This document shows, piece after piece, positions 1 to 64,000 of a DNA stretch of 64,000 nucleotides. Below the pieces are notes generated by a model. The model was not told the DNA's origin, ran no database searches, and was given only the letters and a program-made list of their open reading frames with translations. Where the stretch lies: positions 48,433 through 112,432 of the forward strand of contig CAWAJB010000024.1 of the NCBI GenBank assembly GCA_963782185.1, read 5' to 3'. This stretch comes from an uncultured Actinomycetes bacterium. GTDB taxonomy: Bacteria > Actinomycetota > Actinomycetes > Streptosporangiales > Streptosporangiaceae. A program made the translations under genes and the position numbers. Numbering within the stretch: position 1 is the first letter of the stretch; each line of letters begins with the position of its first letter.

Positions 1-832
1 CAGCGCCGACGAGTTCGCCGCGATCCGGGCGGTGGGATTCGAGCCGGTCGGCCAGGTGCTCGGGGCGGCCGTCTACAACATCGGCTTCTCGGGCGGCTAC
101 AACTGCCCGGGAGCGTGGTCAGGATTCGGCTCGTACGCGCAGGCCTACCGCAGCGTGACCCAGGTATCCGGGCGGGGTGGCTACGGCTCCTTCGGCCCGC
201 TCACCCAGGCCATGTACGACGCGCGGCACCTGGCCATCAGCCGGATGGTCACCGAGTGCGCCGAGCTGGGGGGTCACGGCATCGTCGGGGTGTCCCTGAC
301 CATCGGGTCCTTCCCGGCCGGCGGGCTGGAGTTCAAGGCGATCGGCACCGCGGTCCGCGCGCCGGGATCACCGCCGCTGCCCACGCCGTTCAGCTCCGAC
401 CTGTCCGGGCAGGACTTCGCCAAGGTGATCTCGTCGGGCTGGGTGCCGGCCGGGCTGGCCCTGGGTATCTCCGTGGGCGCGAGGCACGACGACTGGCTGA
501 CCGTGGGACAGACCCGCTGGGGAGCGGGCAACGCCGAGGTGGTCGGCTACACCGAGCTGGTGAACGACACCCGGCACGACGCCCGGCAGCAGCTGGAGAA
601 GGACGTGCGCGGGCTCGGCGGGGAAGGAGTCGTGGTCCAGCGGATGGACATGCGCGTTCACGAGCGCGAGTGCCCGATCCAGGAGCACGGCAAAGATCAC
701 ATCGTGGAGGCGACGATCGTGGGGACCGCCATGGTCCGCTTCGCCTCGGTGGCCAAGCCGCCACCACCGCTGGCTATCCTGTCGCTCGACCCGCAGCGCC
801 GCCAGGCGGCCCGGGTACGGCTGGGACCCTGA
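1..832 (+). CDS. YbjQ/UPF0145 (DUF74, putative heavy-metal-binding) family protein with two tandem YbjQ-like domains; 5' end cut by the window edge
   Basis: The frame is open from nt 2 (SADEFAAIRAVGFEPVGQVLG), which parallels SVNEFLLVREAGFRPLGLVLG in the next gene. The pattern xxEF..(G/A)(F/Y/W)xPxGxxLG ... AMYDAR..A..RM..E...LG..GIVGV ... A(I/V)GTA occurs twice in the protein. Confidence 0.65.
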   Translation, partial: SADEFAAIRAVGFEPVGQVLGAAVYNIGFSGGYNCPGAWSGFGSYAQAYRSVTQVSGRGGYGSFGPLTQAMYDARHLAISRMVTECAELGGHGIVGVSLTIGSFPAGGLEFKAIGTAVRAPGSPPLPTPFSSDLSGQDFAKVISSGWVPAGLALGISVGARHDDWLTVGQTRWGAGNAEVVGYTELVNDTRHDARQQLEKDVRGLGGEGVVVQRMDMRVHERECPIQEHGKDHIVEATIVGTAMVRFASVAKPPPPLAILSLDPQRRQAARVRLGP

Positions 833-881
833 CGGGCAGTTTTCGGCTGGACTGGCAGTACGAGCAGGGTGAGGGGAAGCG

Positions 882-1751
882 ATGACCGACCGGCAGAGCG
901 CCGAGCTGAGCGATAAGCAGAGCACCGAACTGAGGGCCGAGGGAGTCCCGCAGGATGCCCTGCGCCGCCTGGCCGAGCTCCGCCCGGGACGCCCCGGCGG
1001 CATCTTCACCTCAGACCTGTCAGTCAACGAATTCCTGCTGGTCCGCGAGGCGGGGTTCCGCCCGCTCGGCCTGGTGCTGGGCAGCTCGATCTACCATGTG
1101 GGGCTGCAGGTCGGCCGCTGGGGGAAGAACCAGGAACTCGACGTGCTCTCCCAGGCCATGTACCACGCCCGGGAGCTGGCCATGACCCGGATGGAGGCGG
1201 AGGCGGACGCCCTGGGCGCGGACGGCATCGTCGGGGTCCGGCTGGACGTGGAGATGAAGGAGTTCGGTAACGACATCGCCGAGTTCATCGCGGTCGGCAC
1301 CGCGGTCAAGGCTGAGCCGGGCGCGGGCGGCGGTGGTGTCTCGGACTGGCGCAACAACAAGCGGCAGCCCTTCACCTCGGACCTGTCCGGCCAGGACTTC
1401 TGGACCCTGATCCGGGCCGGGTACGCGCCGCTCGGCATGGTCATGGGCTCGTGCGTGTACCACATCGCGCACCAGCGGATCGGCGGGAAGATCAGCAACA
1501 TCGGCCGGAACGTGGAACTCGAGCAGTTCACCCAGGCCCTCTACGACGCACGTGAGCTGGCCATGAGCCGGATGCAGGCCGAAGCGGAGGAACTCCACGC
1601 CGAGGGCATCGTCGGGGTGCAGCTGCGCCAGCACAGCCACACCTGGGGCTCGCACACCACGGAGTTCTTCGCCATCGGCACCGCCGTCCGGCCGCTGCGC
1701 GAGGACCACGTCATCGAGCGGCCCACCATGGTCCTCAGCCTCGACGGCTGA
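882..1751 (+). CDS. YbjQ/UPF0145 (DUF74) family protein with two tandem YbjQ-like domains; paralogue of the upstream gene
   Basis: Two internal repeats: FTSDLSVNEFLLVREAGFRPLGLVLGSSIYH...AMYHARELAMTRMEAEADALGADGIVGV...AVGTAV and FTSDLSGQDFWTLIRAGYAPLGMVMGSCVYH...ALYDARELAMSRMQAEAEELHAEGIVGV...AIGTAV. A GGGGAAG stretch lies just upstream of the ATG. Confidence 0.75.
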   Translation: MTDRQSAELSDKQSTELRAEGVPQDALRRLAELRPGRPGGIFTSDLSVNEFLLVREAGFRPLGLVLGSSIYHVGLQVGRWGKNQELDVLSQAMYHARELAMTRMEAEADALGADGIVGVRLDVEMKEFGNDIAEFIAVGTAVKAEPGAGGGGVSDWRNNKRQPFTSDLSGQDFWTLIRAGYAPLGMVMGSCVYHIAHQRIGGKISNIGRNVELEQFTQALYDARELAMSRMQAEAEELHAEGIVGVQLRQHSHTWGSHTTEFFAIGTAVRPLREDHVIERPTMVLSLDG

Positions 1752-1764
1752 CCCTCCGGTCCGG

Positions 1765-2622
1765 TCAGGGGCGGAAGGCCGCAGCGGCCTGCGCGCGGCC
1801 GGTCGCGGCCTGCTCGAGGAAGCCGTAGGTGCCCTGCTCGAGCAGCTCACGGGCCGCGCACACCAGGGCGCCGAGGGCGGCGTTGGAGAACGCCGACCCG
1901 ACCGAGATGCGCCGCACGCCGGCGGCCGCCAGTTGCGGCACGGCCGGGGCCCCCGGGAAGGTGAGCACGTTCACCGGCCGGTCCACCGAGGTGACCACCG
2001 CGGCGATGTCAGCCAGGCTGGTCAGCCCGGGCGCGTACAGGACGTCCGCGCCGGCCTCCTGGTAGGCCTGCAGGCGCCGGATGGTGTCGGCCAGGTCCGG
2101 CCGGCCGTGCAGGTAGTTCTCGGCGCGGGCGGTGAGGACCAGCGGCCCCGGGGCCGCCCCGGCGGCGGCCGCGGCCGCGGCCACCCGCTCACGGGCCAGG
2201 CCCAGATCGTAGATGGGCTCGCCGGGGCGGCGGGTGAAGTCCTCGACGGAGCAGCCGGCCAGCCCGGCCGCGGCGGCGAGCCCGATGGTCTCGGCCACCC
2301 CGGCCGGCTCGTCGGCGAAACCGTTCTCCAGGTCCGCCGAGACCGGGAGGCTGGTCGCCGCGGCGATCTCCGCCGCGTGGCCGAGCGCCTCGTCCCGGGT
2401 GACCGCCCCGTCCAGGCGGCCCAGCGTGGCGGCGAAGCCGCCGCTGGTGGTGGCCAGCGCGGCGAAACCCAGCGAAGCGAGCAGCCGGGCCGAGCCGGCA
2501 TCCCACGGGTTGGGCAGCAGCAGCGGGCCGGGGCCCTCGTGGAGGGCGCGGAAGACGCGCGCGCGTTCGGCCTGGGTCCGGGCTGCACTGGTCTGATCGG
2601 CACGGGCCGCCGGCATCGTCAT
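1765..2622 (-). CDS. isocitrate lyase / PEP mutase superfamily protein (2-methylisocitrate lyase-like)
   Basis: FRALHEGPGPLLLPNPWDAGSARLLASLGFAALATTSGG and LPVSADLENGF are typical of the ICL/PEP-mutase TIM-barrel family. 285 aa. Confidence 0.8.
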   Translation of the reverse strand: MTMPAARADQTSAARTQAERARVFRALHEGPGPLLLPNPWDAGSARLLASLGFAALATTSGGFAATLGRLDGAVTRDEALGHAAEIAAATSLPVSADLENGFADEPAGVAETIGLAAAAGLAGCSVEDFTRRPGEPIYDLGLARERVAAAAAAAGAAPGPLVLTARAENYLHGRPDLADTIRRLQAYQEAGADVLYAPGLTSLADIAAVVTSVDRPVNVLTFPGAPAVPQLAAAGVRRISVGSAFSNAALGALVCAARELLEQGTYGFLEQAATGRAQAAAAFRP

Positions 2623-2662
2623 GCCGTCACTCTAGAGGGCGCCGCGCAGGCGGCCGGCTGAT

Positions 2663-3919
2663 TCAGGCGGCGCTGCCCGGATGCTGGCGGGCCGGGGGCG
2701 CCGCAGTCAGCAGCCCGGCCAGGGCCGCCGCCTGGTCCCGGATCTCCGGGATCGCGGTCGTCTCGTAGCGGACCCCGCGCAGCGGCGGCCCCAGGGTGAA
2801 CAGGGTGGTGCTGGGCGTGCCGGCCGCGTCGAGCACCGCGCCGTCCGGGCCGGCGTCCAGGCCGAGCCGGAGCGGGTCGGGCCGGGCCAGCCCCCGGGCC
2901 AGCAGGTCCCGCAGCAGGGGGTCCGTGGTCCGGGTGAGGTCCGTGCCCGGCCCGGTCGCGTTGATCAGCCAGCCCGCGGCCAGGTCGGTAACGGACCCGT
3001 CGTGCTCCATCCGGATGCGCAGCCGCTCTGGCGCACGGACCGGACCGGGCGGGCCCCCGGCCGGGCCCGCGGCGGGCGGGGACGCCGGGACGCCGGGGAC
3101 CTCGGTGATCCCGGTGATCCGGCCGCGCAGCACGGACAGCCGCCCGGTACAGCGCAGCTCAGTCACCCGGCGCGCGGTCGCGGGCGGCATCCGGTGCCGG
3201 TGCACCTCCCAGTAGCGGGCCACGTGCCGGAGGAACAGCCGCTTGTCCCGGTCCGGCAGCCGCCGCCACAGGCCCGGCACATGCGGCCGCACCGCGTCGA
3301 CCACGTCCTGCCAGTGGTTGGGCCGGCTGGCCATGGCCGCCCGGACCTGCCAGATGAGTTCCGGCAGCCGGACCGGGTCACCGGTGTCCGACAGGGCGGG
3401 CAGCCAGATGGAATCGGCCGGGCCGCCGCGGCCCCGCGGTGACCCGCGGCCCATGATCGACCGGCCATCGCCGGTCGTGGGCAGGAACCAGTGGAACGTC
3501 AGCGCCATCAAGCCCCCCCCGACGGTGTCGTTGAAGCCGGAGTAGGAGAAGTTCTTGAAGTCCACATGGCCGGGGATGAGCCCTGAGGTGCTGAACGCGT
3601 TGGACACTGACTGCTCGGCGCTGGCCACGGCCGGGGTGATCTGGACCGGGGTCCGCACGTCGTCCCGGGCGGCGCTGAGCATGACGGCGTCCGGCAGCCC
3701 GGTGGCCTTGGCCCAGACCGAGGCCCACACCGCCACGTGCGAGGCGCCCCACACGTAGGCATGGTTCAGCAGCTTCAGGCCGGGAGAGACCACGCTCAGA
3801 CGGGGCGCGGTGGCCCGGCCGCCCTGGCCCGCTGCGGTGCTCACCTCCGTCCCGGGAACGCCGGGGGCGCCCCGCCCGGTGGGGAGCAGGCCGGTGGGTG
3901 TGTTTCCAGGCATAGACAA
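2663..3919 (-). pseudogene. probably chimeric or decayed ORF. The C-terminal ~250 aa resemble the C-terminal part of an FAD/NAD(P)-binding (NAD_binding_9-type) oxidoreductase, and no N-terminal Rossmann GxGxxG is present
   Basis: The C-terminal half has WRRLPDRDKRLFLRHVARYWEVHRHRMPP ... WLINATGPG ... RYETTAIPEIRDQAAALA, as in that family. An internal MALTFHWFLPTTGDGRS (ATG at 3508) looks like the extreme N-terminus of an LLM-class flavin monooxygenase. The first ~137 codons match nothing I recognise. A C8 homopolymer (3513-3520) sits immediately 5' of the internal ATG. Confidence 0.45.
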
Positions 3920-4231
3920 ACCTCGCTCGTGACGGCAGGATTGCCGCCGGCCGCATGCCGGGGCGGCTGGGCCCGCAGGCGGCCGGCTGATCCGGACGGG
4001 TCAGGCCTGCTCAGCGGCGAGCAGGGCCCCGGTCCGCCTGGGCCGGCCCGGGGTGCCTGCGGCGGTCGGTCGGGCAGCTCGGGACCAGTAGTGGGTTGCA
4101 GCCATGACCCCATGATGGAAGCCAAATCCCTATAATGTCAATAGGGAAAATCGAGATACCGGGAAACCCTTCCGGGGATGGTGTTCCGGGGGGGCCCGCA
4201 CGCGGGAGGCAACAGGGCGGGGGGCGGGGGG

Positions 4232-4825
4232 TCAGGCGCCGGGCTGGCCAGGGGCGGGGCCGCTCACGGTCTCGAGCACCCGGCTGAGCCACTGCCGCAG
4301 CCCGCGCCGCCCCAGTCCCGGCGGGTCCCCGGCCGCCGAGCTGACCAGATGCTGGGCGCCGTCGAAAGAGACCGGGGCGATCCCGGGCGCGACCGTGAGC
4401 ACCTCGTGGGCCAGCTGCTCCAGCTCCGGGTCGCCCTGGTCGAGGGCGAGCACCGTGGCGCGTTTGCGGGCATCGCTGACCCGCTCGAGCAGCCGGGCGG
4501 GAGCGATCTGGGTACCGACGACCAGCACCGTCTCGCCGCGCTCGGCCCGTTCCAGGCGGCCCATGCCGATCCGCAGGTGCGGCGGGGCGTCAAGCGGGGG
4601 CGCCCAGCGGACCAGGGTGGGGCGCAGCCCGGGCGCGCCGGACAGGCGGCTCTCCTCGTCGAGGTGCGCGGCGAGGTGCCACGGCTCATCCCCGGGGGTC
4701 CCGACCACTAGTAACCCGCCGGGGGTCCGGGACCGGCGCAGCACGCGGGCGAAGGCGGTGGTGCGCTCCAGCCAGCCGCTCGCGGCGAGCACGGCGCGCA
4801 GCGCAGCCACCTGTTCCGCGTCCAT
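4232..4825 (-). CDS. hypothetical protein (no recognisable motif)
   Basis: 197-aa ORF with protein-like composition (MDAEQVAALRAVLAASGWLERTTAF...). It is divergent from the npdG-like gene. No family assigned. Confidence 0.5.
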   Translation of the reverse strand: MDAEQVAALRAVLAASGWLERTTAFARVLRRSRTPGGLLVVGTPGDEPWHLAAHLDEESRLSGAPGLRPTLVRWAPPLDAPPHLRIGMGRLERAERGETVLVVGTQIAPARLLERVSDARKRATVLALDQGDPELEQLAHEVLTVAPGIAPVSFDGAQHLVSSAAGDPPGLGRRGLRQWLSRVLETVSGPAPGQPGA

Positions 4826-4870
4826 CGGCCCATCGTGTCACGCGTATCAGGGGTCTGGCAGGATCGGAAC

Positions 4871-5554
4871 ATGGCCGCGGAGCAAGGATCTACCACTATG
4901 GGCAAAGATGTCGCCGACCTGATCGTGGGGGTCCTGGGCGGAACCGGCGATCAGGGGCGGGGCCTCGCGTACCGGCTCGCCGCCGCGGGCAACCCGGTGA
5001 TCATCGGCTCGCGGAGCGCGGAGCGCGCCCAGGCCGCCGCGGCGGAACTGGGCGCCGGGGTCCGCGGGATGGTGAACGCCGACGCGGCGCGGGAGTCGGA
5101 CGTGGTGATCGTGGCGGTGCCCTGGGAAGGTCACCGGGATCTGCTAGCCTCCCTGGCCGGCCCGCTGGCCGGCAAGGTGGTGATCGACTGCGTCAACCCG
5201 CTGGGGTTCGATAAGCGCGGGTGTTACCCACTCCCGGTCCCGGCGGGGAGCGCCGCCGAGCAGGCCGCGGAGGTGCTTCCGGACAGCCGCGTGGTGGGAG
5301 CGTTCCACCACGTGTCCGCGGTGATGCTGCTGGACCCCGAGGTCACGACCGTCGACCTCGATGTCATGGTGCTCGGGGAGGACCGCGAGGCCACCGACCT
5401 CGTGCAGGCGCTCGCCGGGCGCATCCCCGGGATCCGCGGCGTGTACGCGGGGCGGCTGCGCAACTGCGGGCAGGTGGAGGCGCTGACCGCCAACTTCGTC
5501 TCGATCAACCGCCGCTACAAGGCCCACGCCGGGCTGCGCATCACCGACATCTGA
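4871..5554 (+). CDS. npdG: NADPH-dependent F420 reductase (F420H2:NADP+ oxidoreductase)
   Basis: VLGGTGDQGRGLAYRLAAAGNPVIIGSRSAERA is a Rossmann motif. Length and the C-terminal NFVSINRRYKAHAGLRITDI fit NpdG. The start is ambiguous: ATG at 4871 or 4898, and the track ORF begins at 4835. Confidence 0.8.
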   Translation: MAAEQGSTTMGKDVADLIVGVLGGTGDQGRGLAYRLAAAGNPVIIGSRSAERAQAAAAELGAGVRGMVNADAARESDVVIVAVPWEGHRDLLASLAGPLAGKVVIDCVNPLGFDKRGCYPLPVPAGSAAEQAAEVLPDSRVVGAFHHVSAVMLLDPEVTTVDLDVMVLGEDREATDLVQALAGRIPGIRGVYAGRLRNCGQVEALTANFVSINRRYKAHAGLRITDI

Positions 5555-6089
5555 CCCCATCCGGCCCGGCCGCAGCCTGGTCCCGCCGCCCGCCCTGTCT
5601 TTCGCCCTCCAGGCTGACCGCGCCGGGCGCGTTTCCCGCCGGGGGGCGTTATGGCGGTTGTTTTGTCCGATTGCGGCGAACGTTACGCTCCGCGCGAAAT
5701 GTGCCCGGAGGCAGGGTGCGGGTGACCGGCGGGCCGGGGCAGGACGGTCTCGTCTGCGGTGAAGGGTGCTACGCGTCCGCGAAGCGTCAATTCGGCCTTG
5801 ACGATTCTACGCGCTCACACCACCAAAGGAGCAGGCGTGAGCCTAGCGGAGTAGTCCCATGAGCTTGAGTTCTCGCAGCATGTCCTTCATGAAGGCTTTC
5901 TCTTCCTCCGAAGGGGTAGCCGGGAGTTCTCTGGTTCCGTTCTTCGTGCAGTCAGGACAACGCCGCCAGTACTCAAGCGTCGTCCCCGCGGCCCGGTCAA
6001 GGGCCCGGTGAACTTCCGCGACTTCTCCAGTTCACCACACGGGCCGGCAGTGTGCTCGCCGCGGCCGAGGACCTGGCCCGGGTGGAGGC

Positions 6090-6782
6090 TCAGGTGCCTA
6101 GGACCTGGATCGCGGACCGGAGCCGGGCGAAGACCGGCATGTACGGCACCTGCTTCTGGGTGGCCAGCGTGACGTAACAGGTCCGGCCGGCCGGCGCCGC
6201 GATGGCGTACTGCAGCGCGGTGACGTTGGCCGTGCCCACGCTCATCTGGTTGTAGACCAGCACCGCGGGGTGCCCGTCCACGGTGGTCTGGCCGAGCTGG
6301 GCGTTGCTGGAGTTGACGGCCGTGAGCTCGAGCTCGGCCAGCGTGTTCAGGCCGGTCAGCGCGTTGGTGCCCGCCGGGAGATGAGCCGCCGCGCAACTGA
6401 ACGACAGGAGCGCCTGGGCGCCCTCGACGGTCAGTGTCTGCGAGCCGCGGCTGCCCCAGCCCGGCACGACCGCGTCCAGCACCGACGGTCTGAGCTGGCC
6501 GAGGCCGACGCCATGCAGCACCCTGCGCAGGGCCGCTGCCGCCGCGGGCACCGGGACCCAGCGCTGCGAAACCGCTATCCGCAGGCCCTGGGCCGGGCCC
6601 CCGAACCACAATTCCCCGGCGGGCAGGGACGCGGACGTGGCGACCGGTTTGCTGGCCGCGGCGTACATGGCCTGCTCCGCCTGGGCGGACCGGCTGCCTC
6701 CGCTTCCCGAGCAGCCGGTGATGGCCAGGACGAGGCCGGCGGCGAGCGCCGCTACCGGGAGCAGGGCCGGTACACGGCTCAT
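6090..6782 (-). CDS. secreted lipoprotein, unknown function
   Basis: The internal start MSRVPALLPVAALAAGLVLAITGCSGSGG is a signal peptide plus lipobox (I-T-G-C). The annotated start at 6782 is preferred over the track ORF start at 6890. Confidence 0.6.
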   Translation of the reverse strand: MSRVPALLPVAALAAGLVLAITGCSGSGGSRSAQAEQAMYAAASKPVATSASLPAGELWFGGPAQGLRIAVSQRWVPVPAAAAALRRVLHGVGLGQLRPSVLDAVVPGWGSRGSQTLTVEGAQALLSFSCAAAHLPAGTNALTGLNTLAELELTAVNSSNAQLGQTTVDGHPAVLVYNQMSVGTANVTALQYAIAAPAGRTCYVTLATQKQVPYMPVFARLRSAIQVLGT

Positions 6783-6942
6783 CAGTGACCCTCCGGGGGG
6801 ACCGCGCAGACCCCCCGGGGATTTCCGCGCACCAAACTGGCGCCAGAAGTCTAAGCCGACGGAAAGGACATATATGCCCGAATGGGTCATTCCGGGCCCG
6901 GCGGCCTGGGCCGTTCGGGGCCTCCGCGGGCGGGCGGGCTGA

Positions 6943-7920
6943 TCAGCGATAGGAGTTCTCCTCGGCGGGGAACCGGCCGCCGACCACCTCGTCCGCGAAC
7001 GACTGCGCGGCCCGGCCGAGCACGCCGGCCATGTCTGCGTAGCGCTTGACGAACTTCGGGGTCCGCGGGGACAGGCCGGCCATGTCCTGCCACACGAGCA
7101 CCTGCGCGTCGCAGTCCGGGCCGGCGCCGATCCCGATGGTGGGGATGGAGACCGTCTCGGTCACCCGGGCCGCGAGTTCCGCGGGCACGCACTCGAGCAC
7201 GACTGCGAACGCACCCGCCGTCTCCAGCGCCTTCGCGTCCTGGAGCAACTGCTCACCGTCCTCGCCCCGGCCCTGCACCCGGTAACCACCGAACACGTTG
7301 ACCGACTGGGGGGTCAGGCCCAGGTGCCCCATCACCGGGATGCCGGCCGCGACCAGTTCCTCGGCCTGACGGACCACCCGGCGGCCGCCCTCCAGCTTGA
7401 CCGCGTGCGCGCCGGCCTCCTTGAGGAACCTGATCCCGGCTGCGAGTGCCGCCCCGGGCGACGCCTGGTACGAGCCGAACGGCAGGTCGGCGACGACGAG
7501 GGCCCGGCTGGTGCCGCGGACCACCGCCGCGGTCAGCGGGATGAGCTCGTCCAGGGTGACCGGGATCGTCGTGTCGTGACCGAAGACGACCATCCCGGCG
7601 GAGTCACCGACCAGGAGGACCGGGATGCCCGCCTGGTCGAACACGCGGGCCGTCAGCGCGTCGTAGGCGGTGAGCATGGGCCATTTCTCACCCCGGGCCT
7701 TGGCCTTGGCCAGGTCGCTCACGGTCACCCGGCGGGTGGCGCGGCCGCCGTAGAGGGGCTCGCCGCGGCCCGGGCCGGCCGGTGCCGGGCCGGGCGGTGC
7801 CGTGCCGGGCGGGGGAGAGGTGGCCGGGCTGGTGGCTGCCGCGCGGGGGGCGGCGGGGGCTGGCGCACTGGTCCGCGTCTCGGTAGCGGCCGTGCCCTGG
7901 CTCCCAGTGAAATCATTCAT
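6943..7920 (-). CDS. panB: 3-methyl-2-oxobutanoate hydroxymethyltransferase with a P/A-rich N-terminal extension
   Basis: [51 protein letters not shown]...ADLPFGSYQ...HAVKLEGG is the classic PanB core. Confidence 0.9.
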
Positions 7921-8096
7921 TCTGGGTTCCTCCAGTCTCGTGGCGCCGTGGCGGCGTCCCCGGACCGTTCGATCATGACACGTGCGGTGGCGCTGGAGAT
8001 AGCCCCGGTGACCGCGGTGTTCGTTTCAGGGTCCATGGGCCCTTCGAGCCGGGCCCATGGACCCGGAGAAATCTTCCGGGCGCCGGGAATCTTTTA

Positions 8097-8119
8097 CGAT
8101 ACGGACGTGTTCCGTATCG
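8097..8119. promoter_or_regulatory. candidate operator: perfect 9-bp inverted repeat CGATACGGA-cgtgt-TCCGTATCG upstream of the MFS-TetR operon
   Basis: Read directly in the panB / MFS divergent intergenic region, about 120 nt upstream of the MFS ATG (8240). It sits in a locally AT-richer stretch, and TACGAT (8094-8099) fits a TANNNT -10 element. Confidence 0.35.
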
Positions 8120-8239
8120 ATAGCTTCCCCGGCGCGATGCCGCGCCGGGACCCTCCCCGGCGGGGCCGCCTGCCGGGCCGCACGCAACCTGGGTCAGGCC
8201 GCCATCCGCGACGGCCTTCCCGCTCACCAGAAGGACGTT

Positions 8240-9934
8240 ATGGATCACCGCAACTCTCGACCCGCCGCCGGGCAGTCGGCCGCGGGTCCATCCGGCGCGG
8301 CCGCCCTCAGCCGGGCCGCCGACACCGCCGCTGACCGGATCTACCGCCGCCGCTGGGCCATCCTCGGTGTGCTGGTCGTCAGCCTCATCGCCATCGTGCT
8401 GGACAACACCGTGCTGAACGTCGCGCTCAAGACCATCGCCGAGCCCAAGCCGGCTGGCCTGGGTGCCAGCCAGAGCCAGCTCGAGTGGGGCATCAACTCC
8501 TACACGCTGGTGTTCGCCGGCCTGCTGTTCACCTTCGGGGTGATCGGTGACCGGATCGGCCGCAAGAAGATGCTGATGTTCGGCATGGCTGCCTTCGGCC
8601 TGTTCTCCTTGCTCACCGCGTACTCGCGCAGCCCGGAGATGCTGATCTTCGCCCGGGCGGCCATGGGCCTCGGCGCGGCGGCCGTCATGCCGCAGACGCT
8701 GTCCATCATCTCCAACGTGTTCGATCCCCGCGAGCGCGCCAAGGCCATCGGCATCTGGGCCACCGCCGTCGGCATCGGCGTGGCGATCGGCCCGATCGTC
8801 GGCGGCCTGCTGCTGGCCCACTTCTGGTGGGGCAGCGTCTTCCTGATCAACGTCCCGCTCACCGCGGCCGGGGTGCTGGCCATCCTGCTGCTCGTGCCGG
8901 AGTCACGGAACCCCAACCCGGGCCGGATCGACTACGCGGGCGTCGTGATGTCCATCGTCGGCCTGGTGCTCGTGGTGTACGGCATCATCCAGGGCGGCGA
9001 GAAGGGCACCTGGATCCACTGGGACGTGCTCGGCATCACCGTCGCGGGGCTCGCGGTGCTGGCCCTGTTCGGCTGGTACGAGACCCGGCTGGCGCACCCG
9101 TCGCTGGACGTGAAGCTGTTCCGCGACCCGCGCCTGTCCTCCGCGGTCGGCGCGCTCGGGCTGGTCTTCTTCGGCATGATGGGCGCGCTGTTCTTCCTCA
9201 GCTTCTACCTGCAGAGCGTGCGCGGTTACAGCCCGCTGGACGCGGGCCTGCTGACGCTGCCGTTCGCGGCGGGCCAGATGCTGATGGCGCCCCGCAGCGC
9301 CCGGCTGGTCAGGCGGTACGGCACCAAGGCCGTCGCCGCGACCGGGCTGGTCACCGTGGCGGTCGCGCTGGGCGGCTACCTGCTGCTCGGCGTGAGCACC
9401 CCGATCTGGGTGCTGGGCGTCATCTTCTTCATCCAGGGCGCGGGCATGGGCACCGTGATGCCCCCGGCCACCGAGGCCGTCATGTCCGTGGTGCCCCGGG
9501 AGCGGGCCGGCTCCGGCTCGGCGCTGACCAACACCGCCCGCCAGGTCGCCGGGGCACTTGGCGTCGCGGTCCTCGGCTCGATCCTGGCCCAGGTCTACCG
9601 TGGCCAGCTCAGCCCGCACCTGACCGCACTGCCCGCTGCCGCCCAGAACGCCGCAACGGGATCTATCGCGGCGACTCAGGCCGTGGCTGGCCGGCTGGGT
9701 CACGCGGGACTGCGTCTCGACCAGTTCGGTGACGCCGCCTTCGTGCACGCGATGCATGTCACCACGGCCATCTCCGCGGTGATCACGCTGGTGGGCGCGC
9801 TGGTCGTGCTGATCTGGATGCCGGGCCGCCCAGCGGCCCAGACCCCGTCCGCCGAGGCTGGGACGGCTGCGGCGGACGTGCACGCCGAGGAGGTCCCGGC
9901 GGGGGTTACCGCCGAGGCCGTGATGGAAAGCTAG
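8240..9934 (+). CDS. MFS transporter, DHA2 (EmrB/QacA-like, 14-TMS) drug:H+ antiporter family
   Basis: WAILGVLVVSLIAIVLDNTVLNVALKTI, GDRIGRKKMLMFGMAAFGLFS and many hydrophobic segments. The internal ATG at 8240 (MDHRNS...) is preferred to the track start at 8057. Confidence 0.85.
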   Translation: MDHRNSRPAAGQSAAGPSGAAALSRAADTAADRIYRRRWAILGVLVVSLIAIVLDNTVLNVALKTIAEPKPAGLGASQSQLEWGINSYTLVFAGLLFTFGVIGDRIGRKKMLMFGMAAFGLFSLLTAYSRSPEMLIFARAAMGLGAAAVMPQTLSIISNVFDPRERAKAIGIWATAVGIGVAIGPIVGGLLLAHFWWGSVFLINVPLTAAGVLAILLLVPESRNPNPGRIDYAGVVMSIVGLVLVVYGIIQGGEKGTWIHWDVLGITVAGLAVLALFGWYETRLAHPSLDVKLFRDPRLSSAVGALGLVFFGMMGALFFLSFYLQSVRGYSPLDAGLLTLPFAAGQMLMAPRSARLVRRYGTKAVAATGLVTVAVALGGYLLLGVSTPIWVLGVIFFIQGAGMGTVMPPATEAVMSVVPRERAGSGSALTNTARQVAGALGVAVLGSILAQVYRGQLSPHLTALPAAAQNAATGSIAATQAVAGRLGHAGLRLDQFGDAAFVHAMHVTTAISAVITLVGALVVLIWMPGRPAAQTPSAEAGTAAADVHAEEVPAGVTAEAVMES

Positions 9935-9938
9935 GGTC

Positions 9939-10592
9939 ATGGCCGCATCACGTGCCAGCACCGTTGCGGGGCAGGCCGCGGGGTCCGGGCCGGGGAGCCC
10001 GGCTCCCGCGGCCCGGCCGCGCCGGCCCGGCCGCCCGCGCAGCGAGCAGGCCGACCGCGCGATCATCGACGCCACCCTCGCCGTGTTCGCGGAGCACGGC
10101 GTGGAGGGCCTGTGCATCGAGAAGGTGGCGGCCAAGGCCGGCGTGGGCAAGGCCACCATCTACCGCCGCTGGCCGGGCAAGGAAGACCTGCTGCTGGACG
10201 CGCTGGCCACGCTGAAGAGCCCGCTGCCGGAGCCGCGCGGCGAGTCGGTCCGCGACGACCTGGTCAACCTGATGGAGACCATGGCGGCCGACTACGCGGA
10301 CCCCCGGCGGGCCAGGGAGTTCGCCCTGCTGCTCGGCGAGGGCGCGAAGTTCCCCCGGCTCATGGCCAGGTACACCGAGACCGTGGTCGAGCCGCGCCGG
10401 GACGTGATCCGTTCGGTGCTGCGCCGCGGGGTGGCCTCCGGGGAACTGCGGCCGGACGTCAACCTCGAGGTGGCGCTGTTCATGCTGACCGGTGCGATCA
10501 TCGGCCGGGGCAAGCACCAGCCCGAGGGGATCTCCGTCGGCTACGCCCGGCGGGTGGTGGACGAGCTTCTCACGGGCCTCACCCCCCGCTGA
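9939..10592 (+). CDS. TetR/AcrR family transcriptional regulator
   Basis: IIDATLAVFAEHGVEGLCIEKVAAKAGVGKATIYRRWPGKEDLLLDAL is a TetR N-terminal HTH. It starts 4 nt after the MFS stop, so the two genes are probably co-transcribed. Confidence 0.9.
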   Translation: MAASRASTVAGQAAGSGPGSPAPAARPRRPGRPRSEQADRAIIDATLAVFAEHGVEGLCIEKVAAKAGVGKATIYRRWPGKEDLLLDALATLKSPLPEPRGESVRDDLVNLMETMAADYADPRRAREFALLLGEGAKFPRLMARYTETVVEPRRDVIRSVLRRGVASGELRPDVNLEVALFMLTGAIIGRGKHQPEGISVGYARRVVDELLTGLTPR

Positions 10593-10650
10593 GCCCTCGC
10601 CCGGTTCTGTCGCCCCTTCCGGGCGCATCCCGCCAGTCCTCTCCGGGGCG

Positions 10651-10775
10651 CGTCCCCCCGGCCCCCTCCCGCGCGCGTCCCCCCGGCCCCCTCCCGCCGT
10701 CGTCCCCCCGGCCCCCTCCCGCGCGCGTCCCCCCGGCCCCTTCCCGCGCGCGTCCCCCCAGCCCCACAGTCCCCG
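10651..10775. repeat. 25-bp C-rich direct tandem repeat, four good copies plus one degenerate copy (unit cgtccccccggccccctcccgcgcg)
   Basis: Copies at 10651-10675, 10676-10700, 10701-10725 and 10726-10750, with a degenerate copy at 10751-10775. The period is not a multiple of 3. It lies in the intergenic region after the TetR stop. Confidence 0.85.
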
Positions 10776-10803
10776 CCAGCCCCGCAAGTTCTCCCCCTCG
10801 TTC

Positions 10804-10851
10804 GTGATCATGGGTTTGGTGTTGCGATAGCCGCAGCAAACCCATGATCAC
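10804..10851. repeat. perfect 15-bp inverted repeat (GTGATCATGGGTTTG / CAAACCCATGATCAC) with an 18-nt loop; AT-rich relative to its surroundings
   Basis: Arms at 10804-10818 and 10837-10851. It is followed by G-tracts (ccggggggcggggcggggggagagccggg) at about 10856-10884. Confidence 0.85.
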
Positions 10852-10916
10852 CAGCCCGGGGGGCGGGGCGGGGGGAGAGCCGGGAACGGGTTGCGGGCGG
10901 TGGGAGACTTGGGGGT

Positions 10917-11747
10917 ATGCAACGCCGCTTCCGCCAGGTCGACGTGTTCACCGCCGCACCCTTCGGGGGCAATCCCGTGGCGGTCGTGCTGGACTCCGAG
11001 GGGCTGAGCGCCGGCGACATGCAGCGCTTCGCCAACTGGACCAACCTGTCCGAGACCACGTTCGTGCTGCCCCCGACCCGCGACCAGGCCGACTACCAGG
11101 TCCGTATCTTCACTCCCAGCCGGGAGCTGCCGTTCGCGGGCCACCCCACCCTGGGCACCTGCCACGCGTGGCTGGAGGCCGGCGGGAAGCCGGCCCTTCC
11201 CGAGGTGTTCGTGCAGGAATGCGGGGCGGGCCTGATCGGGATCCGCCAGGTCCCGGCGGGGCTGGCGTTCTCCGCGCCGCCGCTGATCCGGTCCGGGCCG
11301 GTGGAGGAGGCGGTCGCCGCGCACATCGCCGGGGTTCTGGGCATCAGCCGGGCCGCCATCACCGACCTCGCCTGGGCCGACAACGGGCCCGGGTGGGTGG
11401 CCGTGCTGCTGCCCAGCGTGGAGGCCGTGCTCGCGCTCAGCCCCGGGTCGGTGGACATGGACATCGGGGTGGTGGGCTGCTACCCGGCCGGCTCACCGGA
11501 AGCCATCGAGGTGCGGGCGTTCTTCCCCAGCGGCGGCGCGACGATCGAGGACCCGGTGACCGGCAGCCTGAACGCCTCACTGGCGCAGTGGCTGCTGGAC
11601 ACCGGGCGGGTCAGCGTGCCGTATGTGGCGAGCCAGGGCACGGCGCTCGGCCGGTCCGGGCGGGTGCACATCTTCCGCGAGGCCGACGGCCAGATCTGGG
11701 TCGGCGGCAGCACCCACACCTGCGTCTCGGGATACGCAGAACTCTAG
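10917..11747 (+). CDS. PhzF family phenazine-biosynthesis-like isomerase/epimerase
   Basis: FRQVDVFTAAPFGGNPVAVVLDSEGLSAGDMQRFANWTNLSETTFVLPP...YQVRIFTPSRELPFAGHPTLGTCHAWLEAGG is the PhzF signature region. Confidence 0.85.
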   Translation: MQRRFRQVDVFTAAPFGGNPVAVVLDSEGLSAGDMQRFANWTNLSETTFVLPPTRDQADYQVRIFTPSRELPFAGHPTLGTCHAWLEAGGKPALPEVFVQECGAGLIGIRQVPAGLAFSAPPLIRSGPVEEAVAAHIAGVLGISRAAITDLAWADNGPGWVAVLLPSVEAVLALSPGSVDMDIGVVGCYPAGSPEAIEVRAFFPSGGATIEDPVTGSLNASLAQWLLDTGRVSVPYVASQGTALGRSGRVHIFREADGQIWVGGSTHTCVSGYAEL

Positions 11748-11797
11748 GGGTGGGAGAACTCCAGGGATAGGAGAGCCTGGTCCGGGGAATCCATCTC

Positions 11798-12889
11798 GTG
11801 GCACGCCAGACCTCTCCCCAGGAGGCTTTGCAGACCGTGGACCTATCGCAGGAGTCGGCCGAGCTGCTGAGTGCCGAGGCGGCGGGGTACGCGGCGGCAG
11901 CGCTGGCCAACATCAGGCACGAGTTCCCGGCTGCGATGCAGCACACGATGACCGCGCCGGGCGACTTCCCCTACCGCCCGCGGGCCCGCGCGCCCGTGTT
12001 CTACGGCAGCGTCAACTGGCATTCCTCGGTCCAGATGCACTGGACCCTGCTCCGGCTGCTGCGCACCGTTCCCGGGGCGGTACCCGGGACCGAGATCCGG
12101 TCCGCGCTCGGCGCCCGGTTCACCCCCGTGGCGCTGGCCGCCGAGGCCGAGTTCGCGGGCAGTGCCGACGCCCGGGCCGAGCGCCCGCAAGGCTGGGGCT
12201 GGGCGCTCGCCCTCGTGCACGAGACGCAGACCTGGGACAACCCGGACGCCCGGAAGTGGGCCCAGGCGATGGCCCCGCTGGCCGAGGCCCTGGTCGGCGG
12301 GTTCCTGGGCTGGCTCCCCAGGCAGTCCTACCCGGTGCGCTACGGAACGGAGCAGGGCAGCGCCTTCGGGCTCTCGCTGGCCTGGCCTTTCGCTGAGGCG
12401 CGGGCGCGGGCGGGTAACCCGGCGCTGCGGGACGCGATCGCGGCGCGGGCCCTGGCGTGGTTCAGCGCGGACAGCATGTACCCCGCTGACTGGGAGCCGT
12501 CGGGCGATGACTGTGTCTCGCCGGCCCTGACCGAGGCGGAGCTGATGGCCCGGGTGCTGCCACCGGCCGAGTTCGCCGACTGGCTGGCCATATTCCTGCC
12601 CGGGCTCGAGTGGGGCCGGCCAGCGACCTTGTTCACCCCGGCGGTAGCAGGTCATCCTGCAGATGAGGACGAGGACCAGGAGCAGGGCAGCCGGCTGCAC
12701 GGTCTGAACGCGACCCGGGCGTGGTGCTGGAGGCAGATCGCCCGCAGCCTGCCGGACGGTGACGCCCGCGCCGAGCCTGCGGCGGCCGCGGCCCGCCAGC
12801 ACATCAAGGCGGTGCTGCCTTACGTGCTCGGCGGCGGCTACCAGCTGGAGCACTGGCTGGCGGGCTACGCGGTGCTCATGCTGAGCTGA
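11798..12889 (+). CDS. DUF2891 domain-containing protein
   Basis: AAAALANIRHEFPAAMQHTMTAPGDFPYRPRARAPVFYGSVNWHSSVQMHWTLLRLL matches my recollection of DUF2891. GTG start. Confidence 0.65.
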   Translation: MARQTSPQEALQTVDLSQESAELLSAEAAGYAAAALANIRHEFPAAMQHTMTAPGDFPYRPRARAPVFYGSVNWHSSVQMHWTLLRLLRTVPGAVPGTEIRSALGARFTPVALAAEAEFAGSADARAERPQGWGWALALVHETQTWDNPDARKWAQAMAPLAEALVGGFLGWLPRQSYPVRYGTEQGSAFGLSLAWPFAEARARAGNPALRDAIAARALAWFSADSMYPADWEPSGDDCVSPALTEAELMARVLPPAEFADWLAIFLPGLEWGRPATLFTPAVAGHPADEDEDQEQGSRLHGLNATRAWCWRQIARSLPDGDARAEPAAAAARQHIKAVLPYVLGGGYQLEHWLAGYAVLMLS

Positions 12890-12902
12890 CCTCCGGCGGG
12901 AC

Positions 12903-14726
12903 TCAGCCGGGCCGCCGGTCCGGGCGGGGCTCACGCCACCGGTTGGTGATCGGCAGGCGCCGGTCGCGGCCGAAGTTACGCGGGGTGATCTTCGGGCCCG
13001 GCGGGTACTGCCGCCGCTTGTACTCCGCCCGGTCCACCAGCTGGATCACCCGGTCTACCAGGGCCGGATCGTGGCCGGCCGCGATCAGCGCGGCCGCCCC
13101 CATGTCCTTCTCCACGTAATCGTCCAGCAGCGCGTCGAGCACCGCGTAGTCGGGCAGCGAATCGGTGTCCAGCTGGCCGGGGGCCAGCTCCGCGCTCGGT
13201 GGCTTGCTGATGGAGTTCTCCGGGATAGGCGGGGTCTCGCCGCGCTCCACCGCCTGCCCGTTCCGCCACCGGGCCAGTTCCCAGACCAGCGTCTTGAGCA
13301 CGTCCTTGATCGGGCCGAAGCCGCCCGCCGAGTCGCCGTAGAGGGTGGAGTACCCGGTGGCGATCTCGCTCTTGTTGCCGGTGGTGAGAACCAGGTGCCC
13401 CTCGGCGTTGCTCAGTCCCATCAGGATCACGCCGCGGATCCGGGACTGGAGGTTCTCCGCGGCCAGTCCCTCCAGGTTCAGCTCGGCCTGGAACGCATCG
13501 ACCATGGGGGCGATCGGGACCGTACGGGCGTGCAGTCCCTGCCGTTTGGCCAGGTCTTCCGCGTCGCTCACGGAATGGCCCGACGAATACCGGCTGGGCA
13601 TCAGCACCACATGCACCTGGTCCGGTCCGACCGCGTCGGCCGCGACCGTGGCGACCAGCGCGGAGTCGATGCCCCCGGACAGGCCGAGGATGACCGAGCG
13701 GAAGCCGTTCTTGCGCACGTAGTCGCGCACGCCGGTGACCAGCGCGGAGTAGACCTCGGCGCGCGGGGCCAGCCGCGGGCTGATGACGGGCTCCGCGAGC
13801 GGGGAGAGCGCGCCGGGCTGCGGCGGCCGCGCGGGCAGCGCCACCCGGTGGATGGTCATCACGGTGCCGTCGCTGGCCTCGGCGGGAGTGTCCGGGGCCG
13901 GGGTGGTGTCCGGCACCGGCCGGGCCCGGGGCAGATCGAGGTCCGCGACCAGCAGCGTCTCCTCGAACTGGGGGCCCCGCGCGATCAGGCCGCCCTCGGC
14001 GTCGACGATGATCGAATCGCCGTCGAAGACCAGCTCGTCCTGGCCGCTCATCATGTTCACGTAGGCCAGCGCCGCGCCAGCCTCGCGGGCCCGCCGGGCG
14101 ACCAGTTCCAGCCGGGCCTGGTCCTTGCCCCGTTCGTAGGGGGACGCGTTCGGTACCACCAGCAGCCCCGCGCCCGCCTGCCTGGTCACCGCGACCGGGC
14201 CGCCGTCCTGCCACAGGTCCTCGCAGATGGCGATGGCCACGTCCACCGCGTTCTCGCCGCCGTCTGCGGGGACCCGGACCACCGGCAGCCGGTTCCCGGG
14301 CACGAAGTAGCGGTACTCGTCGAACACCCCGTAGTTCGGCAGGTGATGCTTGGCCGTGGTGACCGCCACCGCCCCGCCGTGCAGCAGCGCGGCCGCGTTC
14401 TGGGCGGAGCTGACCGGCTCGCCGACCCGGGGTGTCCCGCCGGGCCGCCGGCCCAGGTAGCCGGTGACCACGGCGATGCCGCCGAGCCCGCCGGAGGCCA
14501 GTTGCCGCGCCGTCGCCTCCAGGGTGGCGACCGAGGCGTCCACGAACGAGTCCCGCAGCGCCAGGTCCTCCACCGGGTAGCCGGTCAGCATCATCTCCGG
14601 GAACACGACGAGGTCGGCGCCGGCGTCCGCGGCGCGTCGGGTCCACTCCGCCACCGCTGCGGCGTTCCCCGCCAGGTCGCCGACGGTCGAGTTCACCTGG
14701 GCAAGGGCGATCCGCAGCCTGGTCAC
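12903..14726 (-). CDS. nadE: glutamine-dependent NAD+ synthetase (N-terminal CN-hydrolase domain plus C-terminal NAD synthetase domain)
   Basis: RIALAQVNSTVGDLAGN...VVFPEMMLTGYP...AIAICEDLW is the nitrilase-like domain. SVILGLSGGIDSALVA is the PP-loop. Confidence 0.9.
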   Translation of the reverse strand: MTRLRIALAQVNSTVGDLAGNAAAVAEWTRRAADAGADLVVFPEMMLTGYPVEDLALRDSFVDASVATLEATARQLASGGLGGIAVVTGYLGRRPGGTPRVGEPVSSAQNAAALLHGGAVAVTTAKHHLPNYGVFDEYRYFVPGNRLPVVRVPADGGENAVDVAIAICEDLWQDGGPVAVTRQAGAGLLVVPNASPYERGKDQARLELVARRAREAGAALAYVNMMSGQDELVFDGDSIIVDAEGGLIARGPQFEETLLVADLDLPRARPVPDTTPAPDTPAEASDGTVMTIHRVALPARPPQPGALSPLAEPVISPRLAPRAEVYSALVTGVRDYVRKNGFRSVILGLSGGIDSALVATVAADAVGPDQVHVVLMPSRYSSGHSVSDAEDLAKRQGLHARTVPIAPMVDAFQAELNLEGLAAENLQSRIRGVILMGLSNAEGHLVLTTGNKSEIATGYSTLYGDSAGGFGPIKDVLKTLVWELARWRNGQAVERGETPPIPENSISKPPSAELAPGQLDTDSLPDYAVLDALLDDYVEKDMGAAALIAAGHDPALVDRVIQLVDRAEYKRRQYPPGPKITPRNFGRDRRLPITNRWREPRPDRRPG

Positions 14727-14885
14727 CCTTGTACTTTAATCGGGCCGCGGGGCCGTGCCCGCCAGCCCGGCCGGCCCCTCGGCGGCGCCTCGCCGGCCCG
14801 GCCGGTGCGCCCGGCTACGCCCGGTAACTTCTGGCGTGGAAGCCGCAGGTTTGTCCAGGGGCAGCGGTAGACTCAGCGGAAGTTT

Positions 14886-14901
14886 GTAACGTCCTGGTAA
14901 C
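14886..14901 (+). promoter_or_regulatory. candidate GlnR box (GTAAC-n6-GTAAC) upstream of the glnA2-like gene
   Basis: gtttGTAACgtcctgGTAACac lies about 105 nt upstream of the ATG at 15007. The recalled consensus is gTnAc-n6-GaAAc, so the b-site has one mismatch. Confidence 0.3.
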
Positions 14902-15006
14902 ACGCTCGCGAGAGACTGTCGGCCAGGGCAGGCTCGGTCAGCCGATATGCTGTGCTGCCCGCCATCTCCGCAGGTAAACGCCGCTGACCAGCAAGGACAG
15001 GCCGTC

Positions 15007-16368
15007 ATGGACAGGCAGGAAGAATTCGTCCTCCGTACTCTGGAGGAACGGGATATCCGTTTTGTCCGGCTCTGGTTCACCGACGTCCTCGGCTACCTGA
15101 AGTCGGTGGCGGTGGCCCCTGCCGAGCTCGAGGGTGCGTTCGCGGAGGGCATCGGGTTCGACGGCTCGGCGATCGAGGGGTTCGCCCGCGTCTACGAGGC
15201 AGACATGATCGCCAAGCCCGACGCCTCCACCTTCCAGCTGCTGCCCTGGCGAGGTGAGGCCTCCGGGGTGGGCCGGATGTTCTGCGACATCCACATGACT
15301 GACGGCTCGCCGTCCTACGCGGATCCCCGCTACGTGCTGAAGCGGGCGCTCGGCCACGCCGCCGATCTGGGCTTCACCTTCTACACCCACCCCGAGGTGG
15401 AGTTCTTCCTGCTGAAGGAGAAGCCCGTCCCCGGCGCCCAGCCGCAGCCGATCGACACCGGCGGGTACTTTGATCACACCCCGCACAGCGTCGCTCACGA
15501 CTTCCGGCACGAGTCGATCCAGATGCTGGAGAGCATGGGCATCTCGGTGGAGTTCAGCCACCACGAGGGCGCGCCCGGCCAGCAGGAGATCGACCTGCGT
15601 TACGCCGACGCCCTGACCACGGCGGACAACATCATGTCGTTCCGGCTGGTCATGAAGGAGGTCGCGCTCCAGCAGAGCGTCTACGCGTCCTTCATGCCCA
15701 AGCCATTCACCGAGTACCCGGGTTCCGGGATGCACACCCACATGTCGCTGTTCGAGGGCGACCGCAACGTGTTCTACGAGCCGGGCGCGGAGTTCCAGCT
15801 GTCCAAGCTCGGCCGGATGTTCATCGCCGGGCTGCTGCGGCACGCCGCGGAGATCACCGCGGTCTGCAACCAGTGGGTGAACTCGTACAAGCGGCTGTGG
15901 GGGGCGGCGGAAAGCGCGGCGGGCGCCGGTGGCGAGGCCCCGGCCTACATCTGCTGGGGCCACAACAACCGGTCGGCCCTGGTGCGGATTCCCATGTACA
16001 AGCCGCACAAGGGAAATGCCACCCGGGTCGAGTTCCGCTCGGTAGACTCGGCGTGTAATCCCTACCTTGCGTTCGCGGTGATCCTGGAAGCCGGCCTGAA
16101 GGGCATCGAGGCCGGTTACGAGCTGCCGCCCGGCGCGGAGGATGACGTATGGGCGCTCACCTCGGCCGAGCGGCGGGCACTGGGCATCTCACCGCTGCCG
16201 CAGAGCCTGGATGAGGCGATCACGGTGATGCAGGACAGCGAGCTGGTGGCACAGGCGCTCGGCGAGCATGTCTTTGACTTCTTCCTGCGCAACAAGCGCG
16301 CCGAGTGGCGCGAGTACCGGCACCAGGTCACCCAGTTTGAGCTGGACCGTTACTTGCCCGTGCTATGA
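15007..16368 (+). CDS. glnA2: type I glutamine synthetase family protein, GlnA2-like
   Basis: MDRQEEFVLRTLEERDIRFVRLWFTDVLGYLKSVAV..., YPGSGMHTHMSLF and NNRSALVRIP. The internal ATG at 15007 is preferred to the track start at 14947. Confidence 0.85.
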   Translation: MDRQEEFVLRTLEERDIRFVRLWFTDVLGYLKSVAVAPAELEGAFAEGIGFDGSAIEGFARVYEADMIAKPDASTFQLLPWRGEASGVGRMFCDIHMTDGSPSYADPRYVLKRALGHAADLGFTFYTHPEVEFFLLKEKPVPGAQPQPIDTGGYFDHTPHSVAHDFRHESIQMLESMGISVEFSHHEGAPGQQEIDLRYADALTTADNIMSFRLVMKEVALQQSVYASFMPKPFTEYPGSGMHTHMSLFEGDRNVFYEPGAEFQLSKLGRMFIAGLLRHAAEITAVCNQWVNSYKRLWGAAESAAGAGGEAPAYICWGHNNRSALVRIPMYKPHKGNATRVEFRSVDSACNPYLAFAVILEAGLKGIEAGYELPPGAEDDVWALTSAERRALGISPLPQSLDEAITVMQDSELVAQALGEHVFDFFLRNKRAEWREYRHQVTQFELDRYLPVL

Positions 16369-16424
16369 CTGTGTGAGCCAGGACCGTGGCATCAGGGAGC
16401 GCTTGAGGCAGCGGGCAGGCTGGG

Positions 16425-19400
16425 GTGGGCGGCGTGACCAGGGATCGGGGTCGGGGCACAGTGTTCTGGGTGGGCGTACTCGGGCCATTACTGGTTCGCA
16501 GCGGCGGTGAGCCCGTGCCTGTCCCCGCCCCGAAGCAGCGGGTGATCCTGGCCACCCTGGCTCTGCGCGCGGGCCAGGTCGCGTCCTACGACGAGCTGGC
16601 CGAGATCGTCTGGGACGGCGCGCCCCCGGCTGGGGCCCGGGTGGCCATCCGGAACTACGTGAAGCGCCTGCGCCAGATCCTGGGCCCGGTGGCCGGCCGC
16701 CGGATCGTCACCCAGGATCCGGGCTACGCCCTCGAGGCCGAGCCTGACGAGGTCGATGCGCTGCGGTTCACGGCGCTGTGCGGCAAGGGCGGGGAAGCCA
16801 TCCGCCAGGACACGCCTTCCGGCGGCGGCCCGGGTGCGTGGGAGATCCTGGGCGAGGCGATCGGCCTGTGGCGCGGGAACCCGCTCGTGGATGTGCCCTC
16901 CAACGTGCTTCTCACCGCCGAGGTACCCCGGCTGGATGCGCTGCGGATGCAGGCCCAGGAGTGGCGGATGGACGCCGGGCTGGCCCGCGGGCTGCACGCG
17001 GAGCTGGTCGGCGAGCTGACCCAGCTCGCGCAGGATCATCCCTGGCGTGAGCGATTCCACGCCCAGCTGATGCTGGCGCTGTACCGCTGCGGCCGGCAGG
17101 CCGAGGCGCTGGCCGCCTACCAGCGCACCCGGCGGATGCTGGTGGATGAGCTCGGTGTCGAACCCGGCCGTGAGCTGCGTGACCTCCAGGCCGGGATCCT
17201 GGACGCCGACCCCGGCCTGGCCGCCCCGGGCCCGGCGCTGGCCAGGTTCCTGGCCGCCCCGCCCGCCCCGGAGCCGGCCAAGCCCGGCCGGGCGGCCGCG
17301 GCCGGGCCGCCGGGCGAGGCGAAGCAGGCCGCGGGCCGCGCCCCGGCCACCCTGCCCGGCGGGACGCCGGCCGACACAGCCCCGGGACGTCCAGGGACAG
17401 GTGGTGCGGCAGCGGGCGCTGGTACCGCCGGAGCCCGGATCACCCGCGCGGCTGCCGACCGCGACCACGCCCCGGCCCGGGTGAGCCAGGGACCGGCGGC
17501 GAAGGCGGCCCCGGCGGCAGGCGCTGGCCCGTCCCGGGCCGGCCGGGCCGGAGCCGCCCCCACGGGCCCGGCCGCCGTGGTGCCCCGGCAACTGCCGGCC
17601 GGGGCGGCGCATTTCGCGGGGCGCACCGCCGAGCTGGCTGAGCTGCAGGCCTGGCGGCACGAGGCGGCCTCGGCCGACGGGGCGGCCAAGGTCCTGGTCA
17701 TCGGGGGAACAGCCGGGGCGGGCAAGACTGCCCTGGCGGTGCACTGGGCTCAGCACAGCGCGGCGGAGTTCCCCGACGGCCAACTCTACGTGAACCTGCG
17801 CGGGTTCGACCCGTCCGGCACCCCGGTGGCCCCGGGGGATGCGCTGCGCTGGTTCCTCGGTGCGTTCGGGGTGACCGAGGAACAGATGCCCGACAGCGTC
17901 GACGCGCAGTCCGCCCTGTACCGGAGCGTTCTGGCCGGCAAGCAGGTCCTCGTCATCCTCGACAACGCGCGTGACGCCGCCCAGGTACGGCCGCTGCTGC
18001 CGGGCAGCCAGACCTGCCTGGCCGTGGTGACCAGCCGGGCGAGGCTGCCCGGGCTGGTCGCGACGGAAGGCGCCCGGCTGGTCCCGCTCGACGTGCTGAC
18101 CGCCGGCGAGGCCCACGAACTGCTGGCCAGCCGGCTGGGGGAGCGGGCCCGGACGGAAGCGGACGCAGCCCACCAGCTGACCGAGGCGTGCTCCCGGCTC
18201 CCGCTGGCGCTCAGCATCGTGGCTGCCCGGGTGGCCGCCCGGCCTTACCTGCCGCTCGCCGATCTGGCCCGTGAGCTCGCTGACGCGCAGGGGCGGCTGG
18301 AAGCGCTGGACGCCGGGGACCCGGTGGCCAGCATCCGCGCGGTGTTCTCCTGGTCGTGCGAGCAGCTGAGCGCGCCCGCGGCCCGGATGTTCCGGCTGCT
18401 GGGGTTGCATGCCGGGCCCGACGTGACGGTCGCGGCGGCTGCGAGCCTGGCCGGGGTGGACCGCGGGCAGGCGGCGGCCGCGGTCGCCGAGCTGGCCGAC
18501 GCTCACCTGATCGCTGAGCACGCACCGGGCCGGTACGCGTTCCACGATCTGCTCCGCGCCTATGCGGCGTACCTGGCCCGGACCACCGACAGTGACGAGG
18601 AGCGCCGCGAGGCCGTCAACCGGGTGCTGGATCACTACGTGCACACCGCCTCGGCCGGCAGCCGGGTCCTCAACCCCGTCCGCCCGACCATCGCCCTGGG
18701 ACCGCCGCAGCCCGGGGTCGTCCCGGAGCTCCTCGGCTACGCCGGTGAGACGCTGGCCTGGTTCGAGGCCGAGCGCCAGGTGCTGATCGCCGCGATCACG
18801 CAGGCCACCGACGGCGGCTTCGACACGCATGCGTGGCAGCTGCCCTGGGCGGTGTGGCTGTTCTTCGACCGGGCGGGTTACTGGCATGATCAGCTCGCCA
18901 TCCAGCGCACCGCCGTCGACGCCGCCAAGCGGCTGGGTGACCGGGCCCGCCAGGGCCACGCGTACCGTGATCTCGGGGCCGCCATCGGCCGCCTCGGCCA
19001 GCTGGCCGAGGCCCGCGACTTCTGCCGCCAGGCTCTCGAGCTGCACCGGCAGGTTGGCGACCGGCTCGGCGAGGCCCGCGCGCACAACGAGATCGCGGTG
19101 CTGGCCGAGCAGCAGGGCCGGATCGCGGAGGCGCTCGGCCACGCTCAGCTGGCCCTCACCCTGTACCGGCAGGAAGGGCACGAGCAGGGCCTGGCCAAGA
19201 TGCTCAACGGCGTCGGCTGGATGCACGCGCAGCTGGGGGACTACGAGCAGGCGCTCGAGTTCTGCGAGCAGGCGCTGAGCATGTACCGGGGCCGCGGCGA
19301 CGCGCTGAACGAGGCGGCCACCTGGGACAGCATGGGGTACGCCCTGCTGCACCTCGGCCGGCTCGAGAACGCTATCGGGTGCCTGCGCACCGCGGTCGGC

Positions 19401-19667
19401 ACCATCGCCGGACTCCACATGGGGTACTACGAGACCACCATGCTGGTTCACCTCGGCGACGCCTACAACGCCGCCGGTGACGTGGGCCCGGCCCGCCAGT
19501 CGTGGCGGGAAGCCCTGGAGATCCTGGAAGGCCTGAATCACTCGGACGCCGACCAGGTCCGGGCCCGGCTGAACGGCCAGCAACCCCCGGGTCCCGGCAT
19601 CCCCGCAGGCCAGGCCGGGTCGGCGCTAGGCGGCCGCCTGCGCGAGGACCACGCGGTCGGCGCCTGA
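16425..19667 (+). CDS. AfsR/SARP-family regulator: OmpR-type wHTH plus BTAD, a ~130-aa A/P/G-rich linker, an NB-ARC (STAND) ATPase and C-terminal TPR repeats
   Basis: VLGPLLVRSGGEPVPVPAPKQRVILATLAL...IVWDG (wHTH). ALYRCGRQAEALAAYQRTRRMLVDELGVEPGRELRDLQAGIL (BTAD). P-loop GGTAGAGKTALAV with VLVILDNA. Repeated GDxxxAxxxxxxALxxxR TPR-like units at the C-terminus. Confidence 0.9.
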   Translation: MGGVTRDRGRGTVFWVGVLGPLLVRSGGEPVPVPAPKQRVILATLALRAGQVASYDELAEIVWDGAPPAGARVAIRNYVKRLRQILGPVAGRRIVTQDPGYALEAEPDEVDALRFTALCGKGGEAIRQDTPSGGGPGAWEILGEAIGLWRGNPLVDVPSNVLLTAEVPRLDALRMQAQEWRMDAGLARGLHAELVGELTQLAQDHPWRERFHAQLMLALYRCGRQAEALAAYQRTRRMLVDELGVEPGRELRDLQAGILDADPGLAAPGPALARFLAAPPAPEPAKPGRAAAAGPPGEAKQAAGRAPATLPGGTPADTAPGRPGTGGAAAGAGTAGARITRAAADRDHAPARVSQGPAAKAAPAAGAGPSRAGRAGAAPTGPAAVVPRQLPAGAAHFAGRTAELAELQAWRHEAASADGAAKVLVIGGTAGAGKTALAVHWAQHSAAEFPDGQLYVNLRGFDPSGTPVAPGDALRWFLGAFGVTEEQMPDSVDAQSALYRSVLAGKQVLVILDNARDAAQVRPLLPGSQTCLAVVTSRARLPGLVATEGARLVPLDVLTAGEAHELLASRLGERARTEADAAHQLTEACSRLPLALSIVAARVAARPYLPLADLARELADAQGRLEALDAGDPVASIRAVFSWSCEQLSAPAARMFRLLGLHAGPDVTVAAAASLAGVDRGQAAAAVAELADAHLIAEHAPGRYAFHDLLRAYAAYLARTTDSDEERREAVNRVLDHYVHTASAGSRVLNPVRPTIALGPPQPGVVPELLGYAGETLAWFEAERQVLIAAITQATDGGFDTHAWQLPWAVWLFFDRAGYWHDQLAIQRTAVDAAKRLGDRARQGHAYRDLGAAIGRLGQLAEARDFCRQALELHRQVGDRLGEARAHNEIAVLAEQQGRIAEALGHAQLALTLYRQEGHEQGLAKMLNGVGWMHAQLGDYEQALEFCEQALSMYRGRGDALNEAATWDSMGYALLHLGRLENAIGCLRTAVGTIAGLHMGYYETTMLVHLGDAYNAAGDVGPARQSWREALEILEGLNHSDADQVRARLNGQQPPGPGIPAGQAGSALGGRLREDHAVGA

Positions 19668-19755
19668 CATACCGCCCGCTCACCGCGCTACCGGGACGTT
19701 ACCGGCCGGTTGCACACTTTACGAGTGCACCTACCCCCCCCGGTGCACCCCCCTG

Positions 19756-19814
19756 CCGGGGCCGTCTCCGGACGGCCCCGGCGCCGGACCTCCGGCTTCC
19801 GGTCAGGAAGCCGG
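19756..19814 (+). terminator. two tandem GC-rich hairpins downstream of the SARP gene (candidate intrinsic terminators with no U-tract)
   Basis: ccggggccgtc-tccg-gacggccccgg (19756-19781; 11-bp stem) and ccggcttcc-ggtca-ggaagccgg (19792-19814; 9-bp stem). They begin about 90 nt after the stop at 19667. Confidence 0.45.
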
Positions 19815-19984
19815 GGGGTCCCCGGCCCCCTCTGCCTCCCGGCCCCGTTCGCGGGCTCTGAGCCGGGCCTCGCTTCCGTGAGGTCCCTGCCTCACCGCCG
19901 GCCGCGTCACCCGGCCACCGCAACGACACGGCCGCGACCCGGCCAGGGGAAGCCAACCCGGCACGCGGCCGTTACGGTGCAGGG

Positions 19985-22900
19985 GTGAGTGTGCGCCGCA
20001 GAACGACACCGGCCGGGGAACTGGCCCGGCTGGGCTTCGCCGACGCGGCCCGGGCAGAGCGGCTGCTCAGCCAGGACCTGGCCCTCGACCCCGAGGGCGC
20101 CGACGCCGACCTGCTGGCCTCGCTGGCCGCGTCCGCCGACCCGGATCTGGCCCTGATCACGCTGTCCCGGATGACGCTCGGCGGCGACCTGCTCGGCGCG
20201 CTGCGCGCCGACGCCGGCCTGCGGAGCCGGTTCACCGCGGTGCTCGGCGCGAGCGCCGCGCTCGGCGATCACCTGGCCCGGCACCCCGGGGACTGGCGCG
20301 TGCTGAGCGGTCCCGATGCGCTGCGCAGCCCCGGCCCGGCCGAGCTGCGGACGGACCTGCTGATGGCGGTGGGAGCCAAGCCCGACGACCCGGAGCCGGC
20401 CGCCGGCCCGGCCGGGCCCCAGGGCCGCGACCCGGCCACCGCGCCGGTCGCCTCACTGGGTGCTGCCTACCGGCGGCGGCTGCTGCACCTCGCCGCCCGT
20501 GACCTGACCGGGGCCGTCACCGTGGACGAGACCGCGGCCGAGCTGGCCGACCTCGCCGCCGCGGCCCTCGAGGCCGCGCTGGCCGTCGCCCGGTCGCAGC
20601 TGCCGCCGGGCTCGGCGCCGGCGCGGCTGGCGGTGATCGCCATGGGCAAGTGCGGCGGCCGCGAGCTCAACTACGCCAGCGACGTAGACGTGATCTTCGT
20701 GGCCGCGCCCGCCGGAGCCCCGCCATCCGCGACCGATGCCGCTGAGGCCGAGGCGGCCGCGCTGCGCACCGCTACCCAGCTGGCCGCGGGCCTGGTCCGG
20801 ACGTGCTCGCAGAGCACACCCGAAGGTGCCCTGTTCCCCGTGGACCCCAACCTCCGCCCCGAAGGCCGGGATGGTCCGCTGGCTCGCACCCTGGCCAGTC
20901 ACGTCGCGTACTACCAGCGCTGGGCCAAGACGTGGGAGTTCCAGGCGCTGCTCAAAGCCCGCCCGGTGGCCGGCGACCGCGCGCTGGGCCAGGCCTATCT
21001 CGACGCCCTCAGCCCGATGGTGTGGCAGGCCGCCCAGCGTCCCAATTTCGTCGCCGACGTGCAGGCCATGCGGCGCCGCGTGATCGGGAACCTGGCTCCC
21101 GGCGAGGCCGCCCGCCAGCTCAAGCTCGGCCCCGGCGGGCTGCGCGACATCGAGTTCGCGGTACAGCTGCTCCAGCTGGTGCACGGGCGTACCGACGATT
21201 CGCTGCGCGAAACCGGCACGCTGCCCGCGCTGGCCGCGCTGGCCCGGGGTGGCTACGTGGGCCGGGAGGACGCGGCCAGCATGGCCGCCGCCTACCGCTT
21301 CCTGCGCACCGTGGAGCACCTGCTCCAGCTGCGCCAGCTGCGCCGCACCCACACCCTGCCCGAGGATCCGGCCGCGCTGCGCCGGCTGGGCCGCGCGCTG
21401 CGCCGGGCCCGGACCCGCAGTGGCGCGGCGGCCCCGGCCCCGCCGTCGCGGGCCGACCCGGCCGCCGAGCTGATGGCCCAGTGGCGCCAGCACGCCCGCG
21501 AGGCCCGCCGCCTGCACGAGAAGCTGTTCTACCGGCCCCTGCTCGATGCGGTGGCCCGGCTGCCCACCGACGCGGTGCGGCTCACCCGTGAGGAGGCGCG
21601 GGCCCGGCTGGAAGCCCTCGGCTACGCTGACCCGGCCGGCGCGCTGCGCCACATCGAGGCGCTGACCTCGGGGGTATCCCGGCGGGCGGCCATCCAGCGC
21701 ACGCTGCTGCCCGTGATGCTGGAATGGTTCGCCGACGCCGCGCAGCCGGACGCCGGGCTGCTGGCCTTCCGGCAGGTCAGCGACGCGCTCGGGGACTCGC
21801 CCTGGTACCTGCGGCTGCTCCGGGACGACACGAACGTGGCGCGCCGGATGGCCCGGCTGCTGGCCTCCAGCCGGTACGCGACGGACCTGCTGATGCGCGC
21901 GCCGGAGACCGTGGCCCTGCTCGGCTCGGATGAGCAGCTCGTGCCCCGTCCCGCGACCGCGCTGCACACCGAGGCCACCGCGGTGGTGAGCCGGCACGCG
22001 AGCGCCGCGGAGGCCGCGCAGGCGGTCCGCGCGCTGCGCCGCCGTGAGCTGCTCCGCACCGCTGCCGCCGACCTGCTCGGCGTGACCACGGTCGAGCAGA
22101 CCGAAGAGGCGCTGACCGTGATCACCGCAGTCACCATCGGCGGGGCGCTGGAGGCCGCGACCAGCCAGTTCGAGCGGGACTCCGGCCCGATGCCCACCCG
22201 GATGTGCGTGGTGGGCATGGGACGGTTCGGCGGCCGGGAGACGGGCTACGGCAGCGACGCGGACGTGATGTTCGTCCATGACCCGCTGCCCGGCGTGACG
22301 GACCAGGTGGCGTCGCGGGCCGCGCACGCGGTCGCCGAGGAGATGCGGCGGCTGCTCGCCCAGCCCGCACCCGACCCGCCGCTGGTGGTGGACCCGGGGC
22401 TGCGACCCGAGGGGCGCCAGGGGCCGCTGGTGCGCACGCTGGCCTCCTACCGCGCCTACTACGAGCGCTGGTCGCTGGCCTGGGAGGCGCAGGCGCTGCT
22501 GCGCGCGGACCCGGCCGCCGGCGACCGGGAGCTGGGGGAGCGGTTCAACGCCCTGGCCGACGAGTTCCGCTACCCGGCCGGCGGGATCAGCGCCGCGGCG
22601 ATCCTGGACATCAGGCGGCTCAAGGCGCGGATGGAAGCGGAGCGGATGCCGCGCGGCACGGATCCGGCCATGCACCTGAAGCTGGGCCCGGGCGGGCTGT
22701 CCGACGTGGAGTGGGTCGTCCAGTTGCTCCAGCTGACCCACGCGCACGAAGTCCCCGCGCTGCGCACCACGCGCACCCTGACCGCGCTGCGGGCGGCCCA
22801 GGAGGCGAGCCTGATCGGCCAGGATGACGCGGCCGCGCTGGCCGCCTCGTGGCGGCTGGCGACCCGGATCCGCAACGCCGTGGTGCTGCTGCGCGGACGG

Positions 22901-23053
22901 TCCTCGGACGTGCTCCCCGCCAAGCAGTCGGAGCGGGCGGCCGTGGCCCGGATCCTCGGCTATTCCCCGGACGCCAGCCAGGACCTGGTCGAGGACTACC
23001 GGCGCACGGCGCGCCGGGCCCGCGCCGTGATGGAGCGCCTCTTCTACGGCTGA
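19985..23053 (+). CDS. glnE: bifunctional [glutamine synthetase] adenylyltransferase / adenylyl-removing enzyme
   Basis: 1022 aa with two nucleotidyltransferase halves: MGKCGGRELNYASDVDVIFV...DPNLRPEG and MGRFGGRETGYGSDADVMFV...DPGLRPEG. LKLGPGGLRDIEF and LKLGPGGLSDVEW are also present. Confidence 0.95.
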   Translation: MSVRRRTTPAGELARLGFADAARAERLLSQDLALDPEGADADLLASLAASADPDLALITLSRMTLGGDLLGALRADAGLRSRFTAVLGASAALGDHLARHPGDWRVLSGPDALRSPGPAELRTDLLMAVGAKPDDPEPAAGPAGPQGRDPATAPVASLGAAYRRRLLHLAARDLTGAVTVDETAAELADLAAAALEAALAVARSQLPPGSAPARLAVIAMGKCGGRELNYASDVDVIFVAAPAGAPPSATDAAEAEAAALRTATQLAAGLVRTCSQSTPEGALFPVDPNLRPEGRDGPLARTLASHVAYYQRWAKTWEFQALLKARPVAGDRALGQAYLDALSPMVWQAAQRPNFVADVQAMRRRVIGNLAPGEAARQLKLGPGGLRDIEFAVQLLQLVHGRTDDSLRETGTLPALAALARGGYVGREDAASMAAAYRFLRTVEHLLQLRQLRRTHTLPEDPAALRRLGRALRRARTRSGAAAPAPPSRADPAAELMAQWRQHAREARRLHEKLFYRPLLDAVARLPTDAVRLTREEARARLEALGYADPAGALRHIEALTSGVSRRAAIQRTLLPVMLEWFADAAQPDAGLLAFRQVSDALGDSPWYLRLLRDDTNVARRMARLLASSRYATDLLMRAPETVALLGSDEQLVPRPATALHTEATAVVSRHASAAEAAQAVRALRRRELLRTAAADLLGVTTVEQTEEALTVITAVTIGGALEAATSQFERDSGPMPTRMCVVGMGRFGGRETGYGSDADVMFVHDPLPGVTDQVASRAAHAVAEEMRRLLAQPAPDPPLVVDPGLRPEGRQGPLVRTLASYRAYYERWSLAWEAQALLRADPAAGDRELGERFNALADEFRYPAGGISAAAILDIRRLKARMEAERMPRGTDPAMHLKLGPGGLSDVEWVVQLLQLTHAHEVPALRTTRTLTALRAAQEASLIGQDDAAALAASWRLATRIRNAVVLLRGRSSDVLPAKQSERAAVARILGYSPDASQDLVEDYRRTARRARAVMERLFYG

Positions 23054-23158
23054 CCGTGGCCAGGACCTGTCCCAGCCGGGCCCCTCCCAGCCCGCAGGGG
23101 GCGGCGCCCGCGGCCGTTCTCGTCCTGTAGTACCAGGCCAGGATCGGCCCGCGAGCCG

Positions 23159-23740
23159 ATGTGCCGGCGGGTACCGGCGCGGCATCGTGGCAGCGTGAAC
23201 TCACCGGACCCGGGGCGCAGGCGGCGGCCCCTCTGGCGCTGGGCCGTGGACCTGGTGCTGATCGCGGCGGCCGTGGTCTCGGTGGCGCTGGAGCCGGTGT
23301 CGATCGCCTGGCACAGCGTCATCGGGCTGGTCTTCGCCGGGTTCGCCGGCCCGCACCTGTGGCACCGGCGGGCCTGGATCGGCGGGACGCTGCGCCGCCT
23401 GCGGCAGCGCCGCCCGCTGCCCCGGGCGCTGCGGTGGAGCCTGTCCCAGGCCAGCCTGCTGCTCGTGCTCACGGTGATCGTCACCGCGTCGGGGCTGTGG
23501 GACTGGCTGGACGGCCGCACGACGATCCGCTGGCACGCGATCTCCAGCGTCATCCTCCTGGCGGTGCTCGTCCGGCACACCTGGACCCGGCGGCGCCGGC
23601 TCCTGCGGCCGGGCCGCCCGGGCCGCCCGGCCGGGCCCGTCAGGCCAGCCGGCCGTTGGCGCGCAGCCTGGCCAGCGCGTTCACGGTCATCGCGCCGCGC
23701 CACTCGGCCGCGGTCACCGGGGACCAGGCCAGCCAGTTGA
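23159..23740 (+). CDS. hypothetical integral membrane protein (about 4 TM segments)
   Basis: Hydrophobic segments LVLIAAAVVSVAL, VIGLVFAGFAG, LLLVLTVIVTASGL and ISSVILLAVLV. The basic low-complexity tail overlaps the convergent gene by 101 nt. An alternative GTG start lies at 23195. Confidence 0.45.
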   Translation: MCRRVPARHRGSVNSPDPGRRRRPLWRWAVDLVLIAAAVVSVALEPVSIAWHSVIGLVFAGFAGPHLWHRRAWIGGTLRRLRQRRPLPRALRWSLSQASLLLVLTVIVTASGLWDWLDGRTTIRWHAISSVILLAVLVRHTWTRRRRLLRPGRPGRPAGPVRPAGRWRAAWPARSRSSRRATRPRSPGTRPAS

Positions 23741-24524
23741 ACGTCCAGCCCCCGTCGTCGCGCTGGCCGCGGGCCAGGTGGTCCAGGCAGGCCGCGATCA
23801 CCGCGGGCTCGAACAGGCGCCGGGCCAGCGATCCCGGCCGGGGCGCGAAGTCCAGCGGGGTGTGGATCTCGCCGGGCGCCGCGGGGTCCAGCGTCACCAC
23901 GTCCGGGCTGGTGATCAGCGGCGCGAGCTGATCCATCGTCGTGGCCGCCCGGCCGGTGTCGGGCACGTGATCGAGGAAATGGGCCACCGCGCGCAGGTCG
24001 TAGGGGCCGGCCTTCTCCAGCTGGCCTATCCGGGCCCACATCAGCCCGGTCGCGCGGTCCAGCCAGGGATGGCGGACGCCGCGGCTGTGCAACGTCCCGG
24101 CCAGCAGCCCGGTGGTGATGAGGGACGCCGGGTTGCCTTCTTCCGGCACCAGCCAGGGCGCGTGCGGCCATCCGCCAATATCGTCCGCAACGAAGACCGC
24201 GCCCCCCTCACCGGGTGCGTTGGCCTCGAGCCATCCGAGGGCTCCCCGGACGAGGGTGTCGTCCCAGGCGTCCGCCTCGTCCATGATTTCCAGGGCGAGC
24301 TCGATGGCCAGCGGCTGGCTGCCCGGGCCGCGGCTATCGGGCTCCAGCGCGTGGCCGAACCCGCCGTCCGGGTTGCGGTAGGCGGCGACGGCGTCGCGCA
24401 CCGGCCCGGCCTGCCCGCCGGCGAACAGCCGCTCGAACCGGCGCTGGTCCAGGACCCGGCCGGTGGCCGCGAGGAACTGCCGCGCTGCGTCGATGTCGAT
24501 GTCAGATGAGGTCATGGCGTCCAT
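23640..24524 (-). CDS. hypothetical protein with prenyltransferase/terpene-cyclase-like (alpha-alpha toroid) repeat motifs
   Basis: YRNPDGGFGHALEPD and QRDDGGWTFNW resemble the DGGF/DGGW repeats of that fold. 294 aa. Confidence 0.5.
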   Translation of the reverse strand: MDAMTSSDIDIDAARQFLAATGRVLDQRRFERLFAGGQAGPVRDAVAAYRNPDGGFGHALEPDSRGPGSQPLAIELALEIMDEADAWDDTLVRGALGWLEANAPGEGGAVFVADDIGGWPHAPWLVPEEGNPASLITTGLLAGTLHSRGVRHPWLDRATGLMWARIGQLEKAGPYDLRAVAHFLDHVPDTGRAATTMDQLAPLITSPDVVTLDPAAPGEIHTPLDFAPRPGSLARRLFEPAVIAACLDHLARGQRDDGGWTFNWLAWSPVTAAEWRGAMTVNALARLRANGRLA

Positions 24525-24620
24525 CCTGGCGCCCGGGCCGGCTGCGTGTCTTGAATGAATCGGTCACGCGGGCCGGGCGGCAGCGTGGAGGGCCTGGGCA
24601 GCGCGTGCCAGACTCGTGGC

Positions 24621-25406
24621 ATGGACTGGTCGCCGGGCTACCGGGAGTACGCCCCTCCCGCGGCCCTCGTCCGCGCCGTGTCCTGCGTGTGGCTGTCGGT
24701 GACCCCGGCCGCGGGTGCGCCGCCCACCCGGGTCCTGCCCGACGCCTGCACCGACCTCATCTGGCGCGCTGGCAGCGGGGTGTCCCTGGCCGGGCCCGAC
24801 ACCGGGCCGGTGCTGGTCCCGTCGGTGCCCGGCTCGGTGATGGCGGGGGTCCGGTTCCGGCCCGGGGCCGGCGGCCCGGCCCTGGGCCTGCCGCTCAGTG
24901 CCCTGCTCGACCAGCAGCTGAGTCCCGGGGCCCTGCGCAGCGGTCTGCCGGGCGGCCGGGGCGCGGCCCTGGCCGCCCGGGTGCACGGCGGGCTGGCGCC
25001 CGCTGACGCGGTGCACCGCCTGGTCCGGCTGGCGGGGGAGATGGTGAGCGGTGCGCCGCCGGACCCCCTGGTCGCGGCGGCCGCCCGGCAGCTGGCCCGG
25101 CCCGGGGCAGAGGCCGGCGGGGTCGTGCAGGTCAGTAGCGTGGCCCGGGACCTGGGTATCAGCGAACGGCAGCTGCATCGCAGGTGCGTGGCCGCGGTCG
25201 GCTACGGCCCGGTGCTGCTGCGCCGTGTGCTGCGCTTCCGCCAGTTCGTGTCCAGGATCGACGCGGGCGCGGCCTGCGGTGACCTGGGCGTGCTCGCCGC
25301 CGAGGCTGGCTATGCCGACCAGGCGCACCTGACCCGGGAGAGCCGGGACCTGGCGGGCCTGCCCCCGGCCGCCCTGGCACGGCTCCGGCGCGCCCCGGCC
25401 AGCTGA
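24621..25406 (+). CDS. AraC family transcriptional regulator
   Basis: C-terminal VARDLGISERQLHRRCVAAVGYGPVLLRRVLRF...AAEAGYADQAHLTRESRDLAGLPP is an HTH_18-type dual HTH. ATG at 24621 is preferred. Confidence 0.8.
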   Translation: MDWSPGYREYAPPAALVRAVSCVWLSVTPAAGAPPTRVLPDACTDLIWRAGSGVSLAGPDTGPVLVPSVPGSVMAGVRFRPGAGGPALGLPLSALLDQQLSPGALRSGLPGGRGAALAARVHGGLAPADAVHRLVRLAGEMVSGAPPDPLVAAAARQLARPGAEAGGVVQVSSVARDLGISERQLHRRCVAAVGYGPVLLRRVLRFRQFVSRIDAGAACGDLGVLAAEAGYADQAHLTRESRDLAGLPPAALARLRRAPAS

Positions 25407-25473
25407 CCCCGGCCAGCAGCCCCGGCCGGCTGACCCCGCCCGGCCGCCCCCCGGCGCGCCGCCCCCGGTCTGA

Positions 25474-25517
25474 TCGTGGACGTAAATGGCTGCCCCCGCA
25501 GCCATTTACGTCCACGA
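25474..25517. repeat. perfect 20-bp-stem, 4-nt-loop hairpin (TCGTGGACGTAAATGGCTGC-cccc-GCAGCCATTTACGTCCACGA); possible bidirectional terminator or repeat element
   Basis: Read directly. It lies 68 nt after the AraC stop and 24 nt beyond the VapC-remnant stop. The stem is AT-richer than the local background. Confidence 0.6.
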
Positions 25518-25540
25518 ACCAGCCGGGCGTGTTCGGGCGG

Positions 25541-25726
25541 TCAGGCCACTGCGGGCGGCGTCTCGAAGCCGCAACGAGGTCCCGGTGCCCGCGCCAGCCC
25601 GAGGTCAAGGGTCGCGACCTTTGACCCGAGCGACTCGGCGAGCGCGACGTGCCAGGCGTCGTAGCAGGTCACGTTGTCGCGCAGCTCCCATGTCCGGGCG
25701 GCGAACGGCGCGTAGGGGAAAGAGTT
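25541..25726 (-). pseudogene. PIN-domain (VapC-like) toxin, C-terminal fragment only
   Basis: The minus-strand frame reads ...RTWELRDNVTCYDAWHVALAESLGSKVATLDLGLARAPGPRCGFE..*, with the classic YDAxxVALAE...TxDxxLA VapC C-terminus. The frame is closed by TAG (25727-25729) upstream and has no usable start. The upstream piece (..DISADAASMAYADLLDLRVE..) continues in another frame. Confidence 0.6.
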
Positions 25727-25878
25727 CTACCCGCAGGTCGAGCAGGTCGGCATAGGCCATGGAGGCGGCGTCAGCGGAAATGTCGCCCGCCGTCGCCGGC
25801 TCGCATGGCTGTACGACATACTGAAGGCCGAGGCGCCCCCCGCGCCTCGGCAGACCTGGCGAGGAAGGCGATCCAGAC

Positions 25879-26157
25879 ATGGACCTGACCGGCGCCCCGT
25901 GGCGCAAGTCCTCCTACAGCGGAGGCAACGGCGGTGCCTGCGTGGAGGTGGCGGTCGTGCCCGGCTCCAAGGAGGGCAGCGACTACGTCATCACCATGCG
26001 TGACTCCAAGGACCCCGACGGGCCCGTGCTGACCTTCACCCCGGACGAGTGGAAGGCGTTCACCCTGGGCGTCCAGGACGGCGAGTTCGACGTCGAGGAC
26101 GACAGCCCCGGGGAGAGTGGCCAGCCCATGCCGGAGGCTGACCGCCCGGGCGGGTAG
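25879..26157 (+). CDS. DUF397 domain-containing protein
   Basis: WRKSSYSGGNGGACVEVA ... ITMRDSKDPDGPVLTFTPDEWKAFTLGVQDGEFD is the canonical DUF397 pattern. Confidence 0.85.
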   Translation: MDLTGAPWRKSSYSGGNGGACVEVAVVPGSKEGSDYVITMRDSKDPDGPVLTFTPDEWKAFTLGVQDGEFDVEDDSPGESGQPMPEADRPGG

Positions 26158-26181
26158 ACCGTCCGGTACGAGCGGTAAGGG

Positions 26182-27561
26182 CTACGCGGCGGGGTGACCG
26201 CCGGGTCCGCTGGCCGGGCTGGCGGGATGCGGCTCCGGGTGGCCGGGCGCAGCCGGTCCCGGGTCGCCGGCCGCCGCGGGCGTCGGGGCGAGGCGCGCCG
26301 AGAGGACGTAGGCCACCACGACGGCCACGATGACCAGCGGCATGACGGCCAGGCCGTCCGAGGCCAGCAGCAGGGACGCCAGCAGGACCGAGGTCAGCGG
26401 CAGCCGGAGCATCACCACGGACATCGCGCCGATGCCCATGGCCACGCCCGCGACCAGCGGCAGCCCCGGCAGGTGCGACAGCGCGACGCCGCCCACCCCG
26501 CCGAGGAACAGGGCCGGGAACGTCGGGCCGCCGCGGAAACTGCTCAGCGAGATGCCGTAGGCGAGTCCCTTGCAGGCCAGGAGCAGCAGCAACGCCCCAA
26601 CGGTGTAGCTGGCGCTGTGTGAGATGAACGGGCCGAGTTGTGACTGCCCGGAGAACAGTACCTCTTCCGAGCCCTTGCCGGTCGCGGCCGCGAACGCGAT
26701 GGCCAGCCCCGCGACGGCCAGGCCCACGAGCGGGGTGATCAGCAGGATGCGCCGCTCCACATGCGGCCGCAGGAGCAGGCCCAGCCAGCGGATGGCGCTG
26801 CCGAACGGAACGGCCAGCACGCCGATGACCAGCGCCCAGCCGAACTCGGCCGCCGTAGGCGATCCGAAGTGGGGCAGGCCGGGAATGGCCAGCGAGAACG
26901 TGCCCAGTCCCGTCCACGCGTCGAGCCCGATGAATACGAGGGAACCGATGCCCGCGGCCAGCAGGCCGGGGATCAGCACGAGCTCCATCATGGCCCCGCC
27001 CAGCCCGGTGGCCTCCATCAGCAGGAAGGCCCCGGTCAGGGGGGAGCCGAGCAGGGTGGCGATGGCGGCGAAGCTGCCGGCCGCCGCGACCACGGTCTGG
27101 GTGCGGGCCGGGGCGTCCCGCTTGGCCAGCCGGACGGCGACTACGCCGAGCCCGCCGCCGAGGGCGATCAGCGGGGCCTCGGGGCCGAGGACCACGCCCA
27201 GGCTCAGGGTCGCGAAGGCGGCGAGGACGATGCCGGGAAGCTCGATGGGGGGCGCCGGCCCGCCGCCCATCTTGAACCCGTCGGCAGGGGAGTGGCCGCC
27301 CGTCCCGGGCAGGTACCGGAGGGTGAGGGCGACCAGCACTCCTGCCACCACCAGCGGCAGGAGGGGCCACCACAGCGGCTCACCGTGGAAGCCGAGGCCC
27401 TTGGGCAGGTCGGTGAAGACCCAGCCCTGCATCTTGGCGACCAGGGCGAGAAAGAAGTAGGCCACCGCCGAGATGGGCGCGCCGATGATCGCGGCCAGCA
27501 CCAGCAGGGCGACGTAGCTGCGCGACCGCAGCAGCGCCAGCGGGTCGGATGGCATGGTCAC
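26182..27561 (-). CDS. ClC-family voltage-gated chloride channel / H+:Cl- antiporter
   Basis: GPEAPLIALGGGLG and GSPLTGAFLLME selectivity-filter-like motifs in a polytopic 459-aa protein. Confidence 0.85.
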   Translation of the reverse strand: MTMPSDPLALLRSRSYVALLVLAAIIGAPISAVAYFFLALVAKMQGWVFTDLPKGLGFHGEPLWWPLLPLVVAGVLVALTLRYLPGTGGHSPADGFKMGGGPAPPIELPGIVLAAFATLSLGVVLGPEAPLIALGGGLGVVAVRLAKRDAPARTQTVVAAAGSFAAIATLLGSPLTGAFLLMEATGLGGAMMELVLIPGLLAAGIGSLVFIGLDAWTGLGTFSLAIPGLPHFGSPTAAEFGWALVIGVLAVPFGSAIRWLGLLLRPHVERRILLITPLVGLAVAGLAIAFAAATGKGSEEVLFSGQSQLGPFISHSASYTVGALLLLLACKGLAYGISLSSFRGGPTFPALFLGGVGGVALSHLPGLPLVAGVAMGIGAMSVVMLRLPLTSVLLASLLLASDGLAVMPLVIVAVVVAYVLSARLAPTPAAAGDPGPAAPGHPEPHPASPASGPGGHPAA

Positions 27562-27592
27562 GGCACGTCCTCCTCAACGGCTTGATCGCCGG

Positions 27593-28237
27593 TCATGTGA
27601 CGAGCAGGTACAGGCTCTTGCCGGCCAGCCAGAACCCCAGCAGCAGGGAAATCACGATGATCACCTGGTCCTGATGGGTGTCCAGCCAGGTCCGCAGCTT
27701 CTGGATGAGGGCGCCGGCCGCGGCCGGCCGGAAGGCCGCCGACAGCTCCAGGTACAGGAAGCTGGAGGTGGCCAGCAGGCAGAACAGCAGCAGGACCAGG
27801 TATTCCCCGGCGTTCGAGAGCTTGGCCTGGCTGACCGTGGCCGCGCCCGCCGCGACGAGGGTCCACGGCTGGAGGAAGGCGGCCAGCCCGGCCGCGCTCC
27901 ACGCCGAGAACCGGTCCAGCCTGGCCATCCAGGCCGGGGTCTTGCGCGGGCGGCCCCGGCGGCGCTCCTGCCGGACGGCGTAGAGGATCAGCACGACGCC
28001 CAGGGCCAGCTTGATGGCCAGGACCGCGGTCAACGGCGCCGTGCTCGGCGCCGGGGGCTTACCCCCGGTGAGCAGGACCACGGCGGCGATGACCACGACC
28101 AGGCAGGCCAGCCAGCCCAGGATGAAGGCCAGGCCTTTGATGGTGCCCCTGTCCGCGCTGAGGATCAGCAGGAACGCGATGAGCGGGAACGGCTCCAGGG
28201 TGATGCCCAGGCCGATGAGGAGCAGGTCAGCAACCAC
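27593..28237 (-). CDS. GAP family (Sap/DUF2910-like) membrane protein
   Basis: MVADLLLIGLGITLEPFPLIAFLLILSADRGTIKGLAFILGWLACL, with about 6 TMs and a central basic loop RQERRRGRPRKTPAW. It is a paralogue of 44340..44999. Confidence 0.65.
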   Translation of the reverse strand: MVADLLLIGLGITLEPFPLIAFLLILSADRGTIKGLAFILGWLACLVVVIAAVVLLTGGKPPAPSTAPLTAVLAIKLALGVVLILYAVRQERRRGRPRKTPAWMARLDRFSAWSAAGLAAFLQPWTLVAAGAATVSQAKLSNAGEYLVLLLFCLLATSSFLYLELSAAFRPAAAGALIQKLRTWLDTHQDQVIIVISLLLGFWLAGKSLYLLVT

Positions 28238-28252
28238 CCGGCACAGCTCTCA

Positions 28253-28630
28253 TCATCGACACCGCCCCTGCACCTGACCATGCATGGCCAGCGGGGGATG
28301 CTGCCTCACCCGCGGGGGGTGAGGCAGGCGGCCGGCCGTGCGGACATGGCCCCTGAGTTTCCGCAGGTTAAGGCCCAGGCCTGCGTCATAGAGGATGACC
28401 GCCACGGACAGGGACACCAGCGGCTCGAACGCGGGCCCGAGCAGCCGCTCCGGGTTGACGTCGGACGTCAGGGCGCCTGCGATAAAGCCGGCCGGCAGCA
28501 GCACGATGATGGCCGGAATGCGCAGCCGGCTCGCCAGGACCTGGGCGCCGACCGCCAGCACGAGAATGAGGCCGACGCCGATCAGGATCTGGTTAGTGGT
28601 CACGCCTGTCTCCGGTCGTTCCCGGGCCAC
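28253..28630 (-). pseudogene. cation:proton antiporter (CPA1, Na+/H+ exchanger-like), N-terminal ~95-aa fragment
   Basis: ILIGVGLILVLAVGAQVLASRLRIPAIIVLLPAGFIAGALT...LVSLSVAVILYDAGLGLNLRKLRGH matches only the first ~2-3 TMs of this family. The sequence then degenerates (..PHPPRVRQHPPLAMHGQVQGRCR*) and the GAP gene follows 15 nt later. Confidence 0.55.
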
Positions 28631-28891
28631 CTTTTGTTTCCCCGCCGTTCACAATTCCGTGGCCGGTGCTGAACCTTAGGCCACGGCAAAGGCACGACCG
28701 GGCAAATGCTGCCCTGGTCTCACGGTCCCGGCGGGGGAGAGGGGAGTCATCACCCTTATTAGGTGATGAGCTGGCCTTTCCGAGCGGTTAGAAAGGGTGC
28801 GGGATGGATTGCGCATTTCGGAATCACCGCCTGAACCGGGGCCGGGCCGGATGGCGAGTGCTGCGGTGCATCGAGAAGACAGGGGACGACC

Positions 28892-33742
<4,851 letters not shown>

Positions 33743-33781
33743 AGCCACGTCACCCCCACGCCATGGCCCCGGGGTTCGCCC

Positions 33782-35660
33782 TTACCCGAAGGTGGCCGCA
33801 CGGTTAGGTTCCTGATCGGACTCGATCAGCAGCGATACGGCCTCGATCAGGGCCAGGTGCGTGAACGCCTGCGGGAAATTGCCCATGTGCTCGCCGGTGC
33901 TGGTGTCGATCTCCTCCGCGTACAGCTGCAGCGGCCCGGCGAACGACAGCAGCTTCTGGCACAGGGCGCGTGCGCGCTCCGTTTCACCGATCATGGCCAG
34001 CGCACTCACCAGCCAGAAGGAGCAGATGGTGAAGGTCCCTTCCTTGCCCTCGAACCCGGTGTCGGTTCCCTCGACCTTGTAGCGCAGGACCAGGCCGTCC
34101 TCGGTCAGCTCGTCGGCGATGGCCAGCACCGTCGCCCTGATGCGCTTGTCGTCGGGAGGCAGGAATCCCATGATGGGCAGGAGCAGGAGCGACGCGTCGA
34201 GGTCGTCGGTCTCGTCGTGCTGGCGGAACACGCCCCGCTTGGACACGTCCTTGTTCAGGACGTCGGCCTTGATCTCGTCGGCACCGGCCCGCCAGCGCTT
34301 GGCGCGTTCGCCGTCGCCGCGTTCCTCGGCCAGGTCGGCGCCGCGGGAGGCTGCGACCCAGCACATCACCTTGGACGCCGTGAAGTGCTTAGGGTCGCCG
34401 CGGACCTCCCAGATACCCTGGTCGGGCTCGTGCCAGCGCTGCAGGGCGTCGTCTACGAAGATGGCGAGCCCTTCCCAGACGGCGGCGACGATCTGGCCGG
34501 CGCCGGAGTGGAACTGGACATCCAGCGCGTCCAGGATCATCCCCCACACGTCGTGCTGCTGCTGGTTCCAGGCCCCGTTGCCGACCCGGACCGGGCGTGC
34601 GCCCCGGTAGCCGGACAGGTGGTCGAGGGTGTGCTCGGTCAGGTCGCGTTCCCCGCCGATGCCGTACATGATCTGGAGCTCGGGACGGCGGTTGAGGTCG
34701 CCCCCGGTGACCGCCTCCAGGATGAAGCCCCAGTACTCGATCGCTTCCCAGTCGAACCCGAGCCGGTACAGCGAACGGAGCATGAACGCTGAGTCCCTGA
34801 TCCAGGTGAAGCGGTAGTCCCAGTTACGGGCCCCGCCCCAGGTTTCCGGCAGTGAGGTGGTCAACGCGGCCATGATCGCGCCGGTGGGAGCGTAGCTGAG
34901 CCCCTTCAGGGTCAGCGCGCTGCGGTCCAGGTAGGTCTTCCATGGATGGTCAGGAATCTTGGCTGAGCTCAGCCAGTCGCGCCAGAAATCGACCGTGCAG
35001 TTCAGCGTGCGCTGCGCCTCGTCCAGGTCAGCCGGCGCGCTGGCCGCCCGCCCAGGACAGCGCGACGAAAGCCGACTGGCCCTCAGCCAGCGTCGTGCGG
35101 CCGTAGCAGCGAGCCCCCAGCACGCCGAGCGGGATAGAGCCTGCCAGGTCGAGATGCACGTCCCCCTCGGCGGGGGTAATGCTCATAGCGTCGTAGCCGT
35201 CGCCCTGGTAGTTCCACTGGCCAGCCGTCCGCCCGTACTCGAACTGCGGGTTGCAGTTCACGACGGCCTCGACCCGGCCGCTGATGCACGTGGCGATCCG
35301 GACCAGCGCGCCGACGGCGCCGAAATCGGCAGGGGCCCGGTGGTAGTCCGGCCGCCGCCCCTCGTGCTGGACCGGGCCCATGGCCAGGAAGTCCTGCACG
35401 ACCATCCATCCGGTCGGGGTCTGCCAGGTGGTCTCCAGCACATTGGTGCCCGGTACGTACCGGCGATGCTGCGGCACGTGCGTATTGCCGGGACCGAACC
35501 GGAACAACCCGGCCGAGCGGTCCATCAGCGCCCCGAAGACACTCGGGGAATCCGGCCGGGGCAGGCACAGCCACTCGACCGTCCCGTCCGGGGCAACCAG
35601 GCAGCTCTGCTCGCAATTCGACAGGAACCCGTAATCGGCAATCGGCGGGAATGTGCTCAT
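33782..35660 (-). pseudogene. GH15 glycoside hydrolase (glucoamylase / actinobacterial trehalase-like), interrupted by a frameshift
   Basis: The N-terminal 210 codons (IADYGFLSNCEQSCLVAPDGTVEWLCLPRPDSPSVF...FVALSWAGGQRAG*) stop at TGA 35028-35030. The expected continuation (APADLDEAQRTLNCTVDFWRDWLSSAKIPDHPWKTYLDRSALTLKGLSYAPTGAIMAALTTSLPE..NWDYRFTWIRDS) runs in a different frame from about 35040 down to 33782. Confidence 0.85.
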
Positions 35661-35694
35661 CGGCGAGTCACCTTTCGCAGTCGGGATAGGAGCG

Positions 35695-37287
35695 TCAGGC
35701 CATCCGGCTCAGCAGGTGCTCGCCGACGCGGATCGCGTTGGCCATGGCGGTGAGCGCCGGGTTCACGGCCCCGATGCTCGGGAAGAAGCTCGTGTCCACG
35801 ACGTAGAGGTTGTCGATCTCGTGCGCCTTGCAGTCGACGTCGAGTACCGACGTGGCCGGGTCCGTGCCGAACCGGCAGGTGCCCGACTGGTGGGCGACGC
35901 CGGCCACCGGGACGTCCATGCTGGCGTAGAAGTTCTTGCTCAGCACGTGATGGGCGGCGATCCCGATGTGGTTGAGCACCTTCCGCAGCTCGTGGTACAG
36001 CCCGTCCGCCTCGGCGTCGTTCGTCGCCTGGTAGGCGAGGTGCACGTGACCGTCCCGGTCCACCGTCACCCGGTTGTCCGGCTTGGGCACGTCCTCGGTC
36101 GTGAGCCAGAAGTCGACGGCGTGCCGGGCGACCTCCTCCAGGCTCCACTTCGGGGCCAGCTTGGTGAGCGTGGGCTCCTCGCCCTTCATGGCCATCGCGT
36201 TGGACTTGCCGAGCATCTGGATGTTGCCCAGCGGCCATTCCCGGCCGTTGCCCGCGAGGTAGAAGTCGTTCAGCCCGAGCGTCTTCTGGAACACCGTGTC
36301 GTTACGTTCCTTATCGAGCGCCACGATGGCCTTGCTGTTGTGGTACATGTAGTTGCGGCCGACCTGGTCGGACCCGTTGGCCAGGCCAGCCGGGTGCTGG
36401 TCGGAAGCCGACCGGAGCAGGATCCTCGCGCTGTTGGCCGCGCCGGCCGAGACGACCACGATGTCGCCTTCGTAAGATTCCTGCTTGCCGTCGCGGGTTA
36501 CCTGCACGCGGGTGACCGTCCGGCCGGACGGGTCCGTGTCGAGGCGCTCCACCTCCGCGTTCACCAGCAGGGTCACGTTCGGCTGGTCGAGCAGGGGGCG
36601 CACGGCGATGACGTCGGCGTCTGACTTGGCGTGCACCAGGCACGGGTAGCCGTCGCACGTGGCGCAGCGGATGCAGGCACTGAGCGGCCGGTCAGCCTCG
36701 TTCAGCAGGATGCCCACCGGGGCGTGGAACGGATGATAGCCACCGGCCGCCAGCGCATCGGAGATCTGCTGGACCCGCGGTTCGTGCGAGACCGCGGGCC
36801 AGGGGTACTCCTTCGAGCAGTGGCCCTCGGTGGGATCTTCACCATGGGTGCCGTGCACCTGGTACAGCCACTCGGCCTTCGTATACCAGGGCTCGAACTC
36901 GTCGTAGCTCAGCGGCCAGGCCGGCGCGGGGCCGTCGGCGTGCCTGATCTCGCCGAAGTCCTCGGGGCGCAGCCGGTACAGCGCGGCACCGTAGAGCTTG
37001 GTGGCCCCGCCGACGTAGTAGTGCACCTGCGGCTGGAACGCCTTACCGTCAGTGTCGAACCACGAGTCCGGCGAGATGTACCTCCCGTCCACGAACACCG
37101 TGCCGGGATCCCAGTTTCCGAGCTCGCGGGGCAGGAAATTGCCCCGCTCGAGCAGCAGTATCCGCTTGCCCGACGGAGCCAGGGTGTGCGCCAGCGTCCC
37201 GCCGCCCGCACCGCTGCCAACAATGATCACGTCATAGTTTTCAGCCACATACCCGAATGTCCGGGGTTGGTGCACGCGGCACATCAC
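35695..37287 (-). CDS. GMC family FAD-dependent oxidoreductase
   Basis: YDVIIVGSGAGGGTLAHTLAPSGKRILLLERG (FAD ADP-binding motif) and C-terminal NLYVVDTSFFPSIGAVNPALTAMANA. The start may be a few codons downstream of 37287. Confidence 0.85.
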   Translation of the reverse strand: MMCRVHQPRTFGYVAENYDVIIVGSGAGGGTLAHTLAPSGKRILLLERGNFLPRELGNWDPGTVFVDGRYISPDSWFDTDGKAFQPQVHYYVGGATKLYGAALYRLRPEDFGEIRHADGPAPAWPLSYDEFEPWYTKAEWLYQVHGTHGEDPTEGHCSKEYPWPAVSHEPRVQQISDALAAGGYHPFHAPVGILLNEADRPLSACIRCATCDGYPCLVHAKSDADVIAVRPLLDQPNVTLLVNAEVERLDTDPSGRTVTRVQVTRDGKQESYEGDIVVVSAGAANSARILLRSASDQHPAGLANGSDQVGRNYMYHNSKAIVALDKERNDTVFQKTLGLNDFYLAGNGREWPLGNIQMLGKSNAMAMKGEEPTLTKLAPKWSLEEVARHAVDFWLTTEDVPKPDNRVTVDRDGHVHLAYQATNDAEADGLYHELRKVLNHIGIAAHHVLSKNFYASMDVPVAGVAHQSGTCRFGTDPATSVLDVDCKAHEIDNLYVVDTSFFPSIGAVNPALTAMANAIRVGEHLLSRMA

Positions 37288-37453
37288 ACCTGCAGGGTGA
37301 CTCCGGGCCAGTTACTGCGAGCAGGATTCCAGCGTGCCCTCGGAAGAGCCGCGGGTGCGGCCGGTTCTGCGCCGGGCCGGCGGCGGTTACCGCCGGAGCG
37401 GTCACCCCAACCGGGTGAACCGTTTCCCGCGTCACCGTCATAGGTTGCCCCCC

Positions 37454-38338
37454 ATGTCCGCCGATCCATTGCCGAGCTGGCATGAGACCGCCGCGAAGCA
37501 GTCCATCGTGGAGTTCGTCGCCGCCGTGACCCATCCTGGCTCGCCGGACTTCGTCCCGGAGCCGGACCGGGTCGCGGTCTTCGACAACGACGGCACTCTG
37601 TGGACCGAGCAGCCCGTGTACGCGCAGCTCGTGTTCGCGCTGGACCGGGCGGTCCAGCTCGGTCATCCCACCAGCCTGGAAGCGCTGCACGCGGGCGGGA
37701 TGCCGGCCCTGATTGAGCTGATCAAGCTCACTCACGCCGGCATCACCACCGATGAATTCGACGCCCTGTGCCGGAGCTGGCTGGCGTCGGCCCGGCATCC
37801 CCGCTTCGGGCGCCCGTACCCGGCGATGGTGTACCAGCCCATGCTGGAGCTGCTCGGGCTGCTGGACCGCAGCGGATTCTCCTGCTGGATCTTCTCCGGC
37901 GGCGGCACGGATTTCATGCGCACCTGGGCGTCCGACGTCTACGGCCTGCCACCGCACCGGGTGATCGGCAGCGTCGGGGACACCGAGTTCCGCGTCGGAG
38001 CGGACGGCCCTGAACTCGTCAAGGGCAGTGACCTCCAGGTCATCAACGACGGCCCGCAGAAGCCGAGTTCGATCCACCGACATGTCGGGCAGCGCCCGAT
38101 CCTGGCCGCCGGGAACACCGACGGCGACCTGGCCATGCTCCAGTGGACCGCGGCTGGCCCGGGCCGGACGCTGCAGCTGGTCGTCCACCACACGGACGGC
38201 GACCGGGAGTACGCCTACGACCGCGACCCGATCCTGGGCAGCGGCACGGACCAGATCCGCGCGGCCGCCGCCGACGACAAGTGGACCGTGATCGACATGA
38301 CGGCGGACTGGTCAGCCGTCCACCCGCCGGCCGTCTAG
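37454..38338 (+). CDS. HAD-superfamily hydrolase (HAD-IB-like)
   Basis: VAVFDNDGTLW is the DxDGT HAD motif I, and AAGNTDGDLAML is motif IV-like. The internal ATG at 37454 is preferred to the track start at 37334. Confidence 0.65.
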   Translation: MSADPLPSWHETAAKQSIVEFVAAVTHPGSPDFVPEPDRVAVFDNDGTLWTEQPVYAQLVFALDRAVQLGHPTSLEALHAGGMPALIELIKLTHAGITTDEFDALCRSWLASARHPRFGRPYPAMVYQPMLELLGLLDRSGFSCWIFSGGGTDFMRTWASDVYGLPPHRVIGSVGDTEFRVGADGPELVKGSDLQVINDGPQKPSSIHRHVGQRPILAAGNTDGDLAMLQWTAAGPGRTLQLVVHHTDGDREYAYDRDPILGSGTDQIRAAAADDKWTVIDMTADWSAVHPPAV

Positions 38339-38456
38339 CCGGGGCCGGCCCGGCTCTCCGGTGGCATACATGGCGTAACCACCCATGAAGGGGGATGCCC
38401 CGATATCCGAGGGCGGGTGACAGTAAAGCTCAACGACTAACGCCCGGGACGGTGGC

Positions 38457-38738
38457 ATGTCTACTAGCACGGAAAGCAACAGCAGCTGGCCGGAACTGCG
38501 AACCGGCCCGATCATCACGAGCGCCGCGCTCGTCGGGGCCGGCACCCTGATCGCCCTGGCGGGCCTGGCCGTCGGCGGCACGCATCTGTTCGCGGCCACC
38601 CGCCGGTGGATCCAGCAGATGGACGTGCCGCCCAGCGAGCAGGCCAGGATCAAGTGGGCGCAGGCCAGGAGCGCCGCTGCCGCCGGCAACGCCGCCTGGC
38701 GCAACGGGGCCTCGGCCCGCCAGAGCACCGGGGCCTAA
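38457..38738 (+). CDS. small hypothetical membrane protein (one predicted TM) upstream of cydA
   Basis: 93-aa ORF with GPIITSAALVGAGTLIALAGLAVGG and non-random composition (N, S, W, Q, K). It ends 55 nt before cydA. No family recognised. Confidence 0.4.
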   Translation: MSTSTESNSSWPELRTGPIITSAALVGAGTLIALAGLAVGGTHLFAATRRWIQQMDVPPSEQARIKWAQARSAAAAGNAAWRNGASARQSTGA

Positions 38739-38793
38739 GCCCCGGCGGTTTACTGGACGGGCAGCCAATCGTGCACCCAGACCGGGGGAGTAG

Positions 38794-40179
38794 ATGACGA
38801 ACGTCGACCTCGCGCGGTGGCAGTTCGCGTTTGTGACGATCAATCATTTCTTTTTCGTGCCGGTCACGATCGGCCTGGCCTTCCTGACCGCGCTGCTGCA
38901 GACCGCCTGGTACCGCAGCAAGCGGGAGGAGTACCTGCGGCTGACCCGGTTCTTCGGCACCCTGCTGGTCATCAACGTGGCGATCGGCGTGGTGACCGGC
39001 CTGGTCCAGGAGTTCCAGTTCGGGATGAACTGGTCGGCCTACTCGCGGCTGGTCGGCAACATCTTCGGCGCGCCGCTGGCCATGGAGGGGCTGGCCGCGT
39101 TCTTCCTGGAGTCCACGTTCCTCGGGCTGTGGCTGTTCGGCTGGGACAAACTCCCCCGCCGTATTCACCTGCTGACCATCTGGCTGGTGTCGCTGGGCAC
39201 GGTGCTGTCGGCGGCGTTCATCATGGCGGCCAACTCGTGGATGCAGCATCCGGTCGGCTACAAGATGGTCAACGGGAAACCGCAGCTGAACGACATCTGG
39301 GCCGTGTTCACCAACCAGGTGTTCGTCTGGGGATATTCGAAGGTGCTGCTGGCGTCGCTGGTCACCGGCGCCGCGGTGATGCTGGCGGTCTCGGCCTGGC
39401 AGTTGCGGCACGGGGGGGACCGCGAGGTGTTCACCCGGTCGGCGCGGCTCGCGCTGATCGTGCTGGTCCCGGCCATCCTGTTCACCATGCTGGTCGGCGA
39501 TGAGCTCGGGGTGATCGAGGCCAAGTACCAGCCGATGAAGATCGCGGCGGCCGAGGCCCAGTGGTCTACCTGCCAGCCGTGCTCGTTCTCGCTGTTCCAG
39601 ATCGGCGGCGGCAATAACGACCACACGCCCACCCAGATCATCGAGATCCCGCACCTGCTGTCACTGCTGGCCACCAACCACTGGAATGGCAAGGTGATTG
39701 GCCTCGACCCGCTCCAGTCGCAGTACCAGAAACAGTTCGGGCCCGGCTACTACGTGCCGAACGTGTTCATCCAGTACTGGTCCATGCGGGTGATGGCCTA
39801 TATGGGGGTCCTGGTCTTCCTGCTGGGGGCCTGGGGGCTGTGGCTGCTGCGGCGCGGGAAACTCGTGACGTCGCGGCGGTTCCTGTGGGTGGCGATCTGG
39901 GGCGCGGTGCTGCCGTTCCTGATGAACACGGCGGGCTGGCTGCTGACCGAGAGCGGCAGGCAGCCGTGGATCGTGCAGGGCATCATGCTGACCAAAAACG
40001 GGGTCTCGTCCTCGGTCAGCGTCACGTCCATCGTGATCAGCCTGGTGGTTTTCGTGGTGCTGTACGCCACGCTGGCGACCGTCGACCTGATGCTGATGCT
40101 GAAGTACTCCCGCCAGCAACTCCCGCCCGCCCGCGCTGAAGCCGACGCGGACGCGCCCGTCCCGGCCGTCCAGTACTGA
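38794..40179 (+). CDS. cydA: cytochrome bd ubiquinol/menaquinol oxidase subunit I
   Basis: DLARWQFAFVTINHFFFVPVTIGLAFLTALLQTAWY...GVVTGLVQEFQFGMNW...EGLAAFFLESTFLGLWLFGW is the canonical CydA N-terminus. 461 aa. Confidence 0.95.
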   Translation: MTNVDLARWQFAFVTINHFFFVPVTIGLAFLTALLQTAWYRSKREEYLRLTRFFGTLLVINVAIGVVTGLVQEFQFGMNWSAYSRLVGNIFGAPLAMEGLAAFFLESTFLGLWLFGWDKLPRRIHLLTIWLVSLGTVLSAAFIMAANSWMQHPVGYKMVNGKPQLNDIWAVFTNQVFVWGYSKVLLASLVTGAAVMLAVSAWQLRHGGDREVFTRSARLALIVLVPAILFTMLVGDELGVIEAKYQPMKIAAAEAQWSTCQPCSFSLFQIGGGNNDHTPTQIIEIPHLLSLLATNHWNGKVIGLDPLQSQYQKQFGPGYYVPNVFIQYWSMRVMAYMGVLVFLLGAWGLWLLRRGKLVTSRRFLWVAIWGAVLPFLMNTAGWLLTESGRQPWIVQGIMLTKNGVSSSVSVTSIVISLVVFVVLYATLATVDLMLMLKYSRQQLPPARAEADADAPVPAVQY

Positions 40180-40186
40180 GGTCACG

Positions 40187-41275
40187 ATGAACAGCCTGAT
40201 CCCGTTCTGGTTCATCATCATCACCGTGCTGTGGACCGGTTTCTTTGTCCTGGAGGGCTTCGACTTCGGCGTGGGCATGCTGCATGGCGCGGTCGGCCAG
40301 GATGACGCGGGCCGCCGGGCGGCGATCAACACCATCGGGCCGCTGTGGGACGGTAACGAAGTGTGGCTGATCGTGGCCGGGGCCGCCTTGTTCGCCGCGT
40401 TTCCCGGCTGGTACGCCACCATGTTCTCGGGCTTCTACCTGGCGCTGGTGCTGCTGCTGGCCGCGCTCATCGTCCGCGGCGTGTCGTTCGAGTACCGTGG
40501 CAAGCGCGACGCGCTGCAGTGGCGCCGCACCTGGGACGTCTCGCTGACCGCGAGCAGCCTGCTGGCCCCGCTGCTGATCGGGGTGGCACTAGGCGACCTG
40601 CTGCACGGGCTGCCGATCAACTCCCACCAGGAGTACACGGGGTCATTCTGGAACCTGCTCCAGCCGTACGGGGTGTTCACCGGGGTCACCCTGGTGCTGA
40701 TCTGCCTGCTGCACGGCGCGACGTTCCTGGGCCTGAAGACCACCGGCGACATGCACGAGCGCGCGGGGCGGATAGCCCGCCGGGTGGCCCCGGCGACCGC
40801 CGCCGCTGTCGTGGCCTTCGCCATCTGGACGCACGTGACGTCCAGCACGACCTTCTTCGTCAACCCCATCGAACTGCTCGCCATGCTCGCCGTCCTCGCC
40901 GCCGTGTGGCTCGTCTATGAGCGCCGGGACGGCTTCGCGTTCGCGGCGACCACGGTCACGATGGCGGCCTGCATCGTCTCGATCTTCGTTGGCCTGTATC
41001 CCAACGTGATGGTCTCCAGCACCAGCGCGGCCTACAACCTCACCGTGCACAACACGGCGTCCGGAGCCTATTCGCTCAAGGTGATGACGGTCGTGGCCAT
41101 CATTTTCCTGCCGTTCGTCCTCGCCTACCAGACCTGGACCTACTACGTGTTCCGGCGGCGCGTCAGCAAGCAGGAATTCCAGCCCTCACCCCCGCGGGGC
41201 ACACCGCTGGACGCGGCCCGTCCGCGGCCGGCGCACCCCGACGGGACGGCCCCCCCGGCGGAACCGGGACATTGA
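40187..41275 (+). CDS. cydB: cytochrome bd oxidase subunit II
   Basis: IPFWFIIITVLWTGFFVLEGFDFGVGML...IGPLWDGNEVWLIVAGAALFAAFPGWYATMFSGFYL. It starts 7 nt after cydA. Confidence 0.9.
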   Translation: MNSLIPFWFIIITVLWTGFFVLEGFDFGVGMLHGAVGQDDAGRRAAINTIGPLWDGNEVWLIVAGAALFAAFPGWYATMFSGFYLALVLLLAALIVRGVSFEYRGKRDALQWRRTWDVSLTASSLLAPLLIGVALGDLLHGLPINSHQEYTGSFWNLLQPYGVFTGVTLVLICLLHGATFLGLKTTGDMHERAGRIARRVAPATAAAVVAFAIWTHVTSSTTFFVNPIELLAMLAVLAAVWLVYERRDGFAFAATTVTMAACIVSIFVGLYPNVMVSSTSAAYNLTVHNTASGAYSLKVMTVVAIIFLPFVLAYQTWTYYVFRRRVSKQEFQPSPPRGTPLDAARPRPAHPDGTAPPAEPGH

Positions 41276-41293
41276 CCGACACAGGGAGCGGAC

Positions 41294-42670
41294 ATGACCA
41301 CTAATCAAGTTGATGCACTGGTGATCTTCGGGGCCACCGGTGACCTGGCCAAGATCGAGACGTTCCCGGCGCTGGTCGGCCTGGTTGACCGGGGCGTGCT
41401 CAACGTGCCGGTCATCGGAGTGGCGAAGAGCGGCTGGGGGCTGCCGCAGTTCCGCGACTACGCGACCGCGTCGCTGCGGCTCAACCACATGGACCCCCAG
41501 ACGCCGGCCGCGCAGAAGATGCTCGGCCTGCTCCGCTACGTCAACGGGGACCTCGACGACGACGCCACCTACAAGGCCATGTCGGACGCGATCGGCTCCG
41601 GCAGCCGGATCCTGTACTACCTCGAGGTGCCGCCGCCGCTGTTCGGGCGCATCGCGCAGGGCATCGCCACGGCCGGCCGGGCCAAGGACGCGCGGGTCAT
41701 GGTGGAGAAGCCGTTCGGCACCGACCTGGCCAGCTCGCGGCAGCTCAACGACACCATGCACCAGTACTTCGGCGAGGACGCGATCTTCCGGGTCGATGAC
41801 TGGCTGGCCTTCGACCCGGTGGAGAACGTGCTGTTCGTCCGGTTCGCCAACTCGGTCATCGAGCCGCTGCTCAACCGGACCTACGTGGAAAGCATCCAGA
41901 TCACGATGGCCGAGGCGTTCGACGTCGCCGACCGTGGCCGGTTCTATGACCGGACCGGGGCGATCCGCGACGTGGTCCAGAACCACATGCTCCAGGTACT
42001 GGCCACCGTGCTGGCCGAGCCGCCGGACCGGCCACACCTGGCCGACTGGCGGGAGGCCAAGTCACGGGTGATCTCCGCGCTGCGGCCGCTGACCCCGGAG
42101 GACACGGTGAAGGGCCAGTACGCGGGCTACCACGAGGTCAACGGCGTCGACCCGAAATCGACGACGGAGACCTACGTCGCCGTCCGGCTCGCCGCCGACA
42201 CCTGGCGCTGGGAAGGCGTGCCGATCCTGATCCGGGCGGCCAAGTGCATGCCGGTGACCGCCACCGAGGTGAACATCCGCTTCAGGCGTCCGCCCCATGA
42301 CGTATTCGGGATCGATCCGTTCGCCGTCCGCGACTCGCTGCGGTTCCGGGTCTGGCCGGAGACCGCGGTCGGCCTCACCCTGGCCGGCAAGAAGCCCGGC
42401 GGTGGCATGGAGCCGCTGCTGGAGGACCTCACGTTCGCCGGGCAGCCGGGCTCGGACATGCGTCCCTACGACCGGCTCATCGGCGCGGCCCTGGACGGCG
42501 ACCGCTGGCTGTTCGCCCGCCAGGACACGGTCGAGGCCGCCTGGGAGGTCGTGGACCCGGTCCTGGGCGACGTCGGGCCCGTGCATCCCTACGCCCGGGG
42601 CAGCTGGGGTCCCGAGGAGGCCGACCGGCTGCTGCCCAGCCGGGATACCTGGCACGACCCGGCAGGATGA
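41294..42670 (+). CDS. glucose-6-phosphate dehydrogenase family protein (Zwf-like) with a degenerate substrate-binding signature
   Basis: LVIFGATGDLAK (NADP site), VEKPFGTDLASS, RFANSVIEP and GAIRDVVQNHMLQVL are conserved. The position of the RIDHYLGKE signature reads RVDDWLAFD (nt 41789-41815). Confidence 0.8.
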   Translation: MTTNQVDALVIFGATGDLAKIETFPALVGLVDRGVLNVPVIGVAKSGWGLPQFRDYATASLRLNHMDPQTPAAQKMLGLLRYVNGDLDDDATYKAMSDAIGSGSRILYYLEVPPPLFGRIAQGIATAGRAKDARVMVEKPFGTDLASSRQLNDTMHQYFGEDAIFRVDDWLAFDPVENVLFVRFANSVIEPLLNRTYVESIQITMAEAFDVADRGRFYDRTGAIRDVVQNHMLQVLATVLAEPPDRPHLADWREAKSRVISALRPLTPEDTVKGQYAGYHEVNGVDPKSTTETYVAVRLAADTWRWEGVPILIRAAKCMPVTATEVNIRFRRPPHDVFGIDPFAVRDSLRFRVWPETAVGLTLAGKKPGGGMEPLLEDLTFAGQPGSDMRPYDRLIGAALDGDRWLFARQDTVEAAWEVVDPVLGDVGPVHPYARGSWGPEEADRLLPSRDTWHDPAG

Positions 42671-42686
42671 GCGGCGGGAGCATGCG

Positions 42687-44087
42687 ATGACAGACCAATC
42701 GGGACAGCGCCAGGTGGTGATCATTGGCGGCGGCTTCGCAGGCCTGTTCGCGGCCCGCAGGCTGAAGCACGCCGACGCCTCCGTAACCATGATCGACAGG
42801 GCTCAGCATCACGTGTTCCAGCCGCTGCTCTACCAGTGCGCGACCGGCATCATGTCCGAGGGGAAGATCGCCGCCCCGCTGCGTGACCTGCTCAGGAAAT
42901 ACAAGAATGTCGATTGCGTCATGGCTGAAGTGTTCGATTTTGATGTCGTCGGCCGGCGGGTCCTGGCCCGCCGGGTCGGCGGCGAGCAGATCGAGTTCGG
43001 TTATGACGACCTCATCGTCGCCGCCGGGGTGCGGCAATCCTACTTCGGCCATCCCGAATTCGCCCGGTGGGCACCGGGGATGAAGACGGTCTCCGATGCG
43101 CTCGCGATCCGGCGCCGGGTCTACGGCGCGTTCGAGATGGCCGACACGGCCAGCACCCCGGAAGAACGCCGCACCTACCTCACCTTCGCCCTGGTCGGCG
43201 CCGGACCGACCGGCGTGGAACTAGCGGGGCAGGTCCGGGAGGTCGCCACCAAGACCCTCCGCGCCGAATTCCGGAATATCAAACCGGAGGACGCCCGGGT
43301 CCTGCTATTCGACGGCGGCAGCGCGCCGCTGGCCATGTTCGGCCCCAAACTGTCACAGAAAGCGGCCAAGGCCCTGGACGTGCTGGGCGTCGAGCAGCAC
43401 ATGGGATCCATCGTCACCCACGTCGACGAAGGCTATGTACTAGTCCGGGCCCACGACGGCACGCAGACCCGCTACGACGCCGGCACCGTGCTGTGGACCG
43501 CCGGGGTGGAAGCCCCGCCCGTCGCCGAGGCCCTCGCGGCCGCCACCGGCGCCCAGCGCGACCGGGCCGGGCGGATCCTGGTGGAGAAGAACCTCACCAT
43601 CCCCGACCATCCCGAGATCTCCGTCCTCGGCGACATGATGAGCCTGGACAAGCTCCCCGGGGTCGCCGAGGTGGCCATGCAGTCCGGGCTCTACGCCGGC
43701 AACCGCGTCCGGCACCGGATCTCCGGGGACGTGGAAGAAAAGCCGTTCCGTTACCACGACCTCGGCTCAGCCGCCTACATCTCCCGCGGCCGGGCCGTCG
43801 TCTCAGCCGGGCCCCTGCAGGTCGGCGGCTTCGCCGGCTGGGTGATCTGGCTGTTCATCCACATCGCGTTCCTTACCGGCTGGCGCAACCGCGTCGGCGC
43901 CCTCTTCAGCTGGTGGTTCGCCTTCACCCGCGACATCCGCCGCGAACGCACCTTCACCACCCAGCAGATCGAGACGCTGGGCGACGTCTACACGCTCCCC
44001 CTGGGTCCGGCAGGACCGGAGTCAGGCGCTCAATCGTCCGCGGGCCCCAGCGGTATCAGCGGCGGCGGAAAGGCGGCACATCCGTGA
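42687..44087 (+). CDS. ndh: type II NADH:quinone oxidoreductase (NDH-2)
   Basis: RQVVIIGGGFAGLFAARRL and FALVGAGPTGVELAGQV (two dinucleotide-binding motifs), HHVFQPLLYQ, and a C-terminal amphipathic/TM tail. The ATG at 42687 is preceded by GCGGGAG. Confidence 0.85.
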   Translation: MTDQSGQRQVVIIGGGFAGLFAARRLKHADASVTMIDRAQHHVFQPLLYQCATGIMSEGKIAAPLRDLLRKYKNVDCVMAEVFDFDVVGRRVLARRVGGEQIEFGYDDLIVAAGVRQSYFGHPEFARWAPGMKTVSDALAIRRRVYGAFEMADTASTPEERRTYLTFALVGAGPTGVELAGQVREVATKTLRAEFRNIKPEDARVLLFDGGSAPLAMFGPKLSQKAAKALDVLGVEQHMGSIVTHVDEGYVLVRAHDGTQTRYDAGTVLWTAGVEAPPVAEALAAATGAQRDRAGRILVEKNLTIPDHPEISVLGDMMSLDKLPGVAEVAMQSGLYAGNRVRHRISGDVEEKPFRYHDLGSAAYISRGRAVVSAGPLQVGGFAGWVIWLFIHIAFLTGWRNRVGALFSWWFAFTRDIRRERTFTTQQIETLGDVYTLPLGPAGPESGAQSSAGPSGISGGGKAAHP

Positions 44088-44305
44088 CCATAGGCGGCAG
44101 CATCGCGCTCATCGTGATCGGCGCAATTCTCCGATTCGGCATCACATGGAAGCCCGCGCACGTCGATCTCCAGGTCATTGGCGTGATCCTGATGATCGCG
44201 GGGGTGCTCGGCCTGATCATCGCCCTGGTGTTCCTGGCCCGGCGCCGCGGCCGGCCAGCGACCGAGGTGTACGAGGAGCGCCGCTACACCGACCCGCCGG
44301 CCTGA
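44084..44305 (+). CDS. small two-TM membrane protein (DUF6458-like)
   Basis: The GTG overlaps the ndh stop (GTGA). VTIGGSIALIVIGAILRFGI...VDLQVIGVILMIAGVLGLIIALVFLARRR fits my recollection of DUF6458. Confidence 0.5.
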   Translation: MTIGGSIALIVIGAILRFGITWKPAHVDLQVIGVILMIAGVLGLIIALVFLARRRGRPATEVYEERRYTDPPA

Positions 44306-44339
44306 CGGGAGGGCTGCGCCGGCCCGCGCGGGCCGGCTA

Positions 44340-44999
44340 TCAGCCTCCAGCCAGCCCGAAGATGCCGTTGCCGACCATGATGGCGCCGCCCGCGAGCAGC
44401 ACCCCGATGAGGATCTTGTTCCCGTTCGCGCGCAGCCAGCCGTTGAACGCCGTCAGGCGCTGGGTGGTAACGCCGGGCGCGATCAGGTGCAGCAACAGGG
44501 GCAGCCACACGAAAGCCGCATTGATGATCACGACGAGGACGATGGCCACCGTGGTGTATTCGATGTCCGCGTTGGCGGTGGCGATCACCTGCAGGGCGGC
44601 GATGAACGTGAGGCCCGGGGCGAACAGGAGCAGGCCGACGGCGAACGCGCTGGCCGGCGCGGGATCGGCGATCATCCGTGACACGAGCCCCTGCTTCTTG
44701 TCGGGGTCGGGCAGCTTCGGCTTCCGCCGGGCCGCCGCGGCGCCCGCCGCGAGCAGCAGGATGCCGAGGCCGAGGCGCAGGCCGTAGCGGGGGGTGTGCG
44801 CGCTGCGATGGCTCAGGCCGGTGTTACGCAGGATCGCGATGACGACCAGGCCCATGACCAGGCTCATGATGATCGCGCCGGCCAGGTAGAGGGTCCCGAC
44901 CAGCCTGGGCCGGGCCGAGCCGAGGTAGACGGCCGCCACCAGCAGTGCCGTCGGGGAGATCGCGGCCAGCACCGCCAGCCCGGCCGCCTGCAGGATCAT
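44340..44999 (-). CDS. GAP family (Sap/DUF2910-like) membrane protein
   Basis: MILQAAGLAVLAAISPTALLVAAVYLGSARPRLVGTLYLAGAIIMSLVMGLVV, with a central loop ARRKPKLPDPDKKQG. Same architecture as 27593..28237. Confidence 0.65.
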   Translation of the reverse strand: MILQAAGLAVLAAISPTALLVAAVYLGSARPRLVGTLYLAGAIIMSLVMGLVVIAILRNTGLSHRSAHTPRYGLRLGLGILLLAAGAAAARRKPKLPDPDKKQGLVSRMIADPAPASAFAVGLLLFAPGLTFIAALQVIATANADIEYTTVAIVLVVIINAAFVWLPLLLHLIAPGVTTQRLTAFNGWLRANGNKILIGVLLAGGAIMVGNGIFGLAGG

Positions 45000-45162
45000 G
45001 GGGTCGCCGGGCTTCCGCCTTCTGACACGGGCCCCCCCGCGTGACCCGCGTCAGACATTGCGCGCCTCCTGGCTCGTCGCTCCGGTGCTCCCGCCGCCGA
45101 TCACGGTCGCCGCGCCGGCAGCGTCCCCCGCTTGCTCACGGTCTCGCGCGAGCGTCTCCAGC

Positions 45163-45187
45163 CGCCTCCCCCCGCAGGGGTGAGGCG
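45163..45187 (-). terminator. GC-rich hairpin downstream of the glutamate decarboxylase gene (candidate terminator)
   Basis: cgcctcccccc-gca-ggggtgaggcg, with 10 of 11 stem positions paired. It lies about 65 nt beyond the gad stop (45251). Confidence 0.35.
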
Positions 45188-45250
45188 CGTCGCCACGTTC
45201 TGCAGCGCCGGCCGGCCGCCGGGCCGCTTACCGAGCGTGAGACGGCCGGG

Positions 45251-46651
45251 CTAGAGGTGGTTGAACCCCGCCGATTCCTCCTTGGTCATGGGCACGGTGA
45301 CCGGGTGCTTGCCGAAGTGGGCCACCGCGTCGCGGAAGTCGTCGAGCAGCAGGGAGGCCATGTCCTGGCTGACGCCGAGGCGGACCAGGATGCGCTGCAC
45401 GGCTATGCCGGAAGCGGAGCCGGTGAGGGTGTAGGCCGGCACCTGCCACCCCTGGGTGCGCAGCCGGTCGGCCAGGTCGAACAGCGTGTAACCAGGGTCC
45501 TCGCCCTCGCGGATCCGCCAGGTGACCGTCGGGATTCCCGTGTTCGGGTTGCTGTCACACAAGAGCTCGAACGGGCCCAGCTTGACGATCTCGGTGGCCA
45601 GGTACTGGCCGATGTCGTAGGACGCCTGGTGGATCCGGCGGTACCCCTCGTGACCGAGGCGCAGGAAGTTGTAGTAGCTGGCGATGATCTGCCCGGCCGG
45701 CCGGGAGAAGTTGATCTGGAAGACGGGCATGTCGCCGCCCAGGTAGTTGACGTGGAAAATGAGGTCATCGGGCAGCTCGCTGCTGTCCCGGAAAACGACC
45801 CAGCCAACACCCAGCGGAGCCAGCCCGAACTTGTGCCCTGAGGCGCTGATCGACTTGACCCGCGGGAGGCGGAAGTCGAAGACCACCCCGGGCGCGCAGA
45901 ACGGGGCGAGGAAACCGCCGCTGGCCCCGTCCACGTGGATGTCGATGTCCAGGCCGGTGTCGGCCTGCAACTTGTCCAGCGCCTTCGACATCTCCTCCAC
46001 CGGCTCATACGCGCCGGTGTAGGTGACGCCAAGCGTCGGCACGACCATGATCGTGTTCTCGTCAACCCGTTCGAGCATCGAGGCCGGGTCCATCATGTAG
46101 CGGCCCGGTGACATCGGGACCTCGCGCATCTCGATGTCCCAGTAGCGGGCGAACTTGTGCCACACCACCTGCACCGGGCCGCACACCATGTTCGGCCTGT
46201 CCGCCGGCTTGCCTGCGGCCCGGCGCTTGGCCCGCCAGCGCCACTTGGCCGCCATCCCGGCCAGCATGCAGGCCTCGGAGGAGCCGACGGCCGAGGTGCC
46301 CACCGTGTTGGCCGCCTCGGGCGCATTCCACAGGTCGGCCATCATGTGCACGCACCGCTTCTCGATCTCGGCGGTCTGCGGGTACTCGTCCCGGTCGATC
46401 ATGTTCTTGTTGACCGACAGCGCCATCAGGCCAAGAACCTCGGGTTCCTCCCACGTCTGGCAGAACGTGGCCAGGTTCTGCCGCGCATTCCCGTCGAGCA
46501 TCAGCTCGTCCGACACCAGCTGGAAAGCATCCCGGGAGACCGTCCCGTCCTGCGGGAACCGGTACTTAGCGACCGGCTTGGTCAGGTCCCGATCGGCGAA
46601 CACGCAGTCCTCAAGCTCGTCACGGACGGTCTCGCGGTCATGCAATGCCAT
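45251..46651 (-). CDS. gadB: glutamate decarboxylase (PLP-dependent, group II)
   Basis: [43 protein letters not shown]...[19 protein letters not shown] and the PLP-lysine motif [18 protein letters not shown]. The start at 46651 was chosen because AAGGAG lies 9 nt upstream. Confidence 0.9.
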
Positions 46652-46786
46652 GGTCAGCATCTCCTTGATGGGGAGCACTCCCGCAGCCGGTACCCCCCGG
46701 ACGATCGCTGCGTCAGGCACCCGGGCTCTTCGAGGACGGGGCCGCGCTGGTGATGTCGATGGTGGTCGCAGCGCCCGGCGCCGCCA

Positions 46787-47353
46787 TCACCCGGTACGGG
46801 GGATTTGGCGGTGGTCGAGCAGGCCGGCCACGGCCAGGCCGGTGCTGGCCCCGATCAGCGACCCGGTCACGGTGTCGCCCGGGTAGTGCACGCCAGTGTG
46901 TACCCGCGAGTACGCCACCGCGGCGGCCAGGAACCCGGAGCCCAGGGCCACCCACGGCCGCTCCCGGCTGATCGCGGTCGCGAACGCGAACGCCGACGCG
47001 GAATGGCCGGAGGGGAACGAGGTGGAGTCGGGCATCCGCACCTGCCGTACCCCCGGCACGCCGGCCCCGGCCCGGTCCGGGCGGCGCCGGCGGCCAAGCG
47101 GCTTGATGGCCAGGTTCACCAGGGCCGAGGTGGCCCCGATGGCCAGCGTGCCGCGGACCGCGGCCCGCCGTCCGGCCGGGCCGCCTGCCACGGCCATCAC
47201 CGCGGCGAGGGCCAGCCAGATCCGGGACTTGTCGGCGGCCCGGGACAGCCGCCGCAGCGGCTCGTCCAGCGCCGGGGTCGGGGTGGCGGCGATCGCGTCG
47301 TACACGGCCCGGTCCACCGCCGCGAGCTGGCCGACCATTCCCCGTCTGGTCAC
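46787..47353 (-). CDS. PAP2 superfamily phosphatase (membrane-bound)
   Basis: KPLGRRRRP ... PSGHSASAFAFA ... SRVHTGVHYPGDTVTG corresponds to PAP2 motifs C1, C2 and C3. Confidence 0.8.
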   Translation of the reverse strand: MTRRGMVGQLAAVDRAVYDAIAATPTPALDEPLRRLSRAADKSRIWLALAAVMAVAGGPAGRRAAVRGTLAIGATSALVNLAIKPLGRRRRPDRAGAGVPGVRQVRMPDSTSFPSGHSASAFAFATAISRERPWVALGSGFLAAAVAYSRVHTGVHYPGDTVTGSLIGASTGLAVAGLLDHRQIPRTG

Positions 47354-47433
47354 GCGCGTATGCTACACGCAGGCGGAAAAGCAGCATAGACGGCGACCCC
47401 GGGTCCCGTGGCAAGGCTTTCCGGGGGGACTGT

Positions 47434-48867
47434 GTGCCAGGCCGTGACGTGAATCGCCCGACCGTGGGCGAGCGGGCGTCCGCTGCGGCGGCCCTGGTCG
47501 CCCTGATCGGCGCCGCCGGCGGCGCCCTAGTCGGCATCGCGCTGCACCTGCTGGCCATCCTCGCCGTCACCGCCGCGCTCCTGATCTGCGTGACCGGCTG
47601 CTGGTACGCCGTATCCCGGCGCGGCCTGCTCCGGATGATCTCGCTGCTGGTCGTGGCGGCCGCGCTGGGCGGTACCATCGCCGGCCTGTTCTTCGCGCAC
47701 ATCCACTGGCCGCTGCTGCTCCTGATCGCTTTCCTGTCCGTCGTGTCGGTCGTGGCCGCCCGGCACGCGCTGCGCCGCACCGACCAGGCCCTGCGGGCGG
47801 ACACGGCCCGGCTGGCCCGGGCCCGGCGGCCGGAGCACCCGGTGCTGATCATGAACCCGAAGTCCGGCGGGGGGAAGGCAGAGCGGTTCGGGCTCGCCAG
47901 TGAGTGCCGGAAGCGGGGGATCGAGCCCGTGCTCCTGGAACCCGGTGACGACCTCAGGGAACTCGCCGAGGACGCGGTCCGCCGGGGCGCGGACGTCCTT
48001 GGCATGGCCGGCGGGGACGGCTCGCAGGCGCTGGTCGCCTCGGTCGCGGCCCAGGCCGGCCTGGACTACGTATGCGTGCCCGCCGGTACCCGCAATCACT
48101 TCGCCCTCGATCTGGGGCTGGATCGCGCCGACGTGGTGGGGGCTCTGGACGCCTACGACGACGGGCTGCGCCGCCATATCGACCTGGCCGACGTGAACGG
48201 CCGGACGTTCGTGAACAACGCCTCGCTCGGCCTGTACGCCGAGGTGGTCCAGGCCCCGGAGTACCGGGGCGCGAAGCTGCGGACCGCCGCCGCCGTGCTG
48301 CCCGACCTGCTCGGCCCGGACGCCCGGCCTCTGGACCTGTGCTTTACCGGGCCAGACGGGGCGGAGCATCACACCGCTCACCTCATCCTGGTCTCCAACA
48401 ACCCGTACCAGCTGGTGCCCACCGGCGGGGGACTGGGCACCCGGGAGCGGATCGACCGCGGGGTCCTGGGCCTGGTCACCGTGACGATCACCGACGCCGC
48501 CCAGGCCAGCGCGTTCCTGGCGCTGCAGGCGGCCGGCCAGGCACGCCGGTTCAGCGGCTGGGAGGAATGGACCGCGCCCCGCTTCGAGGTCCGCTCGGCC
48601 GCCTCCGTCCGGGTCGGCGTGGACGGTGAGGCGCTGACCCTCGGCCCGCCGCTGGTCTTCACGTCCAGGCCCGGGACGTTGCGGGTCCGGCTGCCCCGCC
48701 GGAGGCTGCGGCGCTCGCCCGCGGCCCGGACCGTGCAGGTGCTGTCCGGGTCAACCGTGGCCGGGCTGGCCCGGGTGGCGGCTGGGATCACCCCAGGCTC
48801 AGCCGGGCCCGGATCGGCAGGTGATCGGAGCCGACCGGCTCCAGCACCTCCGTCTCCGATGCGCTGA
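47434..48867 (+). CDS. diacylglycerol/lipid kinase family protein (DAGK catalytic domain) with an N-terminal 3-4 TM region
   Basis: HPVLIMNPKSGGGKA...ADVLGMAGGDGSQALVA...VCVPAGTRNHFALDLG is the DAGK_cat signature. The N-terminus is hydrophobic. The 3' tail overlaps the convergent EEP gene by 80 nt. Confidence 0.8.
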   Translation: MPGRDVNRPTVGERASAAAALVALIGAAGGALVGIALHLLAILAVTAALLICVTGCWYAVSRRGLLRMISLLVVAAALGGTIAGLFFAHIHWPLLLLIAFLSVVSVVAARHALRRTDQALRADTARLARARRPEHPVLIMNPKSGGGKAERFGLASECRKRGIEPVLLEPGDDLRELAEDAVRRGADVLGMAGGDGSQALVASVAAQAGLDYVCVPAGTRNHFALDLGLDRADVVGALDAYDDGLRRHIDLADVNGRTFVNNASLGLYAEVVQAPEYRGAKLRTAAAVLPDLLGPDARPLDLCFTGPDGAEHHTAHLILVSNNPYQLVPTGGGLGTRERIDRGVLGLVTVTITDAAQASAFLALQAAGQARRFSGWEEWTAPRFEVRSAASVRVGVDGEALTLGPPLVFTSRPGTLRVRLPRRRLRRSPAARTVQVLSGSTVAGLARVAAGITPGSAGPGSAGDRSRPAPAPPSPMR

Positions 48868-49522
48868 CCGCCCCGCTGAGCAGTATGTGATCGAGCTGGA
48901 TCAGCGGCCGTCCGGCCGGGAAGGACCGGCCGCGCACCACGTAGCGGTAGCCCCTGGCGACCAGCGTGGCCGGGCGGGGCATGTTGAGGTCCCCCGCGAG
49001 GACTGTCGGCAGGGTGCTTCCGGCGAGCCTGCGTACCAGCAGGCCGAGCTGAACCGGGCTGGTGTAGCGGTGGGTCAGGTGGGTGTTCACTACCCGCAGC
49101 GCGGCGCCGCCCGGAGTGGCCAGCGTGAGCACCTGCGCGGCGCGGCTGATCCGGTCGCCGGGTGCCCGGCCCAGCTCGATCTCGTGGTAGCCGATAACCG
49201 GGAGCATGGTCAGCACGGCCAGGCCCCAGGTGCCCTGCCCCTCGTCGGTGCCGATTCCGAGGCGGGCGCGGCTGGTGCTGCGGGCCAGCCCGCGGTGGCG
49301 CACCTCGGCGCCGAGCGCGGCGGCCACCTCGGTCACGACGTCCGGCCGTGCCTCGGGCCGCCACGCCTCCTGCAGGGTGATGACGTCCGCCTTCAGCCGG
49401 TAGCACGCCTCCACCACGTCGAAGGACGCGCCATGGCTGGTCAGGCCCCCGTGCAGGTTCAGGCTCGCGAGCGTGATCGGGCTGGCCGGGCTGGTCCCGG
49501 TCCCGGATAGCTCATCGGTCAC
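48788..49522 (-). CDS. endonuclease/exonuclease/phosphatase (EEP) family protein
   Basis: ITLASLNLHGG...DVITLQEAW...VVNTHLTH...AGDLNM...SDHLPIRARL are EEP catalytic motifs. Confidence 0.75.
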   Translation of the reverse strand: MTDELSGTGTSPASPITLASLNLHGGLTSHGASFDVVEACYRLKADVITLQEAWRPEARPDVVTEVAAALGAEVRHRGLARSTSRARLGIGTDEGQGTWGLAVLTMLPVIGYHEIELGRAPGDRISRAAQVLTLATPGGAALRVVNTHLTHRYTSPVQLGLLVRRLAGSTLPTVLAGDLNMPRPATLVARGYRYVVRGRSFPAGRPLIQLDHILLSGAVSASETEVLEPVGSDHLPIRARLSLG

Positions 49523-49669
49523 CGCTCCATCCTGCCCCGTCCCGGACGGTGCCCGGGCCGGTCCGGCACGCGGACCGGCCCGGCCACGCGGAAGGCCACC
49601 GGCGGCCGCCGCGCTGCGGCGGGCCGGTGGCCTCCCGGATGAGCTGCTACCGCTGCGGCGCCGTCCTGC

Positions 49670-51097
49670 TCAGACGTCGTAGTACATCGCGAACTCGTGC
49701 GGCGAGGGGCGCAGCCGCACCGGGTCGAGCTCGTTCGTCCGCTTGTACTCGATCCAGGTCTCGATGAGGTCCGGCGTGAACACGCCTCCCTCGAGCAGGT
49801 AGTCGTGGTCCTCCTCGAGGGTGTCCAGCACCGCCTCCAGCGAGCCCGGAACCTGCGGGATCGCCGCGGCCTCGTCCGGCGGCAGTTCGTACAGGTCCTT
49901 GTCCACCGGCTCGTGCGGCTCGATCTTGTTCTTGATGCCGTCGATGCCGGCCATCAGCATGGCGGAGAAAGCCAGGTACGGGTTGGCGGAGGGGTCGGGG
50001 ACCCGGAACTCCAGGCGCTTGGCCTTGGGGTTCGAGCCGGTGATCGGGATTCGCACGCAGGCGGACCGGTTGCGCTGAGAGTAGACCAGGTTGACCGGCG
50101 CCTCGTACCCCGGTACCAGGCGGTGGTAGGAGTTCACCGTCGGGTTGGTGAACGCGAGCAGTGAGGGCGCGTGCTTGAGCAGGCCGCCCACGTAGTACCG
50201 GCCGGTGTCCGACAGGCCCGCGTAGCCCACCTCGTCGTAGAAGAGCGGCGAGCCGTCCTTCCAGATGCTCTGGTGGCAGTGCATGCCGGAGCCGTTGTCA
50301 CCGAAGATCGGCTTGGGCATGAACGTGGCGGTCTTGCCCGCGGCCCGCGCAACGCTCTTCACCACGTACTTGTAGAGCATCAGGTTGTCCGCCTGCTTGA
50401 GCAGCGGGCCGAACAGGATGTCGATCTCCGCCTGGCCCGCGGTGCCGACCTCGTGGTGCTGCATCTCCACGGTAAGGCCGACCTCGATCATCTTGCGGAC
50501 CATCTCCGACCGCAGGTCGGTGTAGTGGTCGATCGGCGGGACCGGGAAGTACCCGCCCTTGTACGGGGGCTTGGAGCCGAGGTTCCCGCCCTCCTCCTCA
50601 CGCCCGGTGTTCCAGGCGCCCTCGACCGAGTCGATGTAGTAGTAGCCGGCGTTGGCCCCGGTGTCGTAGCGCACCGAGTCGAAGATGTAGAACTCGGCTT
50701 CCGGCCCGAAGAACGCGGTGTCCCCGATCCCGGTGCCCTGCAGGAACGTCTCGGCCTTGCGGGCCACGTTCCGCGGGTCACGGGTGTACGGCTCGCCGGT
50801 CAGCGGGTCGTGCACGAAGAACGTGAGATTCAGGGTCGGGTGCTGGCGGAACGGGTCCATCACGGCAGTGGTCGGGTCGGGCATCAGGAGCATGTCCGAC
50901 TCGTGGATCTGCTGGAAGCCCCGGATCGAGGAGCCGTCGAACATGCGGCCCTCGGTGAAAACCTTCTCGTCGAACGACTCGGTCGGGACCGTGAAGTGCT
51001 GGACGGTGCCCGGCAGGTCACAGAACCTGACATCGACGAACTCAACCTTGTTATCGCCGATGAACTTCAGTACCTCGTCGGCGTTGTTGAACATCAA
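49670..51097 (-). CDS. glnA: glutamine synthetase type I (GSI-beta), with an adenylylation-site tyrosine context
   Basis: [48 protein letters not shown], and DKDLYELPP (GlnE target-Tyr context). Confidence 0.95.
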
Positions 51098-51270
51098 CCC
51101 TCCCTGAACGGAGCTGGCACCGCGTTAGCTGGCACGAGTTGCCTCCCTGGACTGCCGCGGCTGAGGGCCGCGGGAAGGCGGCCACGCAGAGCTGGCCGCA
51201 CGGGGGGCCTGCCTGCGGCAGGAACGTTTCGGACCATAGTTCCCGGCGATTTCCCGCCCGTGTCTCTAGT

Positions 51271-51286
51271 GTTTCACACGTGTTAC
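51271..51286 (-). promoter_or_regulatory. candidate GlnR box GTAAC-n6-GAAAC upstream of glnA
   Basis: The minus strand reads ggcGTAACacgtgtGAAACact, an exact match to the recalled gTnAc-n6-GaAAc half-consensus. It lies about 175-190 nt upstream of the glnA start (51097), in a locally AT-richer stretch. Confidence 0.5.
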
Positions 51287-51386
51287 GCCTCACCATGCGT
51301 GAACCGCGTAGGCCGTCAAGAGTCCGCACGCCCGCGGTGAGCAGGCCCTGGGCCGCCGCTGGCGCGGGCGAGGGTACCGTGAAGGG

Positions 51387-51821
51387 GTGACGGAACGACG
51401 CTGGGCCGGGGCGCTGCTGCCGACCCGCAACCCCGCTGACGCGGAGAAGTACCCGGGAGAGCAGTTCGGCCTCCCCGAGCGAGGCCCCCGGTCGGTGGCC
51501 AGCATGGGCCGGCGCCTGCTCGCCCTGCTGATCGACTGGCTGGCGAGCCTGGTCGTGGCGCTGGCCGTCTTCCATTCGGCCGGCTGGACGCTGCTGGTCT
51601 TCACCGCCGAGGTCTACCTGCTTACCGCGCTGACCGGCTTCACCCTGGGTAAGCGGGTGCTCGGCCTCCGGGTGGCCCGCCTGGATGGCAAGCCGGTGGG
51701 CTTGCTGTGGTCACTCGTCCGCACGCTGCTGCTGATCACCGTGATCCCGCCGCTGGTCACCGACCGGGACCTGCGCGGCCTGCACGACCGGGCGGCCAAC
51801 ACGATCGTGATCCGCTCCTGA
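51387..51821 (+). CDS. RDD family membrane protein
   Basis: MGRRLLALLIDWLASLVVA...LGKRVLGLRVARLDG...DRDLRGLHDRAANTIV is the RDD-domain pattern. Confidence 0.75.
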   Translation: MTERRWAGALLPTRNPADAEKYPGEQFGLPERGPRSVASMGRRLLALLIDWLASLVVALAVFHSAGWTLLVFTAEVYLLTALTGFTLGKRVLGLRVARLDGKPVGLLWSLVRTLLLITVIPPLVTDRDLRGLHDRAANTIVIRS

Positions 51822-51880
51822 CCACCGGATTCTTACCGGCCCGCCCCGGCCAGGCCCGCCCGGCCTGCCGGGCCTGACGG

Positions 51881-52588
51881 CTAGCGGATCCGGGGCCGCG
51901 GCTGCCGGGGCATCCGCCCCGACTTGGGCATCGGCCCCTTGGGAGCCTGCAGCGACTGGGGCAGCGCCTTGAGCCGGTAATTGAGCTCGGTCACCTCGGC
52001 GCCCTTCAGGTTGCGGGGCAGCCGCATGACCTTCCGCTGCAGCTTGCGGATCGGCACCTGGCCCTCTTCGTTGCCGACCTGGAAGTCGTAGATCGGCGTC
52101 TCGTAGGCGACCCGGGAGATCCGCTTCTTCTCCGCCGCGAGCAGGCTGGGCAGCCGGGTGGGCGCCCCCTCGCCGACGAGCACGACCCCGGGCTTGCCGA
52201 CCGCCCGGTGCACCACGTCCATATTTCGGTTGGCCGATACCGCCGGGGTCACGGTCCAGCCGCCGCGCATGCTCTGCAGGATCGCCGCGGCCGCACCCGG
52301 CTGTCCCTCGACCACCGAGTACTGTGCCGACTGGGCGAATCGCCCGAACATCAGCATGGCGGCGGCCAGGCCGATCACCACGCCGAACGGGATCAGCACG
52401 CCGGGCAGGCCGGTCAGCAGCCCGACGATCACGAAGACGGCGATGATCCCGACCGCGGTCAGCGCGATGATCGGGAGCGCCCTGGGGTTCTGTTCGCGGA
52501 TTATCCCCGCGACCATGCGGATCTGCTTGATGCGGCCCGGAGGGACGCCGTCCCCGCCGTCCTTCCGGTTCGCCGTACTGTTCGCCAT
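51881..52588 (-). CDS. DUF4191 domain-containing membrane protein
   Basis: RIKQIRMVAGIIREQNPRALPIIALTAVGIIAVFVIVGLLTG ... and the conserved position next to lipA in actinomycetes. Confidence 0.7.
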   Translation of the reverse strand: MANSTANRKDGGDGVPPGRIKQIRMVAGIIREQNPRALPIIALTAVGIIAVFVIVGLLTGLPGVLIPFGVVIGLAAAMLMFGRFAQSAQYSVVEGQPGAAAAILQSMRGGWTVTPAVSANRNMDVVHRAVGKPGVVLVGEGAPTRLPSLLAAEKKRISRVAYETPIYDFQVGNEEGQVPIRKLQRKVMRLPRNLKGAEVTELNYRLKALPQSLQAPKGPMPKSGRMPRQPRPRIR

Positions 52589-52605
52589 GGAGGGCAGGAT
52601 ACGAG

Positions 52606-53565
52606 TCAGCGGGCCTGGGGGGAAACTGCGGCGCCCGCCGAGCCCGCCCGGCTGGCCATCGCCTCCCGGTACAGGCGCCCCGCGCGGTAGGACGAGCGGA
52701 CCAGCGGCCCGGACATGACGCCGGAGAATCCCATGTCCGAGGCCTGCGCGCCGAGCCGGCCGAACTCTTCCGGCGGCACCCAGCGCTCCACCGGATGGTG
52801 GCGCGGCGACGGACGCAGGTACTGGGTGATCGTGATCAGCTCGCAGCCGGCCGCGCGCAGGTCGGCCAGGGCCCCGGTGATCTCGTGCGGTTCCTCGCCC
52901 AGGCCGAGGATCAGGTTGGACTTGGTCACCAGCCCGGCCTCCCGGGCCAGCGTGATGACCTCCAGCGAGCGCTCGTAGCGGAAGCCGGGCCTGATCCGCC
53001 TGAAGATCCGGGGCACGGTCTCGATGTTGTGGGCCAGCACCTCTGGCCGGGCCCCGAACACCTCGGCCAGCCGGTCCCCGGCCGCGTTGAAGTCAGGGAT
53101 CAGCAGTTCCACCCCGCAGCCCGGCACGGTGGCGTGGATCTCGCGGGCGGTCTGCGCGTACAGCCACGCGCCGCCGTCGGGAAGGTCGTCGCGGGCGACC
53201 CCGGTCACGGTCGCGTAGCGCAGGCCCATCGCGGCCACCGACTCGGCGACGCGGCGCGGCTCGTCCGTGTCCAGCGGCTGCGGCTTGCCCGTGGCGATCT
53301 GGCAGAAGTCGCAGCGCCTCGTGCACTGATCCCCGCCGATCAGGAACGTGGCCTCACGGTCTTCCCAGCATTCGAAGATGTTCGGGCAGCCGGCTTCCTC
53401 GCAGACCGTGTGCAGGCCCTCCCGGCTGACCAGGCTTTTCAGGGCCGTGTATTCCGGGCCGGTGCGCAGCCGCGTCTTGATCCACGGCGGCTTTCTCTCG
53501 ATGGGAGTCTGGCTGTTGCGCGTTTCGAGACGGAGCAGCCTGCGTCCTTCGGGTGCGAGTACCAC
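52606..53565 (-). CDS. lipA: lipoyl synthase
   Basis: [13 protein letters not shown] and [10 protein letters not shown] (two Fe-S Cys clusters), and [10 protein letters not shown]. Confidence 0.95.
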
Positions 53566-53569
53566 CCTG

Positions 53570-54910
53570 TCAGCCTACGTCCCGGGAGCCCGGGCCTGCG
53601 CGGCGCAGCCGGGCGTACCGCGCCCAGCCCAGGGCGCCGGCGACGATACCGCCGGTGCCGGCGATGACCAGGACCGCACGCGGGTTGAGCGGGCCCAGCA
53701 GGCCGCCGGCCGCGGCCATGCCCACCGACGCCGCGCCGAACAGCACCCCGGAGTACAGGGCGAAGACCCGGCCGGAGATGGCCGCGGGCACCCGGTGGTT
53801 CAGGAAGCTGCGCGTGGTCACGACCTCGACCCCGTTGGCCAGGCCGCCGATCCCGTAGGCCGCCGCGGCCTGCCACAGCGTGACCGCGCCACCGGCGAGG
53901 GCCACCCCGGTGCCGGCGATGACCGTGCCGGCGAGGGTGGCCACCACCAGGCGGCGGCGGCGCACCCGCCCGCCGGCCAGCGTGCCGCCCAGCATGCCCG
54001 CGGTCCAGGCCGCGACGAGTACCGAATACCCCGAGGGACCCGCCTTGAGCACCCCCTCGGCGAAGGCCACCTCCGCCACGCTGGCCAGGTTGCCGAAGGC
54101 GACCATTACCGCGACCACCAGCACCAGCAGGCCGGCCTCGCGGTCGGCCCGCAGGAAGCGCAGCCCGGCGCTGACCTGCCGCCCGAGTGACCCGGCCTGG
54201 CTGCCCGGGCCATCGGCGTCCCCGCCGGCCAGGCCCGCCGGCCCCGCAGCCAGCGGGAGCGCGCGCAGCCCTATCGCGCCCAGCCCGTACACGGCGGCGA
54301 CCGCGCCCAGCGCCAGCCCGGTACCCCCGGCCGCGGTGAGCACCCCGGCCAGCAGCGGGCCCACGGTGAACCCGCCCCAGGTGGCTGCCTGCAGGTACCC
54401 GTTGGCCCGGGTGACCCCGGCCCGGCCGGCCAGTTGCGGGACGATGGCGCCCAGGCCGGGCTGCAGCAGGGCCGCGCACACACCGAAGCCGAGGGACAAC
54501 CCGAGGATGGCCCCGGTGCCGGTGAGCCGGGTGAGGGCCAGGGCCACGGCGGTCTGCGCGACCGCCGCGGCGACCAGGACCGGCCGGGGCGAGAGCCGGT
54601 CGAGCAGCAGGCCCGCCGCCGGGGCGAGGGCCGTGATCGGCACCGTCACGGCGAGGAACACCGACGCCACCGCCCACGAGGCGTGCGAGGTCTGGTACAC
54701 CCGGCTGGCCAGGGCCACCATGGCCAGCCCGTCCCCGGCGGAGATCAGGGTCTGCAGGATGACCGCCAGGCTGAGCGTGTAGCGCGGGGCAGCCCGGCCC
54801 GGGCCCTGCGCGCCCCGCCCGGGCATGGCCGGCCGGCCCGGCGCGGGCACAGCGGACGGGCTCAGCTCAGCGGAGGACGCGGTCGCGTCAGCGACCTGCG
54901 GGAGGGACAC
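53570..54910 (-). CDS. MFS transporter (12-TMS type)
   Basis: 446-aa polytopic protein with [12 protein letters not shown] (motif A-like D-R-x-x-R) and MFS-like repeat organisation. Confidence 0.75.
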
Positions 54911-55117
54911 GGGAAGGCTCCTAGGACGAGGGCAGGCGAGGGCTCGGGGGCGATGAGAGCGAGGCCGCTGGTCCTAGTACACGCCCGCAAGTCTATCAGG
55001 GCGGGCGCTGTGGCCTGGATAATTATCGCGGCGGCCGCCCCGCCCGCTGCGGCGGCGCAGGGCCGCATCCCGGTTATCGATGTGACGCGGGGTCCCCTTG
55101 TCGGGGACCATGGACCC

Positions 55118-56446
55118 ATGCCAACGCAGTTCGATCCCCCCTCGGGGACACGTGATTTCCTGGCCGCCGACGTCGAGGCGCGCGAGCGCGCGTTCGCGGT
55201 GATCCGCTCGGTGTTCTCGAGGTACGGGTTCGAGCCGCTCCAGACGCCGGCTTTCGAGCGCCTCGACGTGCTGCTGGGCAAGTACGGAGAAGAGGGCGAC
55301 AAGCTCATCTTCAAGATCCTGCGGCGCGGCGAGCACGAGGCCTCCGGCGAGGCGGACCTGGCGTTGCGCTACGACATGACGGTGCCGCTGGCGCGGGTCG
55401 CCGCCGCCTACGGCAGCCAGCTGCCCACGCCGTACAAGCGTTACGCGATGGGCCCGGTGTGGCGGGCGGACCGGCCGGGGCGGGGCCGCTTCCGCGAGTT
55501 CGTGCAGTGCGATCTGGACACCCTGGGCACGGCCTCGGTACTGGCCGACGCGGAAGTGATCTGCGCCGTGCACGACACGCTGGCCGGGCTGGGCGTCGCG
55601 GACTTCCGGTTCCTGCTCAATTCCCGGCACGTGCTGGCCGGCCTGCTGGAGGCGTTCGGTGTGCCCGCCGATGTAGGCCCCGGCGTCCTGATCACCCTGG
55701 ACAAGCTGGACAAGCTGCCGCCTGCGGACGTGATCGCCGAGCTGGCCGGCCGGGGCCTGGCCCGCGGCACCGCGGAGGACCTGGTCACCACCATGACCGC
55801 CCCGGATGCGGACGAGCGGATCCGGGCCGCGCTCAAGCCGAGCGAGGAGGGCTCAGCCGGGCTGGACGAGGTGGACGAGGTGCTCTCGCTGGTCACGGCG
55901 CAGGTCCCGGCCGGCCGGATCGAGTTCACCCCCCGCATGGTCCGCGGGCTGAGCTACTACACCGGCCCGATCTGGGAGGTGGTCGCGGACGGGGTGCCCG
56001 GGTCCATCTCCTCGGGCGGCCGCTACGACCACCTGATCGAGCAGCTCGGCGGGCCCGATGTGCCGGGTACCGGCGGGTCGCTGGGCATCGAGCGGATCCT
56101 GCTGCTGCTGCCCGACGGCGTCCGCGCGGGCCGGCCCGGGCGGCTGGACGTCGCCGTCACCATCCTCGGGCAGGAGTTCGCGGCCCGCGGGTTCGCGTTG
56201 GCGGCGGACGCCCGCCGGGCGGGCCTGCGGTCCAGCGTGTACATGGGCTCGTCGGGGAAGCTCGGCCGCCAGCTCAAGTGGGCCAGTGACCAGGGTGCCC
56301 GCTGGGCGCTGATCTACGGCCGCCAGGAAGAGGAAGCCAGCGCGGTGACGGTGCGGGACATGGACAGCGGCGTGCAGGCGGTGGTCCCGGCCACTGAGCT
56401 GACGGGCTACCTGGCCGGGCAGGCGGATCCGGAAGCGGCGGGCTAG
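55118..56446 (+). CDS. hisS: histidine--tRNA ligase of the archaeal/eukaryote-like sequence type
   Basis: PSGTRDFLA..., KYGEEGDKLIFKIL, LALRYDMTVPLARV, RGRFREFVQCDLD (motif 2), GGRYDHLI and GGSLGIERI (motif 3), plus a C-terminal anticodon-binding domain. ATG at 55118. Confidence 0.85.
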   Translation: MPTQFDPPSGTRDFLAADVEARERAFAVIRSVFSRYGFEPLQTPAFERLDVLLGKYGEEGDKLIFKILRRGEHEASGEADLALRYDMTVPLARVAAAYGSQLPTPYKRYAMGPVWRADRPGRGRFREFVQCDLDTLGTASVLADAEVICAVHDTLAGLGVADFRFLLNSRHVLAGLLEAFGVPADVGPGVLITLDKLDKLPPADVIAELAGRGLARGTAEDLVTTMTAPDADERIRAALKPSEEGSAGLDEVDEVLSLVTAQVPAGRIEFTPRMVRGLSYYTGPIWEVVADGVPGSISSGGRYDHLIEQLGGPDVPGTGGSLGIERILLLLPDGVRAGRPGRLDVAVTILGQEFAARGFALAADARRAGLRSSVYMGSSGKLGRQLKWASDQGARWALIYGRQEEEASAVTVRDMDSGVQAVVPATELTGYLAGQADPEAAG

Positions 56447-56492
56447 AGACGCGGGAGAGGCTGCGCCCCGGATCCGCCTAGGAGACGGCGGC

Positions 56493-57266
56493 CTAGGAGA
56501 CAGCGGCCTCGCAGACCGACCGCCGCCAGGTGGCCGCACCGAGCACGTCGGCCAGGTGGTGCTCGACGGCGCCGACCATGCCGGTCACGGCCACCGGCCG
56601 TCCGAGTTCGGCCGAGAGGCTGGTGACCCCGGCGTCCCGGATGCCGCACGCCGCGATGCGGGTGAACCAGCCGAGGTCACAGTCGCAGTTGAGCGCGAAA
56701 CCGTGCATCGTGACCCCGCGCGACACCCGGATCCCGATCGCGGCGACCTTGCGCGCCGGCTCTCCGGCGACCCACACCCCACTGCGTCCCTCCACCCGCG
56801 TGGTGCTCAGGCCCGCGCCGGCGCAGGCCCGTATCAGCGCTTCCTCGATGGCCCGCACGTAGGCGATCACGTCAACCGGCTCGCCGAGCCGGACGATCGG
56901 GTACCCGACCAGCTGGCCGGGGCCGTGCCAGGTGATCTTGCCGCCCCGGTCCACCTCGACCACGGGCGCGCCCGCGTCGCCTACGGGCCGGTCCAGCGGA
57001 CTCGTCCGCTTCCCGGCCGTGAACACCGGCTCATGCTGCAGCAGCAGGCACGTGTCCGGGATCTCGTTGTTCACCCTCTGCCCGTGCAGCTGGCGCTGCA
57101 GCTCCCAGCCGCGCAGGTAGGGGATGGGCTGCTGCCCGCCGAGGCCGAGATGCAGGTAAACCAGCTCGTCGCTCACGCTGCCCACGATATCCGCGGTCCC
57201 GGCACCCCGGCTGGCCGGCTCCGGGCCATGTCCCAGCGAAACCACAGGCGCCGGCGTGGGAAGCAA
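56493..57266 (-). CDS. lipB: lipoyl(octanoyl) transferase
   Basis: [39 protein letters not shown]...[17 protein letters not shown]...HGFALN. An alternative GTG start at 57176 would give about 227 aa. Confidence 0.9.
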
Positions 57267-57307
57267 TGCGTTCCGCGGGGTAGTTAGCGCCTAGGGAGGT
57301 ACTTCAC

Positions 57308-58033
57308 GTGATCAATGTGGACGAGCTCCGCCGGATGAGCCCGGACGAGCGTGCCGAACTCGCGTGCGCCCTCGCGGCCCTGGACGTTTCTCCCGGTGAG
57401 GATCCCGCCGCCGGCGACGCCGAGTCGTCCGGCCCGCCCGCGGAATCAGACCTGCCGGGGAACCCGCGGAGCCGGGCCATCGCGCTCGTGGCCGTCATCG
57501 GCTGCTGCCTCGCGCTGGCGGCCTGGATCGGCGTGCTCGCGGTCACGCTGCCCCGGTACTACCGCTCGGGGGGATGGCGGGGCGCCTGGGTGGGGTTCGA
57601 TCTCGGGCTGCTGGTCACGTTCACGGTCACCGCGTGGGCCGGCTGGCGGCACCGCCAGCTGGTGATCGTATGCCTGGTGGTGCTGGCCACCCTGCTCTGC
57701 TGCGACGCATGGTTCGACGTCACCCTGGATCTGCGCACCAGCGATTTCCTGGTCAGCCTGCTGATGGCGCTGTGCGTCGAGCTGCCGCTGGCCGCGCTGG
57801 CCGTCATCGGTGCCCGCCGCCTGATGCGGCTGAACATCCGGACGGCCGGCCGGGTGATGGGCCGGACGGGACGGGTGCCGCCGCTGTGGAAGATCCCGCT
57901 GTACGGCCTGGAATCCCGCGGCTTCCGTACGCTCATCCCGGCCGAGCCGTGCCCGCCCGTGCCGCCGCCCGGGCCCGGCCAGGCCAGTGTGACCTCCGGG
58001 GAGGCCCTCTCAGCGCGCGGTACCCCGCAGTAA
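57308..58033 (+). CDS. hypothetical membrane protein (about 4 TM)
   Basis: TM-like segments AIALVAVIGCCLALAAWIGVLAV, FDLGLLVTFTVTAWAGW, VIVCLVVLATLLCCDAWF and LLMALCVELPLAALAVIG. No family recognised. Confidence 0.45.
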   Translation: MINVDELRRMSPDERAELACALAALDVSPGEDPAAGDAESSGPPAESDLPGNPRSRAIALVAVIGCCLALAAWIGVLAVTLPRYYRSGGWRGAWVGFDLGLLVTFTVTAWAGWRHRQLVIVCLVVLATLLCCDAWFDVTLDLRTSDFLVSLLMALCVELPLAALAVIGARRLMRLNIRTAGRVMGRTGRVPPLWKIPLYGLESRGFRTLIPAEPCPPVPPPGPGQASVTSGEALSARGTPQ

Positions 58034-58079
58034 CGCCCGGCTCCTCTGCTCTGCGCAATCTGGCCGGCCTCCGGCGCCC

Positions 58080-59054
58080 TCACCGCGTTCCTATCCGGTG
58101 CGTCAGCCGGGCCAGGCCCGGCACCAGGGGACAGCGGAACCTAGGCGGCGGAGCCGCCGGCTGAAGCTCGGCGGCCAGCGCGGCGCCCAGGTCGGGCTGA
58201 GTGAACTGGAACCCGGCCTGGCGCAGCACCCGGGGCATGACCCGGGCGCTGGTCATCAGGTCGCTGGTCACCTCGCCGAGGGCGACCGACAGCACCGGGG
58301 ACGGGATGCTCAGCAACGCCGGACGGTGCAGCGCGCCCGCCAGCGCCGCGGTGAAGGCGGCGTTGGTCGCCGGGTTGGGAGAGGTCAGGTTCACCGGCCC
58401 GGACTCCCCCTGGTCGTCCAGGAGGAAGCGGGCGGCCCGGACCCAGTCGGCCAGGGTCACCCAGCTCATGTACTGCGTGCCCGCGCCGAGCCGGGCGCCC
58501 AGGCCGAGCCGGAACGGCAGCAGCAGCCGCCCGAGCACCCCGCCGTGGCGGGAGAGCACGATGCCGGTGCGCAGGGTGGCGACCCGGATCCCGGCCTGCC
58601 GGGCCGGGTCGGCGGCCGCTTCCCAGTCCCTGACCACCCCGGCCAGGAACCCTGGGCCCGCCGGGGCCGACTCGTCCACTTCCCGGCTCCCGGTATCCCC
58701 GTACCAGCCGATGGCGGAACCGGAGAGCAGGACTGCGGGCGGCTGGTCCATGGCGGCCAGGAACTCGGTGAGCGCCCGGGTGCCCTGGACCCGGCTGGAC
58801 CGGATCTCCTCCTTGTAGGAGTCGGTCCAGCGGTGGTCGGCGATGCCCGCGCCGGCCAGGTGCACGACCGCGTCGGTTCCGTCCAGGGCGCCCGGCGCCA
58901 GGCTGCCCAGGGGGGTCAGCGGATCCCACGCGATCTCGGCGGCGGACGCGGGCGTCCGGCGCACCAGCGTGACCACCTGGTCCCCGCTGTCCCGCAGCGA
59001 GGCGGTCAGGGCGCTGCCGATCAGCCCGGACGCCCCGGTCACCGCGACTTTCAT
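58080..59054 (-). CDS. TIGR01777-family NAD-dependent epimerase/dehydratase-like protein (with a DUF1731 C-terminus)
   Basis: MKVAVTGASGLIGSALTASL Rossmann start, about 300 aa of SDR-like sequence, and a typical C-terminal ..RVMPRVLRQAGFQF. Confidence 0.75.
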   Translation of the reverse strand: MKVAVTGASGLIGSALTASLRDSGDQVVTLVRRTPASAAEIAWDPLTPLGSLAPGALDGTDAVVHLAGAGIADHRWTDSYKEEIRSSRVQGTRALTEFLAAMDQPPAVLLSGSAIGWYGDTGSREVDESAPAGPGFLAGVVRDWEAAADPARQAGIRVATLRTGIVLSRHGGVLGRLLLPFRLGLGARLGAGTQYMSWVTLADWVRAARFLLDDQGESGPVNLTSPNPATNAAFTAALAGALHRPALLSIPSPVLSVALGEVTSDLMTSARVMPRVLRQAGFQFTQPDLGAALAAELQPAAPPPRFRCPLVPGLARLTHRIGTR

Positions 59055-59158
59055 GGCTGCCCCCGTCTGCTCGCACGTGTGGCCCGCTGGGCCCGTCGCT
59101 TGAGTCTTCGTTGGGCGCGGGGCCCGCGGACGCCTGCCCGGCGGCTATGGCATGCCGC

Positions 59159-60889
59159 CTACAGTCCCAGTTCGGCCTCGAAGGCCCCTTCCTCCAGGCG
59201 GGTCTTCACGGTGCCCAGGAAGCGCGCCGCGTCGGCCCCGTCCACCAGCCGGTGGTCGTAGCTGAGGGCCAGGTACACCATGGACCGGACGGCGATCACC
59301 TCGCCGAGCGCGAGGTCCTGGACCACGACCGGCCGGCGCACGACCGTGCCGGTGCCGAGGATGCCGACCTGCGGCTGGTTGATGATCGGCGTGTCGAACA
59401 GCGCGCCACGGCTGCCCGTGTTGGTCAGCGTGAACGTGCCCCCGGCCAGGTCGTCGGGGCTGACCTGCCCGCCGCGGGTCCGGGCCGCCAGGTCCGCGAT
59501 CTTGCGGGCCAGGCCGCCGACGTTGAGGTCGCCGGCGTTGCGGATGACGGGGACCATCAGGCCCCGCTCGGTGTCCACGGCGATGCCGAGGTGCTCCGCG
59601 TCGTGGTAGGTGACCTCGTTGCCCTCCGGCTCCATGCTGGCGTTGAGCCGCGGGTGGACCTTCAGCGCCTCCACCGCAGCCAGCGCGAAGAACGGGAGGA
59701 AGGTGAGCTTGACTCCCTCACGGCCCTCGAAGTCGGCCTTGGCGCGGTCCCGGAGCCGGGCGATCGCGGTCACGTCGACCTCGACGACGGTCGTCAGCTG
59801 GGCTGACGTCTGCAGGGACTCGACCATCCGGCGCGCGATCAGCTGCCGGGCCCGCGACATCCGCTCGGTCGTGCCGCGCAGGTGTGACGGCTCGATCGCG
59901 GGCCGGGCCGGGCCCTGCCCCTGGCCAGGCTGGGCCTGCCCCTCGGCCGCCACGGACTGCTGGGCCGCCGCGATGGCCTCACGCCGGACCCGGGCCGCGT
60001 CCACCACGTCCTGCTTGCGGATCCTCCCGCCGACTCCGGTCCCGGTAACGGTGGCCAGGTCCACGTCGTGCTCGGAGGCCAGCTTGCGGACCAGCGGGGT
60101 CACGTAGGGGCCGTCGGCCGTGCCGAGCGGGGAGGCGGCCCGCGCCGGGTCACTGGCGGGCGCGCCCGCCAGTGGCGGAGGCGGAGGTGCCTGCTGCACT
60201 GGTGGCTGCTGCACCGATGGCTGCACGGGGGCCTGCTGACGCGGGGCCGGGGGGGCTGGCGGCGGAGCAGAGGCCGGCTCGGACCGCTGCCAGACGTCGC
60301 TGGCCGGCCCCCCGCCCGCGGCCGGGGGCGCGGTCGTCTCCTGCGGCGCGCTGGCCTGCGGTGCCTGCTCGTAGCTGGGCGGTACGGGAGGCTGGTACGC
60401 GGCCGGCTGCTGGTAGTCGGCCGCAGGCTCCTCGCCGCCGCCCCCGAAGCCGCCTTCCGCGGAGTACGGGTACCCCCCGGCGGCCGGGGGCTGAAGGTCC
60501 GGCGCCTGGCCGCCTGCCTCGTAGCCGCCGCCCTGGTGACCGTCCGCCGAGCTCTCGGCCGGGCTCTCCTCGGCCGGGCTCGCGGCGGCCGGGGCCGCTG
60601 TGGCCTGGCCGTCATTGCCGTCGCCTGCGGCGGGGGCCGCGGCCCCGGCGCCGGTCTCGTCGATGACGGCGAGTTCGGCGCCGACCGCGACGGTCTCGTC
60701 CTCGGCGACCGTGATGCCGCGCAGGATCCCGGCCACGGGGGACGGGATCTCGGTGTCGACCTTGTCTGTGGAGACCTCGAGCAGCGGCTCGTCCGCTTCT
60801 ACGCGCTCGCCCTCCCTCTTGAGCCAGCGGGTGACGGTGCCCTCGGTAACGCTCTCACCGAGCTGGGGCATGGATACGGAGACCGACAT
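59159..60889 (-). CDS. sucB: 2-oxoacid dehydrogenase E2 component (dihydrolipoyllysine-residue succinyl/acyltransferase) with one lipoyl domain and a long P/A/Q/G/Y-rich linker
   Basis: MPQLGESVTEGTVTRWLKREGERVEADEPLLEVSTDKVDTEIPSP (lipoyl-Lys), PYVTPLVRKLASEHDVDL (E3-binding domain) and LSYDHRLVDGADAARFL (catalytic His). The start at 60889 is internal to the 879-aa track ORF. Confidence 0.9.
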   Translation of the reverse strand: MSVSVSMPQLGESVTEGTVTRWLKREGERVEADEPLLEVSTDKVDTEIPSPVAGILRGITVAEDETVAVGAELAVIDETGAGAAAPAAGDGNDGQATAAPAAASPAEESPAESSADGHQGGGYEAGGQAPDLQPPAAGGYPYSAEGGFGGGGEEPAADYQQPAAYQPPVPPSYEQAPQASAPQETTAPPAAGGGPASDVWQRSEPASAPPPAPPAPRQQAPVQPSVQQPPVQQAPPPPPLAGAPASDPARAASPLGTADGPYVTPLVRKLASEHDVDLATVTGTGVGGRIRKQDVVDAARVRREAIAAAQQSVAAEGQAQPGQGQGPARPAIEPSHLRGTTERMSRARQLIARRMVESLQTSAQLTTVVEVDVTAIARLRDRAKADFEGREGVKLTFLPFFALAAVEALKVHPRLNASMEPEGNEVTYHDAEHLGIAVDTERGLMVPVIRNAGDLNVGGLARKIADLAARTRGGQVSPDDLAGGTFTLTNTGSRGALFDTPIINQPQVGILGTGTVVRRPVVVQDLALGEVIAVRSMVYLALSYDHRLVDGADAARFLGTVKTRLEEGAFEAELGL

Positions 60890-60963
60890 GGCTTCCCGTG
60901 ACTCCTTCGCTGTTCGACGCTCACAGTTGCGGCTGTGCTGGGGGATGCGTGGCCCGGCCCGGG

Positions 60964-62364
60964 CTACGCGTGCATGTGCAGGGGCTTCCCGGCGAGCGCA
61001 AGGTGCGCCTCGCCGATCAGCTCGGACTGGGTGGGGTGCGGGTGGATGAGCTGCGCCACGTCGAACGGCAGCGCCTCCCAGTTGTAGATCAGCTGGCCTT
61101 CGGCGATCAGCTCGCCGACCCGGGCGCCGACCAGGTGGATGCCCAGCACCGGCCCGGGCGTGCCATCCGGCCCGCCGCTGGCCGCCGCGATCAGCTTCGC
61201 CGCGCCCTGGGTCTGCAGGATGACGCTCTTGCCGTTGCCGCCGATCGGGTAGCTGAGCTCGGTGACCTCGATGCCGCGCTCGGCGGCCATCGCGGAGGTG
61301 ATGCCCACCGACGCGACCTCCGGGTCGCTGTAGGTGACCCGCGGCACGCCGTCGTAGTCGATGGGCGTGACCTTCAGGCCGGCCAGCCGCTCCGCCACCA
61401 GGATGCCCTCGGCGAACCCGGCGTGAGCCAGCTGCGGGCCGGGGATCAGGTCCCCGACCGCGGAGATCGTCGGCACGTTGGTGCGGCAGTACTCGTCGAC
61501 CTTCACGTGGCCGCGCTCCACCGCCACACCCGCCGCCTCGTAGCCGAGGCCTGCTGACACGGGCCCGCGGCCCACCGCGACCAGGAGCAGCTCGGTGTCC
61601 AGGGTCTTGCCGCCGGCCAGGCTGACCGTCAGGCCGCCGCCGCTGCCCTTCACACCCTCGAAGCGGGTACCCAGCTCGTAGCCGATGCCGCGGCGCCGGA
61701 ACGCCCGCTCCAGCAGTTTGGAGCTGGCCTCGTCTTCCAGCGGCACCAGGTGCGGCAGCATCTCGACGATCGTGACCTCGGCCCCGAATGAGCGCCACAC
61801 GCTGGCGAACTCCACCCCGATGACCCCGCCGCCGAGGATGACGGCCGACCTGGGCACCCGGTCCAGCCGGAGCGCGTGATCGCTGTTGATGACCCGCTCC
61901 CCGTCGATCTCCAGCCCGGGGAGGGTCTTCGCCTCCGACCCGGTGGCCAGCACGATGTGCGCGCCCTCGTAGACCGTGTCGCCGACCCGTACCTGGGTCG
62001 GCGAGACCAGCGTGCCGTCGCCGTAGACGATCTCGATCTTCCGGCTGGCCAGCGTGCTCTGCAGGCCCTTCCAGAGCCGGTCGACGACCTTGTCCTTGTA
62101 CGCGTGCACGCCGGGCATGTCGATCCCCTCGAAGGTGGACCGGACCCCGAAGGCCTCACCTTCCCGGGCCTGGTCAGCCACCTCCGCGGCGTGTAGCAGC
62201 GCCTTGGTGGGAATGCAGCCGCGATGCAGGCAGGTCCCCCCGACCTTGTCCTTCTCGATGAGCGCCACGCGCTTGCCGAGTTCGGCCGCCCGCAGCGCGC
62301 AGGCGTAGCCGCCGCTTCCGCCACCGAGGATGACGATGTCGTAGGAACCGTTGCTGTCCGCCAC
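60964..62364 (-). CDS. lpd: dihydrolipoyl dehydrogenase (E3)
   Basis: YDIVILGGGSGGYACA, the redox-active GGTCLHRGCIPTK, and C-terminal HPHPTQSE. Confidence 0.95.
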   Translation of the reverse strand: MADSNGSYDIVILGGGSGGYACALRAAELGKRVALIEKDKVGGTCLHRGCIPTKALLHAAEVADQAREGEAFGVRSTFEGIDMPGVHAYKDKVVDRLWKGLQSTLASRKIEIVYGDGTLVSPTQVRVGDTVYEGAHIVLATGSEAKTLPGLEIDGERVINSDHALRLDRVPRSAVILGGGVIGVEFASVWRSFGAEVTIVEMLPHLVPLEDEASSKLLERAFRRRGIGYELGTRFEGVKGSGGGLTVSLAGGKTLDTELLLVAVGRGPVSAGLGYEAAGVAVERGHVKVDEYCRTNVPTISAVGDLIPGPQLAHAGFAEGILVAERLAGLKVTPIDYDGVPRVTYSDPEVASVGITSAMAAERGIEVTELSYPIGGNGKSVILQTQGAAKLIAAASGGPDGTPGPVLGIHLVGARVGELIAEGQLIYNWEALPFDVAQLIHPHPTQSELIGEAHLALAGKPLHMHA

Positions 62365-62421
62365 AGATGCGCTCCTTGCTCCGATCAGTTGTCCCCGGCC
62401 GCCAGTAACATCCTGGCCCGG

Positions 62422-63942
62422 TTAGAGCCTTCCCTCCGCGGCGTCCAGTGCTATCTGCACCAGGGCCCTGGTCGCCGCGCCGGTCCCGCCCTTCGGGGTA
62501 TACCCGTGAGGCTGGCCGTCATTGAACGATGGGCCAGCGATGTCGAGGTGGGCCCAGCGCGCCCCGTCGGGCACGAACTCACGCAGGAACAGGCCGGCGA
62601 CGAGCATCCCGCCGTTGCGGTCCGGGGCCACGTTGGCCAGGTCGGCGACGGCCGAGTCCAGGCCCTTGCGCAGTTCCGGGGGTAGCGGCATCGGCCACAT
62701 GGCCTCGCCCGCCCGCCCCGCGGCGGCCACCACCGCGTCGCGCAGCGCGTCGTCGTTGGCCATCACCGCCGAGATCCGCGAGCCGAGCGCCACGATCTGG
62801 GCGCCGGTCAGCGTGGCCACGTCCACCACTACGTCGGGGGCGTCCTCCGCCGAGCGGGCCAGCGCGTCGGCGAGGACGAGCCGTCCCTCGGCGTCGGTGT
62901 TGAGCACCTCGACGGTCTTGCCGCCGTAGATGGTGAGCACGTCCGAGGGGCGCTGCGCGGTCCCGCTCGGCATGTTCTCCGCCATCGGCAGGTAGCCGAT
63001 GACCCGGACGGAAGGGGCCAGCGCCGCGATGGCCTGCATCGCGCCGATGATCGCGGCCGCGCCGCCCATGTCCGACTTCATGGTCTCCATGGACTTCGGC
63101 GGCTTCAACGAGAGCCCGCCGGAGTCGAACGTGATGCCCTTGCCGACGAACACCACCGTCGTATCCGCCTGCGGCGGCGCGTACTCCAGCCGCACCAGCC
63201 GCGGGGGGTGCGCCGACCCCTGGCCCACGCCCACGATCCCGCCGTAGCCGCTGCGCTCGAGCGCCTTCTCATCCAGGACTTCGGCCTGCAGGCCGGCCGC
63301 GGTGGCCACCCGCTCCGCCTCGTCCGCGAGGGTCTCGGGATACAGGTCCGAAGGAGCGGTGTTGACCAGGTCACGGGCGAGTGATACCGCGTCGGCGAGG
63401 ACCTGGGCGCGGCGGCGGATGCCGTCCGCATCATCCGCGGGGGTGAGCACGGTGATCGTGGCCAGCGGCAGGCGGTCCTGGCGGTACCGGGTGAACGCGT
63501 AGCCGCCCAGCAGTGCGCCGACCGCCACGGCCTCGGCGGCCGCGGGGTCGGGGGCGGGCAGCGAGAGCGCGATCCGCAGGCCGGCGCCGTTCCCGTTGGC
63601 TGCGGCGCGGCCGCTGGCGGCCAGCGTCCTGACGGCCGCGCCGGCCGCGCGGCGGAGCGTCTCCGGGTCGGCGGAGCCACTGCCGTCCGGGCCCAGGCCA
63701 ACCGCGGCGATCACCGGTGCGGTGACCGGCCCTCCACCCGGCAGCCGGGTGACCTCCTCCGCCTGCCCCGTGGCGCCGAGGGCGGCCAGGGTGGTGGCCA
63801 GGGCACCGCCGAGCGCGTGGTCGAGGTCGGCGGCCCCGGGAGCCAGGACGGGTCCGTCCTGGCCCTTGGTCACTCCGATGACGACAGCGTCCGCGTCGAT
63901 CGAGCTGGGCGTGCCGGTAGCGAGGGTGAGCGTCGTGGTCAC
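62422..63942 (-). CDS. pepA: leucyl aminopeptidase (M17 family)
   Basis: VGKGITFDSGGLSLKP and the NTDAEGRLVLADAL M17 signature. 506 aa. Confidence 0.9.
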   Translation of the reverse strand: MTTTLTLATGTPSSIDADAVVIGVTKGQDGPVLAPGAADLDHALGGALATTLAALGATGQAEEVTRLPGGGPVTAPVIAAVGLGPDGSGSADPETLRRAAGAAVRTLAASGRAAANGNGAGLRIALSLPAPDPAAAEAVAVGALLGGYAFTRYRQDRLPLATITVLTPADDADGIRRRAQVLADAVSLARDLVNTAPSDLYPETLADEAERVATAAGLQAEVLDEKALERSGYGGIVGVGQGSAHPPRLVRLEYAPPQADTTVVFVGKGITFDSGGLSLKPPKSMETMKSDMGGAAAIIGAMQAIAALAPSVRVIGYLPMAENMPSGTAQRPSDVLTIYGGKTVEVLNTDAEGRLVLADALARSAEDAPDVVVDVATLTGAQIVALGSRISAVMANDDALRDAVVAAAGRAGEAMWPMPLPPELRKGLDSAVADLANVAPDRNGGMLVAGLFLREFVPDGARWAHLDIAGPSFNDGQPHGYTPKGGTGAATRALVQIALDAAEGRL

Positions 63943-64000
63943 GGCTCTGATGCTAGTCCCTGCCCGGGCAGGACGATCACGCGTCGAGCATGGTGGGCCA

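Follow-up and report, generated by a model that had tools for sequence, protein, structure and literature searches.

A cydAB–zwf-like–ndh gene block of a soil actinomycete as the candidate core of a sugar-to-oxygen respiratory neighbourhood

Actinobacterial operons for cytochrome bd combine cydAB with cydDC, as in Rv1623c-Rv1620c of M. tuberculosis, cydABDC of C. glutamicum and cydAB-cydCD of S. coelicolor. Elsewhere, Zymomonas mobilis passes Zwf/ED-derived NAD(P)H via Ndh and quinone to cytochrome bd, heterocysts run a G6PD-fuelled respiratory protection, and the Gcd/Gad direct oxidation route of Pseudomonas offers a pathway analogue of FAD sugar dehydrogenases. An operon that joins NDH-2 to cytochrome bd as a minimal NADH-to-O2 chain has been described in Streptococcus agalactiae, where ndh-cydAB(-menA) was termed a 'two-enzyme respiratory chain' (PMC6030563). 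The locus analysed here shares that pairing; S. agalactiae, however, is a Firmicute that needs external haem and quinone, and its operon has another gene order and is devoid of a substrate dehydrogenase, GMC enzyme or glycoside hydrolase. An initial reading of the letters (the sequence-only reading) knew of no description of the gene order as a unit, and indeed no earlier description of this arrangement was found in the literature, although the streptococcal operon is a precedent for its ndh-cydAB part.

The locus lies in a 64,000-nucleotide stretch of soil actinomycete DNA (the window), in which six + strand ORFs at 38457-44305 follow each other in the order small1-cydA-cydB-ZwfL-ndh-DUF6458. 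The features of the block and its surroundings are:

33782..35708, - strand: GH15 trehalase-like glycoside hydrolase, frameshifted (TREH_N + Glyco_hydro_15)
35695..37287, - strand: GMC-family FAD sugar dehydrogenase, divergent from the operon (GMC_oxred_N/C)
38374..38403, + strand: inverted-repeat site, conserved upstream of small1
38457..38738, + strand: small1, 93-aa single-TM protein (translation; no Pfam/NCBIfam match)
38715..38762, + strand: RNA stem-loop across the small1 stop codon (folding versus shuffled controls)
38794..40179, + strand: cydA, cytochrome bd menaquinol oxidase subunit I, 461 aa (PF01654, 2e-151, full length)
40187..41275, + strand: cydB, cytochrome bd subunit II, 362 aa (PF02322, 5.5e-105; TIGR00203)
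41294..42670, + strand: ZwfL, G6PD-family dehydrogenase, 458 aa (PF00479 + PF02781)
42687..44087, + strand: ndh, type II NADH:menaquinone oxidoreductase (NDH-2), 466 aa (Pyr_redox_2, 1.4e-38)
44084..44305, + strand: DUF6458, small 2-TM protein (PF20059, 31.1 bits versus a cutoff of 27)
44296..44337, strand unassigned: GC-rich hairpin between the convergent DUF6458 and SfLAP genes (folding)

Along the block the intergenic gaps are 55, 7, 18 and 16 nt, followed by a 4-nt GTGA overlap between ndh and DUF6458. Shine-Dalgarno sites precede ZwfL (GGGAG, 5 nt before the ATG) and ndh (GCGGGAG, ending 6 nt 5′ of the ATG), and the next gene, of the SfLAP family (44340-44999), is convergent on the opposite strand. 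All of these positions, spacings and signals agreed exactly with the sequence-only reading, and its notion of a compact unit was borne out as well: on its + strand the block showed neither sigma-70-like promoters nor terminator-like sites, and the cydB-ZwfL and ZwfL-ndh junctions yielded no RNA structure exceeding shuffled controls. The hairpin at 44296-44337 (MFE -32.1 kcal/mol, z only -1.71) plausibly marks the end of the transcription unit, even though, having no T-tract, it is not a canonical terminator. This layout suggests that the block genes are co-transcribed, and the six-gene region is probably a true operon with a single regulated promoter 5′ of small1 and with DUF6458 as an optional member.

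The sequence-only reading had tied its proposal to synteny among relatives, which was indeed present in 80 related loci from other genomes (~80 related species-level genomes). Although these counts are phylogenetically non-independent because most of the loci come from one family-level clade, ZwfL was followed by ndh in 66/77 loci and cydAB by ZwfL in 46/76, all four genes being collinear (cydAB-ZwfL-ndh) in 40/74. Conservation of the flanking genes was much lower, with SfLAP present in 16 loci, HAD in 11 and GAD in 9. About 20 of the 80 loci carried ZwfL without cydAB, and the S. nodosus orthologue of ZwfL stood alone. The gene set was moreover retained under rearrangement, cydAB being inverted in two loci (L063 and L079). 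Of the cultured members of other actinobacterial families, Kitasatospora (L077) has GMC-ZwfL-cydAB, Actinomycetospora has GH15-cydAB divergent from GMC-ZwfL-ndh-cydCD, and Streptacidiphilus holds GH15, a cyclase, cydAB, GMC and ZwfL together; a metagenome contig with a 70% identical ZwfL reads GMC-ZwfL-GH15-NDH-2. Several genomes even carry two copies of the module, with differing ZwfL motif types. The arrangement is therefore not a coincidence, but lies well beyond chance.

The ends of the block are less firmly attached than the six-gene unit of the sequence-only reading implied. DUF6458, found in just 9/80 related loci, is an accessory and not a core member, and small1 is set apart from cydA by a conserved hairpin. 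The stem-loop at 38715-38762 has the inner stem CCGGGGC-ctaa-GCCCCGG, and the fold of 38715-38795 reached an MFE of -41.2 kcal/mol (z = -3.44) that none of 200 shuffles equalled in stability; GC-rich hairpins of differing sequence occupy the same position in most relatives. It is possible that this structure acts as an attenuator or a transcript-stabilising element, and because so strong and conserved a hairpin separates the two genes, small1 might in part be transcribed separately. The 503 homologues of small1 are all 'hypothetical' where the source gives a name, and those with a named organism are all Streptosporangiaceae MAGs, the remainder being metagenome sequences; the gene is confined to the lineage of the window. 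In 37/80 loci it stands 5′ of cydA or, if cydAB is missing, directly 5′ of ZwfL.

About 65 nt 5′ of the small1 ATG lies an inverted-repeat site, with AACCACCC-atgaa-GGGGGATG as the window copy and AATCACCC-N5-GGATGATGCCCG (ATCAYCC-N5-GGRTGAT) as the family consensus, and with a conserved ACAGTRA box on its 3′ side. A 12-mer of the site recurred with at most two mismatches in 36/39 upstream regions of relatives. The PWM score of the site at 38374-38403 (33.4) was the highest in the window, and 20 shuffled 21-kb sequences gave 0-1 matches scoring at least 14. Weaker copies were seen 5′ of GMC, GH15, ndh and other genes of the island, and 5′ of ZwfL where it is apart from cydB; in the cultured genera with related loci the site was not found. 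We presume that it functions as an operator or as an activator site and that it overlaps with the -35 region.

Both oxidase subunits match known types. The best PDB matches of CydA were 7d5i (3.2e-116) and 7nkz (molecule name 'CydA'), which we take to be mycobacterial bd oxidases, and CydB scored 352 bits against TIGR00203 cydB (cutoff 117). While CydA and CydB thus resemble those of the cydABDC operons, the block departs from these operons in that ZwfL and ndh are inserted after cydB (between cydB and cydD in relatives) and in that a lineage-specific small TM gene and hairpin precede cydA. Moreover, tblastn with confirmed CydD/CydC found no cydD or cydC in the 64-kb window. The earlier description of the block as lacking cydDC consequently holds for the window, but not for the module: cydD/cydC adjoin it in 22 related loci, several of which read cydAB-ZwfL-(ndh)-cydDC, so that the absence is a trait of the window's lineage only. 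The order is cydA-cydB-ZwfL-ndh-cydD-cydC in L046, the ZwfL-cydD gap is 14 nt in L048, and Actinomycetospora has a 1134-aa fused gene for an ABC transporter, cydDC-like by tblastn, with a 4-nt overlap with the ndh stop. NDH-2, of the mycobacterial type, aligned over residues 5-438 with PDB 9mqy ('NADH:ubiquinone reductase (non-electrogenic)'; 4.8e-120) at ~55% identity as read off the alignment. With a second Rossmann strand that ends acidic (RVLLFD in 56/68 family members and RVLLLD in 2), it looks like an NADH-specific enzyme.

ZwfL barely reached the cutoff of TIGR00871 zwf (401.2 versus 400.6 bits) and stayed below that of NF009492 (392 versus 428 bits). Its closest solved relative is PDB 4lgv, deposited as glucose-6-phosphate 1-dehydrogenase (3.5e-111, residues 6-456) and presumably the M. 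avium enzyme, of the mycobacterial Zwf1 type represented by M. tuberculosis Rv1121, which we take to adjoin gnd2. As in that type, ZwfL is of the same length class, has no OpcA partner and retains the cofactor and catalytic motifs, with GATGDLA, EKPFG and D..QNH..Q each present in 76/76 members and K317 as the Lys-343 equivalent. The phosphate-binding nonapeptide, in contrast, is RIDHYLGKE canonically and RVDHFLGKQ in 4lgv, but RVDDWLAFD in ZwfL and RVDHWLGLD, with the His kept, in a sister clade. H169D, G172A and K173F(L) are fixed within ZwfL clades; the Lys is replaced by Phe/Leu in every ZwfL clade member and the His by Asp in 61/79. The canonical His/Lys motif was present in the great majority of 150 unselected G6PD representatives, whereas its invariance in 92 'canonical' ones is by construction, as these were chosen by the D-H..-[GAS]-K motif. 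In Leuconostoc G6PD, Vought et al. are said to have found in 2000 that this His and Lys bind the substrate phosphate, and the loss of both makes an unphosphorylated sugar the more likely substrate of ZwfL.

These motifs point to a catalytically active ZwfL whose pocket has changed and whose substrate is probably not glucose-6-phosphate, while the sister-clade form might retain weak glucose-6-phosphate binding. For inspection of the pocket the predicted structure was too poor (mean pLDDT 48). The NADP-preference position is a Lys (GVAKS), so that NADPH is a possible product, while NDH-2 looks NADH-specific. The surroundings are respiratory instead of pentose-phosphate: opcA/pgl/tal/tkt context is absent around ZwfL, and no further zwf, opcA or ndh copies were seen in the 64-kb window. 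An ordinary pentose-phosphate zwf, which the sequence-only reading had kept in mind, is ruled against by the altered substrate motif and this missing context.

The most consistently co-conserved operon neighbour is the GMC gene (59/80 loci). Its product carries the Cys motif CIRCATCDGYPC, with CxxCxxCxxxxC in 52/52 family members, and its best PDB chains were 6a2u_B 'Glucose dehydrogenase' (1.8e-37, full length) and 7w2j_A 'Fructose dehydrogenase large subunit', presumably the respiratory-chain-linked Burkholderia cepacia gamma-alpha-beta and Gluconobacter enzymes. With these FAD complexes it shares full-length alignment to the catalytic subunits, a comparably placed Cys-rich motif and the idea of direct sugar oxidation to quinone. 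It departs from them in its Cys spacing and in its partners, an NAD(P)-dependent enzyme of the G6PD family and NDH-2, and has no Tat signal and no adjoining gene for a small 'hitch-hiker' or cytochrome c subunit, so that it is presumably cytoplasmic. The GH15 gene, present in 46-51 of ~80 loci and close to a GlgX gene, is split into two frames in the window by a frameshift near 35040-35071; an intact orthologue (L001) encodes 625 aa and scored 373 bits against NF041084 (alpha,alpha-trehalase TreH1), below the cutoff of 820. GH15 type A occurs solely with DAF-type ZwfL (21 loci), and HGL-type ZwfL was paired with type B GH15 in 12/12 cases. This wider neighbourhood of trehalase-like GH15 and Fe-S-motif GMC, with cydDC and MalT-like regulators as frequent further members, is met again in actinomycetes of acid soil and peat.

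We favour, with a probability of roughly 0.6, the reading that the operon is the core of this larger neighbourhood and serves a dedicated route from sugar via ZwfL, NDH-2, menaquinone and cytochrome bd to O2. ZwfL would oxidise a sugar at C1 with NAD(P)+, for example beta-D-glucose released from trehalose or alpha-glucan by the inverting GH15; the co-translated NDH-2 would reoxidise NADH and reduce menaquinone, and the co-encoded cytochrome bd would oxidise menaquinol and reduce O2. The GMC enzyme would probably pass a second electron pair, drawn from a sugar or a sugar acid, on to that quinone pool. Both the electron path and the ZwfL substrate are predictions from gene content and motifs; with an unphosphorylated substrate the route would be independent of ATP, and it may serve to consume O2 with low coupling or to supply maintenance energy during stress; the sequence-only reading had suggested O2 scavenging, redox overflow or survival under hypoxia as possible roles.

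Alternatively, and much as the sequence-only reading had it, ZwfL might be a true glucose-6-phosphate dehydrogenase that holds the phosphate by other residues and connects the oxidative step of the pentose-phosphate pathway to a respiratory branch without proton pumping. Its passing of TIGR00871, its similarity to 4lgv, the intact catalytic and cofactor motifs, the kept K317 and the His of the sister clade are all in line with this. Such an operon would resemble Zymomonas and heterocysts, where a G6PD-family enzyme likewise fuels a short, weakly coupled chain to a high-affinity oxidase, albeit a canonical glucose-6-phosphate dehydrogenase encoded by dispersed genes. Yet the nonapeptide Lys is lost across the whole ZwfL clade and the His in most of it, at the positions said to bind phosphate in Leuconostoc; the conserved set comes without opcA, pgl or glucokinase, and the co-conserved GH15 would yield free glucose, not glucose-6-phosphate. 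We therefore consider this alternative unlikely, while giving it real weight.

The dedicated route also has to be weighed against a co-regulated island for acid, hypoxia or oxidative stress, whose products act separately: cytochrome bd in O2/ROS/sulfide tolerance, NDH-2 in redox balance, ZwfL as a source of reductant and GH15 in compatible-solute turnover. The IUPAC pattern of the upstream site (2 mismatches allowed) also lies 5′ of glutamate decarboxylase, SfLAP, GMC and GH63 genes in the window, PWM sites of relatives precede CLC and sulfatase genes among others, CLC channels, DUF1269, ion channels and GAD abound in the loci, and the source MAGs are from soils and peat. This grouping, and the separate roles it assigns, nevertheless appear improbable, since a loose regulon requires nothing nearly as tight as ZwfL and ndh lying tens of nt apart (66/77 loci) or ZwfL sitting between cydB and cydD (L046, L048), and since the core five or six genes are conserved far better than the stress genes. 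That an ordinary zwf paralogue and ndh came to lie beside cydAB by vertical inheritance, functionally unlinked, would fit the origin of most of the 80 loci in one Streptosporangiaceae-like MAG clade and the solitary S. nodosus orthologue. This very remote explanation is largely refuted, as the association recurs in other orders and orientations in Pseudonocardiaceae, the Kitasatospora/Streptacidiphilus group and a Marmoricola MAG, several genomes hold two module copies with distinct ZwfL motif types, and the core persists despite turnover of the genes around it.

The six plus-strand ORFs that the sequence-only reading had placed at 38457-44305, within a window of 67–77% G+C, were recovered at exactly those positions and with the same identities.

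Features of the six-gene block, in window coordinates
38457-38738, +, small1, an ORF whose 93-aa product has a single hydrophobic helix
38794-40179, +, cydA (PF01654)
40187-41275, +, cydB (PF02322)
41294-42670, +, ZwfL, a G6PD-family gene (PF00479 and PF02781)
42687-44087, +, ndh, encoding NDH-2 (similarity to 9mqy and two GxGxxG motifs)
44084-44305, +, DUF6458, an ORF for a 73-aa protein

The intergenic gaps of 55, 7, 18 and 16 nt, the subsequent GTGA overlap, the Shine-Dalgarno sites upstream of the ZwfL ATG (GGGAG) and the ndh ATG (GCGGGAG), and the opposite-strand position of the gene that follows (SfLAP family, 44340-44999, convergent with the block) likewise agreed with that reading. No promoter-like or terminator-like sites were found on the plus strand within the 38457-44305 block, and the RNA fold at the cydB-ZwfL and ZwfL-ndh junctions was no better than that of shuffled sequence. 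A strong hairpin (z = –3.4) spans the stop codon of small1, and GC-rich hairpins occupy the same place in relatives. Because too little space follows this hairpin to hold a promoter, transcription of cydA must read through it, and the hairpin may set the ratio of small1 to cydA expression. An opposite-strand ORF at 38312-38728, which has no family, was weighed against small1 and rejected, since small1 has 503 homologues, along with a position, ATG and RBS that are conserved.

A ZwfL alignment, scanned against a species-representative collection in which each species has a single genome, yielded 574 matching stretches; homologues number in the hundreds, and the lineage is abundant in metagenomes from soil and peat. 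The 80 best loci were retained, nearly all of them from MAGs of soil or peat origin that carry the label Streptosporangiaceae or uncultured Actinomycetes, together with one from Kitasatospora sp. DSM 101779 and one from a Marmoricola MAG, and neighbours were counted by tblastn with the window proteins. Conservation of the gene order, which the sequence-only reading had left to such a comparison, was borne out, with cydAB-ZwfL-ndh collinear in 40 of 74 loci among these best 80 of 574.

Neighbours of ZwfL among the best 80 of the 574 matching stretches
ZwfL followed directly by ndh, 66/77
cydA-cydB directly 5′ of ZwfL, 46/76
All four genes collinear, 40/74
cydA within 10 kb, 60/80
ndh within 10 kb, 70/80
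GMC oxidoreductase gene within 10 kb, 59/80
GH15 (trehalase-like hydrolase) gene within 10 kb, 46/80
small1 within 10 kb, 37/80
DUF6458 within 10 kb, 9/80

Clustering of all ORFs in the loci gave the same ranking, and the genes flanking the operon in the window were much less conserved (SfLAP in 16, HAD hydrolase in 11 and glutamate decarboxylase in 9 of the best 80 of 574). The gene set moreover survives rearrangement. In two loci cydAB is inverted (L063 and L079), in a third ZwfL-GMC is followed by inverted cydBA (L017), the Kitasatospora locus (L077) reads GMC-ZwfL-cydAB, and a contig with a 70% identical ZwfL reads GMC-ZwfL-GH15-NDH-2. In Actinomycetospora endophytica, GH15-cydA-cydB-SfLAP is divergent from GMC-ZwfL-ndh and a fused cydDC-like ABC transporter gene, S. 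nodosus carries ZwfL alone, and Streptacidiphilus rugosus (L082) holds GH15, a cyclase gene, cydAB, GMC and ZwfL together. In the latter, GMC and ZwfL are separated by an inserted IS605 OrfB/TnpB-type gene (L082:8625-9854). The cultured carriers (Actinomycetospora endophytica, Kitasatospora sp. DSM 101779 and Streptacidiphilus rugosus) make the enzymology and physiology directly testable.

The operon had also been read as lacking cydDC, which holds for the window, where neither cydD nor cydC occurs anywhere in the 64 kb, but fails as a trait of the module, as CydD/CydC family members lie beside it in 22 related loci (TIGR02857, 605 bits; TIGR02868, 564 bits). The order is cydA-cydB-ZwfL-ndh-cydD-cydC in one of these (L046), cydA-cydB-ZwfL-cydD-cydC with a ZwfL-cydD gap of 14 nt in another (L048), and cydDC-ZwfL-ndh in others. 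Because relatives keep cydDC in the cluster, its absence from the window is a local feature, and the most fitting view of ZwfL and ndh is that they were inserted into a cyd operon. Genes of the zwf-like and ndh kinds can be integral members of cyd operons.

Both domains of the G6PD fold are present at full length in ZwfL (PF00479, 6.4e-37; PF02781, 4.8e-79), and its best solved relative is PDB 4lgv (3.5e-111 over residues 6-456), deposited as a glucose-6-phosphate 1-dehydrogenase. The dinucleotide-binding motifs GATGDLA and EKPFG (general forms GxxGDLA and EKPxG) occur in the window protein and each in 76/76 clade members, the catalytic D168 and H231 are invariant, and D..QNH..Q (the dyad comprising the His of DxxQNHxxQ and the Asp of R-x-D) is found in all 76 of 76 ZwfL proteins. 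The substrate (phosphate)-binding nonapeptide RIDHYLGKE, with its His and Lys, is not kept, however: the window protein reads RVDDWLAFD where 4lgv reads RVDHFLGKQ, and R[IV]DH[YF]LGK is present in the great majority of 150 diverse G6PD-family representatives. In the 79 loci with a readable motif (from the best 80 of 574), DDWLAF[DE] (DAF-type) was found 61 times and DHWLGL[DH] (HGL-type) 18 times, the DHWLGL proteins forming a sister clade that is ~64–78% identical to the DDWLAF clade of the window. Compared position by position with canonical enzymes, the fixed differences are H169D, G172A, K173F(L), W193L, G210D, M241A and E282V, where the canonical set (n = 92) was chosen by its D-H..-[GAS]-K motif and is therefore invariant for the His and Lys by construction.

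Work on the Leuconostoc G6PD from 2000, by Vought et al. and by Cosgrove et al., reportedly assigned to the motif His and Lys the holding of the G6P phosphate. Because these residues are altered, we infer from the sequence that ZwfL is an active dehydrogenase with a changed substrate, probably an unphosphorylated one, and the motif change would then predict a new substrate specificity within the very well studied G6PD family. A structure prediction from an 11-sequence alignment (mean pLDDT 48.2, pTM 0.46) was too poor for inspection of the pocket. Five genomes carry two modules, one DDWLAF and one DHWLGL (L004/L057, L006/L061, L007/L052, L022/L074 and L064/L070), and one further genome has two modules of the DDWLAF type (L030/L032), which suggests that the module was duplicated and that the copies then diverged in substrate specificity.

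CydA and CydB are full length (PF01654, 2e-151; PF02322, 5.5e-105), and the closest solved bd oxidases to CydA are 7d5i (chain A, 3.2e-116) and 7nkz, both of which we take to be mycobacterial; the candidate haem-ligand His residues in INHFFFVP and WMQHPVG line up with their counterparts in 7d5i. NDH-2 aligned with the solved NDH-2 9mqy (4.8e-120, residues 5-438) and with 4g9k, deposited as a rotenone-insensitive NADH-ubiquinone oxidoreductase (4e-32), and contains both Rossmann GxGxxG motifs (GGGFAG and GAGPTG). Its C-terminal membrane-anchoring domain scored only 18.3 bits against the PF22366 NDH2_C cutoff of 27.7, but the 9mqy alignment spans this region. The second Rossmann strand ends in an acidic residue, of the type linked to NADH rather than NADPH use, in RVLLFD in 56 of 68 NDH-2 relatives and in RVLLLD in 2.

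The divergent GMC gene at 35695-37287 encodes the N- and C-terminal domains of an FAD-dependent GMC sugar dehydrogenase and aligned best, over its full length, with 6a2u_B (1.8e-37, residues 17-525), deposited as a glucose dehydrogenase, and also over its full length with 7w2j_A, deposited as a fructose dehydrogenase large subunit. Both chains are presumably catalytic subunits of sugar dehydrogenases linked to the respiratory chain, from Burkholderia and Gluconobacter. A candidate Fe-S motif, CxxCxxCxxxxC, is invariant in 52/52 relatives, with a Cys spacing that we believe to be unlike that of the Burkholderia enzyme. Genes for a small Tat "hitch-hiker" or a cytochrome c subunit are not conserved beside GMC in the related loci, and no twin-arginine signal was seen when the GMC N-terminus was read by eye.

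The neighbouring GH15 gene has a TREH_N domain (Pfam) and matches TreH1/TreH2 (NCBIfam) below cutoff; its trehalase-like label rests on these models because a PDB sequence search with intact GH15 gave no match even at E <= 1. In the window, GH15 (33782-35708, minus strand) consists of two overlapping frames with a frameshift near 35040-35071, whereas the orthologue in locus L001 is intact (625 aa), and since the break lies near C/G homopolymer runs, the gene is either a pseudogene or carries an assembly or sequencing indel. GH15 enzymes are inverting and free beta-glucose, the anomer on which G6PD-fold and GMC enzymes act. GH15 of type A was found solely alongside DAF-type ZwfL and HGL-type ZwfL always with type B, a suggestive pairing in counts that ignore kinship. 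The region further upstream also encodes the debranching enzyme GlgX (785 bits; cutoff 641), along with a GH63/MGH-like hydrolase. A HAD-family hydrolase gene (PF12710; 37334-38338, plus strand) separates the GMC gene from the conserved site 5′ of the operon; it is present in only 11 related loci, and its product could be a sugar-phosphate phosphatase giving free sugar. A PF04199 cyclase (a metal hydrolase, family f8) was also seen beside the module in 23 related loci, and a GhrB-like 2-hydroxyacid dehydrogenase (a 2-ketoacid reductase, family f29) in 7 loci and L082; a gluconate/ketogluconate branch, with the cyclase as lactonase and the reductase acting on ketogluconate, is speculative.

Upstream of small1 (~65 nt 5′), 36 of 39 relatives carry the inverted repeat AATCACCC-N5-GGATGATGCCCG, followed ~14 nt later by an ACAGTRA box. 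Weaker copies precede GMC, GH15, ndh, CLC and sulfatase genes in various loci, as well as ZwfL in those loci where it is separated from cydB. In the window, a looser IUPAC form (<=2 mismatches) gave 9 matches where 3.2 were expected, and weaker CACCC-N5-GGGTG copies lie 5′ of GH63, GMC, SfLAP and glutamate decarboxylase (28742-28771, minus; 37280-37299, minus; 45163-45182, minus; 46783-46807, both strands), a distribution that suggests one putative regulon over ~28.7–46.8 kb. No Rex-, DosR- or CRP-type operators were seen by eye upstream of the operon, and such an operator was rejected as the identity of the conserved site, which is a different inverted repeat. A PWM of the site found no matches on the loci from cultured genera, so the element is lineage-specific. 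Among the best 80 of 574, 36 loci also encode MalT-like LuxR regulators; that the GGATGA core could be a MalT box read by them is speculation drawn from this co-occurrence.

The sequences show the gene identities, the conservation and the change of motif; the electron route, its substrate and its role are predicted from these. In the best-supported route, ZwfL would oxidise a sugar, probably unphosphorylated, NDH-2 would reoxidise the NADH and reduce menaquinone, cytochrome bd would reduce O2, and the GMC enzyme would probably be a second electron entry point, together making a minimal chain from substrate to oxygen that is hard-wired at the gene level in Actinomycetota. In its fullest form, to which we give a probability of about 0.35, ZwfL would found a new G6PD-fold subfamily oxidising an unphosphorylated sugar, most likely beta-D-glucose freed from trehalose or an alpha-glucan by the inverting GH15; it would combine with the Fe-S GMC enzyme, NDH-2 and a dedicated cytochrome bd into a cytoplasmic, ATP-independent "direct oxidation" respiratory pathway in acid-soil actinomycetes, the DDWLAF and DHWLGL pockets being tuned to different sugars and control running via ATCAYCC-N5-GGRTGAT, possibly by nearby MalT-like regulators. 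ZwfL might instead be a true G6PD dedicated to respiration, and it does exceed the cutoff of the zwf equivalog model TIGR00871, if by a margin of 0.6 bits (401.2 vs 400.6). It falls below the cutoff of the second zwf model NF009492 (392.1 vs 428). We consider a respiratory G6PD rather unlikely, as opcA, pgl, tal and tkt are absent from the window and from the conserved gene families of 81 loci and the replaced His and Lys speak for another substrate.

A co-regulated stress island with no dedicated chain would also account for the shared upstream site; it appears quite improbable to us given how much better ZwfL, ndh and cydAB stay together than the genes around them. That the genes adjoin by coincidence is hard to credit in view of the recurrent collinearity and its persistence through rearrangement. 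The preferred reading, an oxidation of free sugar coupled to cytochrome bd, draws throughout on parts from known families, and cydABDC operons, Zwf1-type G6PDs and FAD-GDH-type GMC enzymes are known kinds. What is new is that actinobacterial cyd operons house ndh and a G6PD-family enzyme whose substrate motif has been rebuilt, that GMC and GH15 recur alongside them, and that a putative operator is shared. No description of the cydAB-zwf-ndh arrangement, or of the combination as a whole, was found in the literature searched; ndh and cydAB share one operon in Streptococcus agalactiae (PMC6030563).

The stretch holding the sugar and respiratory genes (~23000-49600) has a G+C of 67–70% against 72–77% in most flanks, with glnE (19862-23053) on one side and a gene for glutamine synthetase (49670-51124) on the other. 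In many actinomycetes the two are neighbours, and the stretch looks like a flexible island inserted in a core gln region. Flanking the module are a glutamate decarboxylase gene (45251-46720, minus; TIGR01788, 620 bits), a CLC-type channel gene and two genes for SfLAP-family membrane proteins (26182-27573, 27593-28249 and 44340-44999, all minus), a set that resembles acid-resistance genes and fits the acid-soil or peat origin of related MAGs; in Actinomycetospora the gene immediately 3′ of cydB is of the SfLAP family. A 131-aa ORF (28253-28648, minus), probably a gene fragment, matches only the first ~70 positions of a Na+/H+ exchanger model. The interval from a glutamine-synthetase-like gene (14890-16368) to glnE holds an AfsR/SARP-type regulator gene (16407-19667, plus) whose 1086-aa product combines Trans_reg_C, BTAD, NB-ARC and TPR domains.

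Follow-up and report, generated by a model that had tools for sequence, protein, structure and literature searches.

A G6PD-family gene of an actinomycete cytochrome bd operon, predicted to encode a dehydrogenase of unphosphorylated sugar

Does a protein with the fold and the catalytic residues of glucose-6-phosphate dehydrogenase (G6PD) still act on a phosphorylated sugar when its substrate signature has been replaced? The question is raised by a gene at positions 41294-42670 (plus strand) of the window, the whole 64,000-nucleotide stretch of uncultured soil actinomycete DNA that was analysed. The gene encodes 458 amino acids, and both Pfam domains of the family were matched near full length (G6PD_N, 6.4e-37; G6PD_C, 4.8e-79), a pair that places the protein in family PF00479 + PF02781. 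At the position of the substrate signature RIDHYLGKE it reads RVDDWLAFD (residues 166-174; positions 41789-41815, plus strand), in frame with the open reading frame (codons cgg gtc gat gac tgg ctg gcc ttc gac).

Replaced signature and retained catalytic residues

The PROSITE signature of G6PD is D-H-[YF]-L-G-K-[EQK], which agrees with the consensus of 94 family members; the D-D-W-L-A-F-D of the query fits two of its seven positions and thus does not match. The preliminary description of this DNA had reported the altered motif from the letters alone, and alignment to solved G6PD structures using phmmer showed that it had the register right. The closest comparison was with PDB 4lgv (E=3.5e-111), in which RVDDWLAFDPVE of the G6PD-like protein pairs without a gap with RVDHFLGKQPVE of the structure; likewise, RVDDWLAFD aligns gap-free to RIDHYLGKE of PDB 7xhp, 9emm and the human enzyme (2bh9). 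The sequence blocks described earlier as intact were all found in the translated frame, namely the dinucleotide-binding fingerprint GATGDLA (residues 13-19; 41330-41350, plus strand), EKPFG (residues 138-142; 41705-41719, plus strand), RFAN (residues 183-186) and RDVVQNHMLQ (residues 225-234), the last of which begins with RDVVQNH (residues 225-231; 41966-41986, plus strand).

In human G6PD, Asp200 and His263 form the catalytic dyad, and the phosphate of glucose 6-phosphate (G6P) is bound by His201, Tyr202 and Lys205, and also by Arg365 and Gln395 (PMC11448927; PMC9303983), in agreement with the roles that the preliminary description had given for the dyad and for the His and Lys of the motif. 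Aligned to the human protein, the query keeps the dyad (D168 and H231), the contacts to the sugar ring and the coenzyme (K139, equivalent to the human G6P sugar contact Lys171; E207; D226, equivalent to human Asp258; K317; and GxxGDL), and replaces the phosphate-binding segment (in human numbering, H201 by D169, Y202 by W170, G204 by A172 and K205 by F173), confirming the earlier claim that H, G and K had given way to D, A and F beside an unchanged dyad. The canonical residues are H in 93, Y or F in 94, G in 82 and K in 89 of 94 other family members, and Wei et al. describe His201, Tyr202 and Lys205 as strictly conserved in G6PD (PMC9303983). Furthermore, the Arg365 position is occupied by T322 and the Gln395 position by the clade-specific W354 (42353-42355, plus strand); the latter is Trp in 13 of 13 clade members versus Gln in 58, Gly in 10 and Asp in 5 of the 94 others. 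Because the R365 and Q395 equivalents differ even among the closest canonical relatives, just three of the five phosphate ligands of human G6PD carry information here, and the stronger statement that all five have been lost was tempered. Within the clade there is no variation at the residues that serve the coenzyme, the ring and catalysis, GATGDLA and the Lys and cis-Pro of EKPFG included, and three conserved arginines (R216, R220 and R390) have been gained at positions absent from the published list of G6P contacts (PMC9303983). An AlphaFold2 model of the query, built on a 30-sequence alignment, had a mean pLDDT of 69 and fell below 50 at residues 169-183, 310-320 and 355-389; these stretches are the pocket elements, and the model is unusable for pocket geometry.

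Conservation and descent of the altered motif

Of 120 homologues at 84-94% identity, 117 have RVDDWLAFD, as do 77 of 81 genome loci; these sequences come from numerous samples and assemblers, short-read assemblies included. The gene matched 444 genome stretches, and its reading frame was intact in all 85 copies examined, with a median dN/dS of 0.18. Most of the related loci belong to a single uncultured Streptosporangiaceae-like lineage, and the locus counts given here and below are thus not independent events. The altered motif is a feature of a real, constrained gene and not an error or a pseudogene. The window does carry frameshifts in two nearby genes (GH15 and GlgX), which mark its assembly as imperfect; nevertheless, the recurrence of the motif across samples and assemblers, the intact frames and the low dN/dS refute an assembly error or a decaying zwf pseudogene, to which we assign a negligible probability. 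Four sequences (L004, L062, P0029 and P0040) have Asn at the catalytic Asp position (RVNDWLAFD). They were rejected as evidence for a loss of catalysis: the variant arose three times or more, each time in a lineage whose closest relatives keep Asp. The altered base lies within GTCGAC, a palindrome whose copies differ as GTCAAC or GTTGAC between near-identical loci in 4/9 and 5/7 cases; this variability, above a background mismatch of 4-10%, suggests that base calling of long reads went wrong at a methylated motif.

The wider actinomycete clade, represented by Pseudonocardia and Geodermatophilus, reads RVDHWLGLD and shares with the query the loss of Lys205, the change of Tyr202 to Trp and a Trp in place of Gln395. 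A long stem leads to the clade, which is monophyletic and has RVDHWLGLD as its ancestral state, also present in cultured members of both genera; the RVDDWLAFD sub-clade is derived and has so far been found only in uncultured Streptosporangiaceae-like MAGs. The loss of His201 is a late step inside a larger clade defined by the loss of Lys205. A separate Lys-less lineage (P0391, RVDHYLAAD) has a gene overlapping a GH15 gene, on a contig that carries RND-efflux and EarP genes and is apparently Gram-negative.

Operon and gene neighbourhood

The placement of the gene in a cyd operon, also claimed earlier, held: cydA (38794-40179; Pfam Cyt_bd_oxida_I, 2e-151) and cydB (40187-41275; Cyt_bd_oxida_II, 5.5e-105), encoding subunits I and II of cytochrome bd oxidase, lie directly upstream, and a type II NADH dehydrogenase (NDH-2) gene (42687-44087) and the operon's last gene, for a small DUF6458 membrane protein (44090-44305; Pfam DUF6458), lie downstream. 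All five genes are on the plus strand, with successive gaps of 7, 18, 16 and 2 nt and ribosome-binding sites of the GGGAG type; when 37200-45200 was scanned for promoters and terminators, hits were no more numerous than in shuffled sequence. The NDH-2 protein matched PDB 9mqy, 'NADH:ubiquinone reductase (non-electrogenic)', over residues 6-439 (E=4.6e-120), followed by Ndi1 and 4nwz, and it is a two-Rossmann flavoprotein with a C-terminal membrane segment, as the class requires.

Further upstream, a HAD-family hydrolase gene (37334-38338, plus strand; Pfam HAD) directly precedes cydA, and a trehalase-like GH15 hydrolase gene (TREH_N + GH15; 33782-35708, minus strand; Pfam GH15, 1.7e-63) lies 6 kb upstream of the G6PD-like gene, with a GMC-family FAD oxidoreductase gene (35695-37287, minus strand; Pfam GMC_oxred_N/C) upstream of it. 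The GH15 gene is split by a frameshift near 35034-35041, with tblastn matches in two frames; its counterpart in locus L002 is an intact 654-codon frame. Its nearest NCBIfam model is the trehalase TreH1 (6e-113, below the model's cut-off). The plus strand also carries a GH63/MGH1-like glycoside hydrolase gene (28892-31609; Pfam MGH1-like_GH, 7e-21) and a glycogen-debranching glgX (31606-33742; TIGR02100, 776 bits against a cut-off of 641), the latter likewise split by a frameshift (near 31946-31980, tblastn matches in two frames).

Across 76 full-length related loci of at least 14 kb each, NDH-2 is the tightest partner of the G6PD-like gene, being adjacent to it in 71; cydA was found upstream in 61, a GMC oxidoreductase within 8 kb in 55, GH15 in 44 and GH63 in 19. 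A HAD-family gene is present in 9 related loci. A glucose-releasing hydrolase (trehalase-like GH15, GH63 or GlgX) was present in 61 of the 76 full-length loci, and none was found within 8 kb in the other 15. The linkage persists through rearrangements and strand changes, and one contig carries two copies of the entire module (L057 and L060). In distant lineages, GH15 lies within 3 kb of the G6PD-like gene in five of six contexts (L082 and L087 are among the contexts). Gene orders there include cydAB-GH15-NDH2-x-G6PDL (L084), cydB-GH15-NDH2-aldose 1-epimerase-...-GMC-G6PDL (L085) and, on a single strand, GMC-G6PDL-NDH2-cydDC-cydAB-GH15 (L086), in which GH15 is about 7 kb away in the same operon-like array. 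Aldose 1-epimerase was rejected as a regular partner, as it occurs only in L085. Genes for 6PGD, transaldolase (TAL), PGI, PGM and opcA were found in none of 87 Lys-less loci and nowhere in the 64-kb window, whereas three of three canonical-motif relatives used as controls adjoin 6PGD, TAL, PGI or PGM; downstream of one of these controls (L089) there is a Pyr_redox_2 gene as well.

Predicted function and alternatives

The explanation that we favour, at slightly better than even confidence and on the basis of sequence comparison and gene context, is that the product is an active sugar 1-dehydrogenase dependent on NAD(P)+ that has the G6PD fold, does not bind a 6-phosphate and would have free beta-D-glucose as its likeliest substrate. 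Glucose is the most likely choice, given that the residues for the ring and for catalysis are kept and that the gene is linked to a GH15 trehalase; such an activity would place the enzyme among the NAD(P)+ glucose 1-dehydrogenases (EC 1.1.1.47/118/119). The preliminary description had proposed a different, possibly non-phosphorylated sugar, and the gene context (GH15, NDH-2 and cytochrome bd, with no pentose-phosphate genes) backs that proposal. In the predicted reaction, His231, polarised by Asp168, would take the proton of the C1 hydroxyl and hydride would pass to the nicotinamide; the pyranose ring would still be held by Lys139, Glu207, Asp226 and Lys317, and the phosphate pocket would have been rebuilt from aromatic and acidic side chains (Asp169, Trp170, Phe173 and Trp354). 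As the NDH-2 retains the acidic residue that is characteristic of enzymes using NADH, NAD+ is the probable coenzyme.

The neighbouring genes for a trehalase, an NADH dehydrogenase and cytochrome bd oxidase suggest that free glucose from storage sugars is burned straight into respiration. The GH15 trehalase-like hydrolase would hydrolyse stored trehalose or alpha-glucan to free, unphosphorylated glucose, with GH63 and GlgX enzymes adding to this release in many genomes; the G6PD-like dehydrogenase would convert glucose into gluconolactone with no ATP spent, the co-transcribed NDH-2 would reoxidise the reduced coenzyme and pass electrons to menaquinone, and the co-transcribed cytochrome bd would hand them to oxygen. 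G6PD uses the beta anomer of its substrate. GH15 trehalases are inverting enzymes that yield both alpha- and beta-glucose (PMC10969515). The physiological setting that we infer is one in which storage sugars are used when energy is limiting or when oxygen or pH is low. That these four components form a self-contained 'storage sugar to oxygen' module of soil actinomycetes, traces of which would also occur in other phyla, is a more tentative proposal, held at somewhat under even confidence.

It is rather unlikely that the enzyme is an active dehydrogenase of a sugar other than glucose, such as another aldose, a 6-deoxy or 6-amino hexose, the reducing end of an oligosaccharide, or an analogue that is anionic at C6, for example sulfoquinovose or glucuronate, bound through the arginines specific to the clade. 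The combination of Asp with Trp, Phe and Trp is reminiscent of sites where sugars stack or cationic groups bind, the arginines R216, R220 and R390 are newly conserved, a GMC oxidoreductase often lies adjacent, and GlgX and GH63 release products besides plain glucose. However, the partner that recurs across orders and in the separate Lys-less lineage is a trehalase-like GH15, whose product is glucose; every glucose-ring contact residue is kept, and neighbourhood clustering revealed no sulfoquinovose or uronate genes. The names given by the NCBI and JGI annotations and the TIGR00871 equivalog model, whose cut-off of 400.6 bits is exceeded by 0.6 bit (401.2), would instead make the protein a true G6PD, one that holds the phosphate otherwise, for example through the new arginines, and supplies NADPH beside the bd oxidase against oxidative stress. 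The retention of His201 in clade B and the variability of the R365 and Q395 ligands even in canonical relatives are in keeping with this. Against it stand the near-universal His201 and Lys205 of the 94 other members and their strict conservation according to Wei et al. (PMC9303983), the repulsion of phosphate expected from Asp169, the position of the new arginines outside the published contact list, scores below the cut-offs of NF009492 (392.1 against 428) and NF004331 (168 against 622), and the contrast in pentose-phosphate neighbours between the 87 loci and the canonical controls; we consider a true G6PD improbable.

A non-catalytic role, which the preliminary description had raised, is less probable again. 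A G6PD-derived regulator, scaffold or NAD(P)(H) sensor for the NDH-2/bd branch would be consistent with the missing signature, the very tight pairing with NDH-2 (71 of 76 loci) and the few sequences with Asn at the catalytic Asp position. The catalytic and NAD(P)-binding residues are nevertheless kept under purifying selection, as are the EKPFG Lys, the cis-Pro and the ring contacts, all of which a pseudoenzyme would be expected to lose, and the Asn variants look like base-calling artefacts.

Residues called strictly conserved across evolution in G6PD are missing from a whole clade under purifying selection. If the dehydrogenase of unphosphorylated sugar is confirmed, hundreds of 'glucose-6-phosphate dehydrogenase' database entries would be misannotated, the G6PD fold would gain a new substrate class, and a previously unrecognised, hard-wired link would join trehalose and glycogen mobilisation to the NDH-2/cytochrome bd branch, which is studied in mycobacteria as a persistence and drug-target pathway. 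If the module also holds, the enzyme would be the first bacterial member of the family specialised for free glucose and would provide an ATP-independent way to burn trehalose when cells face starvation, acid stress or a shortage of oxygen. The ancestral form occurs in cultured Pseudonocardia and Geodermatophilus, and the hypothesis is thus directly testable.

A search of the paper library found no description of this clade or of a cyd/NDH-2/trehalase/G6PD cluster. Canonical bacterial G6PD (Zwf, EC 1.1.1.49/1.1.1.363; nearest structure of the 4lgv type) has the same two-domain fold of about 460 amino acids and shares with the query GxxGDL, EKPFG, the Asp-His dyad and the equivalents of Glu239, Asp258 and Lys360. 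It differs at His201 (Asp in the query), Tyr/Phe202 (Trp), Gly204 (Ala), Lys205 (Phe) and the Gln395 position (Trp), and in being encoded with 6PGD, TAL, PGI or opcA rather than with cydAB, NDH-2, GH15 and GMC. The eukaryotic family member H6PD ('GDH/6PGL endoplasmic bifunctional protein', PDB 8em2; query match 9e-32) records glucose dehydrogenase activity in its deposited name; in contrast to the query it is fused to 6PGL, uses mainly hexose 6-phosphates and probably keeps the RxDHYLGK signature. A precedent is FGD2 of Mycobacterium tuberculosis (Rv0132c), paralogous to the F420-dependent G6PD; this glucose dehydrogenase has no phosphate pocket (PMC13434993), although its fold is an unrelated luciferase-like TIM barrel, its coenzyme is F420 and not NAD(P), and it is associated with the cell envelope. 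Closest are the RVDHWLGLD proteins, a sister or ancestral group (Pseudonocardia sp. D17, P. asaccharolytica and Geodermatophilus spp.; 69-75% identity to the window protein), which are annotated 'glucose-6-phosphate dehydrogenase'. They have in common with the window protein Trp170, Trp354, Lys45 and the loss of Lys205, as well as the partners GH15, NDH-2, cydAB, GMC and CLC, and differ from it in keeping His201 and Gly204 and in having Leu, not Phe, at position 205.

Substrate-binding motif and active-site residues

The 458-aa G6PD-family protein of the window (41294-42670, + strand; G6PD_N 6e-37, G6PD_C 5e-79) carries RVDDWLAFD at 41789-41815 (+), in frame with its ORF, in place of the canonical RIDHYLGKE, and its translation contains the GATGDLA, EKPFG, RFAN and RDVVQNHMLQ blocks, as first read from the DNA. 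The register of the motif, on which the preliminary description had allowed for error, was checked by phmmer against all PDB chains: the query stretch RVDDWLAFDPVE pairs with RVDHFLGKQPVE of 4lgv with zero gaps (E 3.5e-111), and the same stretch pairs with RIDHYLGKE in 7xhp, 9emm and human 2bh9; because this pairing with solved G6PD chains is gap-free, the register stands. The protein narrowly passes the NCBI zwf equivalog TIGR00871 (401.2 bits versus a cut-off of 400.6), so that pipelines name such proteins 'glucose-6-phosphate dehydrogenase', and fails a second equivalog, NF009492 (392 versus 428).

In human G6PD, Asp200 and His263 form the catalytic dyad, the phosphate is bound by His201, Tyr202, Lys205, Arg365 and Gln395, and the sugar is contacted by Lys171, Phe237, Glu239, Asp258 and Lys360 (PMC11448927; PMC9303983). 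Alignment of the query with the human enzyme and 107 family members showed that G38, G41, D42, K171, D200, E239, D258, H263 and K360 are kept in the query clade (query G13, G16, D17, K139, D168, E207, D226, H231 and K317), whereas H201, Y202, G204, K205, R365 and Q395 are changed (D169, W170, A172, F173, T322 and W354). The proposal that the dyad is retained while phosphate-binding residues are replaced was thus borne out, with D168 and H231 kept and D169, W170 and F173 substituted. Among 94 other members, the canonical residues occur in 93 (His), 94 (Tyr or Phe) and 89 (Lys); the diagnostic changes are limited to the three helix-f' ligands and the acquired Trp354, because the Arg365 and Gln395 equivalents vary even among the closest relatives with a canonical motif. 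The alignment also places Lys45 at Arg72, which binds the 2'-phosphate. Three newly conserved arginines (R216, R220 and R390), none at a published G6P contact position, might form another anion site, for the judging of which the AF2 model is of too poor quality.

Conservation and origin of the altered motif

When the 120 top-ranking homologues (84-94% identity) were compared, 117 had the form FRVDDWLAFDPV. Scanning genomes, one for each species, returned 444 related stretches; with the best 80 taken, RVDDWLAFD is kept in 77 of 81 loci. These best 80 are all from uncultured MAGs, Streptosporangiaceae-like or other actinomycete, one being labelled Alphaproteobacteria. All 85 coding sequences of this G6PD-like gene (G6PDL) are intact, with a median pairwise dN/dS of 0.18 against the window gene; RVDDWLAFD is a conserved state and no accident. 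In a few assemblies (L004 and L062) the catalytic Asp codon 168 reads AAC (Asn) instead of GAC, and changes of GTCGAC to GTCAAC or GTTGAC between near-identical loci (L003/L004/L027/L062) reach 4/9 and 5/7 versus a background of 4-10%, which suggests systematic long-read base-calling errors at methylated GTCGAC in these MAGs.

An exhaustive search using 50%-identity representatives revealed a sister or ancestral group, RVDHWLGL[DE]P, at ~70% identity, and at 48% identity or below all proteins are canonical. This group shares with the query Trp170, Trp354 and the loss of Lys205, where it has Leu, keeps the His and Gly of the motif, and includes cultured members (Pseudonocardia sp. D17, P. asaccharolytica and several Geodermatophilus species). 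In a neighbour-joining tree, one long stem bears both forms, RVDHWLGLD being basal and RVDDWLAFD nested in a Streptosporangiaceae-like sub-clade. Independent loss of Lys205 was seen in several other small lineages of the family (proteins P0126, P0130, P0131, P0161 and P0391; HFLGQ, HFLAM, HYLAV/HYLAA and HFLAQ).

Gene neighbourhood in the window and in related loci

In the window, cydA (38794-40179, +), cydB (40187-41275, +), G6PDL, an NDH-2 gene (42687-44087, +; PDB 9mqy, E 4.6e-120) and a DUF6458 gene follow one another with gaps of 7, 18, 16 and 2 nt and with ribosome-binding sites; between a HAD gene and cydA, a gap of 456 nt contains an ORF of 93 codons (38457-38738, +) for which a membrane segment is predicted. 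The minus strand carries, in divergent orientation to the operon, genes for a GMC oxidoreductase and a trehalase-like GH15 protein (33782-35708; nearest NCBIfam model, trehalase TreH1), and farther upstream lie GlgX (31606-33742, +) and, beside it, a GH63-like hydrolase. GH15 is split into two frames near 35034-35041, with an intact 654-codon ORF in the 97%-identical locus L002, and GlgX is frameshifted near 31946-31980 (N-terminal 125 aa in frame 1, the remainder in frame 2); the interruptions stem either from indels in the assembly or from recent pseudogene formation, and two broken sugar-hydrolase genes adjoining the operon would, if real, be notable. The island, situated within a conserved glnA-glnE ... 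lipA-lipB-lpd region, is flanked by a CLC chloride channel and an SfLAP membrane protein upstream and by a second SfLAP protein and glutamate decarboxylase downstream (26182-28237, -; 44340-46720, -). CLC and SfLAP recur near G6PDL in Pseudonocardia and Geodermatophilus; glutamate decarboxylase, CLC and cytochrome bd together would resemble an acid-resistance set.

Among 76 related loci with at least 14 kb of DNA, most of them of common ancestry and hence non-independent, NDH-2 was present in 71, cydA in 61, the GMC oxidoreductase in 55, GH15 in 44 and any of GH15, GH63 or GlgX in 61. The hydrolase genes lie on either side of G6PDL and on either strand, indicating that the linkage survives rearrangement. 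Unbiased clustering of neighbouring ORFs returned the same top families, together with cydDC (19 loci) and MalT/LAL-type regulators. The latter, large LuxR proteins (AAA_16 + WHD_MalT + GerE), occur near the module in 32 of 87 loci (for example L021 6288-9134 and L001 13641-15260) and are possible regulators of it; in the window none lies within 9 kb. The whole module occurs twice on contig CAVSNQ010000013.1, ~820 kb apart (L057 and L060). Doubled complete GH15-GMC/cydAB-G6PDL-NDH-2 modules were also observed in L050/L054, L052/L073 and L005/L047; the two G6PDL proteins of a pair, L057/L060 included, are 82-97% identical.

More distant relatives without the Lys205 equivalent (Lys-less) show comparable arrangements: cydA-cydB-GH15-NDH2-x-G6PDL in Pseudonocardia sp. 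D17 (L084), GMC-G6PDL-NDH2-cydD-cydC-cydA-cydB-GH15 on a single strand in an uncultured MAG (L086), cydB-GH15-NDH2-aldose 1-epimerase-...-GMC-G6PDL in another (L085), GH15 divergent from G6PDL in P. asaccharolytica (L087) and GH15 at 2.6 kb in Geodermatophilus aquaeductus (L082). The aldose 1-epimerase (mutarotase) gene between NDH-2 and G6PDL (L085 3643-4572; RVDHWLGLD group), found at this locus only, is in keeping with a free sugar anomer being metabolised. For P0391 (RVDHYLAAD), of a separate Lys-less lineage, the G6PDL gene overlaps GH15 by 26 nt; the two are translationally coupled, and RND-efflux and EarP genes lie on the same contig. By contrast, all three DHYLGK control relatives adjoin 6PGD-TAL-PGI, PGI-PGM or TAL/XFP-6PGD genes, and tblastn with the pentose-phosphate proteins of these controls gave no matches in the 87 Lys-less loci and the window, so that motif state and neighbour type segregate together. 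At L089 (8410-9801), a Pyr_redox_2 gene of 463 aa also follows a canonical-motif G6PD; the pairing of G6PD with a flavoprotein may be older than the loss of the phosphate pocket.

A putative sugar-to-respiration module

In the reaction catalysed by G6PD, it is the beta anomer of the pyranose that is oxidised. GH15 trehalases are inverting enzymes that release alpha- and beta-glucose (PMC10969515). The simplest model fitting all observations is that the G6PD-fold dehydrogenase would oxidise free glucose, its reduced coenzyme being reoxidised by the co-transcribed NDH-2 and the electrons passing to cytochrome bd. The second Rossmann strand of NDH-2 ends in an acidic residue (ARVLLFD versus ARVILLD of 9mqy), which favours NADH as its probable coenzyme. 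The earlier suggestion of a non-phosphorylated substrate is supported and extended by the tracking of neighbour genes with motif state: the enzyme probably acts on an unphosphorylated sugar, and that this sugar is glucose, with coupling to NDH-2 and cytochrome bd, we consider plausible at little better than even chances. Within a known enzyme family the protein would represent a functionally new variant, and the gene module around it is previously undescribed; no published description of its clade or of the module was found in the literature searched. A parallel in another fold is provided by FGD2 of M. tuberculosis, an experimentally proven glucose dehydrogenase that is paralogous to a G6P dehydrogenase and lacks a phosphate pocket (PMC13434993).
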